Source: an uncultured Patescibacteria group bacterium (GTDB lineage Bacteria; Patescibacteriota; Microgenomatia; UBA1400; PJMF01). From it: a stretch of 64,000 bases of DNA. Both the position numbers and the translations under genes were made by a program. The notes under the pieces were generated by a model, which made no database searches, was not told where the DNA came from, and saw only the letters and a list, made by a program, of their open reading frames with translations. How positions within the stretch are numbered: position 1 is the stretch's first letter; every line of letters starts with the position of its first letter. The stretch covers positions 245,892 through 309,891 of the forward strand of contig CAJQIG010000001.1 of assembly GCA_905478415.1 (NCBI GenBank). Direction: 5' to 3'. Shown piece after piece: positions 1-64,000 of this stretch.

Positions 1-556
1 TGATCACACCTATACTCCCCATTGAAGTACCAGCATCTGCAAAGATAGCGTCAGTACTAACTGCACTCCAATAGCCACCCGATGCTGCCATACCACTTAC
101 AAAACTGTAGACAGGCTTGCCTGTTGTTTCCCTGTAGGTTGCTACTCCATCCGCAATCGCTTTTGAGCCGAAAATAGTGCCTCCTGGCGAGTTTATATCG
201 AGTACAACTGCTTGAATTGAAGGATCTTGGGCAATTTCTTCTAAAGTTTCTTGTACTTCGTACCCATAGGTCACTCCAATGTCAGAAAAAACTTCTAGAA
301 ATTTTGTCTCTTCAGTCTTCTCACCTAAAATTAAACCGTGTACTTTGAGTACCATTATTTTTGCTTCTGCAGTTTCATCTCCGGCAAGGTGCTCAAAGGC
401 TCCAGCAGATGACAAAGAATCAGATCCAGAACTAGCACTGAGCACTAAAAGCACTATCAAAGCTACAAATAAGCCAAAAAGTCCTCCCATAACTGCAATG
501 TTTCCTAAAATAAATGTTTTAAAGGCAAGTTTTAAAAATGTGAGAACTTTTTTCAT
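1..556 (-). CDS. sppA: Signal peptide peptidase SppA (S49 family), 5'-partial in the window; the gene continues beyond coordinate 1
   Basis: Minus-strand translation from the ATG at 556-554 gives MKKVLTFLKLAFKTFILGNIAV, an N-terminal TM segment, then AVVLDINSPGG and GMAASGGYW. These are S49/ClpP-fold SppA motifs. The plus-strand ORF 279-569 is an antisense artefact. Confidence 0.85.
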   Translation of the reverse strand, partial: MKKVLTFLKLAFKTFILGNIAVMGGLFGLFVALIVLLVLSASSGSDSLSSAGAFEHLAGDETAEAKIMVLKVHGLILGEKTEETKFLEVFSDIGVTYGYEVQETLEEIAQDPSIQAVVLDINSPGGTIFGSKAIADGVATYRETTGKPVYSFVSGMAASGGYWSAVSTDAIFADAGTSMGSIGVI

Positions 557-574
557 AGGGTTAGTATAGCAGAA

Positions 575-598
575 TGGCGCCCGCAAAGCGGGCGCCAT
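575..598. terminator. GC-rich perfect hairpin (ATGGCGCCCGC-AAA-GCGGGCGCCAT), a putative transcription terminator downstream of the giant minus-strand gene; lies in the 5' region of sppA
   Basis: 11-bp perfect stem in an otherwise AT-rich intergenic region. No clear U-tract on either strand, so Rho-independent function is uncertain. Confidence 0.4.
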
Positions 599-627
599 CT
601 CAGATAATTCAATTAAAATATTTGAGC

Positions 628-3600
628 TTATGCTTCCTCAATAAAACCATATGCAATCAGTTTGGTGACTACACTCAGTAGAGCGGAAAGCCCAATAAAC
701 CATTTGCTGATAACCGCTAACCATGAGCCATCAACGTAACAACTTACATCTTTAAAGATGTAGAAGAGTCCAACAACGACAATGGTAATTCCAGCCACAA
801 CAATCAGTTTCAGTATGCCAGGTTCTCGGCGTAGTAGTTCAAAACCAACAATACTGAGTAGTTGTAAGACAAGTAAAATCAGAGGTAAGTAGTAAGCCCA
901 AGTGCTACATGTCGAAGCACCAAGGACTTCACCGTCTTCATCTTGAGGTTGCCCAGACTCTTCCGGTGATTGCTCGTCAGTAGTTTCATCAGTGGCATCA
1001 AGAGCGACTGTTCGTGCTCCGAGGACTCCACCCGTACCAAGGCCACCAGCTAGGTCTTCTGTGGCAGTGCCCAGGACCGCTCCATCATCTGGGGCTGGTC
1101 CGACTCTGAAGTCGACACTTGTTTGCGTGTAGTTACCAGCTGCATCAACTGCCTGGACCTTAAATGTCCAAAGACCGTCTTTCAGCTGATCAAGCTTCTG
1201 CTCAAAGGTATCTCGACTGACTGTGGTGCCATGCTCGGTACCATCTTCGTGTTTCCATGAAAGTCGGTAGTATGAGACGTCACCATCATCAGTTGGAGCT
1301 TCCCAGAGTCCATCAGCTTCTGTTGAAGTAATATTTTCAACTCTGACACTGAGTGGGTTGCCTTCTGGTTTGTCTGGATCATACTTAACTTCTTTGACTC
1401 CAACGTCTGAGACATTCCCAACAGTGTCGATTGAACGATAGTAAAGAATGTTTTGACCTTGAGATGGAGCAGTGAGCGCAGTTGAGTATGTTACCCAAGT
1501 GCCAGTAGTGCTATTCCATTGGTACTCAATGTGGTCAAGGCTGTAGTTATCACTCGCAGTGAGAGTCACCTTTGGTTCCACTGCTCGATACCAACCATTG
1601 TCACCATCAGCGACGGCTGGATCAATTGTTAAGACTACTTGTGGAATCGTTTTGTCATATACAATTTTAATAGTGTAGGTACTTTCCACGTTTCCAGATT
1701 TATCGACAGCATGAGAAGTTACGTTATAGATACCTTCTGGAACATCAGTCAGCTGATAGCTCCATGTGTCTGTACCAGTAGCTCTAAACGTAGATTCTGT
1801 AGCCACCCAAGCTGATGCCGTTGCATCCCAGTACTCGGTATCAACTTCATCGGCTCCGAAAGCTAGATGAGAGATCGAAAGGAGAACGTGATCAACTCCA
1901 GAGTTGTCATCTGTGGCTGTGCCTTCGATCAAACCACTAAAGGAAGCAGTTTCTACTTCACCACCATCGGCAAGATCATAGGTGGTGATAATGCTTTCTG
2001 GTTTGACGTTATCAACAGAAACGGTCAGCTCACTCTGAGCATAGTTTCCAGCTGCATCTTTACAAGCAGCTCTTAGCTTCCATTCTCCCGTCCAGTCGTA
2101 TGCAGACTGAATACTATCTTCGTTAGCAGTATCGAGATCCCAACTAAAGGTATTTCCTATTACGGTACCTCCATTGAGACTTGTTCTAGCAACTCGGTTG
2201 TACTGTTTTGGAGCACCATCTCGAGCATCGATAATTGTTTGACCTTCAGAAGCTTTCCACCACCAGAAGTTAACATAGGTAGACTCAGTGGTTCCGCCGT
2301 CACAGATTGCGGTCAGCGGCACAACCCCTTCTACTAAATCAGTATCCGCTGGGTTATCCCAAGTCACTACAGGAGCAGTAGTATCAAACACAACTGCATA
2401 GACGTAGGCACTATTTTCAACATTTCCTGCCACATCGGTACCAGCTGCCTTAATGTCATAGGTGCCCTCTGCACTTGGTGTCCAATGATAACTAAAGGTA
2501 TATGGTTCATCTCCAGCTGTATTAGTCAGAGTAGTAATTAATTGCCAGTTATCTGCTCCGGCAACACTGTAGTAAAGATTAACCTCAGCTACTTTGCTGT
2601 CATCGCTGGAAGAACCTTCAATTAAGATCTCAGAATTTGTTTGAGTATTATCTGTTGGAGATGTTAAGTTTGTCACCGGTACTGTCTTGTCATAGGTAAC
2701 TTCACAGAAGTTACTCCAATCAGAAAGAGGCTCACCTGTATCATACTTATTATTACTGTTTAGATCTGAGTAAGCTCTCACTCTTGTTTTATAAAGACCT
2801 TCGTTTCCACCAAATGTTCCCCATCCAGAGTAGAAATTATCATAATCATCTGAAAGTGTTGCTAATATTGACTCATTATTGGCATCACCGGAACTTGCTA
2901 ATGTTACTCTACTAGATTGACCAAGTAAAATATCATTAAGTCCACCAGGGCGTTGGTTATGTCGAATGTATTTAACATTCTCTGCAGATCCTGATACGTC
3001 AGTCCAAATTCCCGAGCTTTTCTTCGAACCATTAACGGCTACACCACAAGATAAGTATGGGGGTACTTCTGTGAGGGAACTAGTCCCCTGCTGATTAAAT
3101 CCCAAGTATTCAGGTGTACTTGGATTTGCATGAGTGAACCCAACTCCCAAATATGCTCCAGTATCATCATTTAATGTTGTTTCCCAACATGCTGAGAACT
3201 CATCTGTTGCAGATGAGGCATTGGTAACAATAACTGCATCTGAGTACTGTGAAGGAATAGCACCTCCATTAGTTTTAACTGGATGTTGTCCTAAAGCTGG
3301 CAGTGATTCAACATAACCAGTTCTCTGTACACCGCATACTCTGTAGGTGTTACCTTCATCGAGCAAGCCACTAAAGTAGTATTGACCAACTTTTGAAGTT
3401 GTTCGAGTTGTCTGTTCATCGAGGACATTCCAGCTAGAGTCATAGAGACGAACAGTAAAGTCATCTTCCATACCATCTGGATAATCTCCATCAGCGGTGA
3501 GCAACAAACCATTATTTGCTTTATCAATAAAGGTTCTACCTTGAATATATCCTAGGCAATCTCCTCCATAGGTTGGATTGTTAAGATCGCTGGTGGTTAG

Positions 3601-6600
3601 CCAAGGGCAGAATGCTGCATTTCCAGAAACTGTTTGTCCTGATCCTGGTCCATCTCCTGATGGGCCAGAAACATCTCCCCACCAATTTCGAACTGCTGTG
3701 ACTTCTTCCGTGACTGCTGAACCAACCCAAAGCCCATCTCCTCCAGCTAACTCAATACTGTTGCCAGAAACTGTTACACTTCTCGGTGGAGTACTTTCTG
3801 CACCAGAATATGTGTATACATCGACAGCATCACCTTCTATATTTGAAAATGAGTTACCCATGACATCAATACCAGTGGCTTCATTCGCAATTGCAAGCCC
3901 CCAGCTGTTGTTGTTCACAGTGTTATCTAAAATGGAAATATATGAAACAACACCGCTCCAAGCAGGTCCATAGATTGCTTCAGGAAAATCAACTACGCCA
4001 ATGGCTTGTTCATTTTCTTGAACCGTGTTGCCCCTTACTTCAACAGAACTTGTATCCACAATCAGGATTCCTGTTCCAGACCATGCTGATCCAGGCCAAC
4101 CATTTCCAGTAACCGTGTTACCTTCGACAATTCCAGTTGCACCATATCCAACTTGGATACCATTTGGAGCCCAAATAACTGAATGATCATTGGCTGGTCC
4201 AAAAACATTATTATTTCGAACTGATGCTGTTGGATCTGGAGCAGCTCCATTATCACCACTGATCGCGATACCACCGCGAGCATATTCAGTGACTGAGTTA
4301 TCAGTAATCTGTAAATCAGAAGCGCCGTATACCAGTATTCCGAATGTTTCATTTGAACCAACATGCATATTGTGAATGGTGTTTCCTGAGAGAGTACCCA
4401 AAGTATTGCGGGCTAAAACTGCAGTGGGTCGAACTCCACTTGCAGTTGATCTATCGTTTCCATCAACATCAAATCCATCAAAAGTTACCGAAATCTGATC
4501 CCCTCCAGTGACGGTGTCTCCACCCAATGTACCTCCATACATAAATACAATTGGCTCAAATGTCTTTGAAGATTCCGCAACTTTGTATCCCCTTGGAGAA
4601 TCAACACTCAAAATTTTTGGAGTTCCTGTTCCCAATAGTTCAAGGTTCTTTGCAATTACAACTTGTTCTTGATACGTACCAGCGTCAACATCAACGATAC
4701 CATCAGCACTGACTCCGTCGACAGCTCTCTGGATTTCCATCGTATCATAGACGTAGAAGTGATCACCTGCGATTGTTTCGATCGTAGAAGAAGTGTTTGG
4801 AATCCCAGCTGTTTGCAATGAAAGCGCAAAGGTCTTAGCTTCTGGCAATGTTTTTTGATAAAACACAAATTCGTCTCCACCCGGACGATGATCTGGATTT
4901 CGAACGATGTAATCAAATGCTTGAGCATCAATTCCAGTAATAGTCATTGCAAACTCATTTTGAGCATACAGAGGATTAGCTTCATTTTGAGTGAATGTAG
5001 CTCCAAGTAAAGTAATATCACTAGTTGGTCTGTTTGGTGAAGTATATTTGGAGTTATACAGAGCAATTCCACCCCAAGCATTATTTTGAGTTGTAATACC
5101 TTCAACAGTTAAATTTGATGAACCAGTGAGACTCATACCATTTCCTGAAGTTGTATTTGTCGCAGTTAAGTTTGTGAGAGTACCACCATCAACTCCGTGA
5201 ATATCAAATGGTGTTTTCTTGGCAGCATCAATTGTAATGTTTTCTAATGCTAAGTTTAAAACTAAACCTGGTGTACTGGAAACATGAATAGGATATGCAT
5301 TGCTAGGAGGTAATAATGTAAAGTTTTTCAAAGTTACATTATCAGCAGATGGGTGAATTCCATAAGAAGTTGTAAATGCTGATGCGTTTAAAACAACACC
5401 TGCTTCAGACTCACCATTTATTGTCACTGCTTTATTCACATTCAGTGTTGAAGGCAACACATACGTGCCATTCTTAACATCTACCATACCAGTTGCAGCA
5501 ACTGCAGCGAGTCCTGCTTCGACCGTTGCAAACGCATCATATCCCCAAACATGCCCATCATTAGGACCATTGAGAACATAGTCATCGTCAACCCAAACGT
5601 GGGTTGGAGCCGATGCCATATTAGTGAGCATAATTTCGTCAGCAATCACGTAGTCAGTGCCAGAAGTATTATCAACACCAGTCAGGACCATATTTGAAGA
5701 ACCATCAATACTGTACTCACCATAGTAGTACCAGTTTGACCATTGAGCTGAAGCTCCAGTGGTGGCTTGATCAGCAAGTTGTTCTTGGTTAATCACTCTA
5801 GCTTCAGTACTACTAGCGTGTGTTAAAACATACGGAGCTGCTGTAGTTCTATTTGAATGAGTAGACCAACTTATAAAAACTTTGTAGGTTCCTGGGGTAA
5901 CGGTTGTAAAATCCCAAGTAGCAGTCTCACCAGCCACAACATTAGTTGGATAGTGAACACCGGTGTTTAAGTAACCTTGAGTTGCATAGTCGATCCAAGG
6001 TGCAGAGTAAACTGCATCATCATCGGTAATAATAAAGAAAGTGAAGTGATTCAAATTTTCAGCAGTAGCTTTGCCGTCAGTTATAGATGAAGCTACTTCT
6101 CTGCCTTGTTCTAGACTTTCGATATCTTCAGCAAACACAACTTTAGCTTGTTTGTCTGTATCAGGTACCGGCAACGTCAAATCATACTCAAAACTACCAT
6201 TCTCCATAGAAGACGTAATATCATACGCAACATTGCTTAAGGCTCCAAGTGCTTCGACTTGCTCATCAGAAAGAATCACTTCTTGGATACTCAAAGTTCC
6301 AGGGTTTTCTGGAAGTGAGGTGAAGGTAACGGTAACTTGATCATTTTGTGGGGCCGTGTAGGTTACGTCTTCTGTGACAGAAGCCACCGTGAAGACACCG
6401 TTATGGTTTAGCCAGAGAGTTCCATTGGTAACGGCAAACTCAGCTGAGTAATCTGTCTGGGTAAATGTCAGAGTTCCGCGAGATACTTCATCGGGAACAC
6501 ATTCTTCTTTTGAACAAGTGCCAGCGTAGATGAGCTCTTCGAACTCACCGGTTGCGGTAGAACCAACCACAGCCTTTTCGACTGCATCATCATCAGAACC

Positions 6601-6834
6601 TTGGTACGTTAGGGTATAGTCAGCATCGTAGTTAGTCTGACCAGTCAGAGTAAATTCATGAGCATCTGCATCAAAGCCGAGAGCGATGTCAGAAACAATA
6701 ACTTCATGAGCGTCGGTAGCAGCGAACGCAGGGGTAGCAAAGAGAAAGGCGGGGGCGATGTTTTGAAACAGTACTAAGAGTATTGTCAAGATCGAGTGAA
6801 TTTTTCTCGATTTTTTTCTGAGCATTCTGAACAT
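628..6834 (-). CDS. Giant (about 2070 aa) secreted or cell-surface protein with right-handed parallel beta-helix repeats, Ig/FN3-like beta-sandwich regions and a C-terminal multi-TM anchor
   Basis: The ORF is open 628-6951; the probable start is the internal Met at 6834 (MFRMLRKKSRKIHSILTILLVLF..AFA, a signal peptide). Repeated N/G-rich beta-helix rungs occur (NNSWGLAIANEATGIDVMGNSF, ITDNSVTEYARGGIAISGDNG). The C-terminus carries hydrophobic helices (YLPLILLVLQLLSIVGF, LIVVAGITIVVVGLFYIF). Confidence 0.8.
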   Translation of the reverse strand: MFRMLRKKSRKIHSILTILLVLFQNIAPAFLFATPAFAATDAHEVIVSDIALGFDADAHEFTLTGQTNYDADYTLTYQGSDDDAVEKAVVGSTATGEFEELIYAGTCSKEECVPDEVSRGTLTFTQTDYSAEFAVTNGTLWLNHNGVFTVASVTEDVTYTAPQNDQVTVTFTSLPENPGTLSIQEVILSDEQVEALGALSNVAYDITSSMENGSFEYDLTLPVPDTDKQAKVVFAEDIESLEQGREVASSITDGKATAENLNHFTFFIITDDDAVYSAPWIDYATQGYLNTGVHYPTNVVAGETATWDFTTVTPGTYKVFISWSTHSNRTTAAPYVLTHASSTEARVINQEQLADQATTGASAQWSNWYYYGEYSIDGSSNMVLTGVDNTSGTDYVIADEIMLTNMASAPTHVWVDDDYVLNGPNDGHVWGYDAFATVEAGLAAVAATGMVDVKNGTYVLPSTLNVNKAVTINGESEAGVVLNASAFTTSYGIHPSADNVTLKNFTLLPPSNAYPIHVSSTPGLVLNLALENITIDAAKKTPFDIHGVDGGTLTNLTATNTTSGNGMSLTGSSNLTVEGITTQNNAWGGIALYNSKYTSPNRPTSDITLLGATFTQNEANPLYAQNEFAMTITGIDAQAFDYIVRNPDHRPGGDEFVFYQKTLPEAKTFALSLQTAGIPNTSSTIETIAGDHFYVYDTMEIQRAVDGVSADGIVDVDAGTYQEQVVIAKNLELLGTGTPKILSVDSPRGYKVAESSKTFEPIVFMYGGTLGGDTVTGGDQISVTFDGFDVDGNDRSTASGVRPTAVLARNTLGTLSGNTIHNMHVGSNETFGILVYGASDLQITDNSVTEYARGGIAISGDNGAAPDPTASVRNNNVFGPANDHSVIWAPNGIQVGYGATGIVEGNTVTGNGWPGSAWSGTGILIVDTSSVEVRGNTVQENEQAIGVVDFPEAIYGPAWSGVVSYISILDNTVNNNSWGLAIANEATGIDVMGNSFSNIEGDAVDVYTYSGAESTPPRSVTVSGNSIELAGGDGLWVGSAVTEEVTAVRNWWGDVSGPSGDGPGSGQTVSGNAAFCPWLTTSDLNNPTYGGDCLGYIQGRTFIDKANNGLLLTADGDYPDGMEDDFTVRLYDSSWNVLDEQTTRTTSKVGQYYFSGLLDEGNTYRVCGVQRTGYVESLPALGQHPVKTNGGAIPSQYSDAVIVTNASSATDEFSACWETTLNDDTGAYLGVGFTHANPSTPEYLGFNQQGTSSLTEVPPYLSCGVAVNGSKKSSGIWTDVSGSAENVKYIRHNQRPGGLNDILLGQSSRVTLASSGDANNESILATLSDDYDNFYSGWGTFGGNEGLYKTRVRAYSDLNSNNKYDTGEPLSDWSNFCEVTYDKTVPVTNLTSPTDNTQTNSEILIEGSSSDDSKVAEVNLYYSVAGADNWQLITTLTNTAGDEPYTFSYHWTPSAEGTYDIKAAGTDVAGNVENSAYVYAVVFDTTAPVVTWDNPADTDLVEGVVPLTAICDGGTTESTYVNFWWWKASEGQTIIDARDGAPKQYNRVARTSLNGGTVIGNTFSWDLDTANEDSIQSAYDWTGEWKLRAACKDAAGNYAQSELTVSVDNVKPESIITTYDLADGGEVETASFSGLIEGTATDDNSGVDHVLLSISHLAFGADEVDTEYWDATASAWVATESTFRATGTDTWSYQLTDVPEGIYNVTSHAVDKSGNVESTYTIKIVYDKTIPQVVLTIDPAVADGDNGWYRAVEPKVTLTASDNYSLDHIEYQWNSTTGTWVTYSTALTAPSQGQNILYYRSIDTVGNVSDVGVKEVKYDPDKPEGNPLSVRVENITSTEADGLWEAPTDDGDVSYYRLSWKHEDGTEHGTTVSRDTFEQKLDQLKDGLWTFKVQAVDAAGNYTQTSVDFRVGPAPDDGAVLGTATEDLAGGLGTGGVLGARTVALDATDETTDEQSPEESGQPQDEDGEVLGASTCSTWAYYLPLILLVLQLLSIVGFELLRREPGILKLIVVAGITIVVVGLFYIFKDVSCYVDGSWLAVISKWFIGLSALLSVVTKLIAYGFIEEA

Positions 6835-7011
6835 GCTGTCATTTCTAAGAACTCCTGCTACGGGTTCGTGTAATATGTTTAAAAAGTACGATAAGGCACA
6901 GTTTTCTCTGCCTTTGTTTTTGATCTTACTATATCGGAATAGTACGCGCAAGCTGCAAACACCTCGAGAATATGTATTAAATGTGTAAAAGGATATCTAA
7001 AGCCATCAAAA

Positions 7012-8205
7012 CTAGAAAAAACGCGCCTTCACTTTCTGCCAAACAGAGTCAGCTGGCAAATATCGCTGTACGATAACGTAGGCAATAAGAATGATTAAAG
7101 CACTAGAGATATATGGAGCATCCTTAGAAATAAGCGTAAATAACTCTCCTCCTAAAACTGGACCCAGGATTCTTCCAAGACTTGCTGATGACTGTAAAAA
7201 ACCGAGGGTGCCACCATACTCAGCTTTATCAACATTTTCTGAAGCAATTGATTGAATCGTAGGGTTAGCTAAACTATTTCCCAATACCAAGAATCCAGTG
7301 GCAATCAGTAACAACCCCACATGAGTAGAAAGTGGGATTCCCAACAAACCAATAGCTAACAGGGGTAAACTCATCTTGAAAACCGCCTTTTCACCAAATG
7401 CTTTGACTACTCTAGGCAAAACCTGCAGTTGAATAACCACTGACATGATACCAATGTAGGCAAATTGATAGCCTGTCTCAGTTGGTCCCCAACCAAACGT
7501 AGCTTGTGTCCAAAGCGCAAAAGTGCCCTGCATAGCCGAGAAAGCTAAATTGATAAGGAAAAAGACACCAATTAAAAGCCCAAGCACTGGAGTTCCCAGC
7601 GCTTCTTTGAGTTTATCTAAAGAGAAACTGGTTTGCTTTTTAGTGGCTGCTTTTTTAGTATCCACGGTCTCTTTTAAGAATAACCAAGTCGAGACTGCAG
7701 CTAGACTAGCAACAGCTGCTGCAAAGTAGGCTGGAACTGCAAACCCCCACTGTGACAAAAATCCACCAATAGCTGGACCAAAAATAAAACCAAGACCAAA
7801 GGCAGCTCCTAACATCCCCATACCCTTGGCGCGATCTTTCGGTTTCGTAACATCGGCAATATAAGCTTGAGCAATAGAAATATTTCCCCCAGTGATTCCA
7901 TCAATTATTCGAGAAAGAAAGAGCAGTGGCAAAGTATTGGCTACACCGAGTAAGAGAAAACCAGCAACAGTACCCAACTGTGAGATAAACAGTAGCTTCT
8001 TGCGACCAAATCTATCAGATAACCTACCCATAATTGGTGCGGAAATAAATTGAAAGAATGAGTATGCAGAAGCCAACATTCCAATTTGCAATGGCGTGGC
8101 ACTAAATCGTTCTGCAATGTACGGGAGCAACGGTAAAATTAATCCAAACCCAAGGAGGTCGATGAAGACTATTAGAAAGATCGTGAGTAAGCCTTTATTT
8201 TTCAT
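7012..8205 (-). CDS. MFS transporter (drug:H+ antiporter-like)
   Basis: 12 predicted TM segments. MFS motif A G-x-L-S-D-R-x-G-R-K (MGRLSDRFGRKKLL) follows TM2. Confidence 0.8.
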   Translation of the reverse strand: MKNKGLLTIFLIVFIDLLGFGLILPLLPYIAERFSATPLQIGMLASAYSFFQFISAPIMGRLSDRFGRKKLLFISQLGTVAGFLLLGVANTLPLLFLSRIIDGITGGNISIAQAYIADVTKPKDRAKGMGMLGAAFGLGFIFGPAIGGFLSQWGFAVPAYFAAAVASLAAVSTWLFLKETVDTKKAATKKQTSFSLDKLKEALGTPVLGLLIGVFFLINLAFSAMQGTFALWTQATFGWGPTETGYQFAYIGIMSVVIQLQVLPRVVKAFGEKAVFKMSLPLLAIGLLGIPLSTHVGLLLIATGFLVLGNSLANPTIQSIASENVDKAEYGGTLGFLQSSASLGRILGPVLGGELFTLISKDAPYISSALIILIAYVIVQRYLPADSVWQKVKARFF

Positions 8206-8323
8206 AAGAAGTTGTCAGTATACTCTCCGATTCTTTATTTTTCTAGCGTTTAAATATTCTCTCGTTGCTATCTCTGTTGATTACGGTACTATGTAAATCA
8301 CACCTATACACAGGAATTTTTTA

Positions 8324-8716
8324 ATGCATTACAATTCACTAACTCCAGAAGAAAAACAGGTCATTGTTGCTGCTGAAACCGAGTATCCCTACTCTGGCGA
8401 GTACGAAGATTTTTTTGAAGCTGGTACCTTTATCTGTAAACGCTGTAATAATCCATTGTACTCTTCCCAAGCAAAGTTCAATGCACATTGTGGCTGGCCA
8501 TCTTTTGAGAGTTGTTTTCCCGATGCCATTCTTGAAGAGCTCTCTGACGATGGCCGAACGGAGATAACCTGCGCCAACTGTACTGCCCACTTGGGTCATA
8601 TCTTTAGAGATGAAGGCTTCACCAAGGCTAACGTCCGCCACTGCACGAACTCTCTTTCCATTCGTTTTATTCCAACAGGTGAAGACCTCCCACCAACTAT
8701 TAATGAGAACCAGTAA
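8324..8716 (+). CDS. msrB: Peptide methionine-R-sulfoxide reductase MsrB (SelR), soluble form
   Basis: CxxC...CxxC zinc motifs (CKRCNNPL, CANCTAHLGH), CGWPSF, HLGHIF and the catalytic-region RHCTNS. This is the classic SelR signature. Confidence 0.85.
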   Translation: MHYNSLTPEEKQVIVAAETEYPYSGEYEDFFEAGTFICKRCNNPLYSSQAKFNAHCGWPSFESCFPDAILEELSDDGRTEITCANCTAHLGHIFRDEGFTKANVRHCTNSLSIRFIPTGEDLPPTINENQ

Positions 8717-8775
8717 ACAATCCCGAAGGCACCCCCAACAACCCATTGTGACTCAATTCGACAACCTCTCCCTTT

Positions 8776-9345
8776 TTGCTTTATCATGGAAATATGTCCA
8801 AAAACATCCTGTTTAATACATACTTTCTTGTTACTGTACTATTTATAGTACTTTTGATGAGTTTTTTTACTTACAGATCAGCTACAACTAATCTAACTGA
8901 CACAGTACCGACTAAAACTAATGATCTCTTAAAATCAAAACTCACCAAAATGCAGTACTACGTCACCCAAGAAAATGGGACTGAACCCGCTTTTCAAAAT
9001 AAGTACTTTGACAGTAAAAAACCAGGTATTTATGTTGATGTTGTTTCTGGCCAGCCACTCTTTTCTTCCACAGATAAATATGACTCAAGTACCGGCTGGC
9101 CGAGCTTTACCAAACCAATTGATCAAAGTGCGGTGACCCAACACAAAGATACTCTACTGGGTGTTGAACGAATTGAGATTAGATCGACGAAGGCTGACTC
9201 ACACCTTGGTCACCTCTTTGACGATGGGCCCGCCCCCAGCAATAACAGGTACTGCATTAACTCAGCGGCACTGCGCTTCGTTCCTAAAAATGAATTAGAG
9301 GCTGAAGGCTATAGTGAGTACCTCCAGCTCTTTGTAAACTCCTAG
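8776..9345 (+). CDS. msrB: Second MsrB paralogue with an N-terminal membrane anchor or signal (secreted or membrane-tethered MsrB)
   Basis: [16 protein letters not shown] and [11 protein letters not shown] motifs. N-terminal hydrophobic segment [20 protein letters not shown]. An alternative start at 8794 (MSKNIL) is possible. Confidence 0.8.
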
Positions 9346-9455
9346 CTGTTAACTACAAAAAACTGTACTCGAAACAACTTACTAATTTCCTGCTGATAAA
9401 ATAATAACCACTTGGTATAATGTGTCTTCTCGCAAACTCTTAACAGCGAGTACTT

Positions 9456-9527
9456 GGCCCCATCGTCTAGTGGTTAGGACATCAGGTTCTCATCCTGGTA
9501 ACCGCAGTTCGATTCTGCGTGGGGTCA
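9456..9527 (+). tRNA. tRNA-Glu (anticodon CUC), 72 nt plus a genomically encoded CC
   Basis: Hand-folded cloverleaf: acceptor GGCCCCA/TGGGGTC (one G-U pair); D-stem GTCT/GGAC; anticodon stem TCAGG/CCTGG with loop TTCTCAT (U33, anticodon CTC, A37); T-stem CGCAG/CTGCG with T-loop TTCGATT; discriminator A. Confidence 0.85.
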
Positions 9528-11047
9528 CCTAAAGCGACACCCTGTGTATTAAAGTTGAATATTGACTTATACATAGGGTTTATTTCAGGGTTCAATGTAC
9601 CGTTAAAGTCATACGTGATTCCATTTGGGAAGATTGAACCAATTAGGGCCTTTATCTGAGGCACTGTAGATCTTTTATAGGTAGCTCCTAAATCACCCAA
9701 TGTCTCTTTTATAAAATCTGAGAGCTTGTGAATGTCATATTTTTCAAGTGTTGAGTTTGATTTAGCAACGTGTGCCTTTTGAAGGTTCTTTTCAATCAAG
9801 GCGTTTTGCTCCATAAATATTTCATCCGTATAAACTCCCATCATATTTTTTTGTACGAGAACTTTTCTCATATCCTTAAGCCTTTCTATTTCACTATCTG
9901 CTACATTTTTAGCCTTCTTAAAATTTTTTAGTCGTTTCTCATATTCTTCAACTACATATTGTGAAAACAACTCTATACATTCTTTACTTGGAGATATTGT
10001 TTGTAATAATCTAACTACTTCTTCATCGAGTTTTTCTGCTCTAATTGATGCTGTATGGCACTTAGAGGAACATCGGTAGTATGGATAATCCTTACTTCTA
10101 CCTTTACTCCAACCAGCAGTTATTCCTTTTCCACATTCTGCACATTTAATAATTCTCCTTAAAGGAAAAACTTTATTATTTCGAACTCTTTTAATATTAA
10201 CTACAGGTTTGTTTACACATCTACCATCTAAAGCGTTCTGAACTTTGTAAAACTGCTCTAATGAAATCATTGGTCTGTGTTGCCCTTGAACTTCTTCTTT
10301 GTAAGTAGCTGAAGTTAAAACCCCTGCATAAAATTTATTTCTAAGCATTCTCTGAACTGTTGGAACTTTTAACTTTATTTCCTTGCCTTTATATATTGTA
10401 TGTAAACCCATCTCATTCATTATTTTTGTAATTTCAATAAGACTTGTATTTCCAATTGCCATCAAGTCCCACGCATGAATCATCTTGTCCCAACTTTCAG
10501 GATCTTCTATAGGAAATTTATTAGCATCCATTTTGTAACCAAGTGGAGGCTTTCTTGTAATTAAGCCTGATTTAAACCGAGCATACATACCATTTCTAGT
10601 TCTCTCACTACGTACGTCATTATCATGCTGGGCAAAACTTGCCATGATAGTTTCAAGCAAAGTATCAGTGGGAGACGTTCCAGTAGGCTCTGAGGCTGAA
10701 AGAAGCTTAATATCATAACTAATTAGGCTCTTACGTATTGATAGATAATCAGAAGTTTGGCGAGATAATCGATCAAGCCGATAAATGATTACTGACCCGA
10801 GTGTCCTTTTGTTTTTTTTACAATATTGAAGTAATTCAACTAAGACAGGTCTACCTGTAATTGTTTTAGCTGATTTACCTTCTTCTCTAAAGACTTTTAC
10901 AACACGATAGCCTTTTCTTATTGCCTCTTTTCGACATAAGTCTTCTTGAGTATCAAGTGAAAAATTATCTACCTGTTCTTCAGTGGAAACACGAAGATAA
11001 ATAATTGCATCTGTTTTAGTATTGTTGTCTTGATTTTTTCTAGTCAT
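9482..11047 (-). CDS. Large serine recombinase (integrase of the TnpX/TndX/phiC31 class)
   Basis: N-terminal resolvase catalytic domain (IYLRVSTEEQ, catalytic Ser, DRLSRQ), a recombinase domain, and a zinc ribbon CAECG...YRCSSKCH with a coiled-coil tail. The last roughly 15 codons overlap the tRNA-Glu 3' half (GDPTQNRTAVT is the reverse complement of the T-arm/acceptor). Confidence 0.9.
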   Translation of the reverse strand: MTRKNQDNNTKTDAIIYLRVSTEEQVDNFSLDTQEDLCRKEAIRKGYRVVKVFREEGKSAKTITGRPVLVELLQYCKKNKRTLGSVIIYRLDRLSRQTSDYLSIRKSLISYDIKLLSASEPTGTSPTDTLLETIMASFAQHDNDVRSERTRNGMYARFKSGLITRKPPLGYKMDANKFPIEDPESWDKMIHAWDLMAIGNTSLIEITKIMNEMGLHTIYKGKEIKLKVPTVQRMLRNKFYAGVLTSATYKEEVQGQHRPMISLEQFYKVQNALDGRCVNKPVVNIKRVRNNKVFPLRRIIKCAECGKGITAGWSKGRSKDYPYYRCSSKCHTASIRAEKLDEEVVRLLQTISPSKECIELFSQYVVEEYEKRLKNFKKAKNVADSEIERLKDMRKVLVQKNMMGVYTDEIFMEQNALIEKNLQKAHVAKSNSTLEKYDIHKLSDFIKETLGDLGATYKRSTVPQIKALIGSIFPNGITYDFNGTLNPEINPMYKSIFNFNTQGVALGDPTQNRTAVTRMRT

Positions 11048-11237
11048 AACTGCGTTGATTCAATAATTCATCAATCGTCTTACCTTCAAACATTTCTTTT
11101 TCAAAATCATCTAACCAGCTAGTTGCCAAAAACTTAATTTCAACAACAACATCTTGTAATACTTCTTGAGTAATTGGTGATTTATCACCTATCTGAGTAT
11201 GGGAGTTTTTCTGTAATTCTTCTCTATAATCTTGCAT
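11040..11237 (-). CDS. Small acidic protein (65 aa) translationally coupled to the serine recombinase; candidate recombination directionality factor or regulator
   Basis: ATG at 11237 with an AAGG 7 nt upstream. Its stop overlaps the recombinase ATG by 8 nt. No recognisable domain. The longer ORF call reaching 11300 has no SD and overlaps the promoter repeats. Confidence 0.4.
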   Translation of the reverse strand: MQDYREELQKNSHTQIGDKSPITQEVLQDVVVEIKFLATSWLDDFEKEMFEGKTIDELLNQRSYD

Positions 11238-11262
11238 TTTCAACCTTATTTCAACTATCCAT

Positions 11263-11294
11263 ATACGGTTAGTATATATACTAATACGGATAGT
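11263..11294. promoter_or_regulatory. Two direct repeats ATACGG(T/A)TAGT spaced 21 bp apart in the divergent int / T4CP intergenic region; candidate operator
   Basis: The 11-mer at 11263-11273 is repeated at 11284-11294 with a single mismatch, bracketing a TATATATAC -10-like element. Confidence 0.35.
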
Positions 11295-11310
11295 TGTCAA
11301 GGGTAATTTA

Positions 11311-11339
11311 TTGCTAAATACCAGAGGTTAGGGTATACT
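11311..11339 (+). promoter_or_regulatory. Sigma70-like promoter for the T4CP gene (TTGCTA - 17 nt - TATACT)
   Basis: -35 at 11311-11316 and -10 at 11334-11339 with a 17-nt spacer, about 35 nt upstream of the ATG at 11374. Confidence 0.45.
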
Positions 11340-11373
11340 CCAACTCAATTAGTCTGCCCAAAGAAAAAAGGGT

Positions 11374-13965
11374 ATGTCTATTGATTTAACCTCAATACAA
11401 TTAAAACTTCCTACCAAATACATTCCATCAGTTAATTGGTCTCTCATCTTATCGTTTTTAGTTCCCACCTTTTTAATATTATTTTTTATAGTAATTATTT
11501 TCCTTTCTATCAGGTCATACTTAATCTACCAAGTAATAAAATCTCCTCACACACTCCTAGAAATAAAACCTCCTAAAGAAACAGAGCAAAGTCCATACTC
11601 AACTCAACAACTTTTTAATTTATTCCATAGCATTGCTAATCAAAAATCTTTTATTGAGAGGTTATTTAAAATTAAACAGCCACTCTCATTTGAAATAGTA
11701 TCTACAAAAGAAGATGGAATTCGTTATGTAATCCGAGTCAAAAGTGATCTGGCTAGTTTAGTTAAAAACAGCTTAATATCTTATCTCTCAGGAATTGAAG
11801 TTAAAACTACCAGTGAGTATCTTGAATCAGATAATCTCAAGACAACCATTAGTGAACTAAGACTTTCAAATAATTTTGTTCTACCACTCAAAACTCATGA
11901 AACATTAGAAAAGAATGATCCTATTGCTTACCTCACTGGAAACATGACTAAATTAAAACCTAGTGATTTAATGGTTTATCAAGTTATAGTAGCTCCCGTT
12001 AGTAAAAAATCTATTCCAGAGGTTTCTAGAATTTCCAAACTTATTGCTTCTAAAAAAGATTTGAAATCAAACATAAATAAGCAATTTTCACTCTTTGGTT
12101 ACCTACATATTTTTATTGGTTTAGTTTTACAAATAGTACTTCTACCAATTGGCATACTAGTTTTTATTGCCACTGATGGCAAAGAAGGACCACTACTTTC
12201 ATTGCCACTAATAACTGAAAAAATAGGAAACTCTAATCCATATCAAAGTGAAATGGAAAGTCTAATAAAACAAAAACTAGATCAACAATTATTCTCAGTT
12301 TCAATCAGAGTGTTAACTCACTCTAAATCAAAGAAACGACATAAGGGTTTTCTTTCTTCACTAACTTCAATGACAAATACTCAGTATCAATCACTAAAGC
12401 TAATATTCAAGCCAAACATAAAAATAATCAAACAACTTAAGTTCTACTTATTCAGAAATAGATTTATACTCCCACTAAACAAAACCATTCTTTCCTCCTC
12501 AGAGCTTGGAGATCTATATCATTTTCCATTTACCAGAACTACCAAAACAGAAGACATGCAGAAACAATTTAGTAAAGAGCTTCCTGCACCTCTATCACTA
12601 AAGAAAGCTCATAAGTTAGATATTACTTTTGCTAAAAACACTTACGGAGGTGCTATTACAGCAATAGGACTAACTGAAGATGAACGAAGACGGCACATGT
12701 ACATCTTGGGAGCCACAGGAACAGGTAAATCTACCATGCTTCTATCTATGATTAACTCTGACCTTAAAAATAATAAAGGCTTAGCAGTACTTGATCCTCA
12801 TGGAGATTTAATTGAAGAAATTTTAAATATTATTCCAGAAAATAGAATCAAAGATGTTGTTTATTTTAACCCCGATGATATTGCTTATCCTATTGGAATC
12901 AACTTACTGGAATTATCTAAAGGCTTAAGTGATGATGAGGCTCTAAGAGAAAAAGAATTTGTAACTGAAAGTATTATTTCTCTATTTCATAAAGTATATG
13001 GTGAAAAATATTCTGGACCAAGATTAGAGTATATTTTAAGAAATGCTATTCATACAGCTTTTACAGTACCAGGTGCTACCTTATTTACTGTTAACAAACT
13101 TCTTATAAATACCAAGTTTAGAAAGTCAGTTGTTAAAAACTTAGATGATGAAAACTTAAAAGAATTCTGGAAACAAGAGTTTGCAAAAGCAGGTGACTAT
13201 CAAAAAGTTAAAATGATTCTGCCTATCACTAACAAAATTGGTAGGTTCTTATTTTCTCCAACTGCTAAAAGAATTTTAGAACAAGAAAAATCTACTATCG
13301 ACTTTGATGAAATAATGAACGAGGGTAAGATCTTACTTTGCAATTTATCTAAAGGAAAGATTGGAGAAGATAATTCTAAAGTACTTGGTATTGTTATTAT
13401 GGCAAAACTACAGTTAGCTTCTTTAAAACGAGCTAGAATACCTGCAGATAAAAGAAAAGATTTTTATCTCTATGTTGATGAATTTCAAAACTTTGCTACA
13501 GAATCATTTGCTCAAATACTCTCAGAAGCTAGAAAGTATAAGCTTGGTGCTATTCTGGCTCATCAAACAACTTCACAACTAGAAGATAAATCATTAGTTA
13601 ATGTGACATTGGCAAATACTGGTACAGTAATTTGTTTTAGAACTGCTAACCCTGAAGATGAAAAATTAATACTGCCCCAGTTTAGACCATATGTAGAACA
13701 AGGAGAGATTGCTAGTTTACCTTCGTACAGGTTCTACATGAGACTAGGTGCTCTTAATCCTGAAGCTCCTTTCTCTGGGATTACTATGCCTGTGGAAATT
13801 AAACAAAATAAAGAACTTGTTCAAAAGGTTGTTGAGTCTTCTAGAAAGAAATATGCTATTAAGTATGTTGAGCCAACTAAAAATCAAAAGAGTTATAGAT
13901 ATACACCAAATATTAAAAAAAATACTAAACTAAAAGAAAATACTGGATATTCTATATTACCCTAA
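11374..13965 (+). CDS. Type IV secretion coupling protein (VirD4/TraG/TraD-like P-loop ATPase) with an N-terminal membrane anchor
   Basis: N-terminal TM helices (LILSFLVPTFLILFFIVIIFLSI), Walker A YILGATGTGKST, and Walker B DFYLYVDEFQNF. Size is 863 aa. Confidence 0.8.
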   Translation: MSIDLTSIQLKLPTKYIPSVNWSLILSFLVPTFLILFFIVIIFLSIRSYLIYQVIKSPHTLLEIKPPKETEQSPYSTQQLFNLFHSIANQKSFIERLFKIKQPLSFEIVSTKEDGIRYVIRVKSDLASLVKNSLISYLSGIEVKTTSEYLESDNLKTTISELRLSNNFVLPLKTHETLEKNDPIAYLTGNMTKLKPSDLMVYQVIVAPVSKKSIPEVSRISKLIASKKDLKSNINKQFSLFGYLHIFIGLVLQIVLLPIGILVFIATDGKEGPLLSLPLITEKIGNSNPYQSEMESLIKQKLDQQLFSVSIRVLTHSKSKKRHKGFLSSLTSMTNTQYQSLKLIFKPNIKIIKQLKFYLFRNRFILPLNKTILSSSELGDLYHFPFTRTTKTEDMQKQFSKELPAPLSLKKAHKLDITFAKNTYGGAITAIGLTEDERRRHMYILGATGTGKSTMLLSMINSDLKNNKGLAVLDPHGDLIEEILNIIPENRIKDVVYFNPDDIAYPIGINLLELSKGLSDDEALREKEFVTESIISLFHKVYGEKYSGPRLEYILRNAIHTAFTVPGATLFTVNKLLINTKFRKSVVKNLDDENLKEFWKQEFAKAGDYQKVKMILPITNKIGRFLFSPTAKRILEQEKSTIDFDEIMNEGKILLCNLSKGKIGEDNSKVLGIVIMAKLQLASLKRARIPADKRKDFYLYVDEFQNFATESFAQILSEARKYKLGAILAHQTTSQLEDKSLVNVTLANTGTVICFRTANPEDEKLILPQFRPYVEQGEIASLPSYRFYMRLGALNPEAPFSGITMPVEIKQNKELVQKVVESSRKKYAIKYVEPTKNQKSYRYTPNIKKNTKLKENTGYSILP

Positions 13966-13979
13966 AAAATGTTTAGCTC

Positions 13980-14801
13980 TTAGTCATCACTCAAAGGATT
14001 TTTATATTCAATTCTCAACGTTAACTCATTCATAGCGTAGTGAACAAATTGTTGACCCAATCCAGTGAGTTCATACTGATCTTCATTATCAAATGCTGAT
14101 TTCATTGGTTTTGGTCCAGATCCTCTTGGTCTTCTAGCTGCCTTAGGTTTTGATACAAAATTCCCATAATAATCTGTTTCTCTGTGTTGTCTTACAATGC
14201 CGCCAGTACTTAAATCTCTAAATAACAATTTATACAAATCAGCATCTGCAGAATCTTCCCTTACCTCACCTTTTCCAATTTTTTCCCATATTTGACCTCT
14301 GGTAATTCCATTTGTGTTATAAATAGCACCAATTACCTTAAAATGTAACTCTGAGTAGTCATTGATCCAATCAATAAATAATCTAATAACATCATCACTA
14401 CTTAAATCAGTAGCTACAGCATTTGTTAAAATATTTCTTATTAATTTCCTTTTTTCTTCACTTTCAGCTCCAGACCATTCTCTGAATGTTTTTTTTACTA
14501 GAGATTGATATTCTTTACTCTTAACTCTTTCACTGATTTTTTCGTCTTGCAAATTAAGACGTGCCAATATTTCAATCATCGTTGCTTCTTTTTCCCTAAT
14601 CTCATCTCGAAGCATTTTTATCCAATACTCAAAAAACCTATTGGCTTCATCTTGCTCTTTATCTGACCAAGCACTAGCCATTGCTGAAAATATTCCCCCA
14701 ACGACAGGAACAGCTCCTCCTGTAATTTCTAAAGCTCCACGCGCTACTTTGCCCACCTTATCATTTTTAGGAAGTTCTGTTATTACTTGTTTGTCTGACA
14801 T
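13980..14801 (-). CDS. Hypothetical protein (273 aa), ICE-borne, no recognisable motif
   Basis: Long ORF with coding-like composition, convergent with the T4CP gene. Confidence 0.5.
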   Translation of the reverse strand: MSDKQVITELPKNDKVGKVARGALEITGGAVPVVGGIFSAMASAWSDKEQDEANRFFEYWIKMLRDEIREKEATMIEILARLNLQDEKISERVKSKEYQSLVKKTFREWSGAESEEKRKLIRNILTNAVATDLSSDDVIRLFIDWINDYSELHFKVIGAIYNTNGITRGQIWEKIGKGEVREDSADADLYKLLFRDLSTGGIVRQHRETDYYGNFVSKPKAARRPRGSGPKPMKSAFDNEDQYELTGLGQQFVHYAMNELTLRIEYKNPLSDD

Positions 14802-14902
14802 ATTTTGTAATTATACAATAGTTTTTTGCCCCAACCAGCTAGGACAATCTAAACTCTAAAAACACCCATACACCAATAAACACAAAAATATTCTTTACCT
14901 CT

Positions 14903-14930
14903 ATTCCCTTATATAATAAGGGGAGGGAAT
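14903..14930. promoter_or_regulatory. Nested palindrome ATTCCCTTATATAATAAGGGGAGGGAAT centred on a TATAAT box; operator/promoter candidate between divergent genes
   Basis: Outer arms ATTCCC/GGGAAT and inner arms CCCTTA/TAAGGG flank TATAA. It lies about 50 nt upstream of the Replic_Relax gene. Confidence 0.4.
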
Positions 14931-14980
14931 GATACAATAACCTCACAAAAGAAAAACAACCTGCCCATAGACTAATAACT

Positions 14981-15751
14981 ATGGATACTACAATCACTCC
15001 AAAACAACTTGAAATCCTCATACTCATATATCGTTTCCGTTTCCTAAACAGAACTCAAGTACAAACACTCCTTAATCATAAAGACCCCAAACGAATAAAT
15101 ACCTGGCTCAAAGATCTAACTGATAAAAATATCCTCGGTAGAATCTATTCAACAAAGATAAAAGAAAACACCAAGCCAGCGATATATTACCTTGCTACTA
15201 AATCTAGAAAAATATTACTAGAACAACCAAATACTCACGAAAAGACTTTAAACAGAGCCTACAGAGATAAAAATGCCTCTCAGAAACTAATAGAGCACTC
15301 TGTTTTTACAGCTTCAATCTATTTACTACTTAAACAACAAGCCAAAGAAACAGAAACTAAGCTTAACTTTTTTACAAAGACTGATCTAAAAACTCACTAC
15401 TATCTGCCATACAAAAGACCTGATGCTTATATTGCCCTTGAAAAAGATAATCAAATAAAAAGATATTTTCTTGAAATTATTGATGAGGGTACTCCTCGGT
15501 TTATGATTAGGAAAAAAATATCACAGTATATTGAGTACTTTGATGAAGAAATATGGACAAACAGAACTTTACACGATAACCCTTCCTTACTATTCATTTG
15601 CCCAAACCATAACACTAAAGTCTTTCTCTATAAACACATTGCACAAGTCTTGGAGGAAGAGACTTCAGATTTACAATTTTTTTTAAGTCTAAAGTCAGAC
15701 ATTCAAGCCGAGGGTATTACTGCTAATACTTGGAAACTTGTTATGGAATAA
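14981..15751 (+). CDS. Replication-relaxation (Replic_Relax) family protein; putative relaxase-like DNA-processing protein of the element
   Basis: Pattern LEILILIYRFRFLNRTQVQTLL...KRINTWLKDLTDKNIL...AIYYLATKSRKIL...HSVFTASIYL...PDAYIALE...YFLEI matches PF13814-type proteins found with monoderm T4SS. Confidence 0.55.
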   Translation: MDTTITPKQLEILILIYRFRFLNRTQVQTLLNHKDPKRINTWLKDLTDKNILGRIYSTKIKENTKPAIYYLATKSRKILLEQPNTHEKTLNRAYRDKNASQKLIEHSVFTASIYLLLKQQAKETETKLNFFTKTDLKTHYYLPYKRPDAYIALEKDNQIKRYFLEIIDEGTPRFMIRKKISQYIEYFDEEIWTNRTLHDNPSLLFICPNHNTKVFLYKHIAQVLEEETSDLQFFLSLKSDIQAEGITANTWKLVME

Positions 15752-15758
15752 CATCTCT

Positions 15759-16685
15759 TTACCAAAATTTCCCTAAAACTCTTTGATAAACTCTGTATGG
15801 TTTTGGACCTACTAAAGCTTTACCATTGATAAAGATTGTAGGTGTACCGTAGATTTCTGTAGCACGCACTTGTTCAAATTGGTCATCAACTATTTTTTGA
15901 GTTTCTTCACTAGCTACACATACTTGTAGTTTGTCAATATCAAGTCCCACTTCTACTGCAACTTTATCTACATATTCATTGTTAGCAACATCCTCCTTAC
16001 TTGAAACAAACAATTTGTCGTTGAACAGCCAAAGTTTTTCTGGATCCTGCAGGTTGGCGCAGTAAACGTAGTTGGATATATATGAGGTTTCCTCTTTAAC
16101 AGGGAAATGAATAAAAGTATAGTTAAATTCGTAGTTATCTTGCAATTTTTGTATCAACGGGTAGGCTTTGCGAGTATAGTCACAGTTATAACAACCAATA
16201 AATATTAAGCTATCTTCTGAGTTGACATCCTTGGTGGGGTATTCACTCAAGCTGAGAGCTGTTAAATCTAAGTTACTTTCTGAGGGAGGATTTAAACTAC
16301 AACTATCATCAACTTGAGAAATCTTGTTGTTTTCTCCACTAGGATCAAAGGCGCAAAAACCAGATTCATTCAATCCATTGCAACTGCCATACATATAAAA
16401 ATTATATCCTCCCCTTAACACCCAAAGGCTGCTACTCAAGAGTAGTATAAAGAAAACCCACGATACTATTTCAAAGTGTTTGTTGAGTAGCTTTGCCACA
16501 AACTCAGATCTATTTAATAGTTTGCCAATGATCTTTCCCTTTATCTTTGTATCAAAGCCTGTGTTACAAGGACGCAGTGTCACCCTTCTAAAAACACAGT
16601 CAAAAGCCTCTTTGGCCAGCTGTCTGTGACTAGCACTAAAGATGCCTAAAATAGAAAATACGATTAAAGCAAGTAGACAAAACAT
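15759..16685 (-). CDS. Membrane-anchored thioredoxin-fold protein, DsbA-like (CxxC = CYNC)
   Basis: N-terminal TM segments followed by a thioredoxin-like domain with IGCYNCDYTRKAYP and a cis-Pro region GTPTIFINGK. Confidence 0.55.
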   Translation of the reverse strand: MFCLLALIVFSILGIFSASHRQLAKEAFDCVFRRVTLRPCNTGFDTKIKGKIIGKLLNRSEFVAKLLNKHFEIVSWVFFILLLSSSLWVLRGGYNFYMYGSCNGLNESGFCAFDPSGENNKISQVDDSCSLNPPSESNLDLTALSLSEYPTKDVNSEDSLIFIGCYNCDYTRKAYPLIQKLQDNYEFNYTFIHFPVKEETSYISNYVYCANLQDPEKLWLFNDKLFVSSKEDVANNEYVDKVAVEVGLDIDKLQVCVASEETQKIVDDQFEQVRATEIYGTPTIFINGKALVGPKPYRVYQRVLGKFW

Positions 16686-16692
16686 AATTGAT

Positions 16693-17907
16693 TCAAGTTA
16701 AAAGCTTAACAGTCCTTTGTAAATTAGTAATAAACATTTCTACTTCCTCAAGAGTATTATAAAAATAAAATGATACTCTAGCTGAAGCTTGGATGTTGTG
16801 AGCATGAAACCAGGAATGAACACAGTGTTGACCAGAACGGATCATAATATTGGACGACTCATCTAAGATGAGAGCGATTTGGTGTGGGTCCACACCTTTA
16901 ACATAAAAAGACACTATCCCACCTCGTAAAGCAGGATCGCTGGGACCAATAATTGTGGTATTAGGCAGTTTTTCAATTTCCTTGGTGACAAACCTATTTA
17001 GTTTTTTCTCTTGCTTGGCTATATTCTCCAACCCGATTTTATCTAAATATTTAACGGCCGCTCCTAATCCAATAATCCCAGCGTAATTTTGTAGCCCCGC
17101 CTCAAACTTTTCTGGCAAAGGTAAAAATTTATGATCTTTGTAAGTGGAGTATTCCACTGTATCGCCACCTACCATAAATGGTTCCAACTCTTCTAAAAGT
17201 TTATATTTGCCATAAAGCACACCCGTACCTGATGGACCCAACATTTTGTGTCCAGAAAAAGCTAAAAAGTCTACATCTAGCTTTCTGACATTTATTTGTT
17301 GATGAGGTATTGCTTGAGCAGCATCTAACAAAACTTTACCACCATGTCTATGGGTAATCTTGATGATCTCTAAAGCGGGAATGGTTACTCCGTCTAAGTT
17401 TGAAGTCAAGACCATGGAAACGAGCTTTACTTTCTCATCTACCATCTCTGTAAAAGCCTCTAAGTCAAAGGTATTATCTTTTTTTGAAGGAACGATCTTG
17501 TGGATAATACCAATTTTTTGAGCTAGTCTCTGCCAAGGAACTAGGTTAGAGTTATGTTCTTTGTCGGTGGTAATAACTACATCGCCTGCTTTTAACCCCA
17601 AAGAGTGAGCAACTAAATTTATCCCCTCGGTGGTGTTTCTGGTAAAGATAATCTCCTCCCTCCTTTTAGCGCCAATAAAATCAGCAACTAGTTTTCTGGC
17701 TTCATCACATTTTTTAGTCACCAGCTCTCCCAGTTTATGCACACTCCGTCCAGCACAGGCCGGATACTCCCGGTAATACTGATTGACAGCCTCAATGACC
17801 GATAAAGGTCGTAGTGTCTGGCAGGCATTGTCAAAATAGACGACAGGCTTACCTTTTATGCCCTTTTGTAATAAAGGAAAATCTTGTTTAAATTTTTGAA
17901 TATCCAT
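16693..17907 (-). CDS. sufS: Cysteine desulfurase (class V aminotransferase, SufS/NifS family)
   Basis: PLP-lysine motif FSGHKMLGPSGTGVLYGK and the active-site Cys loop RSGQHCVHSWF. Confidence 0.8.
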   Translation of the reverse strand: MDIQKFKQDFPLLQKGIKGKPVVYFDNACQTLRPLSVIEAVNQYYREYPACAGRSVHKLGELVTKKCDEARKLVADFIGAKRREEIIFTRNTTEGINLVAHSLGLKAGDVVITTDKEHNSNLVPWQRLAQKIGIIHKIVPSKKDNTFDLEAFTEMVDEKVKLVSMVLTSNLDGVTIPALEIIKITHRHGGKVLLDAAQAIPHQQINVRKLDVDFLAFSGHKMLGPSGTGVLYGKYKLLEELEPFMVGGDTVEYSTYKDHKFLPLPEKFEAGLQNYAGIIGLGAAVKYLDKIGLENIAKQEKKLNRFVTKEIEKLPNTTIIGPSDPALRGGIVSFYVKGVDPHQIALILDESSNIMIRSGQHCVHSWFHAHNIQASARVSFYFYNTLEEVEMFITNLQRTVKLLT

Positions 17908-17913
17908 AATATT

Positions 17914-19878
17914 TTATCCTTTTTCAAAGTGAAACAGCCTTAAGCTATTCAAAACAACTAAAATAGCCACTCCTGAATCAGCGCCAATAGCATACTCTAG
18001 ATGAGTAAAGCCAAAAATAGCTAAAAGCAGAAAAACCGCCTTTACTCCCAAAGCGGCGGTGATATTTTGCTTAATGGTGGCCATAGTTTTTTTACCCAAA
18101 TTCAAGCTGTAGGGGATATTAAGAAGGTTGTTATTCATAAGGGCAATGTCGGCCGTTTCAATGGCTACATCAGCTCCATCAACACCAATAGCAATACCAA
18201 CAGTCGCTGTTGCCAGTGAAGGAGCGTCGTTGACACCATCACCGACCATAGCCACACTGCCAAACTCTTGTTTCATCTCTTCTATTTTGGTTAGTTTTTC
18301 GTCAGGTAAAAGCGAGGCATAAACCTTGTTTAGTCTTAGAGTTTTGGCAACGAAATCAGCTGCATATTGATTGTCTCCGGTCAGCATGACTGAGCGAATG
18401 CCCAATCTCTTTAATTTTTTAATAGTTTGACTTGCCTGTGGGCGGATCTTATCCGAAATAGCCAAAGCTCCCATGACTTGTTTACCTTCACTAATCAACA
18501 CCACTGTTTTACCTTCCTTCTCCAGACTTTCTGTTTTTTGTAGAATTTCCTTGGTAGAAACACCGTGATCTTCAATAAGTTTTAGATTACCAACACAATG
18601 TTCAATATCACTACAGACTAAGCAAGTGGCCTTACCGCCTTTGCCGGCTACGTTTTGAAAATTATCCATTGCATGTGGAGTGATTCCTTTTTCTTGGACA
18701 AAGTCTAAAATAGCTTTTGCCAAAGGGTGTGAAGAAAACTTTTCAATACCAGCAGCATCAGCTAAAACTTCCTCTTCAGAATAACCATTGAAAGTAACTA
18801 CATCGGAGACATAAGGCTCTCCTAGTGTCAGGGTTCTGGTTTTGTCAAAAGCCACTGCTTTGATTTTACTCAAGGCCTCCAAGAAGCGCCCACCTTTAAT
18901 CAGGACTCCTTTTTTGGACGCGCCACCAATGGCAGAGGCGATAGAAACAGGTGTGGAAATAACTAAAGCGCAAGGACAAGCAATCACTAACAACACCAAG
19001 GCTCGATATAACCAATCGTTAAAATCAGCACCAAAAAATAAAGGAGGGATTATGGTGATCATAATAGCTACCACCACTACAGTAGGAGTATAGTATTTGG
19101 CAAAACGGTCAATAAATTCCTGCGCTGGAGCACGAGAAGCTTGGGCTTGCTCAACTAATTTGACGATTTTAGCAAAAGTGGAATCGCGGCTAACTTTAGT
19201 AACTTTGATTTCCAAATAACCATTCTGATTGAGAGTACTGGCAAAAACTATGTCCCCCTTAAGTTTGTCTTTAGGTACAGATTCACCAGTAATCGTCGCT
19301 TCATCAACAGCTGAAGAACCTTTAATCACCACTCCATCAAGAGGGACTAAGTCACCTGGGCGAACAATCACCACATCATTAACTTTCACTTTTCCAACTG
19401 ATACTTTATTACCATTTTTCAAAATAGCAATTTGAGGAGATTTTTTGACCAAGGCTTCAAGAGCACGCCTGGAGCGTTCAATGCCAAAGTCCTCAAACAT
19501 CTCAGCCAAAGAAAAGAAAAACACAACCGCCGCCGCCTCAGCTAACTGATTGATATAAATAGCACCAAAAGCAGCAACAGTGACTAAAAAATTGATATTT
19601 AAAAACTTTTGACTAAAAAGCCCCTTAAGTGCATCTTTTAGAACAAAGTAGCCACCAGTGACAATAGAAAGATAGTAAAACCAAGTAGCAATATCTTTTT
19701 GCCCAAAAACCCAAACTAAAATCAAACCAATTAAAAAGCTAACTCCAGATGCTGTAGTCAAAACACGCTTATTACCACCAAATAAAGAAAATATCTCTTG
19801 GGATCGAGAAACTTGAGATTGTTTCTTATTCAAATCATCACAGTGATTACAGTTAGTTTTATGTTTTTGTTTTGCCAT
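17914..19878 (-). CDS. cadA: P1B-type heavy-metal ATPase (Cd/Zn/Pb-type, TM6 CPC motif)
   Basis: TGES, ACPCALVISTP, DKTRTLT, MLTGDN and VAMVGDGVNDAPSL motifs. No long HMA domain, only CNHCDD at the N-terminus. Confidence 0.85.
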   Translation of the reverse strand: MAKQKHKTNCNHCDDLNKKQSQVSRSQEIFSLFGGNKRVLTTASGVSFLIGLILVWVFGQKDIATWFYYLSIVTGGYFVLKDALKGLFSQKFLNINFLVTVAAFGAIYINQLAEAAAVVFFFSLAEMFEDFGIERSRRALEALVKKSPQIAILKNGNKVSVGKVKVNDVVIVRPGDLVPLDGVVIKGSSAVDEATITGESVPKDKLKGDIVFASTLNQNGYLEIKVTKVSRDSTFAKIVKLVEQAQASRAPAQEFIDRFAKYYTPTVVVVAIMITIIPPLFFGADFNDWLYRALVLLVIACPCALVISTPVSIASAIGGASKKGVLIKGGRFLEALSKIKAVAFDKTRTLTLGEPYVSDVVTFNGYSEEEVLADAAGIEKFSSHPLAKAILDFVQEKGITPHAMDNFQNVAGKGGKATCLVCSDIEHCVGNLKLIEDHGVSTKEILQKTESLEKEGKTVVLISEGKQVMGALAISDKIRPQASQTIKKLKRLGIRSVMLTGDNQYAADFVAKTLRLNKVYASLLPDEKLTKIEEMKQEFGSVAMVGDGVNDAPSLATATVGIAIGVDGADVAIETADIALMNNNLLNIPYSLNLGKKTMATIKQNITAALGVKAVFLLLAIFGFTHLEYAIGADSGVAILVVLNSLRLFHFEKG

Positions 19879-20254
19879 GTTTTAAGTGTTCTAAGGTTAC
19901 ATTAAAAAGAGTTTCTGTGTGCTGGTCGCTAAGGGAATATAAAATAGTTTTCCCAACTCTTTTGTATTTCACTAAATTCATATCTCTAAGAAGCCTCAGT
20001 TGATGAGAAGTGGCTGATTGACTCAGGCTAATTACTTCGGCTAGATCACACACACAAAGTTCCCCATTCAAAAGTGTACTAAAAATTTTAACTCTGGTGG
20101 GATCAGAAAGAGCTTTAAACACTCCCGCCAAGTCGCTTGCTACTTTTTGATCTACCAATTTACTTTTGGCTTGCTTTACTTTTTTCTTATCAACTACTGT
20201 GATTTCACAAATATCTTTATTCATAAGAGACAAATAACTAATACATATGAGCAA
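19859..20254 (-). CDS. cadC: ArsR/SmtB-family metalloregulator, CadC-like
   Basis: alpha3 metal site ELCVCDL plus the HTH LSQSATSHQLRLLRDMNLV. Overlaps the cadA start. The true start may be the ATG at 20224. Confidence 0.85.
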   Translation of the reverse strand: MLICISYLSLMNKDICEITVVDKKKVKQAKSKLVDQKVASDLAGVFKALSDPTRVKIFSTLLNGELCVCDLAEVISLSQSATSHQLRLLRDMNLVKYKRVGKTILYSLSDQHTETLFNVTLEHLKHGKTKT

Positions 20255-20345
20255 CTACTCATATGTATTTATGTTACTACAGCGTAGGGGAAGTGTCAAA
20301 CTAATATCGGGAGAGATAAGAAGTAGCCTTATTTCACACAAGTAA

Positions 20346-21086
20346 TTATTGGCTTAAAGCTCCCTCAACAAGCCTTTTTAGTTCTTCATAATCCCTTGGG
20401 TTTTGTAACTTTTTACCGTTTAAGAAAAGAGTAGGAGTAGAATTGACTCCAGCCTTTATGCCACTACTATAATCATTTCTAACTTTATTCTTTACTTCCT
20501 TTGATCTCACATCTGTTTTAAACTTTTCCATATCCAGATTGAGAGACTGGGCGTATTCGGCAAAAATATCTTTAGCATTTCTTTTCTCCGACCAATCTGC
20601 CTGTCCCTCAAAAATTAGGTCGTGCATTTCCCAAAATTTTCCCTGCATGCCAGCGGCTTCTGCCGCAAAAGCTGCAGGTTCAGCATTACGATGCGTCTGT
20701 TTTAAAGGAAAGTGTCGATATACAAACTGAACTCTATCACCAAATTCTTGATTTAATTGCTTAAGAAGTGGGTAATAACGACCACATGCCGAACACTGAA
20801 AGTCACCATATTCTACTACTAATATTTTTGATTCACCGTTGCCTTTAGTTTGGTCAGAAACAGCAACAGCATCAACTGCCAAAACAGGTTGATTTGGAGT
20901 TGAACTGTTACTTAGCCTGAAGGCAAAAATAACTGCAACAACTCCCAAGAGAATGGCCGACCAAAGACCAATTTTTTTAATTTGTTTTTGGCTCTCTCGT
21001 TTTTCGCGCGCCTCTTGTTTGAGTTGCTTTTTTAGCTCTCTACGCTCTCTTTTAGTAAGTTGTTGTGGTTGATTTAGTTCTTCCAT
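20346..21086 (-). CDS. Membrane-anchored DsbA-like thiol:disulfide oxidoreductase
   Basis: Single N-terminal TM, then a thioredoxin fold with EYGDFQCSACGRYYP (CxxC) and the cis-Pro region STPTLFLNGK. Confidence 0.7.
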   Translation of the reverse strand: MEELNQPQQLTKRERRELKKQLKQEAREKRESQKQIKKIGLWSAILLGVVAVIFAFRLSNSSTPNQPVLAVDAVAVSDQTKGNGESKILVVEYGDFQCSACGRYYPLLKQLNQEFGDRVQFVYRHFPLKQTHRNAEPAAFAAEAAGMQGKFWEMHDLIFEGQADWSEKRNAKDIFAEYAQSLNLDMEKFKTDVRSKEVKNKVRNDYSSGIKAGVNSTPTLFLNGKKLQNPRDYEELKRLVEGALSQ

Positions 21087-21088
21087 AA

Positions 21089-21301
21089 TTATCCTCTCTT
21101 ATTTGTGTATGCTATTAAATGTAAAACAAAATAAAATCCCAGCAATAGCCATCCTATGGCAACAGGAACAAACACATTTCCAACAATATAGTGCTGTAGA
21201 ACTATCACAAATCCTCCTCCTCCTGCAGCGTGTGCTAAATTGGCTAAAATGATATGTTTTGACCAAAACGAAATTGCTTGTTTAATCATGGTTATCACCA
21301 C
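21089..21301 (-). CDS. Small two-TM membrane protein (70 aa) upstream-coupled to the P-type ATPase
   Basis: Two hydrophobic helices and a GGGG linker. Overlaps the ATPase stop by 20 nt. Confidence 0.4.
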   Translation of the reverse strand: MVITMIKQAISFWSKHIILANLAHAAGGGGFVIVLQHYIVGNVFVPVAIGWLLLGFYFVLHLIAYTNKRG

Positions 21302-23198
21302 CTTTCCTTATACTACCTGATACTCTCAAACCATTTCCTATTGCAAGTAGTTCTCCTACCTCGTGAACAGTAACTGCAATAGCAATTGTCATAGCCCCAA
21401 TGAGTGCTGACGGAATGAGTACTACTAAAAGTAAAAGCGAGAATATGATATTTTGTCTGCTGATATTTCTTGCTTTTTTACCCAACTCAATTGCGTATGC
21501 AACTTTGCTTATATCATCACCCATTAGGGCAACGTCAGCGGCTTCAATAGCTGCGTCGGTTCCTGCAGTGCCCATTGCTATACCAACTGTTGCGGTAGCC
21601 AATGCAGGGGCATCATTAATGCCGTCTCCAACCATCACCACATCTTGATGTGTTTTTTTCAACTCATTGATGACCGCTATTTTATCTTCTGGTTTAAGAT
21701 TTGCTTTGATAGTATCAATACCTAACTCTTTGCCAATTGCTTTAGCTGTTACCTGATTGTCACCAGTAAGCATGGCTATCTTTATTCCCATTTTATGAAG
21801 TTTTTCTATGACTTGTTTTGCTTGAGGACGAATTTCATCTCTGACAGCAATAGCTCCTAGCAATGTATTCTTAGTTCCAACATAAATGACGGTTTTCCCA
21901 TCCTGACGTAACTTTTCAACTTTACTGACAAATACTTGATCTACTTCTGTAAATAATTCTTGCTTACCCACTTGAATAACCTGTTTTTCAATAGTTGCTA
22001 CGGCACCTGCTCCAGTTAAAGCTTTGAATTCTACAGCTTTTTTTATGATAACATTCATTTCTTTGGCTTTTGAAATAACTGCCTTGGCTAATGGATGTTC
22101 TGAATACTGTTCAACACTTGCTGCTAACTGAATTATTTCTACTTTTTTTCCTTTGACTGCTTCTATGTCTGTCACCACAGGTTTGCCAAGCGTTAATGTT
22201 CCTGTCTTATCAAAGGCTACTGCCCGAGTTTTTCCCAAGTTTTCTAAATGCATGCCGCCTTTAACCAGTACGCCATTTTTTCCAGCTGTTCCAATACCTG
22301 TAGCCACAGCAACAGGCGTGGACATTACAAGCGCACAAGGTGCAGCTGCAACCAGAAATACAATTGCTCTTACTGCCCATATAGAAAATGAAGCTCCAAA
22401 AAGTGAAGGAATAACTAGAAGGAGTAATCCAACTAAAAGCACAATCGGAGAATATTTTTTTCCAAATTTTTCTATAAATACCTGTGCTTTACCTTTTTTA
22501 TCCTGAGCTTTTTCAACCATGTGAACCATTTTTGAGAGAGTATTGTTTGCAAAAATTGCAGTTACTTTGATTTCCAAAACACCTTCTTGGTTAATCGTGG
22601 CCGAAAAAACTTTCATACCCGGATTCTTCTCAACAGGTATTGATTCTCCGGTAACAGGTGCTTCGTTAATACTGGAAGATCCTTTGACAATTACCCCATC
22701 GGTTGGTAATGATTCTCCTGGGCGTACAATGAATATATCGCCAATCTTTAGCTCTTGTGCTGAAACAGTAATTTCTTTTCCGCTTTTAAGTAACCGTGCC
22801 TCTTTAGGTGCAAGATCTAAAAGTTTTCGAATTGAAGAACGGGTTTTGGCGAAAGTATATCCTTCTAGGCCTTCTGCCGCACCGTAGATAAACACGAGAA
22901 GTGCCGCTTCTTCCCATAAACCTAAAACTCCTGCTCCAACTGCTGCGACCAACATCAAAAGCTCTATACCAATTTCTTTTTCTTGGATAAGCTCTTCGAG
23001 TCCCTCTCTGGCCCAAAAGAAACCACCTATTATGCCTGCTGTAATATAGAGAAGAGTTGTAAAGTATTCTGGGATAATACTAAAACGAGACAAAAGAAGC
23101 GAAGTGCCAATAATCGATCCTGCAACTAAGGCGTTGCGCATCTGCGGATAGGTGTACCATTTATACTCAGTAGTTATTTGTTTTTCGTCTTTTCCCAT
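21282..23198 (-). CDS. P1B-type heavy-metal ATPase (TM6 APC motif; Zn/Co/Cd-type candidate)
   Basis: TGES, AAPCALVMSTP, DKTGTLT, MLTGDN and GDGINDAPAL motifs. No N-terminal HMA domain. Confidence 0.85.
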   Translation of the reverse strand: MGKDEKQITTEYKWYTYPQMRNALVAGSIIGTSLLLSRFSIIPEYFTTLLYITAGIIGGFFWAREGLEELIQEKEIGIELLMLVAAVGAGVLGLWEEAALLVFIYGAAEGLEGYTFAKTRSSIRKLLDLAPKEARLLKSGKEITVSAQELKIGDIFIVRPGESLPTDGVIVKGSSSINEAPVTGESIPVEKNPGMKVFSATINQEGVLEIKVTAIFANNTLSKMVHMVEKAQDKKGKAQVFIEKFGKKYSPIVLLVGLLLLVIPSLFGASFSIWAVRAIVFLVAAAPCALVMSTPVAVATGIGTAGKNGVLVKGGMHLENLGKTRAVAFDKTGTLTLGKPVVTDIEAVKGKKVEIIQLAASVEQYSEHPLAKAVISKAKEMNVIIKKAVEFKALTGAGAVATIEKQVIQVGKQELFTEVDQVFVSKVEKLRQDGKTVIYVGTKNTLLGAIAVRDEIRPQAKQVIEKLHKMGIKIAMLTGDNQVTAKAIGKELGIDTIKANLKPEDKIAVINELKKTHQDVVMVGDGINDAPALATATVGIAMGTAGTDAAIEAADVALMGDDISKVAYAIELGKKARNISRQNIIFSLLLLVVLIPSALIGAMTIAIAVTVHEVGELLAIGNGLRVSGSIRKGGDNHD

Positions 23199-23201
23199 AA
23201 T

Positions 23202-23525
23202 TTAATACCTGGTACATTCAAACAGTTCTTTTGAATGTTGACTAATAATTTTTCTCGCTACTTCAATTACTTCCCCTACTTCCTCGCCCGAAAGTTGGTA
23301 AAAAATGTTTCGCCCATCTTTACGCTTTTTAACAAGTCCACAACCAAAAAGACATGATAAATGCATAGAAACGTTTGGTTGGGAAAATTCTGTTTCCTGA
23401 ACAATTTCGGACACAGTCTTTTCTTTCTCAGAAAGTAATTCTAAAATTGCCAGTCGTGAAGAATCACCAAAACTTTTGAAGAGCTTAGCTTCTAAATTTA
23501 ATTGAGTAAAATCTAATGACATCAT
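23202..23525 (-). CDS. ArsR/SmtB-family transcriptional repressor
   Basis: RLAILELL...TVSEIVQETEFSQPNVSMHLSCLFGCGLV, an HTH with Cys residues. Immediately upstream of the ATPase. Confidence 0.8.
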   Translation of the reverse strand: MMSLDFTQLNLEAKLFKSFGDSSRLAILELLSEKEKTVSEIVQETEFSQPNVSMHLSCLFGCGLVKKRKDGRNIFYQLSGEEVGEVIEVARKIISQHSKELFECTRY

Positions 23526-23640
23526 ATCAATATATCATTACTTACTGATATGATAAAGACTCAATAATTAGGTATATATATCTAAACCTAATAGATTCCA
23601 ATAAACTTATTGACCTAATTAAAGTTCATTAAGATAATTG

Positions 23641-23844
23641 CTACTCTTTTTGTTTGGGCGGACACTTACTATCTGCATACGAACAAAATACACAACAATC
23701 TCCTTGTTTTGGCTTGAGTATCTCCCCACAATGGATACATTTATAAAAATGTTGACAAGCATCAGTGGGCATACTAACTTCTTGAGATTTATTACAAAAA
23801 GGGCACTTCAGATTGGTTTTTATTTTTGTGTTTCTTCTAAGCAT
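23641..23844 (-). CDS. Cysteine-rich small protein (67 aa; four CxxC-type pairs), a zinc-ribbon-like metal-binding protein
   Basis: CPFC...CIHC...CCVFC...KCPP. Sits between the arsR-ATPase unit and the MCO gene. Confidence 0.5.
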   Translation of the reverse strand: MLRRNTKIKTNLKCPFCNKSQEVSMPTDACQHFYKCIHCGEILKPKQGDCCVFCSYADSKCPPKQKE

Positions 23845-23862
23845 TATTCCTCCTTATAGTTG

Positions 23863-25296
23863 TTACTTTTCTACTATAACAACCGTTAACATACCTGCTT
23901 CAGCATGCTCTAAAATATGACAGTGACTAACCCAAGTCCCTTCATCCAAGGGGACTACTCCTATATCAATAACCTCCTTCGATTTAATCAAAACAGTATC
24001 CCTCAAATATGGTTCATCTACTGGTTGACCATTTCTTGCAAGAACTTTAAAGAATTGTCCATGTAAATGCATAGGATGCAGCCTTGAAGAAACATTTGTA
24101 AAACGTATCACATTAAATTTACCTTTTTTAAGGGTAATTGGGTCGTAATCTGGATATGCCTTACCATTTATTGTCCATTCAATACCATATTTTCCACCTC
24201 TTCTAGCATCTAAAACATACTCGTGATCAATTTTTAGTGCATTAGTAGTACTACTCCAATCTGGGAACATAGCAGCTACAGGAATATTAAAGGACTTTAC
24301 TTCATTACTAACAGCTCCATCTACTAAAATATTAACTAGGTTATTAGTTTCTCTAGTAAAGGTATCACGAATACGATAGGTTTTTTTTTGAGATACTTGA
24401 GGAATTCTAATATCAACATCAACTCTGTTTCCAGGGGCAATTTCAAATCCTTGTACTGCAAACGGTTCTTTTGCAAGCATACCGTCTACTGCAAAGCCTT
24501 TTATATCTAAAGCACCAAAATCAAGTTTGTAAATTCGTGCATTTGAAGTATTAACAAATCTCAACCTCAATCTTTCACCTGCTTTAGCATCAATAGTGTA
24601 ATTCGGCATACCATTAACTGTAATAATATTACCCCAACGGCCATCATGCATTAAATCTCCACCAGTATTAAAACGTGGATCAATTTGTCCACTCTGGTCG
24701 ATTCTCCAATCATCCAACACTATAATTTTATCTTGGTCATATTTAGGCTCAGTAGGGTCTTCTACAACAATAGTTCCATACAAGCCTCTTTCTACCTGCT
24801 CACTCCCTCTAACATGAGGATGGTACCAAAAAGTACCAGCATCTTTAGGAGCAAACTCATAGACAAAACTTTCGCCTGGCTTAATAGGCTCTTGAGTTAC
24901 ACCGGGTACTCCATCCATTGCATTAGGAACCCTTATTCCGTGAAAATGTATTGTCGTCTCTTGTGGCAGATTATTTGTGAAGTTAATTTTAAGAGTATCT
25001 CCTTTTTCAACACGAAGTTCAGGTCCAGGCACTTGCCCATTATAAGTCCACACATCAAGATCATCACCTTCAAAAAAGTTTAATTTTCCTATCTCGGCAG
25101 ATAAAGTAAACTCTTTAACTACCCCTGTAGTTTCAATATCTTCTGGGTATGCTGCCCCAAAGTTTGGCAAATATCCTCCATTTATATTCTGATTAATGAC
25201 TTTTATTACAGTAAAAGATAGTAAAAATAAAGCAATTATCAAAAAACTGTATTTGAAAAATACTTTTATTGAATGTTTTTGACTGCTACCTATCAT
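23863..25296 (-). CDS. Multicopper oxidase (CueO/CopA/laccase family), copy 1
   Basis: All four MCO copper motifs are present: HFHG, YHPH, HPMHLHG and HCHILEHAEAGM. N-terminal signal/TM. Roughly 75% identical to the paralogue at 45705-47132 (estimated by eye). Confidence 0.9.
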   Translation of the reverse strand: MIGSSQKHSIKVFFKYSFLIIALFLLSFTVIKVINQNINGGYLPNFGAAYPEDIETTGVVKEFTLSAEIGKLNFFEGDDLDVWTYNGQVPGPELRVEKGDTLKINFTNNLPQETTIHFHGIRVPNAMDGVPGVTQEPIKPGESFVYEFAPKDAGTFWYHPHVRGSEQVERGLYGTIVVEDPTEPKYDQDKIIVLDDWRIDQSGQIDPRFNTGGDLMHDGRWGNIITVNGMPNYTIDAKAGERLRLRFVNTSNARIYKLDFGALDIKGFAVDGMLAKEPFAVQGFEIAPGNRVDVDIRIPQVSQKKTYRIRDTFTRETNNLVNILVDGAVSNEVKSFNIPVAAMFPDWSSTTNALKIDHEYVLDARRGGKYGIEWTINGKAYPDYDPITLKKGKFNVIRFTNVSSRLHPMHLHGQFFKVLARNGQPVDEPYLRDTVLIKSKEVIDIGVVPLDEGTWVSHCHILEHAEAGMLTVVIVEK

Positions 25297-25311
25297 TAAT
25301 TTTTACCCATC

Positions 25312-25743
25312 TTATTTTTCAAGTTCCTCTTTTAATAATTTCAGTTCTTTAGTGGTATTATTCAATGCTCTTAATAGTTTACTTTCAACTTCTATGGCAA
25401 TTTTGGAAATTTCTAAATTGCTTGAAAGAGTTAAAGCAGCAGTCGGCTTCATCATACTAATAAAAGTGCTTCCATTTTCTTCGTACAAAATTACATTACA
25501 CGGAAGTAGTAACCCTATCTCTTTTTCAGCTTGTAGTGCTTTATAAGCATTTGGAGGATTACATGCTCCTAGTATCATATACTTAGAATAATCAATATTT
25601 AGCTTTCTTTTCAGTGTTTCTTGAACATCAATTTGAGTAAGAATCCCAAAACCTTCTTGATTTAATGAATCAACTATTGATGCCAAAGCGCTAGAAAAAT
25701 CACCTTGGTATTTTTTTGTTATGTAATATGTTGCTTTTTTCAT
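25312..25743 (-). CDS. DUF302-domain protein (metal-resistance-associated), copy 1
   Basis: EGFGILTQIDVQETLKRKLN...MILGACNPPNAYKAL. Paralogue of 50437-50835. Confidence 0.6.
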   Translation of the reverse strand: MKKATYYITKKYQGDFSSALASIVDSLNQEGFGILTQIDVQETLKRKLNIDYSKYMILGACNPPNAYKALQAEKEIGLLLPCNVILYEENGSTFISMMKPTAALTLSSNLEISKIAIEVESKLLRALNNTTKELKLLKEELEK

Positions 25744-25803
25744 ATTTTTATTATCCTTTATATTTTATATTTTTCTGAGTCATCTTCAAAATGAATTCTA
25801 CAA

Positions 25804-25929
25804 TTATCTGAATAGAAATAGTATTTTTTGACTCAAGTGTTGAAATACCTCTCTGGCTGTACAGCTTTTTTGTTGCCAAACATAACTCACTACCCCTTGT
25901 TCAAGAGGTCTCAAAGAAATTTTTTTCAT
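25804..25929 (-). pseudogene. Truncated BlaI/CopY-family repressor remnant (N-terminal 41 codons only)
   Basis: MKKISLRPLEQGVVSYVWQQKSCTAREVFQHLSQ aligns with the N-terminus of the intact BlaI-like protein at 54433-54801 (MKKVSFGPLEQEIMNSIWKKKSSTARDIFQDLSK), then diverges and stops. Confidence 0.6.
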
Positions 25930-25930
25930 A

Positions 25931-25956
25931 CCTACGAGTGTAGGATGTACACTCTC
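25931..25956. promoter_or_regulatory. Palindromic operator candidate CCTACGAGTGTAGGATGTACACTC (CCTAC/GTAGG and GAGTGTA/TACACTC dyads; TACnnnnTGTA cop-box/BlaI-box-like)
   Basis: Lies immediately 5' of the blaI-remnant ATG. The CCTACGAGTGTAGG core is identical to the one at 54803-54816 upstream of the intact blaI-like gene. Confidence 0.5.
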
Positions 25957-26134
25957 AAAAAACAAGAGTTGTATTTTCTCTCTTGCCTAGATCCAGAGTA
26001 CTGATATAATCTGATACAATTTACTACCATAAGTAAATGTTATAACAAAGGCTGCCCACTTTAAGAGGTAGCTTTTTTTGTAACAACTGATATGCCTGCC
26101 AGCAATAAGATTAACATCGTTGAAAGGGTTGTAT

Positions 26135-26467
26135 ATGAAAAAATTAGTATTCCTCCAAAGTCTAGTACTCACTTCGTTAGTAATGGCTTCACCAGTCTTT
26201 GCTCAATCTGCAGAAGTTGGTCAAATTCAATCCTTTATCCAAGAAGTTATTCAAATTATGGTTACTCTCTCGGGATTCATTGCAGCTGGTTTTATTGTTT
26301 GGGGTGGAGTTGGATACATAACTAGTTCTGGAAATCCAGAAAGCTTAGAAAAATCTAAAAAAACAATTCTCTATTCAGCCATTGGTCTTACTTTAGTCTT
26401 GAGTGCTTTTGTGATTTCAAACATGGTTAGCCAAGTTGCAACAACAGCTTTTGGTTCAGGGATGTAA
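26135..26467 (+). CDS. VirB2/TrbC-like conjugative pilin (signal peptide plus two hydrophobic helices)
   Basis: MKKLVFLQSLVLTSLVMASPVFAQS signal, then IMVTLSGFIAAGFIVWGGVGYITSSGNPESLEKSKKTILYSAIGLTLVLSAFVI. An AAAGGG SD precedes the ATG at 26135. The 26120 call uses a TTG start. Confidence 0.55.
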   Translation: MKKLVFLQSLVLTSLVMASPVFAQSAEVGQIQSFIQEVIQIMVTLSGFIAAGFIVWGGVGYITSSGNPESLEKSKKTILYSAIGLTLVLSAFVISNMVSQVATTAFGSGM

Positions 26468-26495
26468 TTTAGATAAATAAGGGATAACAATATTG

Positions 26496-27794
26496 ATGAG
26501 CAAAGTACTTACAGGTATATGGACAGCTACACTTACATTCTTTCTATTTAGTTCTCCTGTTTTTGCTCAAAGTACCAACCCTGACATTATTCAATACACT
26601 ACAGATACATTACAAATAATAACTTTAATCGCGACCGCATCAGCGGTCTTTTTTTTAGTTAAAGCAGGCTATGTCTACATGACTTCTGCTGGAAAACCAG
26701 AAGCTTTAGAGTCAGCCAAAAAGACCATTAAAAACGCAGTTGTTGGACTCACTATCGTCTTAGCTGCTAATGTTGTTACCTCAGTATTCCAACACGCTTT
26801 TGACTCACAAAATAGTCTTGGTAGTGGCACACCTGTTGATCTGGTCACTATCCAAACTGTTGAGCCAAGTGAGGGTTTAACTCAGGTCTTGATTGACGCA
26901 GTAGCTGGATTTATCCAAAACATTGTTGAAAGCTCTACTGAACCAGTTGTAAATGGAGTATTTGGTTATCTAACAACCACACCAACTCTGCTTGATAACG
27001 AAGTAGTGCGTAATTTTTGGTTTATTACTGTTGGGATAGTGGATGCTTTATTTATCTTAGTTGTGGCTCTAATGGGACTACAAGTTATGAGTGCTAGTAC
27101 TTTTGGCTTTGAAGAAGTTGAAATTAAACAACTCCTGCCAAAACTAGGTATAACTTTTCTTGGTGCGAATATTTCTTTATTCCTGGCTGACTACGCCATC
27201 ATTACCTGTAACACCTTAGTGAAAGTAATTCTTGATTCCACAGGCGGACTCAATCACGCATGGATAGAAAGTGCTTTTAATCCTACTGCTGTCATTACTG
27301 GAACCACACCACTAATTATTTTAATCTTCATGGTTTTGTTTTTAATTGTCTCGATTGTATTACTCCTGATGTACATTAGTCGCCTTATTTTTATTTCCCT
27401 TGGTGCAGTTTTATCTCCATTTATCTTTTTACTCTCTGCTTTGCCTAAATTTTCAGACTTTGCATTTATTGCAGTAAAGACATACCTTGTGAGTGTTTTT
27501 ATAGTGTTTGTTCATGTGGTTATTATTCAATTGGCTAGCTCGTTTTTAACTCTTCCAGATCATAGCGAGAACTCGCTTATTTCTATTGCAGTGGGAATTG
27601 GATTGTTTATTACTTTACTCAAAACCCCAAACCTGATGATGCAAATGGTTATGTATACCTCAAATTCTGGAGCGATGAAAAAACTAGGAAACCAGATTAT
27701 TAATGTTATGACTACAGACAATGCATCTGTTGCTAGCAGAGCCCAGGCTCAAGGCACAGCCTCCAAATTAACAAGAAAGGCAATAAAACTATGA
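26496..27794 (+). CDS. Fusion protein: N-terminal VirB2-like pilin module joined to a VirB6/TrbL-like polytopic membrane domain
   Basis: Residues 1-100 are paralogous to the preceding pilin (KAGYVYMTSAGKPEALESAKKTIKNAVVGLTIVLAANVV versus GGVGYITSSGNPESLEKSKKTILYSAIGLTLVLSAFVI). The remaining 330 aa contain at least five TM helices, as in VirB6. Confidence 0.5.
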   Translation: MSKVLTGIWTATLTFFLFSSPVFAQSTNPDIIQYTTDTLQIITLIATASAVFFLVKAGYVYMTSAGKPEALESAKKTIKNAVVGLTIVLAANVVTSVFQHAFDSQNSLGSGTPVDLVTIQTVEPSEGLTQVLIDAVAGFIQNIVESSTEPVVNGVFGYLTTTPTLLDNEVVRNFWFITVGIVDALFILVVALMGLQVMSASTFGFEEVEIKQLLPKLGITFLGANISLFLADYAIITCNTLVKVILDSTGGLNHAWIESAFNPTAVITGTTPLIILIFMVLFLIVSIVLLLMYISRLIFISLGAVLSPFIFLLSALPKFSDFAFIAVKTYLVSVFIVFVHVVIIQLASSFLTLPDHSENSLISIAVGIGLFITLLKTPNLMMQMVMYTSNSGAMKKLGNQIINVMTTDNASVASRAQAQGTASKLTRKAIKL

Positions 27795-28303
27795 GAAGCC
27801 AAGTAATACCTGCTCAAATAACCACAGTGGAAGATAAGATTGCGGGTAATTTTAGTTTAACTCAAATAATGTTACTACTCTTACCAGTTTTAATTGCCTC
27901 GTTTATCTATGCTTTCCTACCTCCAAGTATGAACTTTGTAATCTACAAGCTTGTTTTAGCAGGAATCTTTGCTGTTTTGAGTATTACTTTAGCCATTCGA
28001 ATCAAAGGCAGAATTATTGCCAGCTGGCTAGTAGTTTTATTTCGATATAACCTGCGACCAAAGTACTATGTTTACAGCAAAAATTCAGTAACTCAAAGAA
28101 AAATCATCAAACCTAAACTAGAAAAAGTTGTAGAAGAGAAAGATTTTGATGTTATTGAAACTAACAAGACAAAAACTCTAACTCCAAGTCTTAAAGATCT
28201 TCTTCAAATCAACCATATTCTCAACACCACAGACTTTAATTTAATCTACCGAACTGGAAAGAAAGGAGGACTTAATGTGGCTTTTGAAAAAATCTCTAAA
28301 TAA
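27791..28303 (+). CDS. Small two-TM membrane protein, VirB3-like by position (immediately upstream of VirB4)
   Basis: Two hydrophobic helices (IMLLLLPVLIASFIYAFL, LVLAGIFAVLSITLAI). Overlaps the start of the VirB4 N-terminal ORF. Confidence 0.4.
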   Translation: MRSQVIPAQITTVEDKIAGNFSLTQIMLLLLPVLIASFIYAFLPPSMNFVIYKLVLAGIFAVLSITLAIRIKGRIIASWLVVLFRYNLRPKYYVYSKNSVTQRKIIKPKLEKVVEEKDFDVIETNKTKTLTPSLKDLLQINHILNTTDFNLIYRTGKKGGLNVAFEKISK

Positions 28304-28895
28304 AATTAGCTCTCGGAACCAAATTGCTATCAAAGAGGTACGTGATGGAATTTTAGTTTTACCTAACAACAAGCATCGTTTAATTATTGAAACCTCATCG
28401 GTAAACTTTGAGCTCAAAAGTGAGGTTGAACAAGATGTGCTGATTGATAGCTTTCAGACCTTTCTAAACTCATTGCCTAGCCAACTTCAAATCTTGATTC
28501 GTATTCGTGAAGTTGATATTGATCAGTATGTTGACTCTATCGAAATACTAAAACAAACAGAAAACAATCCCAAATATTTGGAACAAATTGATGACTACAC
28601 CCAGTTTATTAGGCAACTTGTATCTGGAAATAAAATATTATCTCGAAAATTCTATATTGTGCTCCCATATAAACCAAATAATAACAAAAACGCCTTTGAT
28701 CTTGCCAAAACACAACTAACTTTGACACAAGATATGGTGATAAAAGCTTTAGAAAAACTAGGCATGAAAGCTAGAACTCTAAGTAGTCTAGAAGTACTCA
28801 ACCTCTTCTATAGTTTTTATAACAAAGACCAAATCAAAACTCAGGAACTTAATCAAACAATTATGAAATCACTTTTACAACATAACTATGTTTAA
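28275..28895 (+). CDS. VirB4/TrbE-family ATPase, N-terminal segment (206 aa) as a separate ORF
   Basis: Perfect SD AAAGGAGGA 5 nt upstream. Sequence IKEVRDGILVLPNNKHRLIIETSSVNFELKSEVEQDVLIDSFQTFLNSL matches the N-terminal region of monoderm VirB4 (PrgJ/TraE-like). Ends with a TAA that overlaps the next ATG (ATGTTTAA). Confidence 0.6.
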   Translation: MWLLKKSLNKISSRNQIAIKEVRDGILVLPNNKHRLIIETSSVNFELKSEVEQDVLIDSFQTFLNSLPSQLQILIRIREVDIDQYVDSIEILKQTENNPKYLEQIDDYTQFIRQLVSGNKILSRKFYIVLPYKPNNNKNAFDLAKTQLTLTQDMVIKALEKLGMKARTLSSLEVLNLFYSFYNKDQIKTQELNQTIMKSLLQHNYV

Positions 28896-30702
28896 CACTA
28901 TTCAAATAAACTACCAAAACTTACAAAAATGGAAATCTAAACGCCTGCGAAAATATCGTGCAAAACAAGAAAAAAAACGTAGAGAAAAACTTTCTCTACA
29001 ATTTAGTTTTGGCGAACAAGACCAAGTGGATATGATTTCGTACTCAGGACTTATGGAAGAGTCTACCTATGTACAAATTGGCGATACCTTTGTAAGAACT
29101 CTATTTATTTCAGGCTATCCTTATGTAGCTAATGTTGGTTGGCTGAATATGTTGATCAACTTTAATCATGACCTTGATATTTCATACCATATTGAACATG
29201 TTGATCCCTTAATGGCTCTGCCTAAACTAAATCGCAAAATCACAGAACTTGAATCCACTAAAAGAACCATGCTTAAGGCAGGAAAAGTAATTGGTTCTGA
29301 GATCACAGACCCACTTGAGTCTGCCATGGAGCTAAAAGATAAAATCCAACGAGGCCAGGAGAAACTCTTTCAAATTTCCATCTACATGACTCTGAGTGCC
29401 ACAAGTTTTGAAGAACTGAACAAGACTACTCAAGTTTTGGAAACAATCATGGCTTCTAGAATGTTTTATATCAAGTCTGCCACCTTTCAACAGCTTGAAG
29501 GTCTGCAATCTATTCTGCCACGAGGAGAAAATTTACTTAATCAAAAAAGAAATCTAGATAGTTCAAGCGCTGCTTTAACTTTCCCATTTGTTTCATCAGA
29601 ACTAGTCCAAGAATCTGGTATTTTGTATGGCATTAACAAATCAAATAACTCGTTGGTTATTGTTGACAGATTTTCTCTCAATAATGCTAACTCAATTATC
29701 TTTGCTCAATCAGGGAGTGGTAAAAGCTACATTGCTAAAGTTGAGATTTTAAGACAACTCATGCAACAAACCAAAGTCATAGTGATTGACCCAGAGCGAG
29801 AATACAAACAGCTAGCAAAATCTATTGGTGGTACTTATATACGAATGTCAGCAACTTCAAAAGAAAAAATTAACCCTTTTGATTTTTCACTCAAGACTGT
29901 AACAGGACAAAATGGTCTTGCCGAACACATCCAAGATCTAACCGAGATTATTTCCCTGATGGCAGGCTCACTATCTGATGAAGAGCGAGCTGTGGTAGAT
30001 AAAGCCTTGATAAAAACATACAAACAGTTTGGCATCACCATGCGTAAACAAAAATATGAGGGGAAAATAAAATTTCCACTGTTAAAAGACTTTTATAAAA
30101 CGCTTAAAGCCATGAAACAAAAAGATCTATGCCACAGACTAGATAAGTTTGTGACTGGTTCACTATCTAGTGTATTTACCTCCCAAACCAACGTAGACCT
30201 CTCAAACCGACTTGTTGTCTTTGATATCAAAGATCTAGATGAATCCTTGAGACAAATCATGATTTTAGCCACTGCTAACTTTGTACACTCAGAGGTTAAA
30301 TCAAATCCTCAAAAACGAATCCTCGTGATCGATGAAGCTTGGTTGCTATTGCAACACGAAGAAAGTGCTCGGTTTTTAGCAGGCTTAGTAAGACGTGCTC
30401 GTAAACATTACTTAGGTGTCACTCTAATTTCCCAGCAAGCAAACGACTTTTTAAATCAAGAATATGGTAGAGCCATTGCCTCACAATCATCACTAAGAAT
30501 ATTGATGAAACAGGACACTACTTCTATCAAGAAAGTTGTCCAAGAGTTCAACTTAAGTGAATATGAACAGCAATTTTTACTAACCTGTGATCGAGGTGAG
30601 GCTCTAATTATTGCAGACCAAAATCATGTGGCGGTAAAAATTATAGCTTCTAAAAAAGAACACCCAATGCTTACCACTGATCCGAAAGACTTATACTTAT
30701 AA
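28888..30702 (+). CDS. VirB4/TrbE-family conjugation ATPase, C-terminal 604 aa with Walker A and B motifs
   Basis: Walker A FAQSGSGKSY and Walker B RILVIDEAWLL, plus the conserved middle region (FISGYPYVANVGWLNMLINFNHDLDISYHIE). No SD precedes this ATG, which suggests a frameshift or split within one VirB4 gene. Confidence 0.85.
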   Translation: MFNTIQINYQNLQKWKSKRLRKYRAKQEKKRREKLSLQFSFGEQDQVDMISYSGLMEESTYVQIGDTFVRTLFISGYPYVANVGWLNMLINFNHDLDISYHIEHVDPLMALPKLNRKITELESTKRTMLKAGKVIGSEITDPLESAMELKDKIQRGQEKLFQISIYMTLSATSFEELNKTTQVLETIMASRMFYIKSATFQQLEGLQSILPRGENLLNQKRNLDSSSAALTFPFVSSELVQESGILYGINKSNNSLVIVDRFSLNNANSIIFAQSGSGKSYIAKVEILRQLMQQTKVIVIDPEREYKQLAKSIGGTYIRMSATSKEKINPFDFSLKTVTGQNGLAEHIQDLTEIISLMAGSLSDEERAVVDKALIKTYKQFGITMRKQKYEGKIKFPLLKDFYKTLKAMKQKDLCHRLDKFVTGSLSSVFTSQTNVDLSNRLVVFDIKDLDESLRQIMILATANFVHSEVKSNPQKRILVIDEAWLLLQHEESARFLAGLVRRARKHYLGVTLISQQANDFLNQEYGRAIASQSSLRILMKQDTTSIKKVVQEFNLSEYEQQFLLTCDRGEALIIADQNHVAVKIIASKKEHPMLTTDPKDLYL

Positions 30703-31320
30703 ATGCATGCCATATTTACTGCACACACCATCTGGTCATTTAGAAAAGAACTTCAGTTTGTAGCTTTTGCCTTTTTAGTTTTAATTTCATTACCAATTAT
30801 TGCTGTAATTATTTTGACTCACACTGGAGTAAATATTGTTTCGGATGCTTTGATCGATGTTAATCCAGAATCTCAAACTATCCAAATTAAAAATCCAGCA
30901 GATGGAACAGTTGTAAAAGAAGTATCAAAGGAAGTGGCATGGCCAGTACAAGGTGTCACAACACTTGAGTTCGCCAAATCAAGTGGTTACCAAAAATTCC
31001 ATGCGGGAATAGATATTGCAAATTCACAAGGAAAAGTTGGTGATAAAATCACCCCATTTATGGAGGGAACTGTTATTTACGAAGGTGAAATATTTTGGGG
31101 TTATGGAAAACATGTGATTATTGATCATGGTGATAACATCACTTCTCTCTATGCTCATCTTAATAGAATTCAGGTTTTTAAAGGACAAAAAGTAAATGTG
31201 GGTGATACTATCGGAAATATGGGTAGCACTGGTTGGTCTACGGGGCCTCACTTGCATTTTGAGGTGAGGGTTTATGGGGTGCCGGTGAATCCGAAGGCGA
31301 TATTACAAGATACAAACTAG
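30703..31320 (+). CDS. M23-family (LytM-like) peptidoglycan endopeptidase with an N-terminal TM anchor; T4SS cell-wall hydrolase
   Basis: HAGIDIA ... GDTIGNMGSTGWSTGPHLHFEV, the HxxxD and HxH zinc motifs of peptidase M23. Confidence 0.85.
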   Translation: MHAIFTAHTIWSFRKELQFVAFAFLVLISLPIIAVIILTHTGVNIVSDALIDVNPESQTIQIKNPADGTVVKEVSKEVAWPVQGVTTLEFAKSSGYQKFHAGIDIANSQGKVGDKITPFMEGTVIYEGEIFWGYGKHVIIDHGDNITSLYAHLNRIQVFKGQKVNVGDTIGNMGSTGWSTGPHLHFEVRVYGVPVNPKAILQDTN

Positions 31321-31343
31321 CACTATATTGATAGAATGAACTT

Positions 31344-34300
31344 ATGGATTTAAAAAAAATTGATTTTAAACATTTAGCTCCAAAGACTGGGGATCAACGT
31401 ACTTCTTTTGAAGAATTATGTTGTCAGATTGCTTTGTATTCAGATAATGTACCCAAAGACAGTAAACCACATCGCCTAAGGGGTGATGGTGGTGATGGTG
31501 GTGTTGAATTTTACTGGGAGCTTCCGAATGGTGAAGAGTGGGGATGGCAAGCAAAATATGTGTTTGATTTAGGTAAGGTTAAAACTCAAGCTAAAAAATC
31601 GTTTGAGACTGCGATGGTAGTTCATCCAAGATTAACACGTTATTTTATTTGTATACCTTTTGATTTAACTGGAAATACAAAAAGGGGGAAAGGTGAAACG
31701 GAAAAGTGGGAGGAATTTAAAAAGGAATTAGAGCAACTAGCAAAAAATGAGAAACGAAAAATAGAGGTAGTGCTAGAACAACGTTTTGAGCTCCTTGATA
31801 AGTTGCTCCAAATGGATCCTTCTTTGGGAAGAATTAGATTCTGGTTCGAAAAAGATTTATTTAGTGAAAAGTGGTTTGGAGAGCATGTAGCAACCACAGT
31901 GAATAATATTCCTAGATACACTCCCAAACTTAAGGTTGATACGGATTTATTTAGAAAGCTAATGGCATTCACTCAGACTGGTGGTTGGGCGGATGGTTTA
32001 AAAAAGATTTATGAGGAATTTAAAGATAAAGCATATTATTGGTCTTCCACTGTGGAAACAAAAGATGACAAAGGTTGGGGTGCAAAATTTCCCGAAGAGT
32101 TGGTTGAGCGGGGAAAGGTTAGTGTTGATAAGGTCAATGTTGTTAAAAAGGTCATTGAGGACCTCTTGGTACAAGAGATAGTCCCCAGTGATGTCACTGC
32201 GTTGTTAAATCAAATTGACGACGCAACCACATATTTAAGGGAGCTTTCTAGAGATATTCGGGCTCAACTCGTGGAACAGCACGGTGAGGCTGCAGTTGAA
32301 TCAGCTAATTTTAGACAATGGAATGCTGAATGGATGGTGAGCTTTCCGATGGCTAATTTAGACTCAAGTAAAGATTTAATAAATCTACTAGAACAAGTAA
32401 GACTCTGGGTTAAAGAAAACTATATCGATTTATATAACTCAAAACTTCTTTTGCTAACTGGAGGATGGGGTGTGGGCAAAACTTTTGCTATTTGTGACTT
32501 GGCTGAACTGAGAAGAGTAAACAAGCAGCTAACTGTTTTGTTGTTTGGAGATGGCTTTATCGGTGGTACTGAGCCATGGGTCAAGATTCAAGAGCAGCTA
32601 GGGATTAATTTTGACTCCAAAGAAGCACTATTTGAGGCACTAGAGACAAGTGCAGAAACCTCAGGTTTTCCCTTATTGTTGTGCATTGACGCAATAAACG
32701 AAACAGAACCTAAAAGCTACTGGCAGAAAAAGTTGAGATTATTGGCAGCAGAGATAGAAAAGTATCCAAACTTAAATCTTTGTGTATCCTGTAGAACATC
32801 ATATAAGGATTATTTAGTTAGGGATGAGGTTGGTTTCATTGAAGCGAAGCATCCGGGATTCAAGGGAATTGAAAATGAAGCAGTCAATGCTTTTTTTAAT
32901 CATTTTGGCATCAAACCTCCATCGACGCCAATTATTCATCCTGAGTTTTCTAACCCATTGTTTCTAAAACTTGTCTGTCAAACTTTGCAGGCAAAAGGGC
33001 TGAAACAAATGCCAAAAGGCTGGCAGGGAATTAACACGGTAATACAGGCGTTTTTAGATAATAAAAATAGAGAATACGGTGAACAAAATGGGATAGATAA
33101 ACGGCATAAAATACCAGAGAAGGCACTCCAGTCTTTCGTTGGTGAGGCAAAGAGATTGCAAAAATCACTTCTTACTTGGGATGAAGCAAATACTGCAGTA
33201 GGTGCTGTATTGAAAGAGTCGGGAGTTGAAAATAGCACAAAAACCCCCTTGCTGGATTGGCTTATTGATGAGCATCTTTTGTTTGTTGATGCGGCACCTG
33301 CTGGTAGCAATAAGGAGAGAGAGCATGTCAGGATATCATTTGAAAGGTTGGGAGATCATCTGCTTGCATCCAGCTTTATTGAAGGCAAGGATGAATCAAA
33401 TTTAAAGAAGGATTTTTTGAGTGAAGGTGATTTAAATTTCCTTGTGGCTGATGCCAGCAGCATAGAGTCGAATCGGGGGCTATTAGAAGCTCTTTCGATT
33501 CAAATACCAGAAAGATTTAATTTGGAACTGAGCGATATTGTAGAAAATGATATTTTGGTTCAAATATCTGATCTGGTTATAGAACAACTTCACTGGCGAG
33601 ACCCTTCATATTTTGGCTCAAAAACTAAAATTCTAATTAATCGTGCTTTAAGAAATCAGAAGTCTTATCTAGCATTTGATGCACTTTTACTCAGTTCCTT
33701 TACTCCTTCTGACATAGATGCTTATTTCTTAGATGATTTGTTAAGAGCTAAGACAATGATTCAAAGGGACCCTTATTGGTGTGGTTATTTGTATTCGAGA
33801 TATGGTGACAATGAAGAGGGTAAAGATCTAGTCAAGAGAATACTTAACAACTCATTAAATCAAGAAATTCAGAATATACCTGAAGATCGTTTGGAAAGAT
33901 GGTGTATCACTTTAGGTTGGTTTTGTGCTGCAGCTGATAGAAGAATCAGAGATGGGGCAACCAAGGCATTAATCAATATAACTCAGACTAATCCAGCGAT
34001 ATGGGAAAAACTACTGAAACATTTTGGATCACTTGATGACGACTATATTATTGAAAGAACGTTAGCTGCAGCTTATGGCGTGTTACTTCTAACTAGACAT
34101 AAACCCACAGAAAAGAAACTAGCGAAAGTGGTAGACAATGTAATTTTTTCAAAAGTTGAAGTAATACACAACGCCGTTATAAGAGACTATGCTCGTTGTA
34201 TCATCGAATTGGCTATTTTGGATAAGGCAATGGCAAAAAAAGATGTCAAAAATGCCTTCTTAACTCCATATGCAAGTGATCCAAAACTGTTAAGAATCCC

Positions 34301-35552
34301 GAGTGATAAGGAAATTGAGGATGCTGAGCCGTTAGTGGAAAAGACAAAGCTGAAACTAAGTTGCTTTAGTGATGATTTTTTTAATTACACACTCGGATCG
34401 TTACGCCAATATGATCATTTTATGAATAAGAAAAATATGGCTAAGTGGGTTTTTATTCACATAGTGAACTTGGGTTATAGTAGGGCTAATTTTGAAAACT
34501 ATGAAGGTTACATGATGTTCACTCATGGTGGAGGGAGAGGTAAGCCAATTTGGGCTGAGAGAATAGGTAAGAAATACCAATGGATGGCTTTATTTAGATT
34601 GGCAGGCTTATTATCTGACAATGTAGAAATTAAGGCTGATAGTTGGGAACCGGAGCCATTGGTAACTCCACTTTCATTTGAGCGTGGTAGGCAGATTGAC
34701 CCATCAATACTAGTTAAAGAGCCTCAAACCCAAGCCTTTTACGATGACGACTTGTTTTGCAGATATAATTTTGATTTAAAAGAAAAATTATCTGATGAGG
34801 AATGGATTAAGTTTAAAGATGATCTGCCAACATTTGGCGATATTCAGAAAGATCACGGGGGAAAAGACCATATTCTGCTTAATGGACATATGGATCAGTC
34901 TAATAAAGGTGAGTTTGATAAATCAAACAGCAAACATCGAAGGTTTTGGATGTTAATTGATAGCTACCTCGTGAATCAGGATGATATAGAAAAAGCATGG
35001 AATTGGTTGTCTAAAAAGAACTTTATGGGAAGATGGATGCCAGATGGTGCAGAACATCATGATGGTTTCATAGGAGAATATCCATGGGGTACTCCCTTCA
35101 ATATCTACAAAGACTCCTATCTTAGCTATGGTCGGGACCCAGATAATGAAAAGTTTCCTTGTACTTTTTTTCCTACTGACGCAACTTTGCACTCGAGCGA
35201 AGAATATGATTCCTCAGGGCATAGCAATTTTGTTATAAAGGTTCCATCAAAGATTTTTTTTGAGAAAAGTAAACTTGAATGGAACAATGTTGACGGGTAT
35301 AAGTCTGGCAACAAACTTGTTTTTTTAGATCCTTCAATTTGCTCAAAAAGGAAAGGTGCACTTTTGGTGGAAAAAAAGTACTTAAGGAATTTTCTAGATA
35401 AAAATGGTTACGTTTTGATTTGGACTGTATTGGCTGAAAAATTAATAATGGGGATTGATAACAGCTTCATCCGACAAACATTTAACCAAATTCATTTGTT
35501 AAATAACAAAGGAGAATTTGAATCTTCAGTACCCAATATACTAGTAAAGTAA
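31344..35552 (+). CDS. 1402-aa NACHT/STAND-like P-loop NTPase with an N-terminal restriction-endonuclease-like (PD-D/ExK-type) domain and a roughly 950-aa C-terminal sensor-like region
   Basis: Walker A LLLLTGGWGVGKTF (about aa 370), Walker B LLLCIDAINE, and a sensor-like CVSCRTS. The N-terminus GDGGDGGVEFYWE...EEWGWQAKY resembles D...(E/Q)xK nuclease motifs. The long C-terminal region is helical with no recognisable repeats. Confidence 0.7.
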   Translation: MDLKKIDFKHLAPKTGDQRTSFEELCCQIALYSDNVPKDSKPHRLRGDGGDGGVEFYWELPNGEEWGWQAKYVFDLGKVKTQAKKSFETAMVVHPRLTRYFICIPFDLTGNTKRGKGETEKWEEFKKELEQLAKNEKRKIEVVLEQRFELLDKLLQMDPSLGRIRFWFEKDLFSEKWFGEHVATTVNNIPRYTPKLKVDTDLFRKLMAFTQTGGWADGLKKIYEEFKDKAYYWSSTVETKDDKGWGAKFPEELVERGKVSVDKVNVVKKVIEDLLVQEIVPSDVTALLNQIDDATTYLRELSRDIRAQLVEQHGEAAVESANFRQWNAEWMVSFPMANLDSSKDLINLLEQVRLWVKENYIDLYNSKLLLLTGGWGVGKTFAICDLAELRRVNKQLTVLLFGDGFIGGTEPWVKIQEQLGINFDSKEALFEALETSAETSGFPLLLCIDAINETEPKSYWQKKLRLLAAEIEKYPNLNLCVSCRTSYKDYLVRDEVGFIEAKHPGFKGIENEAVNAFFNHFGIKPPSTPIIHPEFSNPLFLKLVCQTLQAKGLKQMPKGWQGINTVIQAFLDNKNREYGEQNGIDKRHKIPEKALQSFVGEAKRLQKSLLTWDEANTAVGAVLKESGVENSTKTPLLDWLIDEHLLFVDAAPAGSNKEREHVRISFERLGDHLLASSFIEGKDESNLKKDFLSEGDLNFLVADASSIESNRGLLEALSIQIPERFNLELSDIVENDILVQISDLVIEQLHWRDPSYFGSKTKILINRALRNQKSYLAFDALLLSSFTPSDIDAYFLDDLLRAKTMIQRDPYWCGYLYSRYGDNEEGKDLVKRILNNSLNQEIQNIPEDRLERWCITLGWFCAAADRRIRDGATKALINITQTNPAIWEKLLKHFGSLDDDYIIERTLAAAYGVLLLTRHKPTEKKLAKVVDNVIFSKVEVIHNAVIRDYARCIIELAILDKAMAKKDVKNAFLTPYASDPKLLRIPSDKEIEDAEPLVEKTKLKLSCFSDDFFNYTLGSLRQYDHFMNKKNMAKWVFIHIVNLGYSRANFENYEGYMMFTHGGGRGKPIWAERIGKKYQWMALFRLAGLLSDNVEIKADSWEPEPLVTPLSFERGRQIDPSILVKEPQTQAFYDDDLFCRYNFDLKEKLSDEEWIKFKDDLPTFGDIQKDHGGKDHILLNGHMDQSNKGEFDKSNSKHRRFWMLIDSYLVNQDDIEKAWNWLSKKNFMGRWMPDGAEHHDGFIGEYPWGTPFNIYKDSYLSYGRDPDNEKFPCTFFPTDATLHSSEEYDSSGHSNFVIKVPSKIFFEKSKLEWNNVDGYKSGNKLVFLDPSICSKRKGALLVEKKYLRNFLDKNGYVLIWTVLAEKLIMGIDNSFIRQTFNQIHLLNNKGEFESSVPNILVK

Positions 35553-35564
35553 TATAATATTCTT

Positions 35565-35771
35565 ATGGCATCACAACAAAAATTCGGACAAAACTTAAGA
35601 GTAGCTAGAAAAAAAGCTAACCTTACCCAACAGCAAATAGCTGACAAAGCTAAAATGCATGTTAATTATTATGCTCGTATTGAGCGTGGTGGGGAAAATC
35701 CTTCTTATGAAGCTCTAGAAAAGATAATTAAGGCCTTAGGCATAAAATCTTCAGAAGTCTTACCATTCTAA
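35565..35771 (+). CDS. XRE-family helix-turn-helix transcriptional regulator (68 aa)
   Basis: LRVARKKANLTQQQIADKAKMHVNYYARIERGGENPSYEALEKIIKALGI is a canonical Cro/C1 HTH. Starts 12 nt after the STAND gene stop. Confidence 0.75.
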   Translation: MASQQKFGQNLRVARKKANLTQQQIADKAKMHVNYYARIERGGENPSYEALEKIIKALGIKSSEVLPF

Positions 35772-35974
35772 CTATCTCTAGTAACTTCACCATCATCAGA
35801 TACTTTTAATTTTCCTGACTTAAGGTCTTCATCTACTTTATCTACTAAAACACCAGCCAACTGCATTAAACCTTTGACTGTTTTGATAGCATTTTCACGA
35901 GTAGCTTTTTTTGGATCTTTTTCCTCAAGCATTTTTAATGCCTTTTGAATTTCTTCTTCTGTTGGTTTTCTCAT
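35768..35974 (-). CDS. Small charged hypothetical protein (68 aa)
   Basis: ORF convergent with the HTH gene, preceded by the palindrome at 35994-36006. Confidence 0.35.
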   Translation of the reverse strand: MRKPTEEEIQKALKMLEEKDPKKATRENAIKTVKGLMQLAGVLVDKVDEDLKSGKLKVSDDGEVTRDS

Positions 35975-35993
35975 TTTTTCTTTCTAAATGTGT

Positions 35994-36006
35994 TGATAGT
36001 CTATCA
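35994..36006. promoter_or_regulatory. Perfect 13-bp palindrome TGATAGTCTATCA; operator candidate
   Basis: TGATAG/CTATCA arms around a single T. Located 20 nt upstream of the minus-strand ATG at 35974 and downstream of the PLD gene. Confidence 0.35.
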
Positions 36007-36011
36007 TGAAA

Positions 36012-36467
36012 TTAAATAAATCTCTCGAGTTTTAGAAAATTAAACATCTTCTTAGCATGACCATCACCAATTATTCTACGCATAACTTCTTTACTATTAT
36101 TCTGTGAGAGTATATTTAAACTACCTTCCCACAAAACTTCTCTATCTATAATAGCTAACTTACGGTGATGATTATTTGTAGTTACAAAAACCTGCACACC
36201 AATTCTTTCAAAATATTCAATTACTTCTTCAGCTTGATACCTCATGTCTTTTAAATGTTTCTTTGGATCTCTGGTAATCACATATACCTTTACACCTTTA
36301 GAAATCAGTTTTTCAAAAACAGAACAAAGCTTGAGGGTTCTACCATTTGTAATAAATGGACTTTCAATCACGACTTCACGTTCTGCGTGAAGTAAATCTC
36401 TCTCAAACTGTTTATAAAAAGTTGTCTCGTCAAAAAGTGAAGTTTTAAACATTTTGTTTCTCCTCAT
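36012..36467 (-). CDS. Phospholipase-D-family nuclease (single HKD domain, Nuc/NucT-like endonuclease)
   Basis: HxK(x)4D motif in NNHHRKLAIIDREVLWEGSLN (H-R-K-L-A-I-I-D). Size is about 150 aa, like the pKM101 Nuc protein. Confidence 0.8.
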   Translation of the reverse strand: MRRNKMFKTSLFDETTFYKQFERDLLHAEREVVIESPFITNGRTLKLCSVFEKLISKGVKVYVITRDPKKHLKDMRYQAEEVIEYFERIGVQVFVTTNNHHRKLAIIDREVLWEGSLNILSQNNSKEVMRRIIGDGHAKKMFNFLKLERFI

Positions 36468-36485
36468 CTATCTTATCATTATATA

Positions 36486-36545
36486 TAAGACGCAGCCTCT
36501 CGAGGTTTTCAAGAAATGGTTCAAACTGAGTTACCTTAGGGTCAC
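36486..36545. repeat. 60-bp direct repeat, copy A (51/60 identical to copy B at 37803-37862); upstream element of the PLD nuclease gene
   Basis: TAAGACGCAGCCTCTCGAGGTTTTCAAGAAATGGTTCAAACTGAGTTACCTTAGGGTCAC. On the minus strand it carries a -35-like TTGAAA followed 18 nt later by TTATAT(ATAAT). Confidence 0.7.
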
Positions 36546-36594
36546 CAAAGGAGACCGTTCCAAAACTCAACAAATTAGATAAACGAGCAACTCT

Positions 36595-37653
36595 TTACTC
36601 AAAATGCTTTGTATAAAATTCAACTGTTCTCTGCATTGCTAAAGAAAAGCTAGGATCTTCTATATTGTGCCCACCATTTGGATATTCCCATAGTTCTATT
36701 TTAAGATTAGATTCTTTAGTTTTTTCTACTAAGTTTCTACTATATTCAATACTTACTACAGAGTCATTTACAGCATGATGAATCTGAATTGCGGAGTTGG
36801 AGTCTTTGAGGTATTCAATTGGCGACACTTCATTCCAGAATAAACTATCTGAAGAGAATGTTCCATGAATATCAAAAAGCCTTTCCCTTTCTTCTTTTTT
36901 ATTATAGTTAATATCTTGTTTAATATATGAACTATCATTGATAGCATAGTCTTTCATGTCTTGATATGTATACACTGCTCCAGCCCAAATAACACCAGTG
37001 GTAATTTCTGGTCTAGCTGCCATAGTTCTTGATACAATATTTCCGGCCATACTATGTCCCCACAAGCCAATTTTAGATGGATTTACAAAATCAGTTTGCT
37101 GTAAAGCAGTCTGAGCATTCATAACATCTCTAATATAGTCACTAGAATAATATGCTCCATGTGCGTCACCTTCAGATTCTCCATGACCACGCAAATCAAT
37201 TTTAAAAACTACAAAACCACTTCGTGCTAAATAATCAACGTACTCAACATATTTACTTAAAGTCTTATATTGATCTGGAGGAATGTATCCATGAATAAAA
37301 ATTATTGCAGGCCAACCATCACTGGGCTGTTCACCATCAGGAATCGTAAGCAATCCATCAATTTTAAAATCATCTGAAACATAGTTCGTTAAGTAACTAG
37401 TATACTTAGAATTTTGTGATATTTGGTCTAACTCTCCTAACTGACTCTCATAGTAGTACTTCCTCAGATAAGGAATCGTTAACTCCTCAAATGGAACAGT
37501 ATCTTGTACTAAATTTTGATTCGTAGTAAACTCAGTTTCACTTGATTTACTAGATATTTTAGAATTACTTTGATCAGTTCTTATAACAATCAAAAGAATT
37601 ATTGTAAAAATAAATAGAATAAAAATGAACATCAATACATATTTTTGTCTCAT
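36595..37653 (-). CDS. Membrane-anchored alpha/beta hydrolase (S9/dienelactone-hydrolase-like esterase or peptidase)
   Basis: N-terminal TM (LMFIFILFIFTIILLIVI). Nucleophile elbow GLWGHSMAGN (GxSxG), IIFIHGY, and Asp/His downstream (HHAVNDSV...GGHN). Confidence 0.75.
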   Translation of the reverse strand: MRQKYVLMFIFILFIFTIILLIVIRTDQSNSKISSKSSETEFTTNQNLVQDTVPFEELTIPYLRKYYYESQLGELDQISQNSKYTSYLTNYVSDDFKIDGLLTIPDGEQPSDGWPAIIFIHGYIPPDQYKTLSKYVEYVDYLARSGFVVFKIDLRGHGESEGDAHGAYYSSDYIRDVMNAQTALQQTDFVNPSKIGLWGHSMAGNIVSRTMAARPEITTGVIWAGAVYTYQDMKDYAINDSSYIKQDINYNKKEERERLFDIHGTFSSDSLFWNEVSPIEYLKDSNSAIQIHHAVNDSVVSIEYSRNLVEKTKESNLKIELWEYPNGGHNIEDPSFSLAMQRTVEFYTKHFE

Positions 37654-37802
37654 AATACATATTCTATAGTAATAGCATGAGAAATTACTGAGAACATCAT
37701 TGCTCTAGATACTATTTACAAACCTTTTCTATCATTAAAAAAACTTAACAATTAATAATTACTTGGAAAATAAAAATTTATTTGAATTTTTTTCACAATA
37801 TC

Positions 37803-37862
37803 TAAGACGTAGCTCCTCGAGTTTTTCTAAAAATGGTTCAAGCTGAGTTGCTTTAGGGTCAC
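37803..37862. repeat. 60-bp direct repeat, copy B; upstream element of the alpha/beta-hydrolase gene
   Basis: TAAGACGTAGCTCCTCGAGTTTTTCTAAAAATGGTTCAAGCTGAGTTGCTTTAGGGTCAC. 85% identical to copy A, in the same orientation and the same position relative to the downstream gene. Confidence 0.7.
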
Positions 37863-37871
37863 ACAATAAAA

Positions 37872-37897
37872 ATACACGCTACATGCGTGTTTTTTTA
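37872..37897. terminator. Bidirectional Rho-independent terminator-like hairpin (A-tract, ACACGC-TACAT-GCGTGT stem-loop, T7 tract)
   Basis: 6-bp GC-containing stem with a 5-nt loop, flanked by AAAAAT and TTTTTTT. Sits between the attR-side repeat and the hydrolase promoter. Confidence 0.5.
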
Positions 37898-38028
37898 TTG
37901 TTTGTTCTTGCAGTGGAAATTAATCACTGAACGTAGTGAAGTAGTTCTGCCACATGGTGAGTGACACCTGTCACGAACCAGGTTAATGCATGTGAGCGTC
38001 ATCAAGTAGATATAGATTGCAAATCGTA

Positions 38029-38051
38029 GATTCTGCGTGGAGTCACATAAA
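38029..38051 (+). repeat. attR-side direct repeat of the tRNA-Glu 3' end (displaced or decayed copy)
   Basis: See the mobile_element entry. The one mismatch would break acceptor-stem pairing, consistent with a non-functional remnant. Confidence 0.65.
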
Positions 38052-38298
38052 TCCCCTAACTTAATATTATTGTTTAATTGAATTTAGGAAGTCGCGAATT
38101 TCAGAAGGAAGAGTTTCAATAAGCTGCAGGTTTTCCTAATCATTTAAAATGTAATGAGTTTACTTATCGGAAGACTTTGAGAGTAATTGTAAAATTTTCA
38201 TTTTAATGATTACGTATTAATATACACATAAATGTTATTAAGTATATTATACTCTCAATAGAGTAAGACAAATTTCATGGAGAGCTATAATACTGAAT

Positions 38299-39582
38299 AT
38301 GGAAGAAAAGTTTAAAAAACAATTATGTTTAATGCCTGAGACACACAATCGCCTAAACCAAGCTTTTGTACTTTTTCAAGGTATTAAAGATAACTATCAC
38401 GATGAACTATTATTTACATCCAATTTAAATAATATAATCCAAGCACTGAGAAATGTTACTTTTGTAATGCAAAAAGAGCTTGCGCATACAGAGGGATTTG
38501 AAAACTGGTACAAAAAGAAACAAGATGAAATGCGAGAAGACAAATATCTTAGATGGTCTGTTAAAGCAAGAAACCATGTCGTAAAAGAAGGAGACTTAAA
38601 AAAATTTAGCTACACAAAAGTCAGATTGAAAAACCATTTTGACACAGAACTTTTTGGGGATAGATTAGATCATAAAATATCATTAGGGCATATAGCTGAT
38701 TGGTTTAGACAAAAAGTAAAAATTCCCAAAGAAATTAAGGACTACGCAATAATTGAGGCCGAGCGTATATGGATAATTGAAGACTTTCCTGAATCAGAAG
38801 TTATTGACATAATCATTTACTGCTTTGGATTACTTACTAACCTGGTTTACTTAGCCCATGAAGAGGTACTAGGTATTAATTCACTAGCATGTGAGAAGAA
38901 TACCTATGTTTCTGCTGACGAGGATTATATGGTGAAACTACACAACACCATTGCTGAAGGAAGAATCAATCAAATCTCATATAGTTCTGGTGCAATAATG
39001 ACTAGATCAAGCTTACGAATCACCCTCGCTGAAGATTCATTTAATGAGGTATATAAGAGGTATTCAAAACTTGAAGCAATATTAGAACTAAGTAAAGTAG
39101 AAGCTGGAGACTTACCATTCAACAAAATTCCATACCATATTGAGACCGCAAAACACTTCCTAGAAGTGGATGGTAGTATAATGCCCACTGTTTTTCTTTA
39201 CTTCACAGATAAGCCACCCATAATTCAGGCTTTAGGTTTTAGTCGGCCTACCGACAGGTATTTAATTGCTGAAGATATAGCAAAAAAGATTACGGAGACA
39301 CAATGTGCCGCTGTTGTGTTGGTCACTGAGACTTGGCATGGCAAAATGCCAAAAAATGGAGAAAAATATATTCCTGCATCAGTACAGAAAGCAGGCGAAA
39401 GTATTAGTGTATTCGCTTCATCACCAAAAAGATTAGACAGGTACTCGGTCGAAATCTTACGTGATAAAAATAATAAATCTATAATTGGCGAAGAGAACCA
39501 CAGTAAAAATATGAATCCTGACAACGTACCCTTTTTTAATCGTATCTATGATGTTTGGGCAGATGTAGAGTGGGCAAAATAA
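38299..39582 (+). CDS. Hypothetical cytosolic protein (427 aa), a lone gene in the islet between att-like repeats
   Basis: Long ORF with no TM segments and no recognisable motif. Upstream palindrome TACTCTCAATAGAGTA at about 38255-38270. Confidence 0.5.
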   Translation: MEEKFKKQLCLMPETHNRLNQAFVLFQGIKDNYHDELLFTSNLNNIIQALRNVTFVMQKELAHTEGFENWYKKKQDEMREDKYLRWSVKARNHVVKEGDLKKFSYTKVRLKNHFDTELFGDRLDHKISLGHIADWFRQKVKIPKEIKDYAIIEAERIWIIEDFPESEVIDIIIYCFGLLTNLVYLAHEEVLGINSLACEKNTYVSADEDYMVKLHNTIAEGRINQISYSSGAIMTRSSLRITLAEDSFNEVYKRYSKLEAILELSKVEAGDLPFNKIPYHIETAKHFLEVDGSIMPTVFLYFTDKPPIIQALGFSRPTDRYLIAEDIAKKITETQCAAVVLVTETWHGKMPKNGEKYIPASVQKAGESISVFASSPKRLDRYSVEILRDKNNKSIIGEENHSKNMNPDNVPFFNRIYDVWADVEWAK

Positions 39583-39826
39583 GTTAATTATTTTATGGTA
39601 AGGGTGCATTCTTACGTTGAGTGAAAACTAGACATTTTATATAAAATTTGTTCTCATCACATTAGCCTTATACTCAGTATTTACTTGTTCAAATCCCTAA
39701 ACAGAGTCGTTAAACCCGAGTTACTTGATATCTATTATAAAAGTATCGAACAGATCAACTAAATTAGAAATAACAGAGTTCGGATTCGTGAAGGTTAGGC
39801 TCACCTTGAGGTAATTTTCTCACCTT

Positions 39827-40399
39827 TTATTTTTTATCCGAATTAACTTTGTTTAACTCCATAAGATAAGTGTCTTCTGTATCACCATCCAGCCTTACCG
39901 TCTTAATATACTTAAATCCGACCTTTTCATAAACATGAATAGCTCTTGTATTGCTTGGTTCAGGACCAATCACACACAATTTAATTTTTGGATCAACAAA
40001 AACAACCTGATTCAAAAATTCTGAAAGCATCAAAGATCCAAAACCTTTACCTATATAGCTTTTATCACCTAAAAATAAATCTATGCTTTCAACACTATCA
40101 TCGTAATCTAATATGTTAGACCAATCCTCCCAATCTTTTATAAAGTACTTTTGTATATAACCAACTGGTTTGTTATCATACAAAACATAAAAACAATCAG
40201 TTGGTTTCTCACCTTTAATCTTAGGTAAATATCTTCTTGAAACATTATCTAAAGTAATTTCTTTATCTTTATCATAGAACTCATGAACATGAGAGCTGCG
40301 AAGCCATTTGAAAAGAAGCTTGAGATCTCCAGCAACTAAAGGTCTAAATGTAATTTTTTGTTTATCAAAATGATTGTTCATATATATTGATCTTATCAC
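39827..40399 (-). CDS. GNAT acetyltransferase with AAC(6')-type aminoglycoside N-acetyltransferase motifs
   Basis: Motif blocks recalled from AAC(6')-Ie: LKLLFKWLRSSHVHEFY, PVGYIQKY, FLGDKSYIGKGFGSLMLSEFL, GPEPSNTRAIHVYEKVGFKYI, EDTYLMEL. The probable true start is the ATG at 40381 (MNNHF); 40399 is a GTG. Confidence 0.65.
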   Translation of the reverse strand: MIRSIYMNNHFDKQKITFRPLVAGDLKLLFKWLRSSHVHEFYDKDKEITLDNVSRRYLPKIKGEKPTDCFYVLYDNKPVGYIQKYFIKDWEDWSNILDYDDSVESIDLFLGDKSYIGKGFGSLMLSEFLNQVVFVDPKIKLCVIGPEPSNTRAIHVYEKVGFKYIKTVRLDGDTEDTYLMELNKVNSDKK

Positions 40400-40701
40400 T
40401 ATAATATGTAAAAGGTTTATTGTTCAATTACTGGTAGGAATGTATGTAGTTGGCAGGATACTACAGGTTATTCACATCTGGAGCAAAGATTGTTAAGTAC
40501 TCAACCAGATCAGCTATTACTCTGTTCGGATTCTGGATCTCTAGGGTCTCAAAGCAATTAAGTATTAAGAATATTATATTTTTTATGTATTCTGTTACTT
40601 CTGGCGACATTATATACAATTTTTTGTTAAATTTATAAGAAATTAGTGCGATAATGTATTTGAGCTCCATATTTCATATCTTTTTGCTAAAATGTACCTA
40701 A

Positions 40702-41445
40702 ATGCTTACAAACATCTCACACACTGCTTTTTTATCAGCTCCACTTATTTCTCTCTTAGATGACAATCTAAAGGCAAAAAAGAAAGAACATCAAGATCAT
40801 CACCAATTCTATGCTCGAATTGTTCAGATAGCAGCGCAACACCAAGTCTCTGTCTATGAACCTTCAAAGTATATGGATCCAGACCTGCATGATTATATTC
40901 GTCCAGAACAAATCTATCAAAAAAATAGGGATATCATCCGTACTAGTGATCTACTTATTGCTTATGTGGGAAAAGTATCTGCAGGAGTTGGAATGGAAAT
41001 TGAAATTGCAAATTCTTTTCGTATACCTGTTATTTTGCTCTATGAAAATGATTCATATAATAAAGTAAGCAGAATGGTATTAGGTTGTAGAATGGCAAAA
41101 CATCAAATTTCAGCTAATTCACTTTTAGAACTAAGTACTTCATTTGAAAATAAATTCCCTTCAATACTTTCTGAGATTGAAGAAGAGAGAATGTATGTAC
41201 TTACTCCTAAAAAAACAAATCTAATCAAACAACTAGTTGCTATTCATAACGCTTCATCCCTCAGCATTGGACAAGTAGCAATAAGAGCAAGCATAGACAA
41301 AAGTTATATTTCTCGTTTACTCAACGAAAAAATCAGTAATCCTGGTAGGGATCAAATAATTAGACTTTGTGCCTGGGGTTGGAAAATTGACTTTGCTCGC
41401 ACCAATGAATTACTACACGATGCAGGGTATGAACAACTCTGGTAA
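40702..41445 (+). CDS. Fusion protein: N-terminal nucleoside-2-deoxyribosyltransferase-like (NDT/SLOG-fold) domain plus C-terminal XRE-type HTH
   Basis: NDT-like core SDLLIAYVGKVSAGVGMEIEIANSFRIPVILLYE. C-terminal HTH SIGQVAIRASIDKSYISRLLNEK. Confidence 0.5.
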   Translation: MLTNISHTAFLSAPLISLLDDNLKAKKKEHQDHHQFYARIVQIAAQHQVSVYEPSKYMDPDLHDYIRPEQIYQKNRDIIRTSDLLIAYVGKVSAGVGMEIEIANSFRIPVILLYENDSYNKVSRMVLGCRMAKHQISANSLLELSTSFENKFPSILSEIEEERMYVLTPKKTNLIKQLVAIHNASSLSIGQVAIRASIDKSYISRLLNEKISNPGRDQIIRLCAWGWKIDFARTNELLHDAGYEQLW

Positions 41446-41525
41446 GGTTGTTTTTTATTGTTCATGCAACGGTCTTCAACAGATTTTCTAGAATCATGCT
41501 GTTATTATTCTTTCAACGCTAAAGT

Positions 41526-42305
41526 TTGGAGAAAAATATGTGCTTAGAAAACAAATCACAATGCCCACACATGAATGCTGTACAAGAAAAACTTACACAA
41601 CATACAGAGTACGATACTGTCCATACTAACGCAGACTTAAATGAGGATGATAAAACTATATCAATACAAAACCTTTGGCATAAAAAAGGGTATAACGGCT
41701 GTATCTTTTCACAAGTTATTGCGCAGTCTCCCTCAGAATATGAATGGCAGGCTTCTGTGGTTCATAACTTAGATAGTACTAGTGGTCAAGAAATAGATAG
41801 CTTAATTAACCAAGCAATTGAAAACCCCGCAGTGCGATTATTAAGTATCATTTTTCCTACAGTTCAAACACAAGAAGATCTTACTAGATTAGTCGAAATT
41901 TTATGCTATGAAACAGCCAGTATGCACCTTCTTAATGACGAATCATTAAATAGCTTTGTTGCATTATCTTTCAGAGTAGCATTAGAAAATGATGAGGTAT
42001 TAGCATGGGTCATGGGATTTGGCCCACACGAATCTTTTGCTAAAACTAGACAATCACCATATACTGAAATTGTAATTCCAGTTAAACCAAAACCTGATGA
42101 TACGTATCATAGGCACAATAATGATAAAAGCTCTGCTCATGTTGCAGATCAACATATTGATCTTGATGAGAAAGTAATGGATCGACTTTGGGATAATACT
42201 TACAAAAAAACTAGAAAAGTATTAGGTCACGAACCAGATCTTTTTTCCGGAGCAAGAACTACATTTACTATACCTGAAAATGATTGGGTAAAAATTAAAC
42301 GCTAA
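41526..42305 (+). CDS. Hypothetical protein (259 aa); possible YqcI/YcgG-like family member
   Basis: Conserved-looking KGYNGCIFSQ and WVMGFGPHESF blocks. Family assignment is from memory only. Confidence 0.35.
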   Translation: MEKNMCLENKSQCPHMNAVQEKLTQHTEYDTVHTNADLNEDDKTISIQNLWHKKGYNGCIFSQVIAQSPSEYEWQASVVHNLDSTSGQEIDSLINQAIENPAVRLLSIIFPTVQTQEDLTRLVEILCYETASMHLLNDESLNSFVALSFRVALENDEVLAWVMGFGPHESFAKTRQSPYTEIVIPVKPKPDDTYHRHNNDKSSAHVADQHIDLDEKVMDRLWDNTYKKTRKVLGHEPDLFSGARTTFTIPENDWVKIKR

Positions 42306-42313
42306 AGGAAAAT

Positions 42314-42829
42314 ATGTCAGTAGAAAGAAACTTTAAATTATCAGAGTATGATCTCAAAACCTACACTCTCATTTATCTAATAAGTCAGGGCATGATCTTA
42401 CTCTTGCAAAGAGATGATGGCAAATCAGATATGGCTGGAAAAATCACAGGCCTTGGTGGAAAAATTGAGCAAGGTGAATCACTACTAGACTCTGCAAAAA
42501 GAGAATTTTATGAAGAAAGTGGTTTACACATTCACGACCCAGAGTTAAAAGGCACCTTTCAATGGTTAGATGAATCTAAAAAGATATGCATGACACACAT
42601 CATATTTGCACGCCAATATTCTGGAGAATTACTAGAAGAAAATCGAGAGGGAATCTTAGCTTGGTATCTTATAGCAAAACTACAAGAAATTGAAACATTG
42701 GCACAATACCAAATGATGTTTTTACCTTATCTTCTGGAAGATAGTAACCATTTTTACTCTGGCATAGGGGAATTTAGAAATGAAGAATTGATAGATTATA
42801 TTGATTCAAAAGGAGGAAAGAATGTCTGA
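42314..42829 (+). CDS. NUDIX hydrolase
   Basis: Nudix box GGKIEQGESLLDSAKREFYEESGL (Gx5Ex7REUxEExGU). Confidence 0.85.
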   Translation: MSVERNFKLSEYDLKTYTLIYLISQGMILLLQRDDGKSDMAGKITGLGGKIEQGESLLDSAKREFYEESGLHIHDPELKGTFQWLDESKKICMTHIIFARQYSGELLEENREGILAWYLIAKLQEIETLAQYQMMFLPYLLEDSNHFYSGIGEFRNEELIDYIDSKGGKNV

Positions 42830-43226
42830 GAAAATTACTATTTGTGGTTCGATGCAATTTGCGAAAGAAATGATTCATCTTAAACATCAACTGGAAGATT
42901 TAGGCTGGATTGTCCTTACACCAGATTTTTCAGAAAAATCATCTACATATGAAAGTCTTCCATCCGACGAAAAAATAGAAGTAAAAAAGGAAATGATTAG
43001 TAACCACTTTAGTCGTATCAAACAATCAACAGCAATTCTTGTAGCAAATTATGATAAAAAAGGAATTAAGGGATATACTGGCTCAAATACACTTATGGAA
43101 ATTGCGGTAGCCCATGTTCTACAGATAGAAATTTATGTTCTCAACACACTTGGTGAACAAGTATGTCAAGAAGAAGTAACTGCTCTTACAACTAGATTTC
43201 TCGATGGTAACTTAAAAAATATCTAA
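42822..43226 (+). CDS. Nucleoside-2-deoxyribosyltransferase-like (NDT/YtoQ/SLOG-fold) protein, 134 aa
   Basis: Perfect SD AGGAGGA 4 nt before the ATG at 42822. Pattern KITICGSMQF...GWIVLTPD...AILVANYDKKGIKGYTGSNTLMEIAVAH matches NDT-fold proteins. Confidence 0.5.
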   Translation: MSEKITICGSMQFAKEMIHLKHQLEDLGWIVLTPDFSEKSSTYESLPSDEKIEVKKEMISNHFSRIKQSTAILVANYDKKGIKGYTGSNTLMEIAVAHVLQIEIYVLNTLGEQVCQEEVTALTTRFLDGNLKNI

Positions 43227-43236
43227 ACATCTTACA

Positions 43237-43932
43237 ATGAAAACTCCTGAAATCTACAATCAGTCTTCAGTATCACATAATGAGCAGGGAAAACCTTACA
43301 TTAGAGTGAATTTAGCCGGTCAAGAAGTTGATCTACCTATGCAGACCGTTATCACTAACTCGTCCGAGTTACTACTTGCATGGGTTGATGCAAAACGAGA
43401 AGAAATAACAACCTATGGAGCTTTAGCACTATCTAAGTTGCTTGATGAAGTTAATCCAAGCATTGTCATATCACCATTTTCATCAAAATCTATCCCAATG
43501 GCGGTTCAAGCAGTGAATGATTGGAATAAAAGACAGAATAATGATGTGCCTCTACTTATACTCAGTGGCGGAAAAGATGAAAAATTAGTAAAATCTCAGA
43601 CTGGTAGTGATGGTTTTTCCATGAACTATAATCCCGTCACCTCAACCCAGCAAGCAAAATATATTGGCTTATCTCAGCAGCATGCACAATTAATTCAAAA
43701 TGTAATTTCAGCTGGAAATAAAGTTGCAATAATTGATGATGTATATGGAACTGGGGCAACTGTAAATGCCGTAAGAAAAATTATTGAAGTAGCAACACAA
43801 CGTAAAATTGAAGATTCTCAACTCCCTATAATAGTCGTAGCGCGTGAGGTAGAAGGTAAGTATGAAGAACAACTTATTCATTCTGTCTTAGCCTCAATAA
43901 TAATTCCAATTATTAGAGTTATTTCTGAATAA
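43237..43932 (+). CDS. Type I phosphoribosyltransferase-domain protein (PRPP-binding motif near the C-terminus; ComF/APRT-like)
   Basis: PRT motif VAIIDDVYGTGATVNAV preceded by an uncharacterised N-terminal region of about 160 aa. Confidence 0.65.
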   Translation: MKTPEIYNQSSVSHNEQGKPYIRVNLAGQEVDLPMQTVITNSSELLLAWVDAKREEITTYGALALSKLLDEVNPSIVISPFSSKSIPMAVQAVNDWNKRQNNDVPLLILSGGKDEKLVKSQTGSDGFSMNYNPVTSTQQAKYIGLSQQHAQLIQNVISAGNKVAIIDDVYGTGATVNAVRKIIEVATQRKIEDSQLPIIVVAREVEGKYEEQLIHSVLASIIIPIIRVISE

Positions 43933-43933
43933 G

Positions 43934-44239
43934 TTAGGTATTAAAAATAAAGTAATCGTACAAGAACATCGCCAACCAAATAAAGAAAATCGAGGTAATA
44001 GTATACGCAAGTTTTCTATTCCATCCCCACCTTAACTGCACCAAAGAACCAACTAAAAAAATAAATTCAAAAGGATACGTAATTATGTCACAGTAGCTAC
44101 TGCACCAATTTTTTTCCATGGTTACAACTTCTGTTGCAAAACTAGTAAATCCTAAAGTTTGCTGCAGATCTCGGACAATATGAAAGAGTGAAAAAAACAC
44201 TAGAAAACTAAAAAAGTATTTATATGAATTCTTTTTCAT
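43934..44239 (-). CDS. Small membrane protein (101 aa, 3 TM)
   Basis: Hydrophobic helices (FFSFLVFFSLFHIV, FIFLVGSLVQL, IFFIWLAMFLY). Confidence 0.4.
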   Translation of the reverse strand: MKKNSYKYFFSFLVFFSLFHIVRDLQQTLGFTSFATEVVTMEKNWCSSYCDIITYPFEFIFLVGSLVQLRWGWNRKLAYTITSIFFIWLAMFLYDYFIFNT

Positions 44240-44636
44240 ATTATCTATAGTATAACTTCTACAGGATTTCCTTCTATCTCAATTGTACTAACACTACCAA
44301 ATGAAAACACAAGGCCCATCTCTAAGAACAGTGCATTTGTATTTTGATCTCAATAACTCAGATATAACATCCGTAATAAATATGCATAGTCTCTAACATT
44401 GGGTGTTCCTACTTCTAGTTTTTCAAATAAAGCATCTCGTTTAGTGGAAACGTACCAACTTTTCAACTCATCCATGTCCTTAATAAAAAGGAAAGGATCT
44501 AGATACTCAGAATCAACTTGTCTATATGTGGGATCAGTGCTTACCTTATCATTAGTGGGAGGTACCCCCAGCTGTCTAAACTAACACTGTTTCCTTCTTG
44601 TACTTAGAGTCAATCTCTTTAGTTAGCAACAACAAC

Positions 44637-45662
44637 TCAACTATCCTCTAAGTGTCTAAAAAATGGGCTATGACGTGTGAAGGGATTGATTGAATATTCG
44701 GTAGAGTGGAATTTTCCCAGCGGGGCATGAGCCGGAAACCTTGTGGGATCAATCGTCACAACTGGCAAAGTAAAACTTCGATACGTATCAAGGTTATTCC
44801 AAAAATCTAAAATTGTAAATATTTTTCCAAGTCTCTCACCCAATAATGAGTCTTCTTTGGGATGAACAACATCACCTCTCAGCGGCTCGTCTCTCACTTT
44901 CCCGCCACGGCTAAATCCAATCATTTTTACCCCTACCCCTCGCTGTCGGTATTCCCACATATTTTTCTGAAACCTGTCAAAAACTACTTCGTCAGGTAAC
45001 CTATTAATTTGATTTGGTTCATCAAGAAAAAGAAATAGCTCATTAAAATCTTTGTACCACTGTGCGCTTATTTGTTCTAGTAATTCGTATACACCCAAAT
45101 ACAATGGGTAATCACCAACCGGAATGCCCCCTACATACGTACACATGTTATTTTCTTCAGCTGCTTTTTTTTGTGCTGCAATGAATTGAATATTTTTTGA
45201 AAAGCTGACAATATATGCAGGATTGATATACTCGATTAATTTTTTTTGTAGTTCAACACCCCTCCCCTTACCAGCATGCTTTGGGTCAATATATAAGGTG
45301 TTAATATATAAAACACTCGTCCCCACACACATTTTATGGTGTCGTTTATTCCATTTTTCTTTTAAAACATTCTCTTCAAAATCATCTAAGATAGCACCTT
45401 TTGGCCTGATTCCCACCATTCTCTGTGTGTACTCAGCTGCGCCAATAACTTCACCGTTACTCTCAAGAGTCATTATATGTGTGTTTCCAGCTAGCCACTT
45501 TCTATAATCTTCTTCTTTATTTGGTGGTCTCCCAAATGCGTTGGCATTTACCAACCAAACTTTTTCTAGTAAAGAGCTTTTCCTAACGTTGGTTAACAAC
45601 TCTTCAACTTCATGAATTGAGATGCGAGGAATCTTAAGGTATTCGTATTGCTCTGGTTTCAT
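44637..45662 (-). CDS. Hypothetical protein with a GNAT-like acetyltransferase motif in the central region
   Basis: YIDPKHAGKGRGVELQKKLIEY resembles GNAT motif A. The remainder is unassigned. Confidence 0.4.
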   Translation of the reverse strand: MKPEQYEYLKIPRISIHEVEELLTNVRKSSLLEKVWLVNANAFGRPPNKEEDYRKWLAGNTHIMTLESNGEVIGAAEYTQRMVGIRPKGAILDDFEENVLKEKWNKRHHKMCVGTSVLYINTLYIDPKHAGKGRGVELQKKLIEYINPAYIVSFSKNIQFIAAQKKAAEENNMCTYVGGIPVGDYPLYLGVYELLEQISAQWYKDFNELFLFLDEPNQINRLPDEVVFDRFQKNMWEYRQRGVGVKMIGFSRGGKVRDEPLRGDVVHPKEDSLLGERLGKIFTILDFWNNLDTYRSFTLPVVTIDPTRFPAHAPLGKFHSTEYSINPFTRHSPFFRHLEDS

Positions 45663-45704
45663 ATCCCATATTATATCAGAACCTTATCTTAATTAGGAAA
45701 TTTA

Positions 45705-47132
45705 CTATTCAACCTTAATAACTGTCAACATACCTGCTTCAGCATGCTCTAAGACATGACAATGACTGACCCACGTGCCCTCATCGAGCGGAATCACTCC
45801 AATATCAATAACTTCTTTTGATTTTACTAAAACAGTGTCACGAAGATATGGTTCATCTACTGGTTCTCCATTTCTTGATAAAACTTTAAAAAATTGTCCA
45901 TGTAAATGCATTGGGTGTAATCTAGATGAGGCATTTGTGAAACGTATCACAGTAAACTCACCTTTTTTTAATATAATTGGGTCGTAATCTGGGTACGCTT
46001 TGCCATTAATTGTCCATTCAATGCCATATTGACCACCTCTTCTAGCATCAAGCACATACTCTTGGTTAATTTGCAAAGTATTTGTAGCATTCCAATCAGG
46101 AAATATTTGGGCTGTTGGAGTGGTAAACTCTTGAGCTTCAATAACTGTTCCATCAATTAAGATGCGAACCAAGCTATTTGTCTCTCGCGTAAAGATATCC
46201 CTGATAGAATACTGTTTTCTCTGAGATTCTAAAGGAATAGTGATATCAACATCTATTCTATTTCCGGGTGATAACTCAAATCCACTTGCAGAAAACGGTT
46301 CTTTTGAGAGCATGCCATCAACAGCAAAGCCTTTTACATCTAAACCACCAAAATCAAGTTGATACACTCTAGCATTCGATGTATTTACAAATCGCAGTCT
46401 TACTCGCTCTCCCGCCTTAGCATTCAGCGTATAGTCTGACAAACCATTAACGGTAACAATGTTCCCCCAGCGACCATCATGCATTAAGTCATGTCCAGTA
46501 TTAAAGCGTGAATCAATTTGGCCAGTTTGATCAATTCTCCAATCGTCAAGGATGACAACTTTGTCTTGATCATAGGTTGGTTCCTCAGGATCTTCTACAA
46601 CAATGGTTCCATATAACCCTCGTTCCACTTGTTCGCTTCCTCTAACATGTGGGTGGTACCAAAAAGTACCAGCATCTTTAGGAACAAATTCATAAATAAA
46701 TTTTTCACCTGGCTTTATCGGCTCTTGAGTTACTCCAGGAACACCATCCATAGCATTAGGGACTCTGATACCATGAAAATGAATTGTTGTTTCTTGAGGA
46801 AGGTTATTTTCAAAGTTAATTTTAAGCGTATCACCTTTTGAAACTCTGATTTCGGGACCTGGAACTTGTCCATTGTATGTCCAGACATCAATTGGGTTGC
46901 TCGCAAATAAATCTAGCGTTGCTTTTTTAGCAACCAAAGTAAATTCTTTGGTCACTCCGTTAGGTTCAATATCTTCTAGGTATGCGTTTTCATATATAGA
47001 AGAAGAGTTGGTCTGCAGATTTTTTTTCAGATATTTGGTTATAAAAAAAGACAGGAGCAATAAAAAAAAGAGTAAAAATACAAATTTTAATTGGGTACTT
47101 TTCGAATATATTGGGTTATTCTTATCTATCAT
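45705..47132 (-). CDS. Multicopper oxidase (CueO/CopA/laccase family), copy 2
   Basis: HFHG, YHPH, HPMHLHG and HCHVLEHAEAGM copper motifs. Paralogue of 23863-25296. Confidence 0.9.
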   Translation of the reverse strand: MIDKNNPIYSKSTQLKFVFLLFFLLLLSFFITKYLKKNLQTNSSSIYENAYLEDIEPNGVTKEFTLVAKKATLDLFASNPIDVWTYNGQVPGPEIRVSKGDTLKINFENNLPQETTIHFHGIRVPNAMDGVPGVTQEPIKPGEKFIYEFVPKDAGTFWYHPHVRGSEQVERGLYGTIVVEDPEEPTYDQDKVVILDDWRIDQTGQIDSRFNTGHDLMHDGRWGNIVTVNGLSDYTLNAKAGERVRLRFVNTSNARVYQLDFGGLDVKGFAVDGMLSKEPFSASGFELSPGNRIDVDITIPLESQRKQYSIRDIFTRETNSLVRILIDGTVIEAQEFTTPTAQIFPDWNATNTLQINQEYVLDARRGGQYGIEWTINGKAYPDYDPIILKKGEFTVIRFTNASSRLHPMHLHGQFFKVLSRNGEPVDEPYLRDTVLVKSKEVIDIGVIPLDEGTWVSHCHVLEHAEAGMLTVIKVE

Positions 47133-47147
47133 TACTATCTAGATTTG

Positions 47148-47636
47148 CTATTTTTCAAGTTGTTCTTTAAAAAACTTTAGTTCTTTATAGGTGTGGTTAT
47201 ATACAGCTTTTTCACCTTTAAATACACTCACAAAAAACCAGTGGATCACCTTACCAAAAACTGAGTCTGGAAAATCCATAAAAACATTATGATTTAAGTG
47301 TGTGCCATCTTCTTTTTCTTCGAGTGTGAGCAAACCACCTTCTGGAATTCTTATCTTAAAAAATAAAATTGGATATACAGCAACACCTGTCCATACCAAT
47401 ACTTTAGGACGATCTGCATACATTATTTGACCCTTTAAATCTGCATAAAAATTTGCGACTGTCTCTTTCTGATGAAACGTCACTTCGGTGTGCGGTCTAT
47501 TGTCTCTACTATTAAAAACCAAGCCCAAGTGCTCCTCTGGATTTGAAGCAGTCCAGTTCACAGGATCATGTGCATAATCCCAAATTTTTTCTGGTGAATT
47601 TTTAATGGTTATGTTGGTATTTTGTTTTAATAACAT
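47148..47636 (-). CDS. SRPBCC (START/Bet v1-like) superfamily protein
   Basis: Length and pattern KIWDYAHDPVNW...TFHQKETVANFYADLKG are typical of polyketide-cyclase/AHSA1-like folds. Low specificity. Confidence 0.4.
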   Translation of the reverse strand: MLLKQNTNITIKNSPEKIWDYAHDPVNWTASNPEEHLGLVFNSRDNRPHTEVTFHQKETVANFYADLKGQIMYADRPKVLVWTGVAVYPILFFKIRIPEGGLLTLEEKEDGTHLNHNVFMDFPDSVFGKVIHWFFVSVFKGEKAVYNHTYKELKFFKEQLEK

Positions 47637-47642
47637 AGTAAT

Positions 47643-49793
47643 TTAGAGTTTTAGCTCAACCTTTCTAAGTGTCATTGCATTAATAACTACTACCACGCTT
47701 GAGAGACTCATAAGCAACGCTCCCACAGCAGGACTGAGGCGAAACCCAAAAGGAATAAATAGTCCTGCAGCCGCGGGAATAGCAACTAGATTATATCCAA
47801 GAGCCCACCAAAGATTTTGCAACATCTTTGAGTATACTTTTCTTGATAAGAGTATGAGTCTCACAAGGTGTTGTGGATTACTTTGAGTAAGAATAATATC
47901 TCCGGCTTCAACCGCTACATCCGTACCTGCTCCAATAGCAACTCCCACGTCTGCCTGTGTTAAAGCTGGGGCATCATTGACACCATCTCCAGCCATAATG
48001 ACCACATTGCCTTGCTCCTGAAGTTGCTTAATATGCTTATATTTGTCTTCTGGCAGTACTTCTGCAAATACTAGATCTATTTCCAGTTCTTTTGCAACTG
48101 GCTGGGCAGCTGACTTAATATCACCTGTTAACATTGCAACTTTCACTCCAAGTTTATGTAGTTCTTGCACTGCTTGTTTTGATTCTTCTTTGATTTCATC
48201 ACTGAGTGCAATTACTCCCAATATTTCAGAATCACTAGAAATGAAAACAGGAGTTTTACCTTTACTCGCCAATTGATCTAGAGCTTCTTGAGATGTTTTA
48301 GTCCAAACTTTTCTTTCTTCCATTAATCGCTGGTTTCCTAAAAAGTATTCTTTCTTTTCAAAATATCCTTGCATACCTCTGCCTGCTAGATTTTTAACCT
48401 TAGTTGCTTCACTGAAAGTAATCTTTTTCTCTTGTAAGTAATCAAGAATAGACAAACCAATGACATGAGAAGAGTGTGATTCTATAGCTCCAGCAACTTT
48501 GAGTAGTTGGTCTTCTTCTCCAGAAATCACTACCACGTCAGTTACGCCGAACTCTCCTTTTGTCAACGTTCCCGTTTTATCAAAAACTACGTAATCAGTG
48601 CTTTTTACAATCTCAATTTTTCCCATATCTTTAATAAATACTCCATTTTTGACAGCTAGCCTGGTTGCAATAGTTGAAACAGTCGGTATAGCCAAACCCA
48701 AAGCATGAGGACAAGCAATCACTAATACGGTAATTGCTAGTGTTGCAGAAAAAACTAAGGGTTGTCCAATTACTACTGACCAAATAAATAACGATGAAAA
48801 CGATACAGCTATAGCAAAAAATGTAAGCCATTTCGAGGCCTTATCAGCTAATTTTTGAGCAGAAGGTTTTGTCTGCTTAGCTTGAGAAATAAGGCTTTGA
48901 ATTTGACCGATGGTAGATGAATCTCCAACACGTAATAATTTAATTTCAACAGAACCATCAATACTAATTGCCCCAGCTACAACTTCTGAGCCCACATCTT
49001 TCTTAACTGGCTTTGACTCTCCTGTAATATGTGATTCATTAAAACTTCCACTACCTTTAATAATTTCTCCATCAGCTGGAGCTTTTTCCCCTGGTTTAAC
49101 AATAACAATGTCGCCTTCTTTCAGTCTTGAAATCTCAACCTCTGTTACACCTGACTCCGTTTTAAGATGTGCTTCCTTTGGAAGTAATTTTGCTACTTCT
49201 TGCAGTGCATCTCCAGCTGCTGTAGATGATTTTGCTTCTAAAAAATGTCCAAAAAGCAGCACCCAAATAAGAGTAGCTATTTCTAAATAAAATTCAACTT
49301 GAAGAGCCGGTATAAAGGTGGATAGTGCTGAAAATATGTATCCAGAACCAACTCCAAGCGAAACCAGCGTCATCATGCCATATTGTCTTGCCATAATTTC
49401 ATGGCGTGCATGGTCAAAAAAAACCAAGCCAAAATAAAAGATTATAGAAGCAATGCCAAACTCAAGTAATGACCTCAAAGCAAAGTCTGGGACACCTAAA
49501 AATTTTACAGCTGGCTCAGAAAAGATAGCTAGAGGAACCAGGAGAACGGTAACAATATAAAATCTTCTTAAAAATTCATGAGCTGCTTCTGGAGTTGCCA
49601 TCATGCTAGCGTGATCATGTTTGTCATGTCCACCACCCATCTCACTTTTTTTAACTAATTCCATACCACACTTGGAACATTCCCCAGGATGGTCCTGGTG
49701 TATTTCTGGGTGCATGGGACAGGTATAATAATCAGCTTGGTGGTTATGTGCTACATGTTGCATATTTTTCTTACTGTGATGTGAGTGTTTCAT
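47643..49793 (-). CDS. copB: CopB-type copper P1B-3 ATPase (TM6 CPH motif) with a His-rich N-terminus and a CPMHPE...CxxCGM heavy-metal-binding domain
   Basis: MKHSHHSKKNMQHVAHNHQ; YTCPMHPEIHQDHPGECSKCGMEL; TGES; ACPHALGLAIP; DKTGTLT; MLTGD; GDGVNDAPAL. Confidence 0.85.
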   Translation of the reverse strand: MKHSHHSKKNMQHVAHNHQADYYTCPMHPEIHQDHPGECSKCGMELVKKSEMGGGHDKHDHASMMATPEAAHEFLRRFYIVTVLLVPLAIFSEPAVKFLGVPDFALRSLLEFGIASIIFYFGLVFFDHARHEIMARQYGMMTLVSLGVGSGYIFSALSTFIPALQVEFYLEIATLIWVLLFGHFLEAKSSTAAGDALQEVAKLLPKEAHLKTESGVTEVEISRLKEGDIVIVKPGEKAPADGEIIKGSGSFNESHITGESKPVKKDVGSEVVAGAISIDGSVEIKLLRVGDSSTIGQIQSLISQAKQTKPSAQKLADKASKWLTFFAIAVSFSSLFIWSVVIGQPLVFSATLAITVLVIACPHALGLAIPTVSTIATRLAVKNGVFIKDMGKIEIVKSTDYVVFDKTGTLTKGEFGVTDVVVISGEEDQLLKVAGAIESHSSHVIGLSILDYLQEKKITFSEATKVKNLAGRGMQGYFEKKEYFLGNQRLMEERKVWTKTSQEALDQLASKGKTPVFISSDSEILGVIALSDEIKEESKQAVQELHKLGVKVAMLTGDIKSAAQPVAKELEIDLVFAEVLPEDKYKHIKQLQEQGNVVIMAGDGVNDAPALTQADVGVAIGAGTDVAVEAGDIILTQSNPQHLVRLILLSRKVYSKMLQNLWWALGYNLVAIPAAAGLFIPFGFRLSPAVGALLMSLSSVVVVINAMTLRKVELKL

Positions 49794-49841
49794 ACCTTCA
49801 TTATGACGATACTACTGATTGCTGTCATCACCAATGTTTTG

Positions 49842-50423
49842 TTATTTATTGCTTGCTTTTTTTATAAAAAAATATATTCCTGATAATAAAAATGAAATAA
49901 ATGCAAACCAGGTTAATCCTGATTGAATTCCAAACAAATTACCACCCCAACCCATCATTGACATGTCCCTTGGGTAAAAATTATTTGATTCATTATCTCT
50001 GAGTCCCATCATGGAGCCCCCCGTCATCATTCCTTGTGAATAACTGGTTCCACAACCCAAGTACCTACTTCCCATACGTATATGTACTTGTCTTAATGAT
50101 TCTGACCCTTCGCCACCCATCATTCGATCCATAACTTCATGAGCCTCTCCAGGGTGCTGTTGTTCCATCACCGCATCTCCAAGTTGCTCTAGGTCATCTT
50201 CACTTATTTCGTCACAACTTACCTCTTGAATAGTAGTACTACCTTGCTTCTCGAGTATTGCTTGTAAGACAGTTTCAATGGACTCTCCATGTTGAGTTGT
50301 TTCTGTATCACTGCTTTCAACTTCATTTAAACCCATCATTCCCCCTTGAGCTTGAGCTATTTTAGTATGAAAAAACAACAGATTCAAAAAAAGAAAAAAA
50401 ACTACAAATAGAAAACGTTTCAT
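49842..50423 (-). CDS. Methionine-rich secreted or membrane-anchored protein (putative Cu(I)-binding; MMG/MxxM clusters)
   Basis: Signal peptide, then MMGLNEV..MDRMMGGEG..SQGMMTGGSMMGLRD..DMSMMGWGG, and a C-terminal TM. Met-rich motifs as in CopB/PcoB/CusF-type copper binders. Confidence 0.55.
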   Translation of the reverse strand: MKRFLFVVFFLFLNLLFFHTKIAQAQGGMMGLNEVESSDTETTQHGESIETVLQAILEKQGSTTIQEVSCDEISEDDLEQLGDAVMEQQHPGEAHEVMDRMMGGEGSESLRQVHIRMGSRYLGCGTSYSQGMMTGGSMMGLRDNESNNFYPRDMSMMGWGGNLFGIQSGLTWFAFISFLLSGIYFFIKKASNK

Positions 50424-50436
50424 ATCAACCCTCCTG

Positions 50437-50835
50437 TTACTTTGTAGCAGTATTCAAGGCACTTATCAGTTTACTCTCCACATCTTCAGCAATCACAGCA
50501 ACATCCGGATTACTTGATAATGTCAGAGCAACAGAAGGCTTCATTACACTTATAAAAACACGAGTATCTTCTTCATAGACAATTACATTACAAGGAAGAA
50601 GAAGCCCTATCTCTCTTTCAGCTTGCAATGCCTTATATGCATTTGGTGGGTTACATGCACCAAGTATCATGTATTTTGAATAATGAGTATTTAATTTTCT
50701 TTTAAGTGTTTCTTGAACATCAATCTGAGTCAAAATCCCAAAACCTTCTCTATTCAAAGAATCAATTATATCTAACACAGCATCTGAGAACTTTCCTTCA
50801 TACTGTTTTGTGACTGCATATTTTACTGTATTCAT
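50437..50835 (-). CDS. DUF302-domain protein, copy 2
   Basis: Roughly 80% identical to 25312-25743 (estimated by eye). Confidence 0.6.
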   Translation of the reverse strand: MNTVKYAVTKQYEGKFSDAVLDIIDSLNREGFGILTQIDVQETLKRKLNTHYSKYMILGACNPPNAYKALQAEREIGLLLPCNVIVYEEDTRVFISVMKPSVALTLSSNPDVAVIAEDVESKLISALNTATK

Positions 50836-50838
50836 ACG

Positions 50839-51093
50839 TTACCCTCCAATATATTTCTCTGGATCATCTCTAAAATGAGTTTTGCAGTGATCAGAACAAA
50901 AAAAATATGTCGTATCTTTGTATTGCAGACTATATCTGGATTTTTGAGATACATCCATCCCACATACTAAGTCAATGTCACCAACACTGGGCTCAATATG
51001 CATTCCCAGTTTAGACAATTCTTTATCAGTTACTGTTACCATAAGAACTTCCTTAAAATACTTTTTATTGACTTGCTTCTTACATACTAACAA
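50839..51093 (-). CDS. YHS/TRASH-domain metal-binding protein (84 aa)
   Basis: VCGMDVSQKSRYSLQYKDTTYFFCSDHCKTHF: a CGM...FCS..C YHS domain. Confidence 0.7.
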   Translation of the reverse strand: MLVCKKQVNKKYFKEVLMVTVTDKELSKLGMHIEPSVGDIDLVCGMDVSQKSRYSLQYKDTTYFFCSDHCKTHFRDDPEKYIGG

Positions 51094-51126
51094 AGAGCAG
51101 ATGAAGCGAAGATGAAATCTTGCTCT

Positions 51127-51759
51127 TTATCTTGCGATCTGTTCTGGTGAATTATTTTTATTTGTATTAATGTACTTCTGAATCAAAACCTCATCCACAC
51201 TTTCCAACTCCATCATTTTTCCCCATGAAGCAACTACTACATTTGAATCATTTTTTGACCGAGGGGACACTATGACACTTTGTGGATTGTCTTTACCAAT
51301 ATTCCTCAACTTTTCTATTGATTCATCATCAATATTTTTGTATGAAATCCAAATTCCTCCATGTTCTAAACCATGCACAGCTGCTTTATCTTCAATTTCT
51401 TCTTTATATACCCCCCAGTTTTCTGCCAAAGATAGGTGATCGCCTGAAGTTGGAGGATTTGTTTGGTACTCTACAACTGCTTGAGAGGAAATATGCTCTC
51501 TTCCTTCAATCTCAAACTCAGTCACCTTGCCATCCAACGAAACTTCTTTAACCTCTTCTTCAAACTCAATCTGTTTTGGTGTCTTTTTTGTAATCTGTTT
51601 GTAACTAACAACTACTACTAGTAAAACTAGTAGTGTAAGAAAGGTCTTTTTCGTCTTTTGAAATACAGCCGTGCTCTTTTTTTGATTTCTCTTTAATTCC
51701 TTGATTTTTCTTCTTCGCTCATGTTTAGGCAACTGATTCCATTCTTCTGGATATTGCAT
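51127..51759 (-). CDS. DUF3105-family membrane-anchored protein
   Basis: PPTSGDH...HGLEHGGIWISY conserved blocks. Single TM after a basic N-terminus. Confidence 0.5.
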   Translation of the reverse strand: MQYPEEWNQLPKHERRRKIKELKRNQKKSTAVFQKTKKTFLTLLVLLVVVVSYKQITKKTPKQIEFEEEVKEVSLDGKVTEFEIEGREHISSQAVVEYQTNPPTSGDHLSLAENWGVYKEEIEDKAAVHGLEHGGIWISYKNIDDESIEKLRNIGKDNPQSVIVSPRSKNDSNVVVASWGKMMELESVDEVLIQKYINTNKNNSPEQIAR

Positions 51760-51782
51760 AACTGTCCCCTCATTACATTATT

Positions 51783-52532
51783 TTATACTGCCAACGTATT
51801 CAAATTAAAAAACTGAAGTAATTTTATAGAAACTAACTCAACTCTTCCGAGTATTAGTAGTACCCCCATCAAAAGTATCACTAAAGCAGCGAGTATATTT
51901 AGATATTTCCCCACTTTTTTTGTTACTGAAAGTTTCGTAGCTATTTGTTCAAAGAATAGTGCCACTACTAGAAATGGCAGACCTAAACCAACTCCATATG
52001 CTAGTAAAAGACTAACCCCCTTGAATAAACTTTCAGCCTGAGCTGACCAAAAAAGAATGACTGCTAACACAGGCCCTATACATGGTGTCCATGCAAAACC
52101 AAAAGTTAAGCCTACTAGAAACGAGTTCAGTTTTCGAAATCGAGTAGGTGAGAGGGGTAACGAAATTTTTCTTTCACGATATAGAAAAGTTGGTTTAAGT
52201 ACTTTTAACATAAATAAACCCATGAGAATAAACAGAGCCCCACCAGCTTTCTGAATAAATGGTTTATAGACACCCAACATTCTTCCCAAGGTATTGGTTG
52301 TAGCTCCCAATAAGACAAAAACAAATATAAAACCAAGAGTAAAGATAAGTCCATTTAAGAAGATATCTCGTTTGTAGATTACTTTACCCAGGTCGTTCTC
52401 TGTTCTAGAAACGGTGAGCCCTGAAAGGTAGGCAATATATGTTGGAACTAGTGGGAGCAAACAAGAGGCGAAAAAAGTTATAATCCCACCTATAAAAGCA
52501 ATTAAGAGGTTTACTTGTGATCCATCAAACAT
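51783..52532 (-). CDS. ccdA: Cytochrome c biogenesis / thiol-disulfide electron transporter CcdA (DsbD family)
   Basis: SCLLPLVPTYIAYLSG (CxxP..P) in TM1 and a second Cys motif WTPCIGP. Six TM helices. Confidence 0.8.
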   Translation of the reverse strand: MFDGSQVNLLIAFIGGIITFFASCLLPLVPTYIAYLSGLTVSRTENDLGKVIYKRDIFLNGLIFTLGFIFVFVLLGATTNTLGRMLGVYKPFIQKAGGALFILMGLFMLKVLKPTFLYRERKISLPLSPTRFRKLNSFLVGLTFGFAWTPCIGPVLAVILFWSAQAESLFKGVSLLLAYGVGLGLPFLVVALFFEQIATKLSVTKKVGKYLNILAALVILLMGVLLILGRVELVSIKLLQFFNLNTLAV

Positions 52533-52600
52533 ATACTTTTTTTCTAATCAAACTTATAAAAAAGCAGGCAATCTTATAATTGATTGCCTGCTCACACCTC

Positions 52601-53464
52601 TTATAAATATTTTTCGATCGCTTGCTTCACCTGTTCATAAGGTAAGGCTCCTGGAATTAGCTCTTGAACTCCATCATCTGTGACGATAAATGTCCCCGGA
52701 GTTCCTGTGACTCCTGCTGCGCTGCCAGTTGTAAACTGATCTTGGACTCTTTGTGCCATTTCATCACTATCTAAACAGTTCTGAACTGCGGCTTGATCTG
52801 CACCAGCTTCAGCTCCCAGTGCTGCTAAGTCTGATAATGGAAATCCTGTTCCATTTGAACTTGTCCTTTCAAAGTAAAGATCTCCGAACTTCCAAAAGGC
52901 ATCATTACCGGCCAAACTTCCAACACACTCAGCTGCCTCAGCTGCCTTTTGGGCGTTAGCATGAAAATTCAACGGATAATGCCTATAAACCCATGCTATC
53001 TCATCTCCATATTCCTCCAGGATTTGTTGCATTGTTGGGTGAAAACGCTGACAAAATGGACACTCAAAATCTGAGTACTCTACAAGAGTAATCTTTGGAT
53101 TCTTTGCCCCTCTTTTATACTCATTAGCCTCAACAGGTGGTAAATCCCCCAGTTGAGCATCTGTTGGCCCAGAAGGGGCATTAGGCACAGTTGGAGGTTG
53201 TGCAACACCCACTGGACCAGTATTACTGGCACCCTTATTTGACCCATTGGCTAACATTTGATTTTCGGTCCACAATGAACCAATAAAAAAACCACCAATA
53301 GAAAATAAACCAATAATAATGAATAAAACAAAATTACTGTTTATAAAACCCAAAAATGATTGTAAAGAATACGACTGCGATCCTTGCATATGTAACTTCC
53401 TATACTGAATATAACTAATACCTCCTACAACTGTAGGAGGTATTGACAATAATGTCAATTGCAA
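52601..53464 (-). CDS. Membrane-anchored DsbA-like thioredoxin-fold oxidoreductase
   Basis: EYSDFECPFCQRFHP (CxxC) and the cis-Pro region GTPGTFIV. TM anchor, then a Pro/Gly-rich linker. Confidence 0.75.
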   Translation of the reverse strand: MQLTLLSIPPTVVGGISYIQYRKLHMQGSQSYSLQSFLGFINSNFVLFIIIGLFSIGGFFIGSLWTENQMLANGSNKGASNTGPVGVAQPPTVPNAPSGPTDAQLGDLPPVEANEYKRGAKNPKITLVEYSDFECPFCQRFHPTMQQILEEYGDEIAWVYRHYPLNFHANAQKAAEAAECVGSLAGNDAFWKFGDLYFERTSSNGTGFPLSDLAALGAEAGADQAAVQNCLDSDEMAQRVQDQFTTGSAAGVTGTPGTFIVTDDGVQELIPGALPYEQVKQAIEKYL

Positions 53465-53467
53465 TTG

Positions 53468-54436
53468 TTATTCTCGAGGAGAAAAAAGTATGGCAGGAGA
53501 AAAATTAATCTTATCTGATTCATAATGGCTCACACAGTCATTTGTCTGACATTCCCTACTATCACTACAAACTAAGTCGCGAAGATCTGCATTTATTCTT
53601 GAAGGATTAAAAACAAACAATAGAAACATACTAGTAACCGTCACTACACTTACTGTCATTTTCTTCAAATCAATTTTATTTGAGTCAATGCTCCCAGAAA
53701 CTAAGTATTCTATCCTTTGAGTAATTGGTGGTGTAGCAAACTGAAGAGCAACCCCATCTTCAAACGTAAGGCTTAATGCTAAAGATGAGCATAGATGGCT
53801 CTTAGTTCTTTGAGTTTCTATTACAAAAGCATCAGCGGCCAACTCAAATTCCAGTATTAGTTTTTGAACTAATACTTCTATTACTGGAACAAAAAAAAGG
53901 AGTGAACTAATTAACTTTGAGAATAACAATAACCACATGTGGAAATGTCTAACATGATAGGACTCATGGAGTACAACCGCCTCAAGTTGCTTAAAAGAAA
54001 ATGTATCTATCATACGGTTAGATACAATAATTTTTGGCTTAAAAAAACCAATGGTATATGCTGTTGAATCAACTGAATCAATAATTGAAAAAGAAATATA
54101 CTCCAAATCATGCTTTCTAATAATTGAGTTTAATTTTTGAGAAATTGATTTTGATTTCAAGTGAGATCCAAGCTTTCTGTAAGAGAACAGAAAGACTACT
54201 AAACGCCTCAGCATTAAAAGTAAACCCAAAATACCAGTTGCTAAAACAAGCAATGATAAAAGAGTGTAAAAATTAAAATGAACATGTTCCTGAAGATCAC
54301 TCAAAACATTAGTACACACTGTGATTAGAGAGTTCGCTATAAATTGGATGTTAATTTCTAATAAAGTAAATCCTAAAACAAGTATGCTCGCTGATATAAA
54401 AAATATGCTCAGTGGGGTTACTACTCTAAAATTCAT
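53468..54436 (-). CDS. BlaR1/MecR1-like M56 zinc metalloprotease (signal transducer) lacking the penicillin-binding sensor domain; Cys-rich C-terminal tail
   Basis: Four N-terminal TM helices, an HEXXH site (LHESYHVRHFHMW), and C-terminal CSDSRECQTNDC. The start overlaps the blaI-like stop by 4 nt. Confidence 0.7.
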   Translation of the reverse strand: MNFRVVTPLSIFFISASILVLGFTLLEINIQFIANSLITVCTNVLSDLQEHVHFNFYTLLSLLVLATGILGLLLMLRRLVVFLFSYRKLGSHLKSKSISQKLNSIIRKHDLEYISFSIIDSVDSTAYTIGFFKPKIIVSNRMIDTFSFKQLEAVVLHESYHVRHFHMWLLLFSKLISSLLFFVPVIEVLVQKLILEFELAADAFVIETQRTKSHLCSSLALSLTFEDGVALQFATPPITQRIEYLVSGSIDSNKIDLKKMTVSVVTVTSMFLLFVFNPSRINADLRDLVCSDSRECQTNDCVSHYESDKINFSPAILFSPRE

Positions 54437-54801
54437 TTTTTTTGAAGTGTGTCTATCATCTTTTTTCTCGTTTCTTCAGATAATTCATCGATACCATTAA
54501 CAAATGCTAGTAAAGCCTCATCTCCAAACTGACGGACAAAATTGTCCATGCTCTGACTCACAATTTTTTGAATAACATTCTTTTTCTTATCTTTTGATGT
54601 ATACACATGTGTTTTACCTTCTAACATTCTTTCAAGCACTCCTTTATCAACAAGTCTAGTCATTACTGTTTGAACGGTATTATAGGCAATTCGTTTATTT
54701 TTACTTAAATCTTGAAAAATATCTCTAGCTGTTGAACTTTTTTTCTTCCATATAGAGTTCATTATTTCCTGTTCAAGGGGTCCAAAAGAAACTTTTTTCA
54801 T
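54433..54801 (-). CDS. BlaI/MecI/CopY-family winged-helix repressor (no CopY-type C-terminal Cys cluster)
   Basis: N-terminus MKKVSFGPLEQEIMNSIWKKKSSTARDIF...YNTVQTVMTRLVDKGVL matches BlaI. Operator-like palindrome directly 5' of the ATG. Confidence 0.8.
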   Translation of the reverse strand: MKKVSFGPLEQEIMNSIWKKKSSTARDIFQDLSKNKRIAYNTVQTVMTRLVDKGVLERMLEGKTHVYTSKDKKKNVIQKIVSQSMDNFVRQFGDEALLAFVNGIDELSEETRKKMIDTLQKK

Positions 54802-54802
54802 A

Positions 54803-54816
54803 CCTACGAGTGTAGG
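54803..54816. promoter_or_regulatory. Palindromic operator candidate CCTACGAGTGTAGG (contains TACGAGTGTA, a TACAnnTGTA-like cop/Bla box) abutting the blaI-like start
   Basis: Identical core to 25931-25944; 5-bp arms CCTAC/GTAGG. Confidence 0.5.
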
Positions 54817-54847
54817 ACATCAAACTTAAAAAAACAAGCATAGTATC

Positions 54848-55756
54848 TTAGTGATTTTCACAACAACTCTTAGAATTCGATGTGTTTTCTTTATCAGTAC
54901 TTTCACTTTTAACTTGTTTATATATATAAACAACAAATAGTAGTACAAATACAACAAATAACACATTAACAAATGGAACCTGAGCAGTTACATTTGTAAC
55001 ATTCATGGCAACTTGGTTAATTGATTTTGTAATTGATTCATCTCCTGAAGACATAGAGACCTTACCCGTAAGTGTAATTACTATCATTAGAATACCTGAT
55101 AAAAAAAACACAACTGATCCAGCCAAAGTAGAGACAGTAACGTTTCTTTGTTTGTCTAAAAATGTAAATTGGGCTAAAGATTTTCTAAATACTGGATTAC
55201 TCAAGATATTTCTTTTATTTATGAATAAAGATGCTAAATAGAGAGGAAATACCATTCCGAGCACATAACTAAAGCCTATTAATAATGAGAATAGTATTGA
55301 AGGACTAAACGAGCTGAGGGTAATTACCCCAATTAAGACTGGGGCACAACAAGATGATGTAACCCCAGAAACAACTCCTAACATAAAGGTAGATGCTATA
55401 TCTGAGCCATTTTTTCCACCGCTATTCTTTTTAGAGTTTCCAATTTTCAAATTAATCATTGAAAATTTAAAACCAATGAGGGTTAAAAATGAAGCAATAA
55501 TCATAATAAAACCACCAATGAGGTATGTTTTATCATGAAAGTCCATGAAGAACTCAGTTAAAATCTTTGCACCTAACACAATTGGCATCATCACCACAAA
55601 AATACCTAGAGAATAAATAAAAGTCATAAACAAGACTTTTTCTTTCTCTTTGAAAATATTTCCTATATATGCAGGAAATAGATAAGAAATACAACATGGA
55701 GCAAATAATGCCACCATACCTGCAACAAAGGCAGCTATTAAAGATATTTGAATCAT
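54848..55756 (-). CDS. Polytopic membrane protein with vicinal Cys pairs (TM1 FAPCCISYLFP and C-terminal SKSCCENH); DsbD/MerT-like thiol or metal transfer candidate
   Basis: Eight or more TM helices. CC in the first helix and CC in the cytoplasmic tail are reminiscent of MerT Cys pairs. Confidence 0.45.
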   Translation of the reverse strand: MIQISLIAAFVAGMVALFAPCCISYLFPAYIGNIFKEKEKVLFMTFIYSLGIFVVMMPIVLGAKILTEFFMDFHDKTYLIGGFIMIIASFLTLIGFKFSMINLKIGNSKKNSGGKNGSDIASTFMLGVVSGVTSSCCAPVLIGVITLSSFSPSILFSLLIGFSYVLGMVFPLYLASLFINKRNILSNPVFRKSLAQFTFLDKQRNVTVSTLAGSVVFFLSGILMIVITLTGKVSMSSGDESITKSINQVAMNVTNVTAQVPFVNVLFVVFVLLFVVYIYKQVKSESTDKENTSNSKSCCENH

Positions 55757-55808
55757 GTAAGCAAGTTTACATGAATGAAGATGAACAGAAGATGAAAATT
55801 GTTATCTA

Positions 55809-56069
55809 TTACTTTTGAGTAATCATAGTATAAACAGTAGCAAAAGAATAAACTAAAAGAAAGCTTATCACTCCTGCTTCAATCATTCCACTCACTAATC
55901 CAATTACTGTTAAGTTAAAAAACATGTGCCATTTTGACATCTGTTCCGCAGCAGAAACATAGAGCCCCATATTGGCTAATAACCAAATAACCAGCATTAA
56001 CAGTGCTGACCAAACTGCAGCTGCTAAAGCAATTGAGCTGGTGTTAAGTTTGTTTTTTTTGTTCATCAT
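55809..56069 (-). CDS. Small membrane protein (86 aa, 2 TM)
   Basis: Two hydrophobic helices. Within the co-directional array. Confidence 0.4.
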   Translation of the reverse strand: MMNKKNKLNTSSIALAAAVWSALLMLVIWLLANMGLYVSAAEQMSKWHMFFNLTVIGLVSGMIEAGVISFLLVYSFATVYTMITQK

Positions 56070-56089
56070 ACATATATCCTTTTATTAAC

Positions 56090-56551
56090 TTATAGTTTCC
56101 AATTAAAAGAACCTGATTGATTATCAATTCCTTCTATCTCAATAGTAACTGAAGTTACAGTATCTTTCAATTCTGCAAAGACAACCTGACCTGATAAGTG
56201 ATGGCCACCAGCTTCACCTGTCCATTCTTTGACTAAGTACTCATCTCGATTTTGATCATACATTTTAATAATCTTTGTATAATCGTAATCTAGTTCAACC
56301 GAGTGTGTATTCAATTCTAAGTTAAATAGGACCTCTTTATTCGTCTCTAGCTGCACTGGAGTTAACTCTAATGTAACTGCTCCCATTTCCTTTAATTGGG
56401 ATTGTAAACCGGAGTTCTCAGCAACCTTACTGACTACTTCTTGCTCCTTAGCTTTACCCAATACTTTCTTTTCTGTCTTTCCTCCAAATGATTGTATTAC
56501 TATAAAACTTAAAACTAATACCGAAAAAATAAACACTAACTTTCTTTTCAT
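56090..56551 (-). CDS. Secreted or lipoprotein-like protein (153 aa) with a GGHH motif
   Basis: Signal peptide MKRKLVFIFSVLVLSFIVIQS. No Cys. EWTGEAGGHHLSGQ may bind metal. Confidence 0.4.
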   Translation of the reverse strand: MKRKLVFIFSVLVLSFIVIQSFGGKTEKKVLGKAKEQEVVSKVAENSGLQSQLKEMGAVTLELTPVQLETNKEVLFNLELNTHSVELDYDYTKIIKMYDQNRDEYLVKEWTGEAGGHHLSGQVVFAELKDTVTSVTIEIEGIDNQSGSFNWKL

Positions 56552-57075
56552 ACGACCTTTCTCACATGTACTTTAAAATACTTTTTTATATCTCTTATTT
56601 TTGGTTTTTCAAAAATAAACCATAACATCATAAACATGCCAATAAAATTAGCAATAACTCCTAAGATAAGTAACTCTTCTTGATACTCTGTTAGAAATAC
56701 TGCAGCAGCAGAAAGCCCAAGTATAGGTAAAACATCAACAACATGATGTGCGCAGCAAGCAACCATGGCCATTCCAGATACTGCAGTACCAGTCCCAACT
56801 GCTAAGTTAGCATCACTTTTATCTCTCAAACTAAAAAAAACACCATTTTTCATCAGCCAATACAAACCCATTTGTATGGAAAAACCTAATAGCAACAGAC
56901 CCATCCATGGCTGAGAAAGCACAAACTGTTGAAATGGATGAGATACGTCTTTAGTAACTAGAAACAATAATAGATAATAGAAACTACTCAGTGAAACAAG
57001 GCCAATAAAGAATCCTTTAAAAAAAATAGTTATATTTTTGTCTCTAAGTAAACTTTTTTTAAACATAGAACCCAT
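56548..57075 (-). CDS. Four-TM membrane protein with an intramembrane ACCAHH motif
   Basis: MAMVACCAHHVVDVLPILGL within TM3. Start overlaps the upstream stop. Confidence 0.45.
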   Translation of the reverse strand: MGSMFKKSLLRDKNITIFFKGFFIGLVSLSSFYYLLLFLVTKDVSHPFQQFVLSQPWMGLLLLGFSIQMGLYWLMKNGVFFSLRDKSDANLAVGTGTAVSGMAMVACCAHHVVDVLPILGLSAAAVFLTEYQEELLILGVIANFIGMFMMLWFIFEKPKIRDIKKYFKVHVRKVV

Positions 57076-57243
57076 TTAACAACAGCCCTTGGGAGCTTGT
57101 TCGCTCTTCTTTGCTTTCTCATTTTCTGCTTTACCAATTTTCCAAAACAATCTTTTAATAAAATTCTTTGGTTGAGTACTCTCATTTTCTTCACTGGTAG
57201 TTTCTAAAACGTTCATCTTTGGCTTACCACAACAATCACTCAT
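57076..57243 (-). CDS. Unannotated small protein (55 aa) with N-terminal and C-terminal vicinal Cys pairs (MSDCCGKP...KGCC); candidate thiophilic-metal or sulfur carrier
   Basis: Perfect SD TAAGGAGG 4 nt upstream of the ATG at 57243. Stop abuts the next ATG. Below the 60-aa ORF-track cut-off. Hydrophilic body with a Cys doublet at each end. Confidence 0.55.
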   Translation of the reverse strand: MSDCCGKPKMNVLETTSEENESTQPKNFIKRLFWKIGKAENEKAKKSEQAPKGCC

Positions 57244-57252
57244 AAAGCCTCC

Positions 57253-58023
57253 TTACTCTTTTATTACATTTGCAGTAATGACTGCTTCTAATTCTTTATA
57301 GTCATCTCTATCTGTTTCAATATAAATGGTTCTAGAGAGCTCACCTAAGTCAGTATCGTCTTTATGTACCGCCGGATCAAAACTCACGCTTACTGTAGTA
57401 CTTTCATAAGGGCCAAGCTCTTCATTTTCAACAGTTGCCTTAGTACAGCCACATGAAGTTGATACTCTGGTTATTTTTATAGGTAATGGCATATAATTAG
57501 TAAACGTAAACTCTGTAGTTGCTACATCACCATAAACAACTGTCCCCAATGCTCTTTTTTCAGGTAATAGACTCACTGAAACTTGTTGTTCTTTATATGC
57601 ATTCGTTCCACCATCCAAATCGTAAACGCTTTCATATCCTAGTTCGCTCAACTCTTTTGAAGCTCTTGCACTCATACTGCCAGACCTACAATAGACTGCA
57701 ATAGGTGTAGACTTATCCTCAGGCAATTGCTCTAAATACTGAGGAATTTGATCAAACGGAATCAAAGCATCTGTTCCAGGAATATGAGTCTGCTCGGGTG
57801 TGTGAACGTCTACAACAAAGACAGTATCATCTGCAATTAGTTGATTAAATTCTTCTGAGTTAACCAATATAACACCACTTTCATTTTCTACTATCTCTTG
57901 TGAAGAAATAAACGATGTTACATATGACTGCAATTGATTTCTAAATGTAAACCAAACGGTCACAATCAATAATAAAAAAAGACCAATTAACAAACTTTTA
58001 ACATTAATAGTATTATTTTTCAT
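57253..58023 (-). CDS. Membrane-anchored rhodanese (sulfurtransferase) domain fused to a DUF1573 beta-sandwich domain
   Basis: Rhodanese active-site loop VYCRSGSMSARA. C-terminal DUF1573-like TFTNYMPLPIKITRVSTSCGCTKA. N-terminal TM. Confidence 0.7.
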   Translation of the reverse strand: MKNNTINVKSLLIGLFLLLIVTVWFTFRNQLQSYVTSFISSQEIVENESGVILVNSEEFNQLIADDTVFVVDVHTPEQTHIPGTDALIPFDQIPQYLEQLPEDKSTPIAVYCRSGSMSARASKELSELGYESVYDLDGGTNAYKEQQVSVSLLPEKRALGTVVYGDVATTEFTFTNYMPLPIKITRVSTSCGCTKATVENEELGPYESTTVSVSFDPAVHKDDTDLGELSRTIYIETDRDDYKELEAVITANVIKE

Positions 58024-58025
58024 AG

Positions 58026-58517
58026 CTACTTCCTTACTTCACCAAACATTTTGAATGATAATTTTGGATTTGATGCATCATTTGTATCAACAGTTATCTC
58101 TCTGTTAATTGAACCAACTCCACTTGGACCATGAAATAATGGGTCAAAAACAGCCTTAATAATAACAGACTCACCTGGTTGTACTTCATAAACGTACTTT
58201 GATTTAGAATGCATACCGAATTCCGGTGATTCTTTTTCTCCAGAAACAAATCTGGCATTCGTACAACTACATGAAGTTATTAAATTATAAAACTGTAATA
58301 CATCAGAACCCTCATTAATAACCTCATACTCTGCAGTTATTTTTCCATCATTAATTCCAACTTCACCAAAATCATGAAGTGCATTCTGGACAGATGCTTT
58401 TGCATTTGAAGTTGCAACTACCTGCACTTGAGAATCATCAGATAGCGCAAATACAGCTCCCCCAAAAAGTATTACCGTAATAGCAATAATAGAAATTACC
58501 ACAATATTATTTTTCAT
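58026..58517 (-). CDS. DUF1573-domain protein (membrane-anchored), paralogue 1
   Basis: FYNLITSCSCTNARF...VFDPLFHGPS motif set shared with 57253 (C-terminal half) and 60675. Confidence 0.6.
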   Translation of the reverse strand: MKNNIVVISIIAITVILFGGAVFALSDDSQVQVVATSNAKASVQNALHDFGEVGINDGKITAEYEVINEGSDVLQFYNLITSCSCTNARFVSGEKESPEFGMHSKSKYVYEVQPGESVIIKAVFDPLFHGPSGVGSINREITVDTNDASNPKLSFKMFGEVRK

Positions 58518-58573
58518 ACACTTCCTTTATTACTCATCTTTATATGTTGATTATATTCAATTTTTCGAATATA

Positions 58574-58610
58574 TTACACTTAACTTACAATCATAATAAC
58601 CTAAGTTACA
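58574..58610. promoter_or_regulatory. Phased TTACA direct repeats (offsets 0, 11 and 32 bp) in the divergent promoter region; candidate OmpR-family response-regulator binding sites
   Basis: TTACA at 58574, 58585 and 58606 lies between the minus-strand array and the plus-strand two-component operon. Confidence 0.35.
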
Positions 58611-58620
58611 TGAAAAGAAG

Positions 58621-59301
58621 ATGAAAATACTATTAGTAGAAGATGACAAGACTCTTTCAAGTACAATTAAAGAAACTTTAGAAAGTCAAACATTTGCTGT
58701 TGATTTGGTTTCAACAATAGATGCTGCACAATTTCAAATAGAAGAGTTCACCAAAGAGTATGATTGTATCGTTCTAGATATCAATCTCCCTGATGGTAAT
58801 GGCTTTGACCTATGTAAAGACATTCGTAATAAAAAAATCACGACACCTATCATCATGATGACAGCCAGGGATACTCTTGAAGAAAAAATTAAAGGACTCA
58901 ACATCGGAGCTGATGATTACATCACTAAACCATTCTCAATTCAGGAATTAATTGCCAGAATAAAATCAATTATAAGAAGAAGTAGTAAAGAACCTTTGCC
59001 AATAATTACAGTCGGAAGACTAGAGGTTAATCCACAGACGATGAGAGTCTTAAATAATAAAAAACCAATCAATTTATCCTCTAGAGAATTTTCAGTTTTA
59101 GAAATCTTAGCAAGACATAGTGATGAAGTTGTTACCAGAAGTATGTTAATGGAACATGTCTGGGGAAGTGACTTTGAATCATTCTCAAACGTAATAGATG
59201 TCTATATAAAAAACCTAAGAAAAAAAATCGATGCTGGTCAACAAAATAAGTTACTACACACAATCAGAGGTAGCGGATATAGCTTATCTAATAAAAGATG
59301 A
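58621..59301 (+). CDS. OmpR-family response regulator (receiver plus winged-helix)
   Basis: Receiver motifs LVEDD, VLDINLPDG, MMTARD. C-terminal wHTH RLEVNPQT...SREFSVLEIL...VYIKNLRKKID. Confidence 0.85.
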   Translation: MKILLVEDDKTLSSTIKETLESQTFAVDLVSTIDAAQFQIEEFTKEYDCIVLDINLPDGNGFDLCKDIRNKKITTPIIMMTARDTLEEKIKGLNIGADDYITKPFSIQELIARIKSIIRRSSKEPLPIITVGRLEVNPQTMRVLNNKKPINLSSREFSVLEILARHSDEVVTRSMLMEHVWGSDFESFSNVIDVYIKNLRKKIDAGQQNKLLHTIRGSGYSLSNKR

Positions 59302-60650
59302 TATTTTTTAAAACACTCCGCGGGAAACTAACCATTATATTTTTTGTTTCAACAGTTACTATTACTATTCTAACTTTTTTTCTATTAATCTTTACTACTC
59401 AAAAACTAATTTTTGATCAAGTAAATCATCATCTACATATTGTCATAAACGAAGCTAAGAAAATTGTTGAAGAAAATCATGAAGTTGATAATATCGAACC
59501 ACTAAAAAACTTGGTAAGTGCTCAAGGCATGACTGTTATTTTATTATCAAGTGATGGATCTCCAATCCTACAAACAAATAGTTTTGATGTGGCAGACGTA
59601 ACAGAACATCAAATGCAACAAATTGTATTCTCAAGTACCAATAAAGAAGAACCACAACACTTTAGTGTTAATCAAATGCAGTTTGCTACTGTTCCCGTAA
59701 GTATATACGGTTATCAAGATGGAATATTAGCAGTTGGATTCTCTACAAAGATTATTAACAACACAATAAAAGAAATAACTACTATTATTATTTTTGTACT
59801 TCTACTAAGTATTACTGTCGTCAGTATAGTATGGCAAACAATCATTAAACATTATCTTTTACCTTTAGAAAAGATTTCTCAGTCTGCTTTACAAATTAAA
59901 AAATCATCTGACCTAAATAAAAAAGTTAAAACAAATACCACTACAATTGAACTCAAAAACATCACAGCATCTTTTAATAATTTACTAGAGAAATTAAAAC
60001 AAGTTTTTGAAGAGGAACATCTATTTTTTTCTGATACTGCGCATAGCTTAAAAACACCTCTAGCCGTTATTAGATCATACATTGAAACACTACCCAGACA
60101 ACAAAACAAAAAGAAAAATGAAATTCTAAATTATATAGATTCCTTAAATGAAACAATTCAAGACTTATTAATTATTTCTAAAATTAACACTAGTTATCCG
60201 AAAAACAGTAAGCAAATTAATTTTTCAGAAATAGTTAGTACGATTGCTGAACTAACTCAGACAATAGGGTTAGAAAAAAATATTACGGTTAATCAAGTTA
60301 TTGAAAAAAATATTTTTATTAATGCAGATGAACAGCTGTTAACCAAAGCTATATTAAATGTAATAAAAAATGCTGTTGATCATGAAAGTCAGAATGGCAC
60401 AATTACAATCAGTTTGAATAAAAAAAATAATATTTCGGAGCTTTTAATTAAAGACACTGGTGTAGGGATTAGTAGCAAAGATCTCAAAAGTATCTTTAAT
60501 AGATTTTACCAAAGTAAAAATTCTCAATCAAAAAAGGGTAATGGACTTGGCCTCTCTATATCCAAAGCTATTATTGAAAGATTTGAAGGAAAAATAACTA
60601 TTTCATCTAAAATTAAAAAGGGGACTTCAGTTTTCATCTTCTTTTCATAA
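59298..60650 (+). CDS. Sensor histidine kinase (two TM helices, HAMP-like, HisKA, HATPase)
   Basis: H-box FFSDTAHSLKTPLAVI. N box and G boxes NAVDHES, IKDTGVGIS, GNGLGLSI. Confidence 0.85.
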   Translation: MIFFKTLRGKLTIIFFVSTVTITILTFFLLIFTTQKLIFDQVNHHLHIVINEAKKIVEENHEVDNIEPLKNLVSAQGMTVILLSSDGSPILQTNSFDVADVTEHQMQQIVFSSTNKEEPQHFSVNQMQFATVPVSIYGYQDGILAVGFSTKIINNTIKEITTIIIFVLLLSITVVSIVWQTIIKHYLLPLEKISQSALQIKKSSDLNKKVKTNTTTIELKNITASFNNLLEKLKQVFEEEHLFFSDTAHSLKTPLAVIRSYIETLPRQQNKKKNEILNYIDSLNETIQDLLIISKINTSYPKNSKQINFSEIVSTIAELTQTIGLEKNITVNQVIEKNIFINADEQLLTKAILNVIKNAVDHESQNGTITISLNKKNNISELLIKDTGVGISSKDLKSIFNRFYQSKNSQSKKGNGLGLSISKAIIERFEGKITISSKIKKGTSVFIFFS

Positions 60651-60674
60651 TAGCCTAAGTATACTCACGGCTAT

Positions 60675-61184
60675 ATGCAAGATATTTTAAAAAAACACAA
60701 GTTCTCAATTATAGCAATTTTTCTAACTTTTTCTGTCCTGGTGATGATATTTGCATTCCTTAAAAATAATTTTGGAATTAGAGCTAATGGAAGCTTAAGT
60801 GATAATCAAACATTACAGGATTTGGGAGAAATTCCCATGTCTGAGGGAATTAAAAAAGTTACCTATTCTTACACAAATTATTCTGAAGAAACCTTTCAAT
60901 TAAATAACTTGTACACAACTTGTATGTGTACAAAAGCTAAAATTTCAATTAACGGTACTCAATCTTCTTTTGCAGGTATGAAGGGTCATAGCGCTGGACT
61001 GAAACCAATTAACCCAAATATGACTCTTAAACCTGGGGAAACTGTCACTGTCTTTGCAGAGTTCGATCCAAATGCACATGGACCAGAAGCAACTGGACCA
61101 ATTACAAGATCAATACTTCTAGATACCAATAGTAATGAATTACCACAAATTGAATTTAAATTTTCAGGAGTAGTTACAAAGTAA
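60675..61184 (+). CDS. DUF1573-domain protein (membrane-anchored), paralogue 2
   Basis: LNNLYTTCMCTKAKIS...EFDPNAHGPE motifs. Confidence 0.6.
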   Translation: MQDILKKHKFSIIAIFLTFSVLVMIFAFLKNNFGIRANGSLSDNQTLQDLGEIPMSEGIKKVTYSYTNYSEETFQLNNLYTTCMCTKAKISINGTQSSFAGMKGHSAGLKPINPNMTLKPGETVTVFAEFDPNAHGPEATGPITRSILLDTNSNELPQIEFKFSGVVTK

Positions 61185-61204
61185 TAAAAGTAATAAAGGG
61201 AAAA

Positions 61205-62140
61205 ATGGTAAGTGATAAAAAACTTTCAAAAATAATCATAGGTTCAGCTTTAATAGTTGTAGCTATTATTGCAATCAACCAAATAGTATTAGTTGATCTG
61301 AATATAGAACCAAGATATAAATTTTACAAGAAAGGTGAAGCGATATCTGTTGTCGAGTCCGGAAGTGAAAAAGTAAATATTGATGCACTTCACGCACAAG
61401 TTGTACCAGCACAAGGAGTAACTCTTCCAATTGAATGGGGTGATTTGGGCAAAAAAATGGTAGATGACGGGGTAATTGATGAAACTAAATTTAGACAATT
61501 ATTTCAAAATGGTTTAAGTAATCAAGAAGAAGAAATACTATCAGGCTGGTGGACAGAACCAATTGTTTTAGACCAAGAAAATAGTAGGTTTTTACTTGAT
61601 GTCCTCTGGGCATTTGGACTAGCAAATAAAAATGAGATTTTAACGAATGGTGAAATGACTGATCCTCAGTATGGAGGCGAAGCAGGTAATTTTGCGGCTA
61701 CTGGTGGTTGGAGCCTATCAACTGGAAAGCCAATGGATCACTACAGTATGCATTCATATGTAACTTTAAATAAAGAACAACAAGATCGTGTTGATTCAGT
61801 ATCTAGAGGAATCTACAGACCATGTTGCGGAAATTCAACACATTTTCCAGACTGTAACCATGGAATGGCAATGCTAGGATTGTTACAATTAATGGCAGCA
61901 AACAACGCTACAGAAAAAGAAATGTATGAAGTTGCTCTCAGAGTAAACTCGTACTGGTTCCCACAAACATATGTTGACCTTGCAACATACTTTAAAGAAC
62001 AAGGAACTGAGTGGAAGGATGTGGATCCGCAACTAGTTCTAGGTAAAGAATATTCAAGTTCAGCAGGATATGCTCAAACTAGATCTCAAATTAAATCTAT
62101 TCCACAAGAAGTAAATGGAGGTGGTGGCTGTGGAGCATAA
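61205..62140 (+). CDS. Hypothetical membrane-anchored protein (311 aa) with a Gly-rich C-terminal tail ending in GGGGCGA
   Basis: N-terminal TM (IIIGSALIVVAIIAI). Conserved-looking CCGNSTHFPDCNHGMAML cysteine cluster. Confidence 0.45.
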   Translation: MVSDKKLSKIIIGSALIVVAIIAINQIVLVDLNIEPRYKFYKKGEAISVVESGSEKVNIDALHAQVVPAQGVTLPIEWGDLGKKMVDDGVIDETKFRQLFQNGLSNQEEEILSGWWTEPIVLDQENSRFLLDVLWAFGLANKNEILTNGEMTDPQYGGEAGNFAATGGWSLSTGKPMDHYSMHSYVTLNKEQQDRVDSVSRGIYRPCCGNSTHFPDCNHGMAMLGLLQLMAANNATEKEMYEVALRVNSYWFPQTYVDLATYFKEQGTEWKDVDPQLVLGKEYSSSAGYAQTRSQIKSIPQEVNGGGGCGA

Positions 62141-62170
62141 ATAGGTTAAAAATCGCTGAGCGTAATAGTA

Positions 62171-62205
62171 AAAAAACCCCTTGTTTCTAAATAAGGGGTT
62201 TTTTA
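62171..62205. terminator. Bidirectional Rho-independent terminator (A-tract, CCCCTT...AAGGGG stem, T-tract) between convergent genes
   Basis: AAAAAACCCCTTGTTTCTAAATAAGGGGTTTTTTATTTT. The stem overlaps the last codons of the minus-strand gene. Confidence 0.7.
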
Positions 62206-63032
62206 TTTTGCAAAACTTTATACAACAATAATCCCGTCACTGTTCCTGTGATTGTATAGAGACCGGCCAACAGTCTAAACCTTTTTTTTGCATCCACTTG
62301 GGTCTGATCGTCTAAGTGATGTGTGCCTTCATCACTGTGCTGTGCTTGTCTAATAGTTTTCAGTCGACCAAGTGTGGTTTTTGTTGTCGCAGCTGCACTG
62401 ACTCCATCAATAACCGCTTGACCACTTACCCCTCGAACTTTCGGAGCAGGTAGAAATCGCGTAATTGAAGTCGCAAAACGTCCGCCGCGAGTTCCTAAAA
62501 ACTCAAATGCATTCGTACCACTTTCTGGAACAACTACTCCTTGGGACTCTGCCCAAGCTCTCACCAAACTACTCAGTGGATTCGTTAAAGCGGTAAGCGT
62601 GGCAGTTAATAACCACAACTTATCTCCTTGTTCAGCTGCCCGATACATAGCTAACCAAGCTAAAAAAGCTTCTTGTACCCTGTCAGAAAGCGAATCCACC
62701 CACTGTCCAACTCTTGAATCATGAGAAGTATCTCCGTTTTCCCTTTGATATCGAGCTAAAGCCCCATCCAAAGCATCAGTACCCGAGAGTGCAAAAAATG
62801 CTCCAACCAGTGAAAGTGCTGACTTAAAGTCGATGGCACCATCTTTTTCTTGTTGAGATGTATACAGTACTAATGCTCCCACACCAGCTGTTCCTAAGAA
62901 AGTAATCTCATTCGGTGTAAGCCAAGGAAATGCTTTTGAGAGTAACTCAACGATTTTTGTCGTTGGCTTTGCTATCATTTCTCTAACCGCTGAGTTTCGT
63001 GGAGTTTGGATTTCAGTTTCTGGTTTCGCCAT
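62187..63032 (-). CDS. CDP-alcohol phosphatidyltransferase family protein (PgsA-like)
   Basis: D-G-x2-A-R...G-x3-D-x3-D motif: SGTDALDGALARYQRENG...GQWVDSLSDRVQE. Higher GC content than the island. Confidence 0.7.
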   Translation of the reverse strand: MAKPETEIQTPRNSAVREMIAKPTTKIVELLSKAFPWLTPNEITFLGTAGVGALVLYTSQQEKDGAIDFKSALSLVGAFFALSGTDALDGALARYQRENGDTSHDSRVGQWVDSLSDRVQEAFLAWLAMYRAAEQGDKLWLLTATLTALTNPLSSLVRAWAESQGVVVPESGTNAFEFLGTRGGRFATSITRFLPAPKVRGVSGQAVIDGVSAAATTKTTLGRLKTIRQAQHSDEGTHHLDDQTQVDAKKRFRLLAGLYTITGTVTGLLLYKVLQNKKPLI

Positions 63033-63277
63033 AAGAGGACTGATTATACCAAGATGCCGTTAAAAAGAAACACTACTGAAATTTCACTACATGCCAAATG
63101 ATACCAATAAAAAAAGATCGATGCATACCCATTAATCCTATAATATTTACAAAAGGCCTTACATAAGCTATAATGAAGGGTGGCTATGTATATACCTGGG
63201 TACGCACTACCCTCTGTATAAAGATAGTACTTCTTTAATAACGTTTTTTCTCACCTACTATCCCACTGGAGGATCCC

Positions 63278-63874
63278 TTGAGAACTTTTATTCTTAGTGT
63301 TATATTATTTGGAACATTCTTGGGTCTGGTAGGTTGTACTCCTCCCCAAGAGCCAGAAGAGCAAGTGCAGGAAGCCCAGGTGGCAGAAATACAAGAAGTC
63401 ACCTATACCCTAAACATGCTCCTCTCATATCATAAGAGGACCTACTACCTACAGCCTGACGACACGCTTTTGACTGTTGCCAATATGATTGCAGAGCATA
63501 CGAGATATGATGAATCAGTAGCTGCTGAAGCTCTGATTCAGTTGAACCCGGGAAACATTGCTTATAATAGCAATGGGTTGGCAAATTTTGCCAACAACAC
63601 TGTTCTTGACCCTATCTGGATTCCGGAAGCTCCCGGGATCCCTAGCAATAGAGAGCTGGGGATTCAAAATCCCCAAGAAATCCCCATGTTTCATAAAGTT
63701 CAGAGTGGTGACACTCTGTATGCTTTGGCTCAACAGTATGGTTTCATTACATACCAAGAGTTTGCAGCAAAAACTGGTATCACTAACCCTGATACATTTA
63801 TCTTGCAACCTGACCAGGTCCTGCATTGGACCATTCAGGAACCAGCAAAGCTCATTGAGTCATCAACAAATTGA
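63278..63874 (+). CDS. LysM-domain lipoprotein
   Basis: Lipobox LVGC after the signal peptide. LysM motifs YYLQPDDTLLTVANMI and HKVQSGDTLYALAQQYG. Confidence 0.7.
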   Translation: MRTFILSVILFGTFLGLVGCTPPQEPEEQVQEAQVAEIQEVTYTLNMLLSYHKRTYYLQPDDTLLTVANMIAEHTRYDESVAAEALIQLNPGNIAYNSNGLANFANNTVLDPIWIPEAPGIPSNRELGIQNPQEIPMFHKVQSGDTLYALAQQYGFITYQEFAAKTGITNPDTFILQPDQVLHWTIQEPAKLIESSTN

Positions 63875-64000
63875 AAAATTGTAGAGAAAAAAATCGTTTG
63901 AAAAAAGACCGTCAGCAATGATGGTCTTTTTCTATAGGTAAACTATTTAAAATAAAATAACCCCACATCATTAAAACTAATGTGTACAACAAAAGGCTAC

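Follow-up and report, generated by a model that had tools for sequence, protein, structure and literature searches.

The region at positions 31344-37862 of the 64,000-nt stretch of DNA analysed here (the window) very probably comprises three unrelated evolutionary units inside a ~28-kb ICE of an ultra-small, Microgenomates-type patescibacterium, with an Avs2 gene that acts on its own. Unit 1 (31344-35552) would be the stand-alone Avs2 gene. Unit 2 (35553-36545) would be ICE/T4SS-cluster backbone, made up of an HTH gene, a convergent 68-aa gene, a PLD gene and attachment-junction sequence. Unit 3 (36546-37862) would be an add-on with a hydrolase gene and another copy of the junction and its tail; it is best explained as what is left of a second element or cassette that went into the same attachment site.

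A first-pass annotation of the 1402-aa ORF on the plus strand (31344-35552) had proposed an Avs-type antiviral STAND NTPase with a restriction-endonuclease-like N-terminus; the ORF and its quoted motifs are present at these positions, and the assignment is borne out by PADLOC, by the structure of EcAvs2 and by a model of the nuclease fold. The PADLOC model PDLC02164 for Avs2 (AVAST type 2) matches the protein with E=2.5e-303, and a further Avs2 model, PDLC02162, spans residues 5-1390. PDB entry 9o4e (EcAvs2) matches residues 350-1025 (E=2.2e-102), and NCBIfam NF041813 matches with E=4.7e-230 and 767 bits, under its equivalog cutoff of 1000 bits; the C-terminal 380 residues match a PADLOC sub-model only, and not the solved EcAvs2. 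The N-terminal domain (residues ~1-157; 31344-31814, plus strand) has the predicted fold of a PD-(D/E)xK nuclease effector in our structural model, with D51, E55 and Q69-x-K71 as candidate catalytic residues. The stretch from Walker A (GGWGVGKT, 373-380) to Walker B (LLLCIDAINE, 444-453) of the STAND NTPase (32460-32702, plus strand) aligns with the EcAvs2 ATPase, and G373, G376, G378, K379, T380, D449, N452 and E453 are invariant among 26 homologues, as are the motifs GGDGGVE, GWQ.K and GxxGxGKT. Homologues of ~1400 aa each number 484 and are spread over many phyla. Judged by sequence, the 1402-aa protein is Avs2, a known single-gene anti-phage sensor.

The neighbourhoods of Avs2 relatives contain no partner genes of the kind found here. 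Not one of the 79 loci that encode relatives of Avs2 has a PLD, hydrolase, HTH or 68-aa gene, an absence that is scorable on just ~35-40 loci per side (at least 2.5 kb of flank is available downstream in 34 and upstream in 38 of the 79, many contigs being short). No neighbour family recurs in more than three of these 79 loci, and the two closest relatives (56% and 41% identity) have unrelated neighbours. Conversely, Avs2 is absent from all 88 loci that we anchored on the PLD gene, where a search for the hydrolase recovered one distant homologue only, 5.6 kb away. The proposal of a novel system in which a PLD nuclease and an esterase are co-regulated with the STAND protein is thus not upheld: in neither set of loci does a PLD or hydrolase gene accompany the STAND gene, the outcome named beforehand as refuting it. 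We have no evidence that ties Avs2 functionally to PLD or the hydrolase; the Avs2 gene stands alone.

The locus is the distal end of a conjugative element integrated at tRNA-Glu, as had been suggested; the tRNA gene with its direct repeat, the recombinase and the T4SS genes all agree with this. The integration target, tRNA-Glu(CTC), lies at attL (9456-9529, plus strand; ARAGORN and Rfam), overlapped by a gene for a 521-aa large serine recombinase (9482-11047, minus strand) with Resolvase, Recombinase and Zn_ribbon_recom domains that is XisF/CcrB-like by NCBIfam. The last 15 codons of the recombinase gene (GDPTQNRTAVTRMRT*) are antisense of tRNA-Glu. Antisense-tRNA-like C-terminal peptides occur in 84 of 134 full-length recombinase homologues, compared with 0-3 of 134 in control windows. 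Other ICE parts are a coupling protein, a Replic_Relax protein, pilins, PrgI and VirB4.

Avs2 is swappable cargo, and the only cargo here, in a hotspot between the M23 peptidase gene that ends the T4SS operon (30703-31320, plus strand; Peptidase_M23 E=9e-32) and the HTH gene. Nucleotide homology to the sister-element locus L004 (87-91%) ends at 31348, no more than 5 nt from where Avs2 starts, and picks up again at 35564, one nucleotide ahead of the HTH ATG. The 88 PLD-anchored Patescibacteria loci (L004-L091) conserve the order VirB4–M23 peptidase–[slot]–HTH–small gene–PLD; the M23 peptidase is beside VirB4 in 49 of them, and the HTH gene adjoins PLD in 76. The slot is empty (60-105 nt) in six loci and reaches 8.4 kb in others, where it is filled by Gabija-, Qat-, Ietat-, type I R-M-, CBASS-, Shedu-, AbiE-type or metal-resistance genes. 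Among the matches are GajA (4e-210), QatA (2e-271) and a type I restriction enzyme (6e-172); further contents include IetS, AriA/PtuA/Old ATPases, SMODS with Cap15, SduA_C, AbiEii, ABC-3C CTD10 and KAP NTPases, together with ZnuA, ArsP and chromate transporters.

The HTH, small and PLD genes are backbone genes of this Patescibacteria T4SS/ICE family. The predicted 68-aa XRE-type HTH protein is indeed encoded 12 nt past the Avs2 stop codon (35565-35771, plus strand; HTH_3 E=4.6e-15), and forms the right flank of the slot. A TATAAT box of the leaderless promoter type lies 6 nt before its start codon (35553-35558, plus strand), and TATAAT or TATACT is found 5-8 nt before the HTH ATG in most related loci, independent of what fills the slot. 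The protein matches the PADLOC "Control_protein" model (E=1.9e-15) and, with scores below the NCBIfam cutoffs, RstR-family (1e-13) and TrbA (1e-5) models. The 68-aa backbone gene (35768-35974, minus strand) converges on the HTH gene with a 4-nt overlap, and its product has no match in Pfam, PADLOC or NCBIfam. Searches picked up homologues between PLD and HTH in 24 of the 88 loci; most loci retain a gap of 200-320 nt there. Before this gene is the reported 13-bp palindrome, a 6-1-6 repeat TGATAG-T-CTATCA (35994-36006, minus strand) that shares bases with an extended -10-like box reading TGATAGACT on that strand. The palindrome is real and not unusual: the window holds 25 perfect 6-N1-6 palindromes against a mean of 24.5 in shuffled sequence, the frequency expected by chance. 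The exact palindrome is confined to the L004 group; conserved family-wide at its position is TGnTAnACT or TATAAT, and some family loci have a looser inverted repeat, TGATAG-N7-9-CTATCA.

The PLD gene encodes a single-HKD PLD-superfamily (Nuc/Zucchini-like) protein of 146 aa (36012-36452, minus strand; PLDc_2 E=6.9e-12). Its ORF had been listed as 36012-36467; we place the true start at M6 (36452), since this gives the 146-aa length of the relatives and has a GAGGAG ribosome-binding site just upstream. More than 4300 homologues share 60-95% identity, mostly at 146 aa, and the H-x-K-x4-D...G-S-x-N motif is invariant in the family. The nearest solved relatives are mitoPLD/Zucchini (E ~1e-3), and there are weak domain-level PADLOC matches to the defence-associated DrmC and MkoC models. 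Upstream is a membrane-anchored alpha/beta-hydrolase of the S9/S33 peptidase/esterase-like type (36595-37653, minus strand; Hydrolase_4 2e-18, Peptidase_S9 1e-12), which carries an N-terminal transmembrane segment and has no match among PADLOC models. It is a common lineage gene, with more than 5600 homologues in Microgenomates that sit in ordinary chromosomal contexts. Hydrolase, PLD and 68-aa gene exist as first described, but their description as an operon-like set is unsupported, since each is part of a different evolutionary unit and a -10 box serves the small gene alone.

The hydrolase gene lies inside a 1317-nt add-on unit delimited by two copies of a repeat (36473-36545 and 37790-37862), which had been noted as a 60-bp element upstream of both hydrolase and PLD. 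The repeat is genuine (73 nt, 82% identity); its supposed equivalent placement is not, as copy 1 abuts and overlaps the PLD start and copy 2 is 137-209 nt upstream of the hydrolase start. Rather than a shared regulatory element, it is the end of the element at the attachment junction, a tRNA-3′-end-like core followed by a conserved coding tail. Tail copy 1 (GDP-KVTQFEPFLENLERLRLIYNDKIDEEKQNV*; 36445-36545, minus strand) begins at the core GTGACCC and ends in a stop codon that overlaps the PLD start; codon-position entropy in the tail is 16.4/15.5/27.5, and backbone homology to L004, L010, L012 and L013 stops at 36545. The nine codons before the core, LLSFGTVSF (36546-36573, minus strand), resemble a recombinase 3′ end (QGVALGDP in the recombinase, GTVSFGDP here) and are probably, on this short similarity, the remnant of a second recombinase gene. 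Tail copy 2 (CDP-KATQLEPFLEKLEELRLRYCEKNSNKFLFSK*; 37759-37862, minus strand) has its GTGACCC core at 37856-37862, which probably serves as the right junction of the element. Eleven nucleotides outside this core is a bidirectional intrinsic terminator hairpin (37874-37890, either strand), probably the native tRNA-Glu terminator displaced by insertion. The direct repeat that had been called attR-side exists as 18 nt that copy the 3′ end of tRNA-Glu (GATTCTGCGTGGAGTCAC; 38029-38046, plus strand) within a weaker tRNA-like remnant; the logic of the junctions points to 37856-37862 as the functional right end. The tail core shares its codon phase with the serine recombinase gene at attL, and the conserved tail is in frame with that gene, whose 3′ end here runs into antisense tRNA-Glu; excision would therefore swap the last 12, tRNA-encoded residues of the recombinase for the junction-encoded tail.

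An alternative possibility is that the repeat is a separate micro-ORF of ~30-40 aa, or a leader peptide, whose translation is coupled to that of the downstream gene. We regard this as unlikely, though deserving of some weight. In many loci the tail stop and the PLD start overlap (..AATGTTTAA), the tail shows coding-type wobble, and class-2 tails have a V, L or M before a conserved E that could serve as a start codon. Moreover, the phase of the adjacent recombinase varies: it enters the tail in another frame in L037, L075 and L088, and stops inside the core in L004. However, class-1 tails, including those of L010 and L012, relatives of both window copies, have no canonical start upstream of the conserved part; the tRNA-like core is the exact start of both conservation and backbone homology, and is abutted by tRNA or recombinase genes; recombinase homologues with in-frame tails are known (L066, P0370 and five more); and copy 2 is uncoupled from the hydrolase start, 106 nt further on.

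Three readings would give the neighbouring genes a role alongside the cargo. All genes are physically adjacent within 6.5 kb, a real repeat lies upstream of both PLD and hydrolase, and the matches to DrmC and MkoC hint at defence; Avs2 with HTH, PLD, esterase and 68-aa protein might accordingly be imagined as a single two-part system for immunity or abortive infection, with the repeat and the palindrome providing co-regulation. We consider this very improbable given zero co-occurrence in either direction, cargo-swap boundaries that fall exactly at the edges of the Avs2 ORF, a repeat that is a family-wide junction and tail under coding constraint rather than a regulator specific to PLD and hydrolase, a chance-frequency, unconserved palindrome, and the generic chromosomal family of the hydrolase. 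It is also doubtful that the HTH, small and PLD genes are a functional module interacting generically with the slot whatever its occupant, for example with HTH as a controller repressing toxic cargo or the T4SS operon, or PLD as an entry/exclusion or DNA-processing nuclease, as Nuc is on pKM101. This trio does border the slot in 76 of the 88 loci regardless of cargo, a partly conserved inverted repeat covers the small-gene -10 box, and HTH resembles R-M controller proteins and RstR/TrbA repressors, among which leaderless-type promoters like its own are common. Nonetheless, the HTH gene comes after the cargo, we found no operator ahead of either Avs2 or the T4SS genes, every HTH family match is under curated cutoffs, and PLD reads as lacking a signal peptide, unlike Nuc; all six empty-slot loci retain the trio, which makes it independent of cargo. 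Lastly, multi-gene Avs2 systems exist, such as VcAvs2 with an MBL, and protease-associated alpha/beta-hydrolase effectors have been described (PMC12642450; bioRxiv 10.64898/2026.08.25.746987); some Avs2 and Avs4 proteins come with MBL or alpha/beta-hydrolase zymogens that a protease activates. It is extremely improbable that the hydrolase here is a comparable latent death effector licensed by Avs2, since such systems require a protease effector domain on the sensor, where this Avs2 has a nuclease domain, and the hydrolase is membrane-anchored, convergent and 1 kb away in a separate add-on unit, with homologues in ordinary contexts and in none of the Avs2-anchored loci.

We propose that Avs2, as a single gene in an exchangeable slot, acts by the mechanism known for this family (PMC13601566). 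Its architecture, homology and nuclease fold were established directly in our analysis; trigger, oligomerisation and DNA cleavage are carried over from homologues that are at most ~35-40% identical. Given its homology to Avs2 proteins already characterised, it most likely uses the C-terminal TPR/sensor region to bind a conserved phage protein; the ATPase domain of the large terminase is the canonical trigger (PMC13601566). ATP-dependent tetramerisation through the STAND NTPase would then unite four N-terminal PD-(D/E)xK nuclease domains, which would degrade DNA and so abort the infection.

The protein of 1402 aa encoded at 31344-35552 (+; ORF scan) had been read in the first-pass annotation as an Avs-type STAND protein, and profile searches bear this out while placing it in a family that is already known, with strong Avs2 matches from both PADLOC and NCBIfam. 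The PADLOC Avs2 model PDLC02164 matches it with E=2.5e-303, the Avs2 sub-model PDLC02162 (E=1.5e-217) spans residues 5-1390 of 1402, and the EcAvs2 structure (PDB 9o4e) aligns with residues 350-1025 at E=2.2e-102; a profile of residues 1-345 takes the homology to EcAvs2 back to about residue 174. The NCBIfam Avs2 equivalog NF041813, a model derived from Avs2 proteins whose effector and sensor ends are different, covers only residues 190-1027 (766.9 bits, E=4.7e-230), under its curated cutoff of 1000 bits, and it is because of this low score that all 484 database relatives are unnamed ("hypothetical protein"). Pfam is nearly blind to the protein, giving only a sub-threshold match to NPHP3_N. 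The Walker A (GGWGVGKT) and Walker B (LLLCIDAINE) motifs are unchanged across 26 homologues, as are the N-terminal residues D51, E55 and Q69-x-K71. The N-terminal effector is predicted to adopt a PD-(D/E)xK nuclease fold, and this predicted domain would be the N-terminal cell-killing effector expected of an Avs2 protein. Judged by its sequence, the protein is a divergent member of the Avs2 family.

Avs2 is the most widespread Avs family and carries many different effector domains; its members sense the phage large terminase, and tetramerisation of the ATPase activates the N-terminal effector (PMC13601566). Like EcAvs2 and KpAvs2, the window protein is about 1400 aa long and has a tripartite architecture of effector, STAND ATPase and TPR plus C-terminal sensor, with linker, ATPase and TPR regions that are homologous by profile and pairwise comparison. 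It also resembles the family in being a single-gene system without a conserved neighbour and in its wide horizontal distribution. It differs in being only about 35-40% identical to most relatives, in its host, a patescibacterium, and in its carrier, an ICE. Its effector is of the fold found in Avs3 and Avs4, whereas that of EcAvs2 is uncharacterised.

Around this gene, the first-pass annotation had proposed a composite immune system of a STAND nuclease, an HTH protein, a PLD nuclease, an esterase-like hydrolase and a 68-aa protein. The five ORFs are present as described, and Pfam confirms the HTH_3, PLDc_2 and hydrolase assignments; the proposed partnership, by contrast, is not supported by gene neighbourhoods. 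We compared 79 Avs2-relative loci, 77 from a metagenome scan together with relatives of 56% and 41% identity, and tblastn with the window HTH, 68-aa, PLD and hydrolase proteins gave no match in any of them, with at least 2.5 kb of flank available downstream in 34 loci and upstream in 38. When 356 neighbouring ORFs were clustered, no family recurred in more than three of the 79 loci, and the few recurring in three or fewer came from near-duplicate contigs. From the other side, in 88 loci anchored on the PLD gene, Avs2 is found in none and a hydrolase in one, where it is 23% identical to that of the window and lies 5.6 kb away; the HTH gene, by comparison, is present in 76, the M23 peptidase gene in 49 and VirB4 in 45. 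In the multi-gene Avs2 systems known so far, the sensor has to carry a protease effector domain (PMC12642450). Neither Pfam nor PADLOC matches a protease family on the window protein, which carries a nuclease in place of the protease, unlike the sensors of the protease-licensed systems (Avs2-trypsin-MBL, or protease with an alpha/beta-hydrolase zymogen). The window Avs2 thus looks like the nuclease-effector, single-gene form with no obligatory partner.

The 88 PLD-anchored loci (L004-L091) share a constant order: PLD, 200-320 nt containing a small ORF, the convergent HTH gene, a variable slot (31321-35564 in the window), the M23 peptidase gene and VirB4. Both slot flanks are present in 48 loci, and six of these slots are empty (60-105 nt; L031, L039, L047, L052, L060 and L084), while the slot reaches 8.4 kb elsewhere. 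Its 87 proteins include GajA (E=4e-210), QatA (2e-271), a type I restriction enzyme (6e-172), IetS, ATPases of the AriA, PtuA and Old types, a Mokosh/Hhe-like helicase, SMODS with Cap15, SduA_C, AbiEii, ABC-3C CTD10 and KAP NTPases, along with Zn, As and chromate transport genes; the cargo types represented are Gabija, Qat, Ietat, type I R-M, CBASS, Shedu, AbiE, ABC-3C, KAP and metal resistance. PADLOC gives no match for some large slot proteins, among them those of L014 (818 aa) and L070 (799 aa), which could be new defence genes. Nucleotide identity between the window and its sister element L004 is 87% up to 31348 and 91% again from 35564; the Avs2 ATG lies at 31344 and the HTH ATG at 35565, and the swapped segment therefore corresponds almost base-exactly to the Avs2 ORF. 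Conserved flanks, variable and often defensive inserts, empty sites and sharp swap edges are the properties of an ICE cargo hotspot. In a separate observation, VirB4 of L001, a locus near-identical to the window, is called as two ORFs (7546-9359; 166 and 438 aa) where the window has one 604-aa ORF (28888-30702), reflecting either a frameshift variant or an assembly error.

Hotspots of SXT/R391 ICEs, such as hotspot 5, house anti-phage systems (bioRxiv 10.1101/2020.12.16.423150), and they resemble the slot described here in occupying a fixed intergenic site between backbone genes, in holding defence systems that differ by variant and in having empty versions. The window element differs in its monoderm-type (MPF-FATA-like) Patescibacteria T4SS, in its serine rather than tyrosine recombinase and in its slot flanks, an M23 peptidase gene and an HTH gene. 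A further difference is that many members of its family seem to lack a relaxase and to be chromosomal T4SS clusters; Patescibacteria T4SS clusters have been described as mostly chromosomal, relaxase-free and co-opted for other functions (PMC12102498). Neither the text of that survey nor two of its supplement files mention a PLD, a recombinase or defence cargo, and PLDc, PF13091, HTH_3, Peptidase_M23 and Resolvase are absent from the two files.

The right flank of the slot is the 68-aa HTH_3 protein (Pfam; 35565-35771, +), whose gene starts 12 nt 3' of Avs2; the other 68-aa ORF (35768-35974, -) converges on it, with a 4-nt overlap of their ends. A TATAAT box at 35553-35558 (+) is a family-wide feature, found 5-8 nt 5' of the HTH ATG in most related loci (equivalent positions in L010-L089), so that HTH expression should be independent of the cargo gene; the gene appears to be transcribed as a leaderless mRNA from this -10 box near its ATG. 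The best PADLOC match of the protein is "Control_protein", and in size, HTH_3 domain and leaderless-type promoter it is like R-M controller (C) proteins and the small repressors of the RstR and TrbA types. All its matches fall short of the family cutoffs, no R-M genes adjoin it, the gene is conserved as part of the ICE backbone, and no C-box was identified at the local inverted repeat, the place examined. The 13-bp palindrome (TGATAG-T-CTATCA) that the first-pass annotation had singled out is present at 35994-36006, and its standing as a specific signal falls away: perfect 6-N1-6 palindromes number 25 in the window against a mean of 24.5 in shuffled sequence, and only the nearest relatives have it in its exact form, on which grounds we rejected it as an operator. 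The palindrome overlaps an extended -10-like box after the PLD stop codon that is conserved in the PLD-locus family. A consensus promoter scan was uninformative (24 matches against 36 in shuffled sequence).

The PLD-domain ORF (36012-36467, -; PLDc_2, E=6.9e-12, Pfam) has its true start at M6, giving a protein of 146 aa with more than 4300 relatives at 60-95% identity. The HxKx4D...GSxN motif (HRKLAIID...GSLN in the window) is unchanged in 28 sequences. A single intact HKD motif in about 150 aa is the form of pKM101 Nuc and of Zucchini/mitoPLD, and Nuc, too, is encoded beside the T4SS genes of a conjugative element; unlike Nuc, the window protein has no signal peptide. Since a search against solved structures gave only a marginal match to mitoPLD (E ~1e-3) and none to Nuc, we claim for the protein no more than membership of the HKD superfamily. 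PADLOC reports domain-level matches to the C-terminal PLD region of MkoC (1e-12) and to DrmC (3e-7); there are no DISARM DrmA, DrmB or MTase genes and no MkoA/B helicase-fusion partners in the window or the 88 related loci, and the gene context is not that of DISARM or Mokosh. Almost all PLD-carrying loci belong to Microgenomates-type Patescibacteria (Pacebacteria, Levy-, Davies-, Shapiro-, Woese- and Gottesmanbacteria, WWE3). Many MAG records from binchicken co-assemblies, including L012, L014, L015 and L018, are titled "uncultured Pseudomonadales/Gammaproteobacteria bacterium"; on Patescibacteria-type T4SS/PLD loci such titles are probably placeholders or mislabelled taxonomy.

The ICE context that had been proposed for these genes holds. 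The interval from tRNA-Glu (9456-9529), on the integration target side, to an 18-nt copy of its 3' end (38029-38046) encodes T4SS pilins, PrgI, VirB4 and an M23 peptidase, as well as a large serine recombinase, coupling and Replic_Relax proteins and copper-resistance cargo. By gene content it is an ICE, with a recombinase, a T4SS, a coupling protein, a putative relaxase-type protein assigned from its Replic_Relax match (PF13814, E=1e-13) and repeats at a tRNA gene. In a terminator scan only a bidirectional hairpin at 37874-37890 stands out, 11 nt outside the distal attachment core; the hairpin (37874-37904) probably served tRNA-Glu as its native terminator before it was displaced. Farther out, a degenerate tRNA-Glu-like remnant (37975-38046) ends in the 18-nt repeat, 167 nt from that core, and an open frame of about 45 codons (37895-38005, -) crosses it. 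Outside the ICE, a second copper-resistance region (44600-55000) is paralogous to the ICE cargo at 23860-25980, the paralogues (a multicopper oxidase, a DUF302-like gene and others; repeat families D1-D7) being 72-81% identical in nucleotide sequence. Just beyond the element, 38299-43932 encodes a 427-aa protein without a family match, a GNAT acetyltransferase, a 259-aa unknown protein and a NUDIX hydrolase, together with a nucleoside 2-deoxyribosyltransferase-like domain (Nuc_deoxyrib_tr) fused to an HTH (40702-41445). The 427-aa, 259-aa and Nuc_deoxyrib_tr-HTH proteins have no PADLOC or NCBIfam match, and the group may be another accessory or defence-like islet. In L004, a 1383-aa protein with HTH_3, Mrr_cat and ATPase_2 domains (L004:1-668, contig k141_287066), about 6 kb beyond the PLD, is by its domains another likely STAND-like nuclease.

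A 73-nt direct repeat of 82% identity (36473-36545 and 37790-37862) precedes both the PLD and the hydrolase genes. The first-pass annotation had taken it for a shared 60-bp upstream control element; the repeat itself is real, and its regulatory role gives way to that of a probable coding tail and junction found throughout the family. In most of the 88 loci the repeat sequence lies directly 5' of the start of the PLD gene, with two copies in L012 and three in L013. Its PLD strand holds an open frame of 25-35 codons that falls into two related classes and whose stop overlaps the PLD ATG; its variation falls mostly at third codon positions (entropy 16.4/15.5/27.5 for positions 1/2/3), and a start codon 5' of the conserved part is usually absent. 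Conservation and all backbone homology begin exactly at GTGACCC (36545), the reverse complement of a tRNA 3' end. The same core occurs in the recombinase gene, as codons GGT GAC CCC, in identical codon phase at attL (the tRNA-Glu side) and in both tails: the last 15 recombinase codons are the antisense of tRNA-Glu (9482-9529), and the 3' end reads ...ALGDP-TQNRTAVTRMRT before the stop.

By an exhaustive search, such an ending is characteristic of the recombinase family. An antisense-tRNA-like peptide ends 84 of 134 full-length homologues, against 0-3 of 134 in internal control windows, and an in-frame tail of the repeat's type is found in six of 134 representatives, against 0-1 in controls; one of the six, P0370, lies beside terminase genes on an unintegrated, phage-like contig. 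In L066 a recombinase with an in-frame tail adjoins the PLD, and elsewhere the tail is adjoined by tRNA genes (His, Pro, Glu, Lys, Gly) or recombinase genes. An independent micro-ORF, in place of a recombinase tail, stays a live alternative because the recombinases of L037, L075 and L088 enter the tail in another frame and that of L004 stops inside the core. Deriving the repeat from the recombinase gene that immediately precedes it in L004 is only partly right, that enzyme being a distant paralogue that ends within the core. We rejected a degenerate tRNA gene, since only the 7-9-nt core is like a tRNA 3' end and T-arm pairing is absent on inspection, and an antisense-strand ORF, which meets an in-frame stop on the + strand of copy 2; with Rfam at gathering thresholds, the whole window gave tRNA-Glu only, so no RNA family accounts for the repeat. 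The PLD tail of L004 is adjoined by a XerC/D-type tyrosine recombinase as well as by a second, distantly related serine recombinase.

Taking the repeat as a recombinase tail, the arms on either side of the core can be compared between sites. At attL the core joins a recombinase arm to a tRNA arm; at 38029-38046 a flank meets a tRNA-like arm; at the PLD-distal tail (tail 2; 37759-37862) a terminator/flank arm meets a tail arm; and at the PLD-proximal tail (tail 1; 36445-36545) a recombinase-like arm meets a tail arm, as in an attP. Because of these arms, the functional right end of the element would lie at 37856-37862, and the 1317-nt hydrolase unit between the tails would be left over from a second insertion there. 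Excision would join the recombinase in frame to tail 2, with a predicted circular junction of ...GTCGCTTTAGGTGACCCTAAAGCAACTCAGCTTGAACC... (recombinase 3' end plus tail 2) and a predicted empty site of tRNA-Glu ...GATTCTGCGTGGGGTCACACAATAAAAATACACGCTACATGCGTG. These features suggest a recombinase ORF that contains attP, with the tail exchanged on integration and excision. Archaeal SSV-type tyrosine integrases likewise carry the attachment site in their own ORF and target a tRNA gene (PMC7253208); in these "suicidal" enzymes, too, integration alters the coding sequence. The window enzyme differs in being a bacterial large serine recombinase and in exchanging only about the last 12-30 codons; it would therefore keep all catalytic and DNA-binding domains when integrated, and is probably still active. 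A limited literature search found no paper on a serine recombinase with attP inside its own gene, and in bacteria this arrangement of serine recombinase, tRNA and tail may correspond to the archaeal SSV-type integrases, which split on integration.

The hydrolase itself (36595-37653, -; an alpha/beta-hydrolase of 352 aa with an N-terminal hydrophobic segment, Pfam) has more than 5600 relatives in the same lineage, amid ordinary chromosomal genes; with these generic contexts and no PADLOC match, we rejected it as a defence effector. Its unit looks like the 1.3-kb Fic and unknown-gene units of L013. Repeated tails bound single-gene units of about 1.2-1.3 kb by the PLD at L013:7300-10005 (a Fic-domain gene, a 314-aa unknown and a HIT-like gene), L012:8750-10005 and window 36445-37862 (the hydrolase), and these units look as if small cassettes had been added one after another at a single attachment core.

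The hotspot and the junction are side observations of moderate interest. We tentatively propose, as a possibility we consider rather unlikely, that Microgenomates-type T4SS clusters and ICEs have an undescribed modular design with two accretion points, the cargo slot and the attachment junction by the PLD. The slot, from the M23 peptidase gene to the conserved HTH gene, would take up defence and metal-resistance cargo. At the junction, beside the conserved PLD, a tRNA-targeting large serine recombinase with attP in its own 3' end would on integration lose its conserved C-terminal tail (about 30 residues) and gain a short peptide encoded by the tRNA, an exchange that could serve as a built-in switch of recombinase directionality or activity. 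Repeated insertions at one core would build up arrays of units of about 1.3 kb, each with a single gene and a tail copy of its own.

Patescibacteria are frequently called defence-poor. The window Avs2 would mean that they can carry a classical pattern-recognition, NLR-like sensor, brought by a conjugative element. At least one sub-family of Patescibacteria T4SS has a well-defined hotspot, linked to integration and conjugation genes, in which many different known defence systems are found, and this hotspot may be a convenient starting point in the search for new defence genes of uncultured ultra-small bacteria.

Follow-up and report, generated by a model that had tools for sequence, protein, structure and literature searches.

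The 64-kb stretch of DNA analysed here (the window) carries a real five-gene operon, conserved but rare in the CPR, that combines three recognizable nucleotide enzymes and one protein of an uncharacterized family with a dedicated regulator that has a predicted DNA site of its own. Our best explanation, which we hold tentatively, is a regulated accessory pathway that would take non-canonical or scavenged (d)NTPs or (d)NMPs to the free base and on to an NMP.

Gene content and layout

The ORF listing of the window places five ORFs (A to E) on the + strand between positions 40702 and 43932, where the initial annotation had them (Table 1), and the same five genes are called on an identical public contig (ERZ23498645 scaffold_3). 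Their description as co-directional and tightly spaced is borne out by the coordinates and gap sizes: A and B are 92 nt apart, and B to E are linked as an operon by gaps of 8 nt (B-C) and 10 nt (D-E) and by the 8-nt overlap of C and D. Two start codons required correction. B begins at ATG 41538 (255 aa), with GGAG 8 nt ahead of it, and not at TTG 41526 (259 aa). D begins at ATG 42822 (134 aa), and not at TTG 42801; the perfect SD sequence noted earlier, AAGGAGG, is present 6 nt ahead of the ATG. A protein 100% identical to D (P0014, also 134 aa) is found on 28 contigs. Apart from B, the family assignments made earlier survive profile tests, clearly for the NDT fold of A and the Nudix protein C, and in part for the HTH of A, the NDT-like protein D and the PRTase E.

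Table 1. Genes and predicted cis-elements of the operon (positions within the window)
Feature	Position	Strand	Description
Gene A	40702..41445	+	247 aa; NDT/DrHyd-fold domain (DNPH1/MilB/BlsM-like) with predicted C-terminal XRE-type HTH; proposed regulator, possibly also an enzyme
Direct-repeat element TGCAACGGTCTTCAAC (TGCAAC-N4-TKCAAC)	41465..41480	+	A-B spacer; proposed operator of A
Extended -10-like element TGTTATTAT	41500..41508	+	~22 nt downstream of the repeat; proposed B-C-D-E promoter
Gene B	41538..42305	+	255 aa; uncharacterized family without a Pfam model
Gene C	42314..42829	+	171 aa; Nudix hydrolase, complete Nudix box at residues 49-71
Gene D	42822..43226	+	134 aa; probable stand-alone divergent NDT-superfamily protein; 8-nt overlap with the end of C
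Gene E	43237..43932	+	231 aa; probable APRT-like phosphoribosyltransferase of type I; residues 162-175 form the PRPP loop VAIIDDVYGTGAT

Predicted nucleotide enzymes

The NDT/SLOG-like domain proposed for A scores above the cut-off for PF05014 in a Pfam search (residues 31-119; 39.0 bits, cut-off 28.8) and has the catalytic Glu. This residue, Glu99, corresponds in the alignments to the Glu found in Rcl (GVGYELG), 4jen (GTHIEIG) and NDT (GVASEIG); in the alignment with Rcl/DNPH1 4fyh, SLGVGYELGRA is opposite SAGVGMEIEIA of A, and S93, G95, E99 and E101 are invariant across five A orthologs. The profile of the five orthologs matches the CMP N-glycosidase 4jen (2.8e-4), the NDT 7m5h, MilB and BlsM, and the best solved relatives in this search are the CMP/hydroxymethyl-CMP hydrolases 4jen, MilB and BlsM. 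Judged by its sequence, the domain is of the DNPH1/MilB-like nucleotide N-glycosidase type, with the catalytic Glu retained. The likeness to DNPH1/Rcl and MilB/BlsM consists of the PF05014 match, this Glu and the preceding S-x-G-x-G motif, which is found in Rcl, MilB, 4jen and NDT. With its catalytic residues intact, A may have enzyme activity as well. It differs in its predicted C-terminal HTH, for which the matched solved NDT-fold chains, at 145-190 residues, have no room.

The assignment of this C-terminal region to the XRE-type HTHs (about residues 172-225) holds in part. Matches fall consistently in the same place in two orthologs, A (residues 184-223; HTH_19, 23.7 bits, cut-off 30.2, 4.5e-5; HTH_31, 20.9 bits, cut-off 27, 4.5e-4) and its counterpart at locus L012 (HTH_31, HTH_3 and HTH_26), but every score is below the family cut-off. 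The A ortholog profile matches SinR and prophage HTHs weakly (E 0.3-0.7). Indirect support for the HTH comes from the conserved upstream repeat described below.

That C is a canonical Nudix hydrolase is confirmed by its match to PF00293 (42 bits, cut-off 21.1) and by the Nudix box read from the translation (G49-KIEQG-E55-SLLDSAK-R63-E64-F-Y-E67-E68-S-G70-L71), in which GX5EX7REUXEEXGU is complete. In NCBIfam it scores best against the PRK08999 Nudix family, MutT and pyrimidine (d)NTP diphosphatase, each time under the equivalog cut-off, and by these matches C appears closest to the MutT/NudG-type (d)NTP pyrophosphohydrolases. The ADP-ribose pyrophosphatase signature is a conserved Pro ~16 residues past the Nudix box. 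Membership of C in that subfamily was rejected: D-E-S occupies residues 86-88, and there is no Pro in the vicinity other than P76. The NudE, ADPRase and YffH models match C only at E 0.015-0.095.

The second stand-alone NDT-like protein, D, can be placed through its family: 14 of 46 members match PF05014 (best 5.9e-7) and one matches DUF4406. D itself, however, matches no Pfam model and no PDB sequence, and hhalign of D against A was negative. Within the family C8, G9 and S10 are nearly invariant (>=90%) and N76, K79, G87, N89, E93 and E118 are invariant, E93 lying within NTLMEIA. The N-terminal ICGS of D resembles FCGS, the phosphate-binding motif of DNPH1. D is probably a member of a divergent NDT family, widespread in CPR and DPANN organisms, which shares PF05014 matches, the CGS motif and an invariant Glu with DNPH1/Rcl and MilB/BlsM, although D itself is too divergent for any model or PDB sequence match.

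E scores below the cut-off for PF00156 (16.4 bits, cut-off 26.3) and is recognized mainly by its PRPP loop (four hydrophobic residues, D-D/E, two residues, T/S-G-x-T), within which D167 to T175 are invariant in three orthologs. The loop matches NCBIfam APRT/HPT models (3.7e-6 to 1e-3), and a three-sequence profile of E matches 6fsp/5zgo, an adenine/guanine PRTase, at 2.6e-3 and aligns weakly over the N-terminal 'hood'. These matches point to a type I, APRT-like PRTase. The loop had also been described as lying near the C-terminus; about 55 residues follow it, much as in APRTs, and its position is therefore not unusual.

The uncharacterized protein B

B matches no Pfam, NCBIfam or PADLOC model, which agrees with its initial description as a protein of unknown family. 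Its family has 389 representatives at E<=1e-3, and none of 94 members matches a relevant Pfam model. Invariant in the family are C55, F57, R171, P174 and A239; near-invariant are W47, G54, W70, S103, R146, T170, E177, K183, H201 and D204. An AF2 model of B (pLDDT 93.9, pTM 0.90) finds no fold match among solved structures (Foldseek PDB; best match E 0.035, TM 0.27) and no significant match in BFVD. A helix of B begins with the invariant Cys, His, Asp and Glu residues are conserved as well, and a cluster of conserved Arg and Lys suggests a phosphorylated ligand.

A link of B to YqcI/YcgG (PF08892; the piperazate synthase KtzT/PipS family) is not supported: the profile matches neither B at E<=0.1 nor the 94 family members at E<=0.01. 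Piperazate synthases, for which solved structures exist, have a His heme ligand, whereas the invariant residue of B is a Cys. The list of 50 Foldseek PDB matches to the B model contains none of them, but the library behind it may not include the solved ones.

Predicted regulation

The repeat TGCAAC-N4-TKCAAC in the A-B spacer is the sole match to this pattern within the window. Wherever a fetched locus has a close B homolog and sequence ahead of it, we identified the repeat upstream of B at the equivalent position; L012 (44/40% aa identity) and a Saccharibacteria contig are among these loci. The repeat also precedes the separately placed E gene of L005 and an operon of L001 that encodes a GNAT-like protein, an FGase-family amidohydrolase and A; there are no other matches across the 23 loci compared. 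None of the 12 repeat bases varies in an alignment of eight sequences whose mean column identity is 45%. This conserved cis-element is a new observation of the present analysis, and its placement suggests that it is probably the operator of A. In five of seven other aligned spacers TGnTAT(T/G)AT recurs at a near-equal distance, and TGTTATTAT is the putative promoter of B-C-D-E.

We propose that the XRE HTH of A would bind the repeat, the centre of which is ~42 bp upstream of the point where transcription of B-E is predicted to begin; class II activators typically bind there. The NDT-fold domain would sense a nucleotide and may also turn it over. Enzyme-fold domains serve as nucleotide sensors in NrtR, PurR of B. 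subtilis, PyrR and NadR. The logic would be the same in A, which joins a domain of a nucleotide-enzyme family to a predicted DNA-binding domain (compare Nudix-like plus wHTH in NrtR and PRTase-like plus HTH in PurR); shared too are a regulator gene that adjoins its would-be targets and a conserved site that precedes them. A differs from these regulators in its NDT/DrHyd putative sensor fold, predicted XRE-type HTH, direct-repeat predicted site and intact catalytic residues. A direct-repeat site is unusual for an XRE HTH on a presumably two-fold symmetric NDT dimer, and this counts against the proposed regulation.

Distribution and genomic context

At least four diverged CPR lineages share the arrangement A-B-C-D(-E), each time in unrelated surroundings. 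In L005, E has moved to the other strand, and the L003/L014 lineage lacks it. Among 5.8 billion proteins, no more than 13 clusters are close relatives of B, and the patterns used found such relatives in 2 of 185,579 GTDB species genomes. Since the module is so rare and its flanking genes vary from locus to locus, it is not a core, syntenic housekeeping gene set, the outcome that the initial annotation had considered would count against it.

Degenerate tRNA-like repeats had been described on both sides of the cluster and could not be recovered: ARAGORN finds a single tRNA, at 9456-9529, and Rfam nothing tRNA-like in 35500-45000 at E<=5. The only notable repeat, a 73-nt direct repeat (36473-36545 and 37790-37862, 82% identical), brackets a hydrolase gene and not the cluster.

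Neighbourhoods of the wider B family, drawn from about ten loci and not from a census, contain nucleotide and base-repair genes, in keeping with the pathway preferred below. Relatives of B at 25-40% identity are found in the contexts HAD-B-Nudix and dNK-B-MOSC/MGMT-like. One distant relative is a B-CYTH fusion followed by a D-like NDT, another adjoins a UDG-superfamily gene, and MOSC+DNA_binding_1 fusions occur at most one gene from distant B relatives in three loci. A phage homolog likewise has UDG and DNA polymerase genes close by. Ham1/ITPase genes lie 0.1-3.4 kb from the module in L001 and L003, with an HhH-GPD glycosylase gene also near in L003.

Possible functions

In the pathway that we tentatively prefer, C (MutT-like Nudix) would convert a (d)NTP to (d)NMP and PPi, D (DNPH1-like N-glycosidase) would cleave the (d)NMP to base and (deoxy)ribose-5-phosphate, as A may likewise, B would act on the released base or on the nucleotide, and E (APRT-like PRTase) would join base and PRPP to form an NMP. 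Each catalytic step and substrate is predicted from family membership. Re-attachment of the base would not be obligatory, because the L003/L014 lineage does without E. It counts against this reading that a nucleotide would be hydrolysed only to be made again, which would seem to gain nothing except with a deoxy or modified substrate. Both signalling or defence and salvage had been suggested at the outset; the MutT-like Nudix, the DNPH1-like CGS motif and the APRT-like PRTase lean towards nucleotide-pool processing.

Known house-cleaning enzymes (MutT/NudG Nudix, Ham1/RdgB ITPase, MOSC YcbX/YiiM) offer a comparison, given the models closest to C and the Ham1-like and MOSC neighbours mentioned above. 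MOSC proteins detoxify N-hydroxylated bases (PMC3831636, PMC5818509). The house-cleaning enzymes act singly, however, and are not grouped with an N-glycosidase and a PRTase into a regulated operon of five genes, and the present cluster contains no MOSC or Ham1 gene.

The T4SS-bearing variable region, and defence-type genes in L001 and L021, mean that a role in conflict fits too, although we consider it rather unlikely. The module would then be a conflict system on mobile elements. As a defence against phage it would deplete or corrupt a nucleotide pool or destroy phage-specific modified nucleotides; in countering host immunity it would degrade nucleotide-derived immune signals, process NAD+/ADP-ribose derivatives or rebuild a depleted pool. 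The module shares a ~20-kb segment, bracketed by two paralogous multicopper oxidase genes, with T4SS-like genes, an HTH gene, a PLDc_2 nuclease-like gene and a lambda Ea47-like gene. Elsewhere A and B adjoin ParA and Phage_rep_O genes (L012), and B adjoins integrase and ImmA/HTH genes (L019) or lies among SIR2_2, Multi_ubiq and dGTPase-like HD genes (L021); SMEK_N and AAA_23/DUF2326 genes are upstream in L001. Against this, metabolic genes more typically have a ligand-type regulator of their own with an operator, and the operon lacks a recognizable sensor/effector pair, RT, nuclease or NTPase. A search of 50,697 phage records recovered no A, D or E homolog, and IMG/VR yielded no close relative of B. 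C looks MutT-like and not ADP-ribose-specific, and E looks type I, APRT-like, and not like NAMPT, which has the type II PRTase fold.

Phage NAD+/ADP-ribose gene sets (Macro, cREC, Nudix, SLOG/DrHyd; PMC9503650) share the DrHyd fold and Nudix with the operon. In Cellulophaga phages, a B homolog has a macro-domain gene on one side and UDG and cREC genes on the other, with a DNA polymerase nearby; macro and cREC are linked to the processing of ADP-ribose derivatives (PMC9503650). The cluster in the window differs in lacking macro, cREC, NADAR, ART and sirtuin genes, and its C and E look (d)NTP- and purine-type, not ADPR- and nicotinamide-type.

In PADLOC-DB v2, C matches PDC-S07 (3.4e-9; Nudix), A matches PDC-M35B (0.0096) and E matches ShosT (1.1e-4) and PRTase_III-A of retrons (1.9e-4); D, like B, is without any match. 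These matches would favour a conflict role but are all weak and at the level of generic superfamilies, and none is a confident match to a known or candidate defence system in that database. The operon shares superfamilies with retron effector modules and Shosta ShosT (NDT fold, probable PRTase and predicted HTH, the last in retron type III-A), and the scores of E (~1e-4) are too low for more than this. As stated initially, the cluster is not a retron: the five genes and four neighbours encode no RT domain, and no msr/msd-like or other ncRNA is adjacent. No Rfam family matched near the cluster, and non-coding sequence on its flanks is no more stably folded than shuffled sequence (z +0.8, +0.6, -0.9).

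Biosynthesis of a free modified base or unusual nucleotide (a signal, cofactor precursor or nucleoside-type antibiotic) is improbable. An NDT-fold hydrolase would free the base (cf. MilB, BlsM), B would modify it, the PRTase would join it to PRPP and the Nudix protein would trim phosphates. PRTases are paired with Nudix or HAD phosphatase in the tubercidin and toyocamycin pathways. The presence of PRTase and Nudix in one operon is consistent with this scheme, as are the solved relatives of A and, in L001, the putative operator before the GNAT-like and FGase-family genes and the FolE2, TauD and SDR genes downstream. However, these L001 extras are not conserved elsewhere, no tailoring, export or resistance genes are conserved with the module, its CPR hosts have reduced genomes, and the wider B family occurs among repair and salvage genes and not in biosynthetic clusters.

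Ordinary purine/pyrimidine salvage, core to the lineage, is very improbable: CPR bacteria, which do not make nucleotides de novo, depend on PRTases and nucleotide hydrolases, and the D family is widespread, but close B relatives are rare, the flanks differ in every lineage, the Nudix gene is split into two ORFs in a population variant (L008), and the module has its own regulator and a variable-region location.

The processing of non-canonical or scavenged nucleotides, which we tentatively prefer, would make the operon a self-contained, horizontally mobile and accessory one in CPR bacteria (Patescibacteria, Dojkabacteria-like).

Organization of the gene cluster

ORF calling identified five genes on the forward strand between 40702 and 43932 (positions of the window), which we designate A to E. 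The same genes are called in other assemblies of the same population and in ENA contig ERZ23498645 scaffold_3 (584 kb), which is identical to the window. The initial annotation had found all five and misplaced two start codons: B begins at ATG 41538 (255 aa, GGAG 8 nt upstream) rather than TTG 41526, and D at ATG 42822 (134 aa, AAGGAGG 6 nt upstream) rather than TTG 42801. Given the 8 nt between B and C, the 8-nt overlap of C and D and the 10 nt between D and E, B to E form one tightly coupled unit, with A placed just upstream across a 92-nt spacer. Relatives at >90% identity, in Candidatus Dojkabacteria, carry generic annotation only. At one fetched locus of the window's population (L008), C is called as two ORFs (77 and 79 aa) with the other four genes intact, which may reflect a frameshift that exists in the population or an assembly artifact.

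Positions of features in the window and in comparison loci (L numbers)
Feature	Position	Strand	Content
Multicopper oxidase, upstream copy	23863-25743	-	DUF302 gene nearby
T4SS-like set	26.5-31.3 kb		T4SS_pilin, PrgI, amidase-like protein, TraG/VirB4-like P-loop ATPase (28888-30702), Peptidase_M23
T4SS-like region	26493-35552		Possible conjugative-element remnant
73-nt direct repeat	36473-36545 and 37790-37862		
Alpha/beta-hydrolase gene	36595-37653	-	352 aa
Ea47-like gene	38299-39582		427 aa
AAC(6')-like GNAT gene	39827-40399	opposite to A	
A	40702-41445	+	NDT-fold protein with predicted XRE-type HTH
Repeat element	41465-41480		TGCAAC-N4-TKCAAC
Extended -10-like element	41500-41508		TGnTAT(T/G)AT
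B	41538-42305	+	No Pfam family
C	42314-42829	+	Nudix
D	42822-43226	+	Stand-alone NDT-like
E	43237-43932	+	Predicted PRTase
Possible decayed gene	44240-44636		
Multicopper oxidase, downstream copy, with copper-resistance block	45705-50835	-	DUF302 gene nearby
L008, split C	6046-6560		
L001, second element and operon	5766-7907		
L018, MOSC fusion	2629-3435		
L019, MOSC fusion	5514-6314		
L022, MOSC fusion	4158-5012		
L020, tandem B paralogs	5730-7689		
L024, phage phi17:2 (NC_021798.1)	302-4361		Early or replication block

Recurrence of the module was assessed by BLASTP and phmmer against the ORFs of the fetched loci. The order A-B-C-D-E is found at 59-80% amino acid identity in a JGI metagenome (L001), and A-B-C-D, with E absent, in a Patescibacteria MAG (L003/L014). 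In L005, B-C-D run on one strand and A and E on the other. A and B of L012/L013 are only 44% and 40% identical and lie on a contig that also encodes ParA and Phage_rep_O, and a Saccharibacteria contig (L015) has B in part. In each lineage the flanking genes are different. Among 185,579 GTDB species genomes, a pattern scan confirmed only two loci; a metagenome scan gave two, and a scan of IMG/VR viral contigs gave none. The module is an accessory unit of rare occurrence, rather than the core, syntenic housekeeping set in all relatives that the initial annotation had weighed against its own reading.

Predicted functions of A, C, D and E

Profile searches broadly bore out the families first proposed for these genes (NDT-fold with HTH, Nudix, second NDT-like protein and PRTase). 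Residues 31-119 of A pass the Pfam threshold for PF05014 (39 bits, cut-off 28.8), and a profile of five orthologs matches the CMP N-glycosidase 4jen (2.8e-4), an NDT, MilB and BlsM. In an alignment with rat Rcl/DNPH1, 'SAGVGMEIEIA' of A stands opposite 'SLGVGYELGRA', with the catalytic Glu kept; S93, G95, E99 and E101 are invariant among the five A orthologs. Residues 184-223 match HTH_19 and HTH_31, both below the Pfam threshold, and the C-terminus of the five-ortholog profile weakly matches SinR-type HTHs.

C scores above the PF00293 threshold, and its Nudix box (residues 49-71) is complete. Among NCBIfam models it is closest to MutT/NudG-type (d)NTP pyrophosphohydrolases, and ADP-ribose-type models score poorly. 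D alone matches no profile, and PDB sequence and profile searches with it, as well as an hhalign comparison of its profile with A, were negative; within the D family, PF05014 is matched by 14 of 46 members (best 5.9e-7). In this family, which is widespread in CPR and DPANN organisms, conservation of a CGS motif near the N-terminus is 90% or higher and the Glu of 'NTLMEIA' is invariant. E has a PF00156-type match below the Pfam cut-off. APRT/HPT models and the adenine/guanine PRTase 6fsp match its invariant PRPP loop, VAIIDDVYGTGAT, and 6fsp also aligns weakly with the N-terminal region, in support of the PRTase assignment. The loop is not unusually C-terminal, contrary to the first description of the motif.

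Protein B and its family

B has no match in Pfam, NCBIfam or PADLOC, and PDB sequence and profile searches were negative. In a word-indexed search close relatives numbered only 13, each either unnamed or assigned to Patescibacteria, and the nearest named homolog (85% identity) is a Dojkabacteria 'hypothetical protein'. The full profile search recovered 389 representatives (clusters at 50% identity) at E<=1e-3, including 85 at E<=1e-30. None of 94 family members scanned matched a relevant Pfam family; one has a weak C-terminal CYTH match. Cys55 in 'GxxGCxFA(Q)', R171 and P174 are invariant, and W47, W70, S103, R146, T170, E177, K183, H201 and D204 nearly so.

An AlphaFold model built on the 94-sequence alignment (pLDDT 93.9, pTM 0.90), in which Cys55 directly precedes helix 56-63, supersedes a poor one from 14 sequences (pLDDT 64, fold search uninformative). 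NOS oxygenase domains were the top Foldseek matches of the 94-sequence model, and a NOS-like heme-thiolate reading was rejected as too weak (E 0.035-0.4, TM <=0.28). Also rejected was the early suggestion of a YqcI/YcgG protein, as neither B nor the 94 members match the Pfam model of that family and none of its solved structures appears among the 50 Foldseek matches listed. The B family is uncharacterized, with a confidently predicted structure and, judging from the model, no detectable solved relative.

Relatives of B at 25-40% identity occur in loci of 33-68% GC. In L017 the relative is flanked by a HAD hydrolase gene and a Nudix gene; in L018 it follows a deoxynucleoside kinase and precedes a MOSC+MGMT-DNA-binding fusion; and in L016 a B-CYTH fusion precedes a D-like NDT protein. 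On an integrase-bearing element (L019), the same type of fusion (MOSC+DNA_binding_1) and then a DUF488 gene precede the B relative, and in L022 such a fusion directly follows it. This fusion is at most one gene from distant B members in three unrelated loci (L018, L019 and L022). In L021 the relative adjoins a UDG-superfamily gene, with SIR2_2, Multi_ubiq and a dGTPase-like HD gene around. In L001 and L003, Ham1/ITPase genes lie 0.1-3.4 kb from the CPR module. Both MOSC proteins and Ham1/ITPase are the classical detoxifiers of N-hydroxylated and deaminated purines (PMC3831636, PMC5818509, PMC3288088).

In Cellulophaga phages phi17:2 and phi4:1, B has a shorter homolog, gp004 (29% identity, tblastn E 6e-15), which retains the GC-x-FA, TRQSP and AKTTF motifs; that of phi17:2 has 182 aa and lacks the N-terminal helices of B. 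The arrangement is the same in both phages, with gp004 between a macro-domain gene (gp002 in phi17:2) and genes for UDG (gp008), cREC (gp010, cREC_REC, 1.2e-20) and DNA polymerase I. Across all these B-family contexts, what the neighbors share is a link to nucleotides, nucleobases and base repair.

The L022 fusion has PLHR in place of the usual PCHR motif, and therefore may be alkyltransferase-like rather than active. L020 encodes two tandem B-family paralogs, with an AAA/RuvB_N ATPase upstream and a weakly DHH-like protein downstream.

A conserved element upstream of B

Comparison of spacers identified the repeat TGCAAC-N4-TKCAAC directly upstream of B in every fetched locus with a close B homolog and upstream sequence. 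The window has one exact site. The 12 repeat bases are invariant in an eight-sequence alignment with a mean column identity of 45%, and matches across 23 loci occur only upstream of B, of the separate E in L005 and of a GNAT-like/FGase/A operon in L001. Loci with distant B homologs only (L016-L023) have no element and, where the sequence suffices to tell, no A gene. An extended -10-like sequence lies ~22 nt downstream of the repeat, the center of which would be near -42 if transcription starts ~7 nt past the -10-like element. The repeat is probably the operator to which the HTH of A binds, and A would control B to E, as well as E where it is separate. Its position would suit an activator; a repressor is also possible. 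No inverted-repeat operators are conserved in A-B spacers, and a promoter/terminator consensus scan showed no enrichment relative to shuffles.

Behind the additional L001 copy (TGCAAC-N4-TTCAAC) come, in this order, a 183-aa gene with weak similarity to GNAT, a gene for an amidohydrolase of the FGase family (PF05013, 3.9e-42) and A. This lineage seems to have a larger regulon, and A may be autoregulated there. A link to GNAT proteins was rejected: the L001 gene matches neither GNAT gene flanking the window cluster.

Genomic surroundings

The T4SS-like genes upstream of the cluster are followed by a gene for a 1402-aa protein, in which GC skew is strongly positive, and by genes for HTH, PLDc_2 and lambda Ea47-like proteins; the T4SS-like region may be the remnant of a conjugative element. 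Two paralogous multicopper oxidase genes (77% amino acid identity) bracket a stretch of ~20 kb that includes the cluster, and the downstream copy belongs to a copper-resistance block (P-type ATPase, YHS, DsbD and thioredoxin). The cluster therefore lies in a variable region, possibly derived from a conjugative element. Neither element boundaries nor an integrase were identified in the ORFs examined.

The tRNA-like repeats initially described as flanking the cluster were not recovered by ARAGORN or Rfam (gathering thresholds, and E<=5 over 35500-45000). Repeat finding gave a sole result, a 73-nt direct repeat (82% identical) 3 kb upstream that brackets an alpha/beta-hydrolase gene; it is not tRNA-like by ARAGORN or Rfam and may be what was taken for such repeats. 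The non-coding stretches flanking the cluster show no excess RNA structure.

Upstream of A are a gene with a precomputed Pfam match to Phage_lambda_Ea47 (PF26900) and, immediately adjacent, the AAC(6')-like GNAT acetyltransferase gene (NCBIfam 8e-26, below the equivalog cut-off). Downstream, ~400 nt without a convincing ORF separate a 101-aa membrane-protein ORF from a 341-aa GNAT-like gene. Only a 41-aa gene is called there in the public record, and no excess RNA structure was detected; this may be a decayed gene.

Proposed role of the module

The best-supported reading, which we favor tentatively, is a regulated accessory nucleotide-processing pathway with catalytic steps proposed from protein families. 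The MutT-like C would convert (d)NTPs to (d)NMPs; the DNPH1-like D, and perhaps also A, would release the base from the nucleotide; B would catalyze a further step on the base or the nucleotide; and the APRT-like E would return the base to the ribonucleotide pool. A would sense a nucleotide and switch the promoter. Such a pathway is chemically sensible only for deoxy or non-canonical nucleotides. Base release and re-attachment through PRPP can move the base from deoxy to ribo form or remove a modified nucleotide, which suits organisms living on scavenged nucleic acids.

The mobile and defense-type neighborhoods, and the macro/cREC context of the phage B homolog, would also fit the main rival, a conflict function (defense or counter-defense, including processing of NAD+/ADP-ribose derivatives), which we consider doubtful: C and E resemble MutT and APRT enzymes, PADLOC scores are weak, and the phage genomes searched yielded no A, D or E. 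Less likely are biosynthesis of a modified base or nucleotide, which is improbable, and plain housekeeping salvage, which is highly improbable.

A more ambitious reading is rather unlikely: B would found a new enzyme family, possibly with a new fold, and together with DrHyd-fold N-glycosidases, the Nudix protein and the PRTase would form a mobile, ligand-regulated pathway for recognizing and breaking down a single, specific (deoxy)nucleotide that is modified or damaged (e.g., from phage or scavenged DNA). If true, this would be a previously undescribed kind of nucleotide-pool immunity or sanitation, with an NDT-fold/HTH regulator switching via a new operator.

The component superfamilies are already known. 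In the libraries and literature searched, nothing was found on the five-gene combination, the NDT-fold/HTH regulator with its operator or the B family, and the literature on CPR or other organisms gave nothing specific on the gene combination. We rate the cluster as an operon of regulated nucleotide metabolism, one component of which, B, belongs to an uncharacterized family. The B family (~389 clusters, in loci of 33% to 68% GC and in marine phages) is a well-defined target for the discovery of new nucleotide chemistry, because its structure is predicted with confidence, no solved relative could be detected, and its members are repeatedly linked to genes of nucleotide metabolism and base repair. 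The predicted regulator and operator pair could serve as a nucleotide-responsive switch. CPR bacteria lack nucleotide synthesis of their own and live on scavenged nucleotides. A regulated choice of which nucleotides to destroy and which bases to recycle would bear directly on the nutrition and genome protection of these episymbionts.

Follow-up and report, generated by a model that had tools for sequence, protein, structure and literature searches.

Gene organization of the locus

The locus contains two genes on the minus strand of the window, by which we mean the whole 64,000-nucleotide stretch of DNA that was analyzed. The first encodes a BlaI/CopY-family repressor and the second a membrane protease of the M56 (BlaR) type, and their reading frames overlap by the 4 bp ATGA (Table 1). 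A dsbA-like gene follows the pair, with a probable true start at the ATG at 53389 (preceded by AGGAAG, giving 262 aa), and behind it lies a co-directional block of genes for CcdA, DUF3105, YHS, DUF302, Met-rich, P1B-ATPase and multicopper oxidase proteins, congruently with the copper/thiol setting described in the original prediction. This island of thiol-oxidoreductase and copper-detoxification genes appears to belong to a conjugative element, its host being a CPR (Patescibacteria/Microgenomates-like) bacterium. No β-lactamase or PBP2a gene was found among the neighbors annotated at about 44.6-60.7 kb, nor do the 15 close homologous loci contain one, and the annotated genes of the same part of the window include no CsoR gene. 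A two-component system is encoded nearby, at 58621-60650.

Table 1. Genes and sequence features of the locus, by position in the window.
Feature	Position	Strand	Remarks
BlaI/CopY-family winged-helix repressor	54433..54801	-	122 aa, Cys-free
M56 (BlaR-type) membrane Zn-metalloprotease without sensor domain	53468..54436	-	322 aa, four hydrophobic segments
HESYH zinc-binding motif, residues 157-161	codons 53954..53968	-	from sequence; invariant in alignments A1 and A2
Extracytoplasmic loop 1, residues 28-56	54269..54355	-	C41 codon 54314-54316; H51 and H53 in EHVHFN
Extracytoplasmic C-terminal tail, residues 277-322 (45 aa)	53471..53608	-	in place of the BlaR1 sensor domain
Tail Cys codons	C290 53567-53569; C296 53549-53551; C301 53534-53536	-	C-x5-C-x4-C
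Operator O1, CCTACACTCGTAGG	54803-54816	-	inside the blaI promoter
blaI promoter	54803..54837	-	-35 TTGTTT 54832-54837, 17-nt spacer, -10 TACACT 54809-54814
Second promoter and operator O2	53417..53458	-	between M56 stop codon and dsbA-like gene; -35 TTGACA 53453-53458, -10 TACAGT 53430-53435; palindrome 53417-53444
Membrane-anchored DsbA/thioredoxin-like oxidoreductase, CPFC motif	52601..53389	-	Pfam Thioredoxin_4, DSBA; first gene under O2
Terminator-like hairpin with U-run	52562..52593	-	-24.6 kcal/mol, z -5.7
Co-directional copper/thiol gene block	45705..52532	-	Pfam
CcdA	51783..52532	-	Pfam
DUF3105	51127..51759	-	Pfam
YHS	50839..51093	-	Pfam
DUF302	50437..50835	-	Pfam
Met-rich protein	49842..50423	-	
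P1B-ATPase with HMBD	47643..49793	-	Pfam
162-aa protein, no assigned family	47148..47636	-	
Multicopper oxidase	45705..47132	-	Pfam
Third operator O3, CCTACACTCGTAGG	25931-25944	-	promoter region 25804..25965
Truncated blaI remnant, 41 codons	25804..25929	-	beside O3
Second DUF302	25312..25743		downstream of the O3 promoter
Second multicopper oxidase	23863..25296		downstream of the O3 promoter

The M56 protein has a BlaR1-like protease core and no sensor domain

The 322-aa protein matched the Pfam family Peptidase_M56 (PF05569) with an E-value of 2e-17 and 63.7 bits against a cut-off of 31, over positions 85-294 of the 296 in the profile. In a profile alignment its residues 48-270 lay on residues 90-322 of S. 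aureus BlaR1 and its active-site residues on BlaR1 His201, His205, Glu242, Asp246 and Arg294. Among 52 aligned sequences H157, E158, H161, E198 and R241 were invariant and D202 was conserved in at least 90%. The gluzincin set, formed by the predicted HEXXH motif and the downstream Glu, Asp and Arg, is complete; in BlaR1 the Asp and the Arg stabilize this active site (PMC9834060). By its sequence, the protein carries the whole catalytic apparatus of BlaR1, facing the cytoplasm. An AF2 model built from the 52-sequence alignment had a confident core, whose fold was nearest to the transmembrane and protease module of BlaR1 (best Foldseek matches 8EXS/8EXP/8EXR); structure prediction thus recovered the core but not the outer loop (22-53) or the tail (278-322), which stayed at pLDDT <50. 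An invariant F233, in the motif HFATSP, fell at most 2 residues from BlaR1 F284 in the profile alignment, which is imprecise in this loop. The BlaR1 autocleavage loop, with S283/F284 and a hydrophobic P1' residue, sits in the active site.

The absence of a penicillin-binding (SxxK) sensor domain, as originally proposed, was borne out. Only 45 residues follow the last transmembrane helix and they hold no domain; a Pfam scan of both proteins of the pair returned none besides Penicillinase_R and Peptidase_M56, and the NCBIfam model blaR1_generic scored 34 bits against a cut-off of 400. We did not assign the protein to BlaR1/MecR1, given the lack of a sensor domain, a score far below the NCBIfam cut-off and the lack of a β-lactamase or PBP2a target.

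The repressor resembles MecI and is predicted to act at three operators

The 122-aa repressor matched Penicillinase_R (PF03965) with an E-value of 2e-24 and 86.5 bits (cut-off 22.6) and aligned end to end with MecI (1sd6/1okr). Its conserved motif FGDEALLAF puts A99-F100 at the position of the MecI/BlaI scissile bond N101-F102, and alignment to MecI showed that the P1' Phe of this cleavage site is kept in the family. The best NCBIfam match was CopY_TcrY (TIGR02698), with a score of 53.4 bits against a cut-off of 121.95, and no member of the family alignment carries the C-terminal CxCx4CxC of CopY; on these two grounds we rejected CopY/TcrY membership. The claim that the CopY Cys site is missing proved an understatement: the repressor of the window has no Cys whatever, which excludes a thiolate sensor of the CopY type.

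Operator O1, which reads CCTACGAGTGTAGG on the plus strand and TACACTCGTA on the coding strand, abuts the ATG of blaI and has one mismatch to TACAnnTGTA. The likeness to a cop box noted earlier therefore holds; the box is also conserved, with a second copy before the downstream operon. When the upstream regions of 13 loci were aligned, the blaI -10 box lay within O1 in a CCTACA-NN-TGTAGG palindrome, and in most homologous loci the box is perfect (TACACTTGTA). The ATG stands only 7 nt past the -10 box, so the mRNA is probably leaderless. An operator in its own promoter predicts that blaI-M56 is autoregulated. O2 is a perfect TACAGTTGTA box in a 28-bp palindrome that overlaps the -10 box of a promoter with 10/12 matches in a promoter scan. 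We discarded the idea that this palindrome is a mere terminator, as it has no U-run, shares the operator core and lies between -35 TTGACA and -10 TACAGT; it could serve as operator and terminator both.

All 15 close loci (L001-L015) carry O1 and O2, at fixed positions overlapping the -10 boxes, and in distant CPR loci the operator is present with a 5-nt spacer. Four copies of the pattern CTACN4GTAG were counted in the window, where 0.33 would be expected and none of 100 shuffles had as many, whereas the plain cop-box pattern TACANNTGTA was not enriched (2 against 1.46 expected), so only the extended palindrome is significant. A search for degenerate operator copies before the ATPase gene, the oxidase gene or the 54.8-58.5 kb block found none. 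Taken together, we hold it very probable that the BlaI-like protein represses through these predicted operators. The hairpin between the dsbA-like gene and ccdA is strong and may act as a partial terminator, and its terminator-like form counts against the view that BlaI directly controls the ATPase and oxidase genes of the window.

Conserved cysteines lie in the outer loop and the tail of the protease

The protease had been described as ending in C-x5-C-x4-C. The motif exists, in CSDSRECQTNDC, which spans C290, C296 and C301, but 21 residues follow it, so the protein does not literally end there. The tail comes after the last transmembrane helix, which aligned with BlaR1 TM4, and a net charge of -3.5 on the tail side against +4.5 on the cytoplasmic side fits a tail that lies outside. 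C301 was invariant among the 52 homologues, C290 and C296 were conserved in at least 90%, and a NF(S/T)P motif of the tail is conserved as well. Just as conserved is the outer loop, with an invariant C41 and with H51 and H53 in at least 90% of the sequences; C41 and His51/His53 are, as candidate ligands, as good as the tail. By profile alignment this loop is the counterpart of the C-terminal end of EL1 of BlaR1, just ahead of the signal-transmitting helix. The role of EL1 in BlaR1 has been described, and its displacement opens the protease site (PMC9834060).

The arrangement of one loop and three tail Cys, with other spacings, also occurs in distant CPR relatives. We counted extracytoplasmic Cys in 167 relatives, taking as loop Cys all those N-terminal to the equivalent of TM2, with which a few of the odd cases are a Cys within TM1; counting by hydropathy segmentation or by profile columns was abandoned because it mis-assigned many shorter relatives without TM1. 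The total was 4 or 2 in 142 of the 167, with loop and tail numbers of (1,3) in 118 proteins, (1,1) in 20 and (1,2) in a single one. The loss is paired: two tail Cys are gone together and the loop Cys is retained. Of the 12 cases that could be aligned, 8 placed the remaining tail Cys at C290. Since the totals are nearly always 4 or 2, disulfide pairs between loop and tail are at least as likely as a metal site, and the even parity favors structural or regulatory disulfides; for a (1,1) pair, a two-coordinate Cu(I) site is just as conceivable. Single-Cys tails always keep a partner for the loop Cys, which suggests that loop and tail act together. Two Bacillales relatives (L034, L046) keep the loop Cys with the tail absent.

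Homologous loci link the pair to thiol and copper genes

A profile search returned 40,541 cluster representatives at E ≤ 0.001. In all 15 close loci DsbA-like, DUF3105 and multicopper oxidase/ATPase genes come after the pair. The genes that stand directly behind the DsbA-like gene in each of them are specific to copper (multicopper oxidase, HMBD-ATPase, YHS, Met-rich protein, Csp or CsoR), and conjugation genes usually adjoin. One of these loci, L005, has gaps of at most 12 bp from dsbA through the multicopper oxidase gene. The dsbA-like gene adjoins the M56 gene in every close locus and in about 14 of 19 informative distant ones, and with its own operator it is the one target that the close family shares with distant CPR loci and even with Lederbergia. 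Four loci harbor Cys-tailed relatives beside MgtE-like genes (L021, L028) or MFS genes (L027, L031), where neither copper nor DsbA genes lie closer than 10 kb, so the tail is not copper-specific. A CsoR gene adjoins the ATPase gene in L003, L006 and L007; together with the two-component system of the window, this means that other regulators could sense copper.

As far as their sequences tell, the orthologues of the close family thus keep the Cys triad, have an intact rather than degenerate M56 active site and are all tied to copper/thiol genes. From the idea of a metal-responsive BlaR1-BlaI variant, the sensor-less pair, the intact protease and the precedent of PetR/PetP (see below) stand; metal binding by the tail is only a possibility, and the Cys parity fits disulfides.

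Proposed mechanism and alternatives

We propose that the pair is a BlaI/BlaR-type proteolytic derepression switch with copper as inducer and the Cys module as input, by either thiol chemistry. This reading is plausible, and taken as a whole we rate its chances at slightly under even. The switch would work like PetR/PetP and control the extracytoplasmic thiol-oxidoreductase and copper-detoxification island. The Cys-free BlaI-like dimer would bind TACA-NN-TGTA palindromes over the -10 boxes of two promoters, that of its own leaderless blaI-M56 transcript and that of the dsbA-like gene, and the genes behind the latter would be reached by read-through or through tight operon structure. At a decayed duplicate locus, O3 would drive DUF302 and multicopper oxidase. 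On the outside, a minimal thiol module made up of the loop Cys and the tail Cys triad would replace the penicillin-binding domain. Copper, or copper-caused thiol damage, would alter the way in which loop and tail are connected: either a Cu(I)-thiolate bridge would form, or the C41-C290 and C296-C301 disulfides would be made, broken or shuffled. The helix behind the loop would then shift and the protease site would open, as happens upon EL1 displacement in BlaR1. Cleavage of BlaI just ahead of the conserved Phe100 would follow and free both promoters. The induced DsbA-like/CcdA pair may finally restore the thiol state of the sensor, giving negative feedback.

Confidence differs between the steps. 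Inactivation of BlaI through cleavage by the M56 protease is likely. Copper or copper-caused thiol stress is probably the physiological inducer, though we say so with less assurance, and the assignment of loop and tail Cys as the input site we only narrowly favor. Between direct Cu-thiolate and disulfide chemistry the balance is about even. A more specific version, held tentatively, is that the CPR family has refitted a BlaR1 scaffold with a minimal outer thiol switch, made up of a loop Cys that is tethered to one in the tail and of a second CxnC pair; it would report copper/disulfide stress by proteolysis of the repressor, and the induced DsbA-like protein would reset it.

The alternative that survives best, possible although unlikely, is a pure extracytoplasmic thiol/disulfide-stress sensor in which C41-C290 tethers the tail to the loop, C296-C301 forms a second disulfide and no metal is bound. 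Such a switch would respond to the redox state of the disulfides or to how they compete for the DsbA-like/CcdA machinery, and copper would be one indirect cause. The even Cys totals, the joint loss of tail Cys with the loop Cys kept, the alignment of the remaining one with C290, the wide conservation of the operator-bearing DsbA-like gene and the Cys-tailed relatives without copper genes would all suit it. Against it, copper-specific genes directly follow the DsbA-like gene throughout the close family, the sole characterized sensor-less relative responds to copper, and the (1,1) pairs fit Cu(I) equally well.

Alternatively, the outer loop alone may sense copper with C41, H51 and H53, like the Met53/Met58 loop proposed for PetP, the tail Cys being a structural knot or docking element. 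We regard this as improbable: the conservation of the loop residues, the correspondence of the loop to BlaR1 EL1 and the PetP loop and the tail-less Bacillales proteins agree with it, but the tail triad is no less conserved than the loop Cys and single-Cys tails always retain its partner. It is more improbable still that sensing does not lie with the protease. The turnover of BlaI would then be constitutive or set by another cue, for example damage to the cell envelope or the kind of cytoplasmic ligand that has been proposed for BlaI of B. licheniformis, and copper control would rest on CsoR or two-component systems. The CsoR genes beside the ATPase gene in three loci, the two-component system of the window, the hairpin behind the dsbA-like gene and the lack of defined signals for PvmSR and CenIR argue for it; the lack of a CsoR among the genes annotated between about 44.6 and 60.7 kb of the window, the operators heading the thiol/copper operon in every close locus and the conserved extracytoplasmic Cys and His, which imply an outside input, argue against it. 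Finally, a CopY-like repressor that itself binds copper and leaves the DNA, with the protease as an accessory, is suggested by the best NCBIfam match, the cop-box type operator and the three N-domain Cys of many homologues, but it can practically be dismissed, as the Cys-free repressor of the window contradicts it and the family lacks CxCx4CxC (53 against a cut-off of 122). In close-family homologues that carry these N-domain Cys (C16, C23, C31 in the family alignment), the residues could contribute.

If this refitted BlaR1 thiol switch is real, it would represent an undescribed input chemistry for regulated proteolysis, and a thiol switch widespread in hundreds of CPR lineages (at 50% clustering) that travels with copper-resistance cargo on conjugative elements. 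It would be the first proposed metal/thiol-stress regulatory circuit in CPR bacteria, and would mean that the copper-resistance cargo of CPR conjugative elements comes with its own regulation. Conceptually the circuit is of moderate value, as a case of signaling by BlaR-type receptors that lack a sensor domain; in practice its value is modest and might lie in a compact copper/thiol biosensor module.

Comparison with known systems

The output genes invite comparison with ScsABCD (suppressor of copper sensitivity), which combines a DsbD/CcdA-like reductase and a thioredoxin/DsbA-like protein with copper tolerance functions. The likeness is a functional analogy of the output genes only, and we know of no Scs system under BlaI/M56 control. 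With CopY/TcrY of the Lactobacillales the locus shares the PF03965 fold, the TACAnnTGTA cop box and the association with copper ATPase operons; unlike CopY/TcrY, its repressor has no CxCx4CxC Zn/Cu site and comes with a partner protease that is absent from CopY systems.

BlaR1/BlaI and MecR1/MecI of Staphylococcus and Bacillus have the same M56 fold and HEXXH...E...D...R set, the same topology of a last transmembrane helix leading to an outside C-terminal segment, and an outer loop upstream of the signaling helix. Their repressors share the winged helix, the P1' Phe, TACA/TGTA operators over the promoter and an autoregulated gene pair. The tail of 45 aa contrasts with the penicillin-binding sensor domain of about 250 aa in BlaR1/MecR1, the P1 residue is Ala instead of the Asn of MecI/BlaI, and the targets of BlaR1/MecR1, β-lactamase or PBP2a, have no counterpart here. 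The M. tuberculosis/M. abscessus BlaIR, P. aeruginosa PvmSR and C. difficile CenIR pairs likewise combine a short sensor-less M56 protein with a BlaI-type regulator. The signals of such pairs (PvmSR, CenIR) are undefined or not β-lactams, and no Cys tail or copper/thiol targets have been reported for BlaIR, PvmSR or CenIR, which we compared by description only. One review remarks that the BlaR homologues of heterotrophs still await elucidation.

The nearest precedent is PetR/PetP (Slr0240/Slr0241) of Synechocystis sp. PCC 6803. It is a BlaI/BlaR switch that depends on copper and has no sensor domain, and in which PetR degradation needs copper and PetP, both in vivo and in extracts (bioRxiv 10.1101/2020.07.31.226407). 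Besides PetRP, our literature search found nothing on CPR copper islands or on BlaI/M56 pairs tied to copper resistance. PetP has no sensor domain and PetR none of the CopY Cys residues (10.1101/2020.07.31.226407). Set against it by published description only, the CPR pair is alike in a BlaI/CopY-family regulator without CopY Cys and with a Phe at the BlaI cleavage position, in a downstream, start/stop-overlapping M48/M56 protease gene whose product has four transmembrane helices and no penicillin-binding domain, and in an input thought to lie in a short outer loop ahead of the protease domain. Given this precedent, the mechanism proposed here is not new in kind and the idea is less novel than first assumed; what is new is that the input module is built on Cys, that the switch is wired to thiol/copper resistance and that it has spread in CPR bacteria. 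The PetRP targets are plastocyanin and cytochrome c6 (four genes; petE/petJ) instead of a DsbA-like oxidoreductase and a copper-resistance island, its operator is GACN5GTC instead of a TACAnnTGTA type, and it belongs to cyanobacteria, not to a mobile element of CPR bacteria. The proposed PetP ligands are two loop Met (Met53/Met58), whereas the loop of the CPR protease (28-56) has no Met but C41, H51 and H53, and the three-Cys tail is an addition with respect to PetP. Among the very common sensor-less proteases of the BlaR type, PetRP alone has a defined inducer, copper, established experimentally, and its sensing residues are a guess. The CPR family offers a cleaner test case, with a Cys-free repressor, an outside reduced to one loop and a 45-residue tail, four conserved Cys and two His as candidate ligands, and defined operators and targets.

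The repressor-protease pair and its neighbours

The genes of the BlaI-like repressor and the M56 protease share an ATGA overlap. Pfam recognized Penicillinase_R in the former (E 2e-24) and, above the gathering score, Peptidase_M56 in the latter (E 2e-17), with no other domain in the protease. NCBIfam BlaR1 models gave the protease 24-34 bits against cut-offs of 400-1200, and CopY_TcrY gave the repressor 53 bits against a cut-off of 122. All same-strand neighbours of the pair are thiol or copper genes, and ORFs, Pfam and neighbours together confirm the original prediction of a BlaI-like protein paired with a sensor-less M56 protease in a copper/thiol operon.

Coordinates of the operon and associated features
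Feature	Position	Strand	Description
BlaI-like gene	54433..54801	-	122 aa
M56 gene	53468..54436	-	322 aa
Same-strand neighbours		-	DsbA-like thioredoxin, CcdA, DUF3105, YHS, DUF302, Met-rich protein, P1B-ATPase with HMBD, multicopper oxidase
O1	54803-54816		operator at blaI promoter
O2	53421-53440		perfect TACAGTTGTA box in a 28-bp palindrome, between M56 stop codon and dsbA-like gene
Hairpin with U-run	52562-52593	-	between dsbA-like gene and ccdA; -24.6 kcal/mol, z -5.7
Block upstream of blaI	54848-58517	-	46-bp gap to blaI
Response regulator/histidine kinase pair	58621-60650	+	divergent from the preceding block
O3	25931-25944	-	promoter and operator intact, heads truncated second blaI
blaI remnant	25804..25929	-	41 codons
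Second DUF302	25312..25743	-
Second multicopper oxidase	23863..25296	-
Conjugation/T4SS block	26120-35552	+	two T4SS_pilin, PrgI, TraG/VirB4-like ATPase, M23 peptidase, 1402-aa protein
Cys-tailed BlaI/M56 pairs in other loci	L021 and L028 (10690-14157)		adjacent to MgtE-like divalent-cation transporters

Operators and promoters

Alignment of the upstream regions revealed a palindrome abutting the blaI ATG that is common to the window and 12 close loci. It is a perfect cop/bla box (CC-TACA-CT-TGTA-GG) in most of them, and the window copy, TACACTCGTA, has one mismatch. Its TACACT serves at once as a good −10 box and as one operator half, with a TTGAAA-type −35 box (TTGTTT in the window) 17 nt upstream. 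The blaI ATG lies just 7 nt after this −10 box, with no Shine-Dalgarno sequence at a usable distance (window 54799-54837; same position in the close loci L001-L015), which probably makes the blaI transcript leaderless.

The motif CTACN4GTAG has four occurrences in the window where 0.33 would be expected; one site, intragenic, is probably there by chance, and the other three are regulatory. O2 is placed between a TTGACA −35 box and a TACAGT −10 box; this placement shows that the probable start codon of the dsbA-like gene is the ATG at 53389, which has AGGAAG in front of it, rather than the TTG upstream. Operator sites occupy exactly these two positions in 15/15 close-family loci, and distant CPR (Patescibacteria/Microgenomates-like) relatives show both sites in this arrangement, with a 5-nt spacer (CTACA-NNN-TGTAG). 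By this operator evidence, the strongest new result here, regulation of the thiol/copper island by a BlaI-type repressor is well supported.

A Bacillales locus (L034, Lederbergia lenta, 9569-11542) encodes BlaI, a tail-less 282-aa M56 protein and a DsbA-like protein, with one operator site, CTACGTTATGTAG, 14 bp ahead of the dsbA-like gene; CPR are thus not alone in having the BlaI-M56-DsbA triad.

Positions 23863-25965 (−) contain a second, decayed copy of the operon head. The blaI remnant retains about 75% nucleotide identity until similarity ends, and the O3 promoter now reads into the second DUF302 and multicopper oxidase genes. Like the intact operon in L003 and L004, this decayed head is oriented divergently from T4SS pilin genes.

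Conservation of the predicted cleavage site and the protease core

The repressor aligns end to end with MecI, whose scissile bond N101-F102 corresponds to A99-F100 in the window protein, inside a FG(E/D)EAL(I/L)AF motif conserved across the whole CPR family. The P1′ Phe is reported to be almost invariant in BlaI (PMC9834060) and conserved in all PetR proteins (10.1101/2020.07.31.226407). The CopY C-terminal Cys motif, which the repressor had been said to lack, was found in no member of the family alignment, and the window repressor proved to have no Cys anywhere. C16, C23 and C31 are present in the DNA-binding domain of many close homologues; the window repressor and several others have no Cys in this domain.

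A word-index search returned 54 M56 homologues of 304-342 aa, except for one of 270 aa; those that are named belong to Patescibacteria, Microgenomates, Levybacteria or Nomurabacteria. Alignments (n=32 and n=52) showed H157, E158, H161 (HESYH, residues 157-161), E198, R241, C41 and C301 to be invariant, and D202, C290, C296, C216, H51 and H53 to be at least 90% conserved. In the family profile, residues 48-270 align with 90-322 of S. aureus BlaR1, and conserved residues land on BlaR1 His201, His205, Glu242, Asp246 and Arg294, which are the zinc ligands and stabilizing salt bridge in the cryo-EM structure (PMC9834060). Structural comparison of the AF2 model, which is confident over residues 60-220, ranked the BlaR1 transmembrane and protease structures 8EXS, 8EXP and 8EXR first and ZMPSTE24/Ste24 next.

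The final hydrophobic helix (254-276) is aligned with the one through which BlaR1 passes outward to its sensor domain, and therefore the 45-residue tail stands in the place of the penicillin-binding domain. A topology with the 28-56 loop and the tail outside agrees with the charge distribution across the family (inside, +1.8 for the N-terminus and +4.5 for the segment after TM2; outside, about 0 for the loop and −3.5 for the tail). C41, H51 and H53 lie in the part of the loop that is aligned to the end of EL1 in BlaR1; this BlaR1 element binds the sensor domain and immediately precedes the helix set in motion by induction (PMC9834060).

A DHLC motif with near-invariant, cytoplasmic His214 and Cys216 (residues 214-216, 53789-53797) is restricted to the close family, being absent in distant relatives and in BlaR1; it could form a second, cytoplasmic ligand site.

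Loop and tail cysteines

The C-x5-C-x4-C motif (C290, C296, C301) is present in the tail as predicted; it does not end the protein, which runs 21 residues further. These residues (302-322; 53471-53533, −) hold a conserved HNF(T/S)P..(V)PASFS motif with an N-x-S/T sequon. Distant CPR relatives (about 25-35% identity) have three-Cys tails spaced C-x4-C-x3-C, C-x5-C-x3-C or C-x6-C-x3-C and retain one outer Cys towards the N-terminus; in a few, a single tail Cys accompanies this N-side one.

The sample was widened with the best 150 of 40,541 matches (E <= 0.001) from an exhaustive profile search, and N-side and tail cysteines were counted in 167 non-redundant short-tailed proteins. The combination of one N-side and three tail cysteines accounted for 118 of the 167, and one of each for 20; two on the N-side occurred with three (10) or one (5) in the tail, the surplus Cys usually lying within TM1. 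Just one protein combined one N-side with two tail cysteines, and two had three in the tail and none on the N-side. Since the lone tail Cys matches C290 in 8/12 alignable cases, these counts indicate that two tail cysteines are lost together while the loop Cys keeps one partner. Such parity is expected from disulfide pairs, C41 with C290 and C296 with C301, and makes a disulfide-based tether between loop and tail a serious rival to metal coordination. Three cysteines would be compatible with a trigonal metal site. A two-Cys version could still coordinate Cu(I) linearly, so direct metal binding by the cysteines may be possible.

Distant Cys-tailed pairs also occur with neither DsbA nor copper genes nearby, beside MgtE-like (L021, L028) or MFS (L027, L031) genes. 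The Cys tail is therefore not copper-specific, and this sensor design may serve other outputs.

Context in other loci and the mobile element

Fifteen loci were compared, seven retrieved by exact protein look-up and eight taken from the genome collection. All of them keep the order blaI, M56, dsbA-like, after which come, where contigs reach, DUF3105 and, in varying combinations, multicopper oxidase, YHS, DUF302, Met-rich protein and HMBD-ATPase, sometimes with Csp or CsoR added. In L005 no gap between dsbA and the oxidase exceeds 12 bp, so the BlaI-controlled promoter there drives the copper oxidase directly. In the window, the strong hairpin after the dsbA-like gene may act as a partial terminator, keeping the DsbA-like protein more highly expressed than the genes behind it, and it leaves BlaI control of those genes conjectural. 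L011 has a different hairpin at the matching place (11851-11880; 12-bp stem, no U-run), and the gap itself is absent in most homologues.

In L001, L003, L006 and L007 the operon is bordered by genes for relaxase (Replic_Relax), coupling protein and T4SS pilin. Together with the T4SS block in the window (26.1-35.5 kb), these neighbours point to the island as cargo, apparently of a CPR conjugative element that transports regulated copper-resistance genes.

The block upstream of blaI, possibly involved in sulfur or metal handling, recurs in L011, L026 and L038. Its products are a DsbD_TM-like protein with CCENH at its C-terminus, a 55-aa peptide that has CC at either end (57076..57243), rhodanese-DUF1573 and DUF1573 proteins, and proteins of 86, 153 and 175 aa with no assignment.

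In the genome collection, some contigs that bear the CPR-type operon carry the titles 'uncultured Pseudomonadales' or 'Gammaproteobacteria' (L010-L012, L015, L019-L021, L023-L025, L027, L031, L033). Proteins identical or near-identical to theirs are labelled Patescibacteria or Microgenomates elsewhere; either the titles look wrong or the bins mixed.

Comparison with known systems

A CopY system was rejected for its missing metal site and a score below cut-off, and a BlaR1/MecR1 system because there is neither a sensor domain nor a beta-lactam target. In other sensor-less pairs (among them mycobacterial BlaIR, PvmSR and CenIR) the signals are not known in the literature, and a 2023 review describes BlaR homologues in heterotrophs as still to be elucidated. 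None of the publications turned up by our literature search described the CPR family, a Cys tail or a BlaI/M56 pair at the head of a copper-resistance operon.

The overlapping partner PetP, an M48/M56 BlaR-like protease with no sensor domain, is needed for the copper-dependent degradation of Synechocystis PetR, a regulator of the BlaI/CopY family that lacks the CopY cysteines; two outer-loop Met were suggested as PetP ligands (10.1101/2020.07.31.226407). The mechanism originally proposed, in which metal at the protease tail triggers repressor cleavage, therefore has a precedent in nature and is not new in kind; our results support it in part. From this precedent and the conserved catalytic and cleavage-site residues we strongly infer proteolytic control by the M56 partner. 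In the close family copper is the likely inducer. PetRP is the closest system in its working, and the CPR pair differs from it in ligands, operator and targets.
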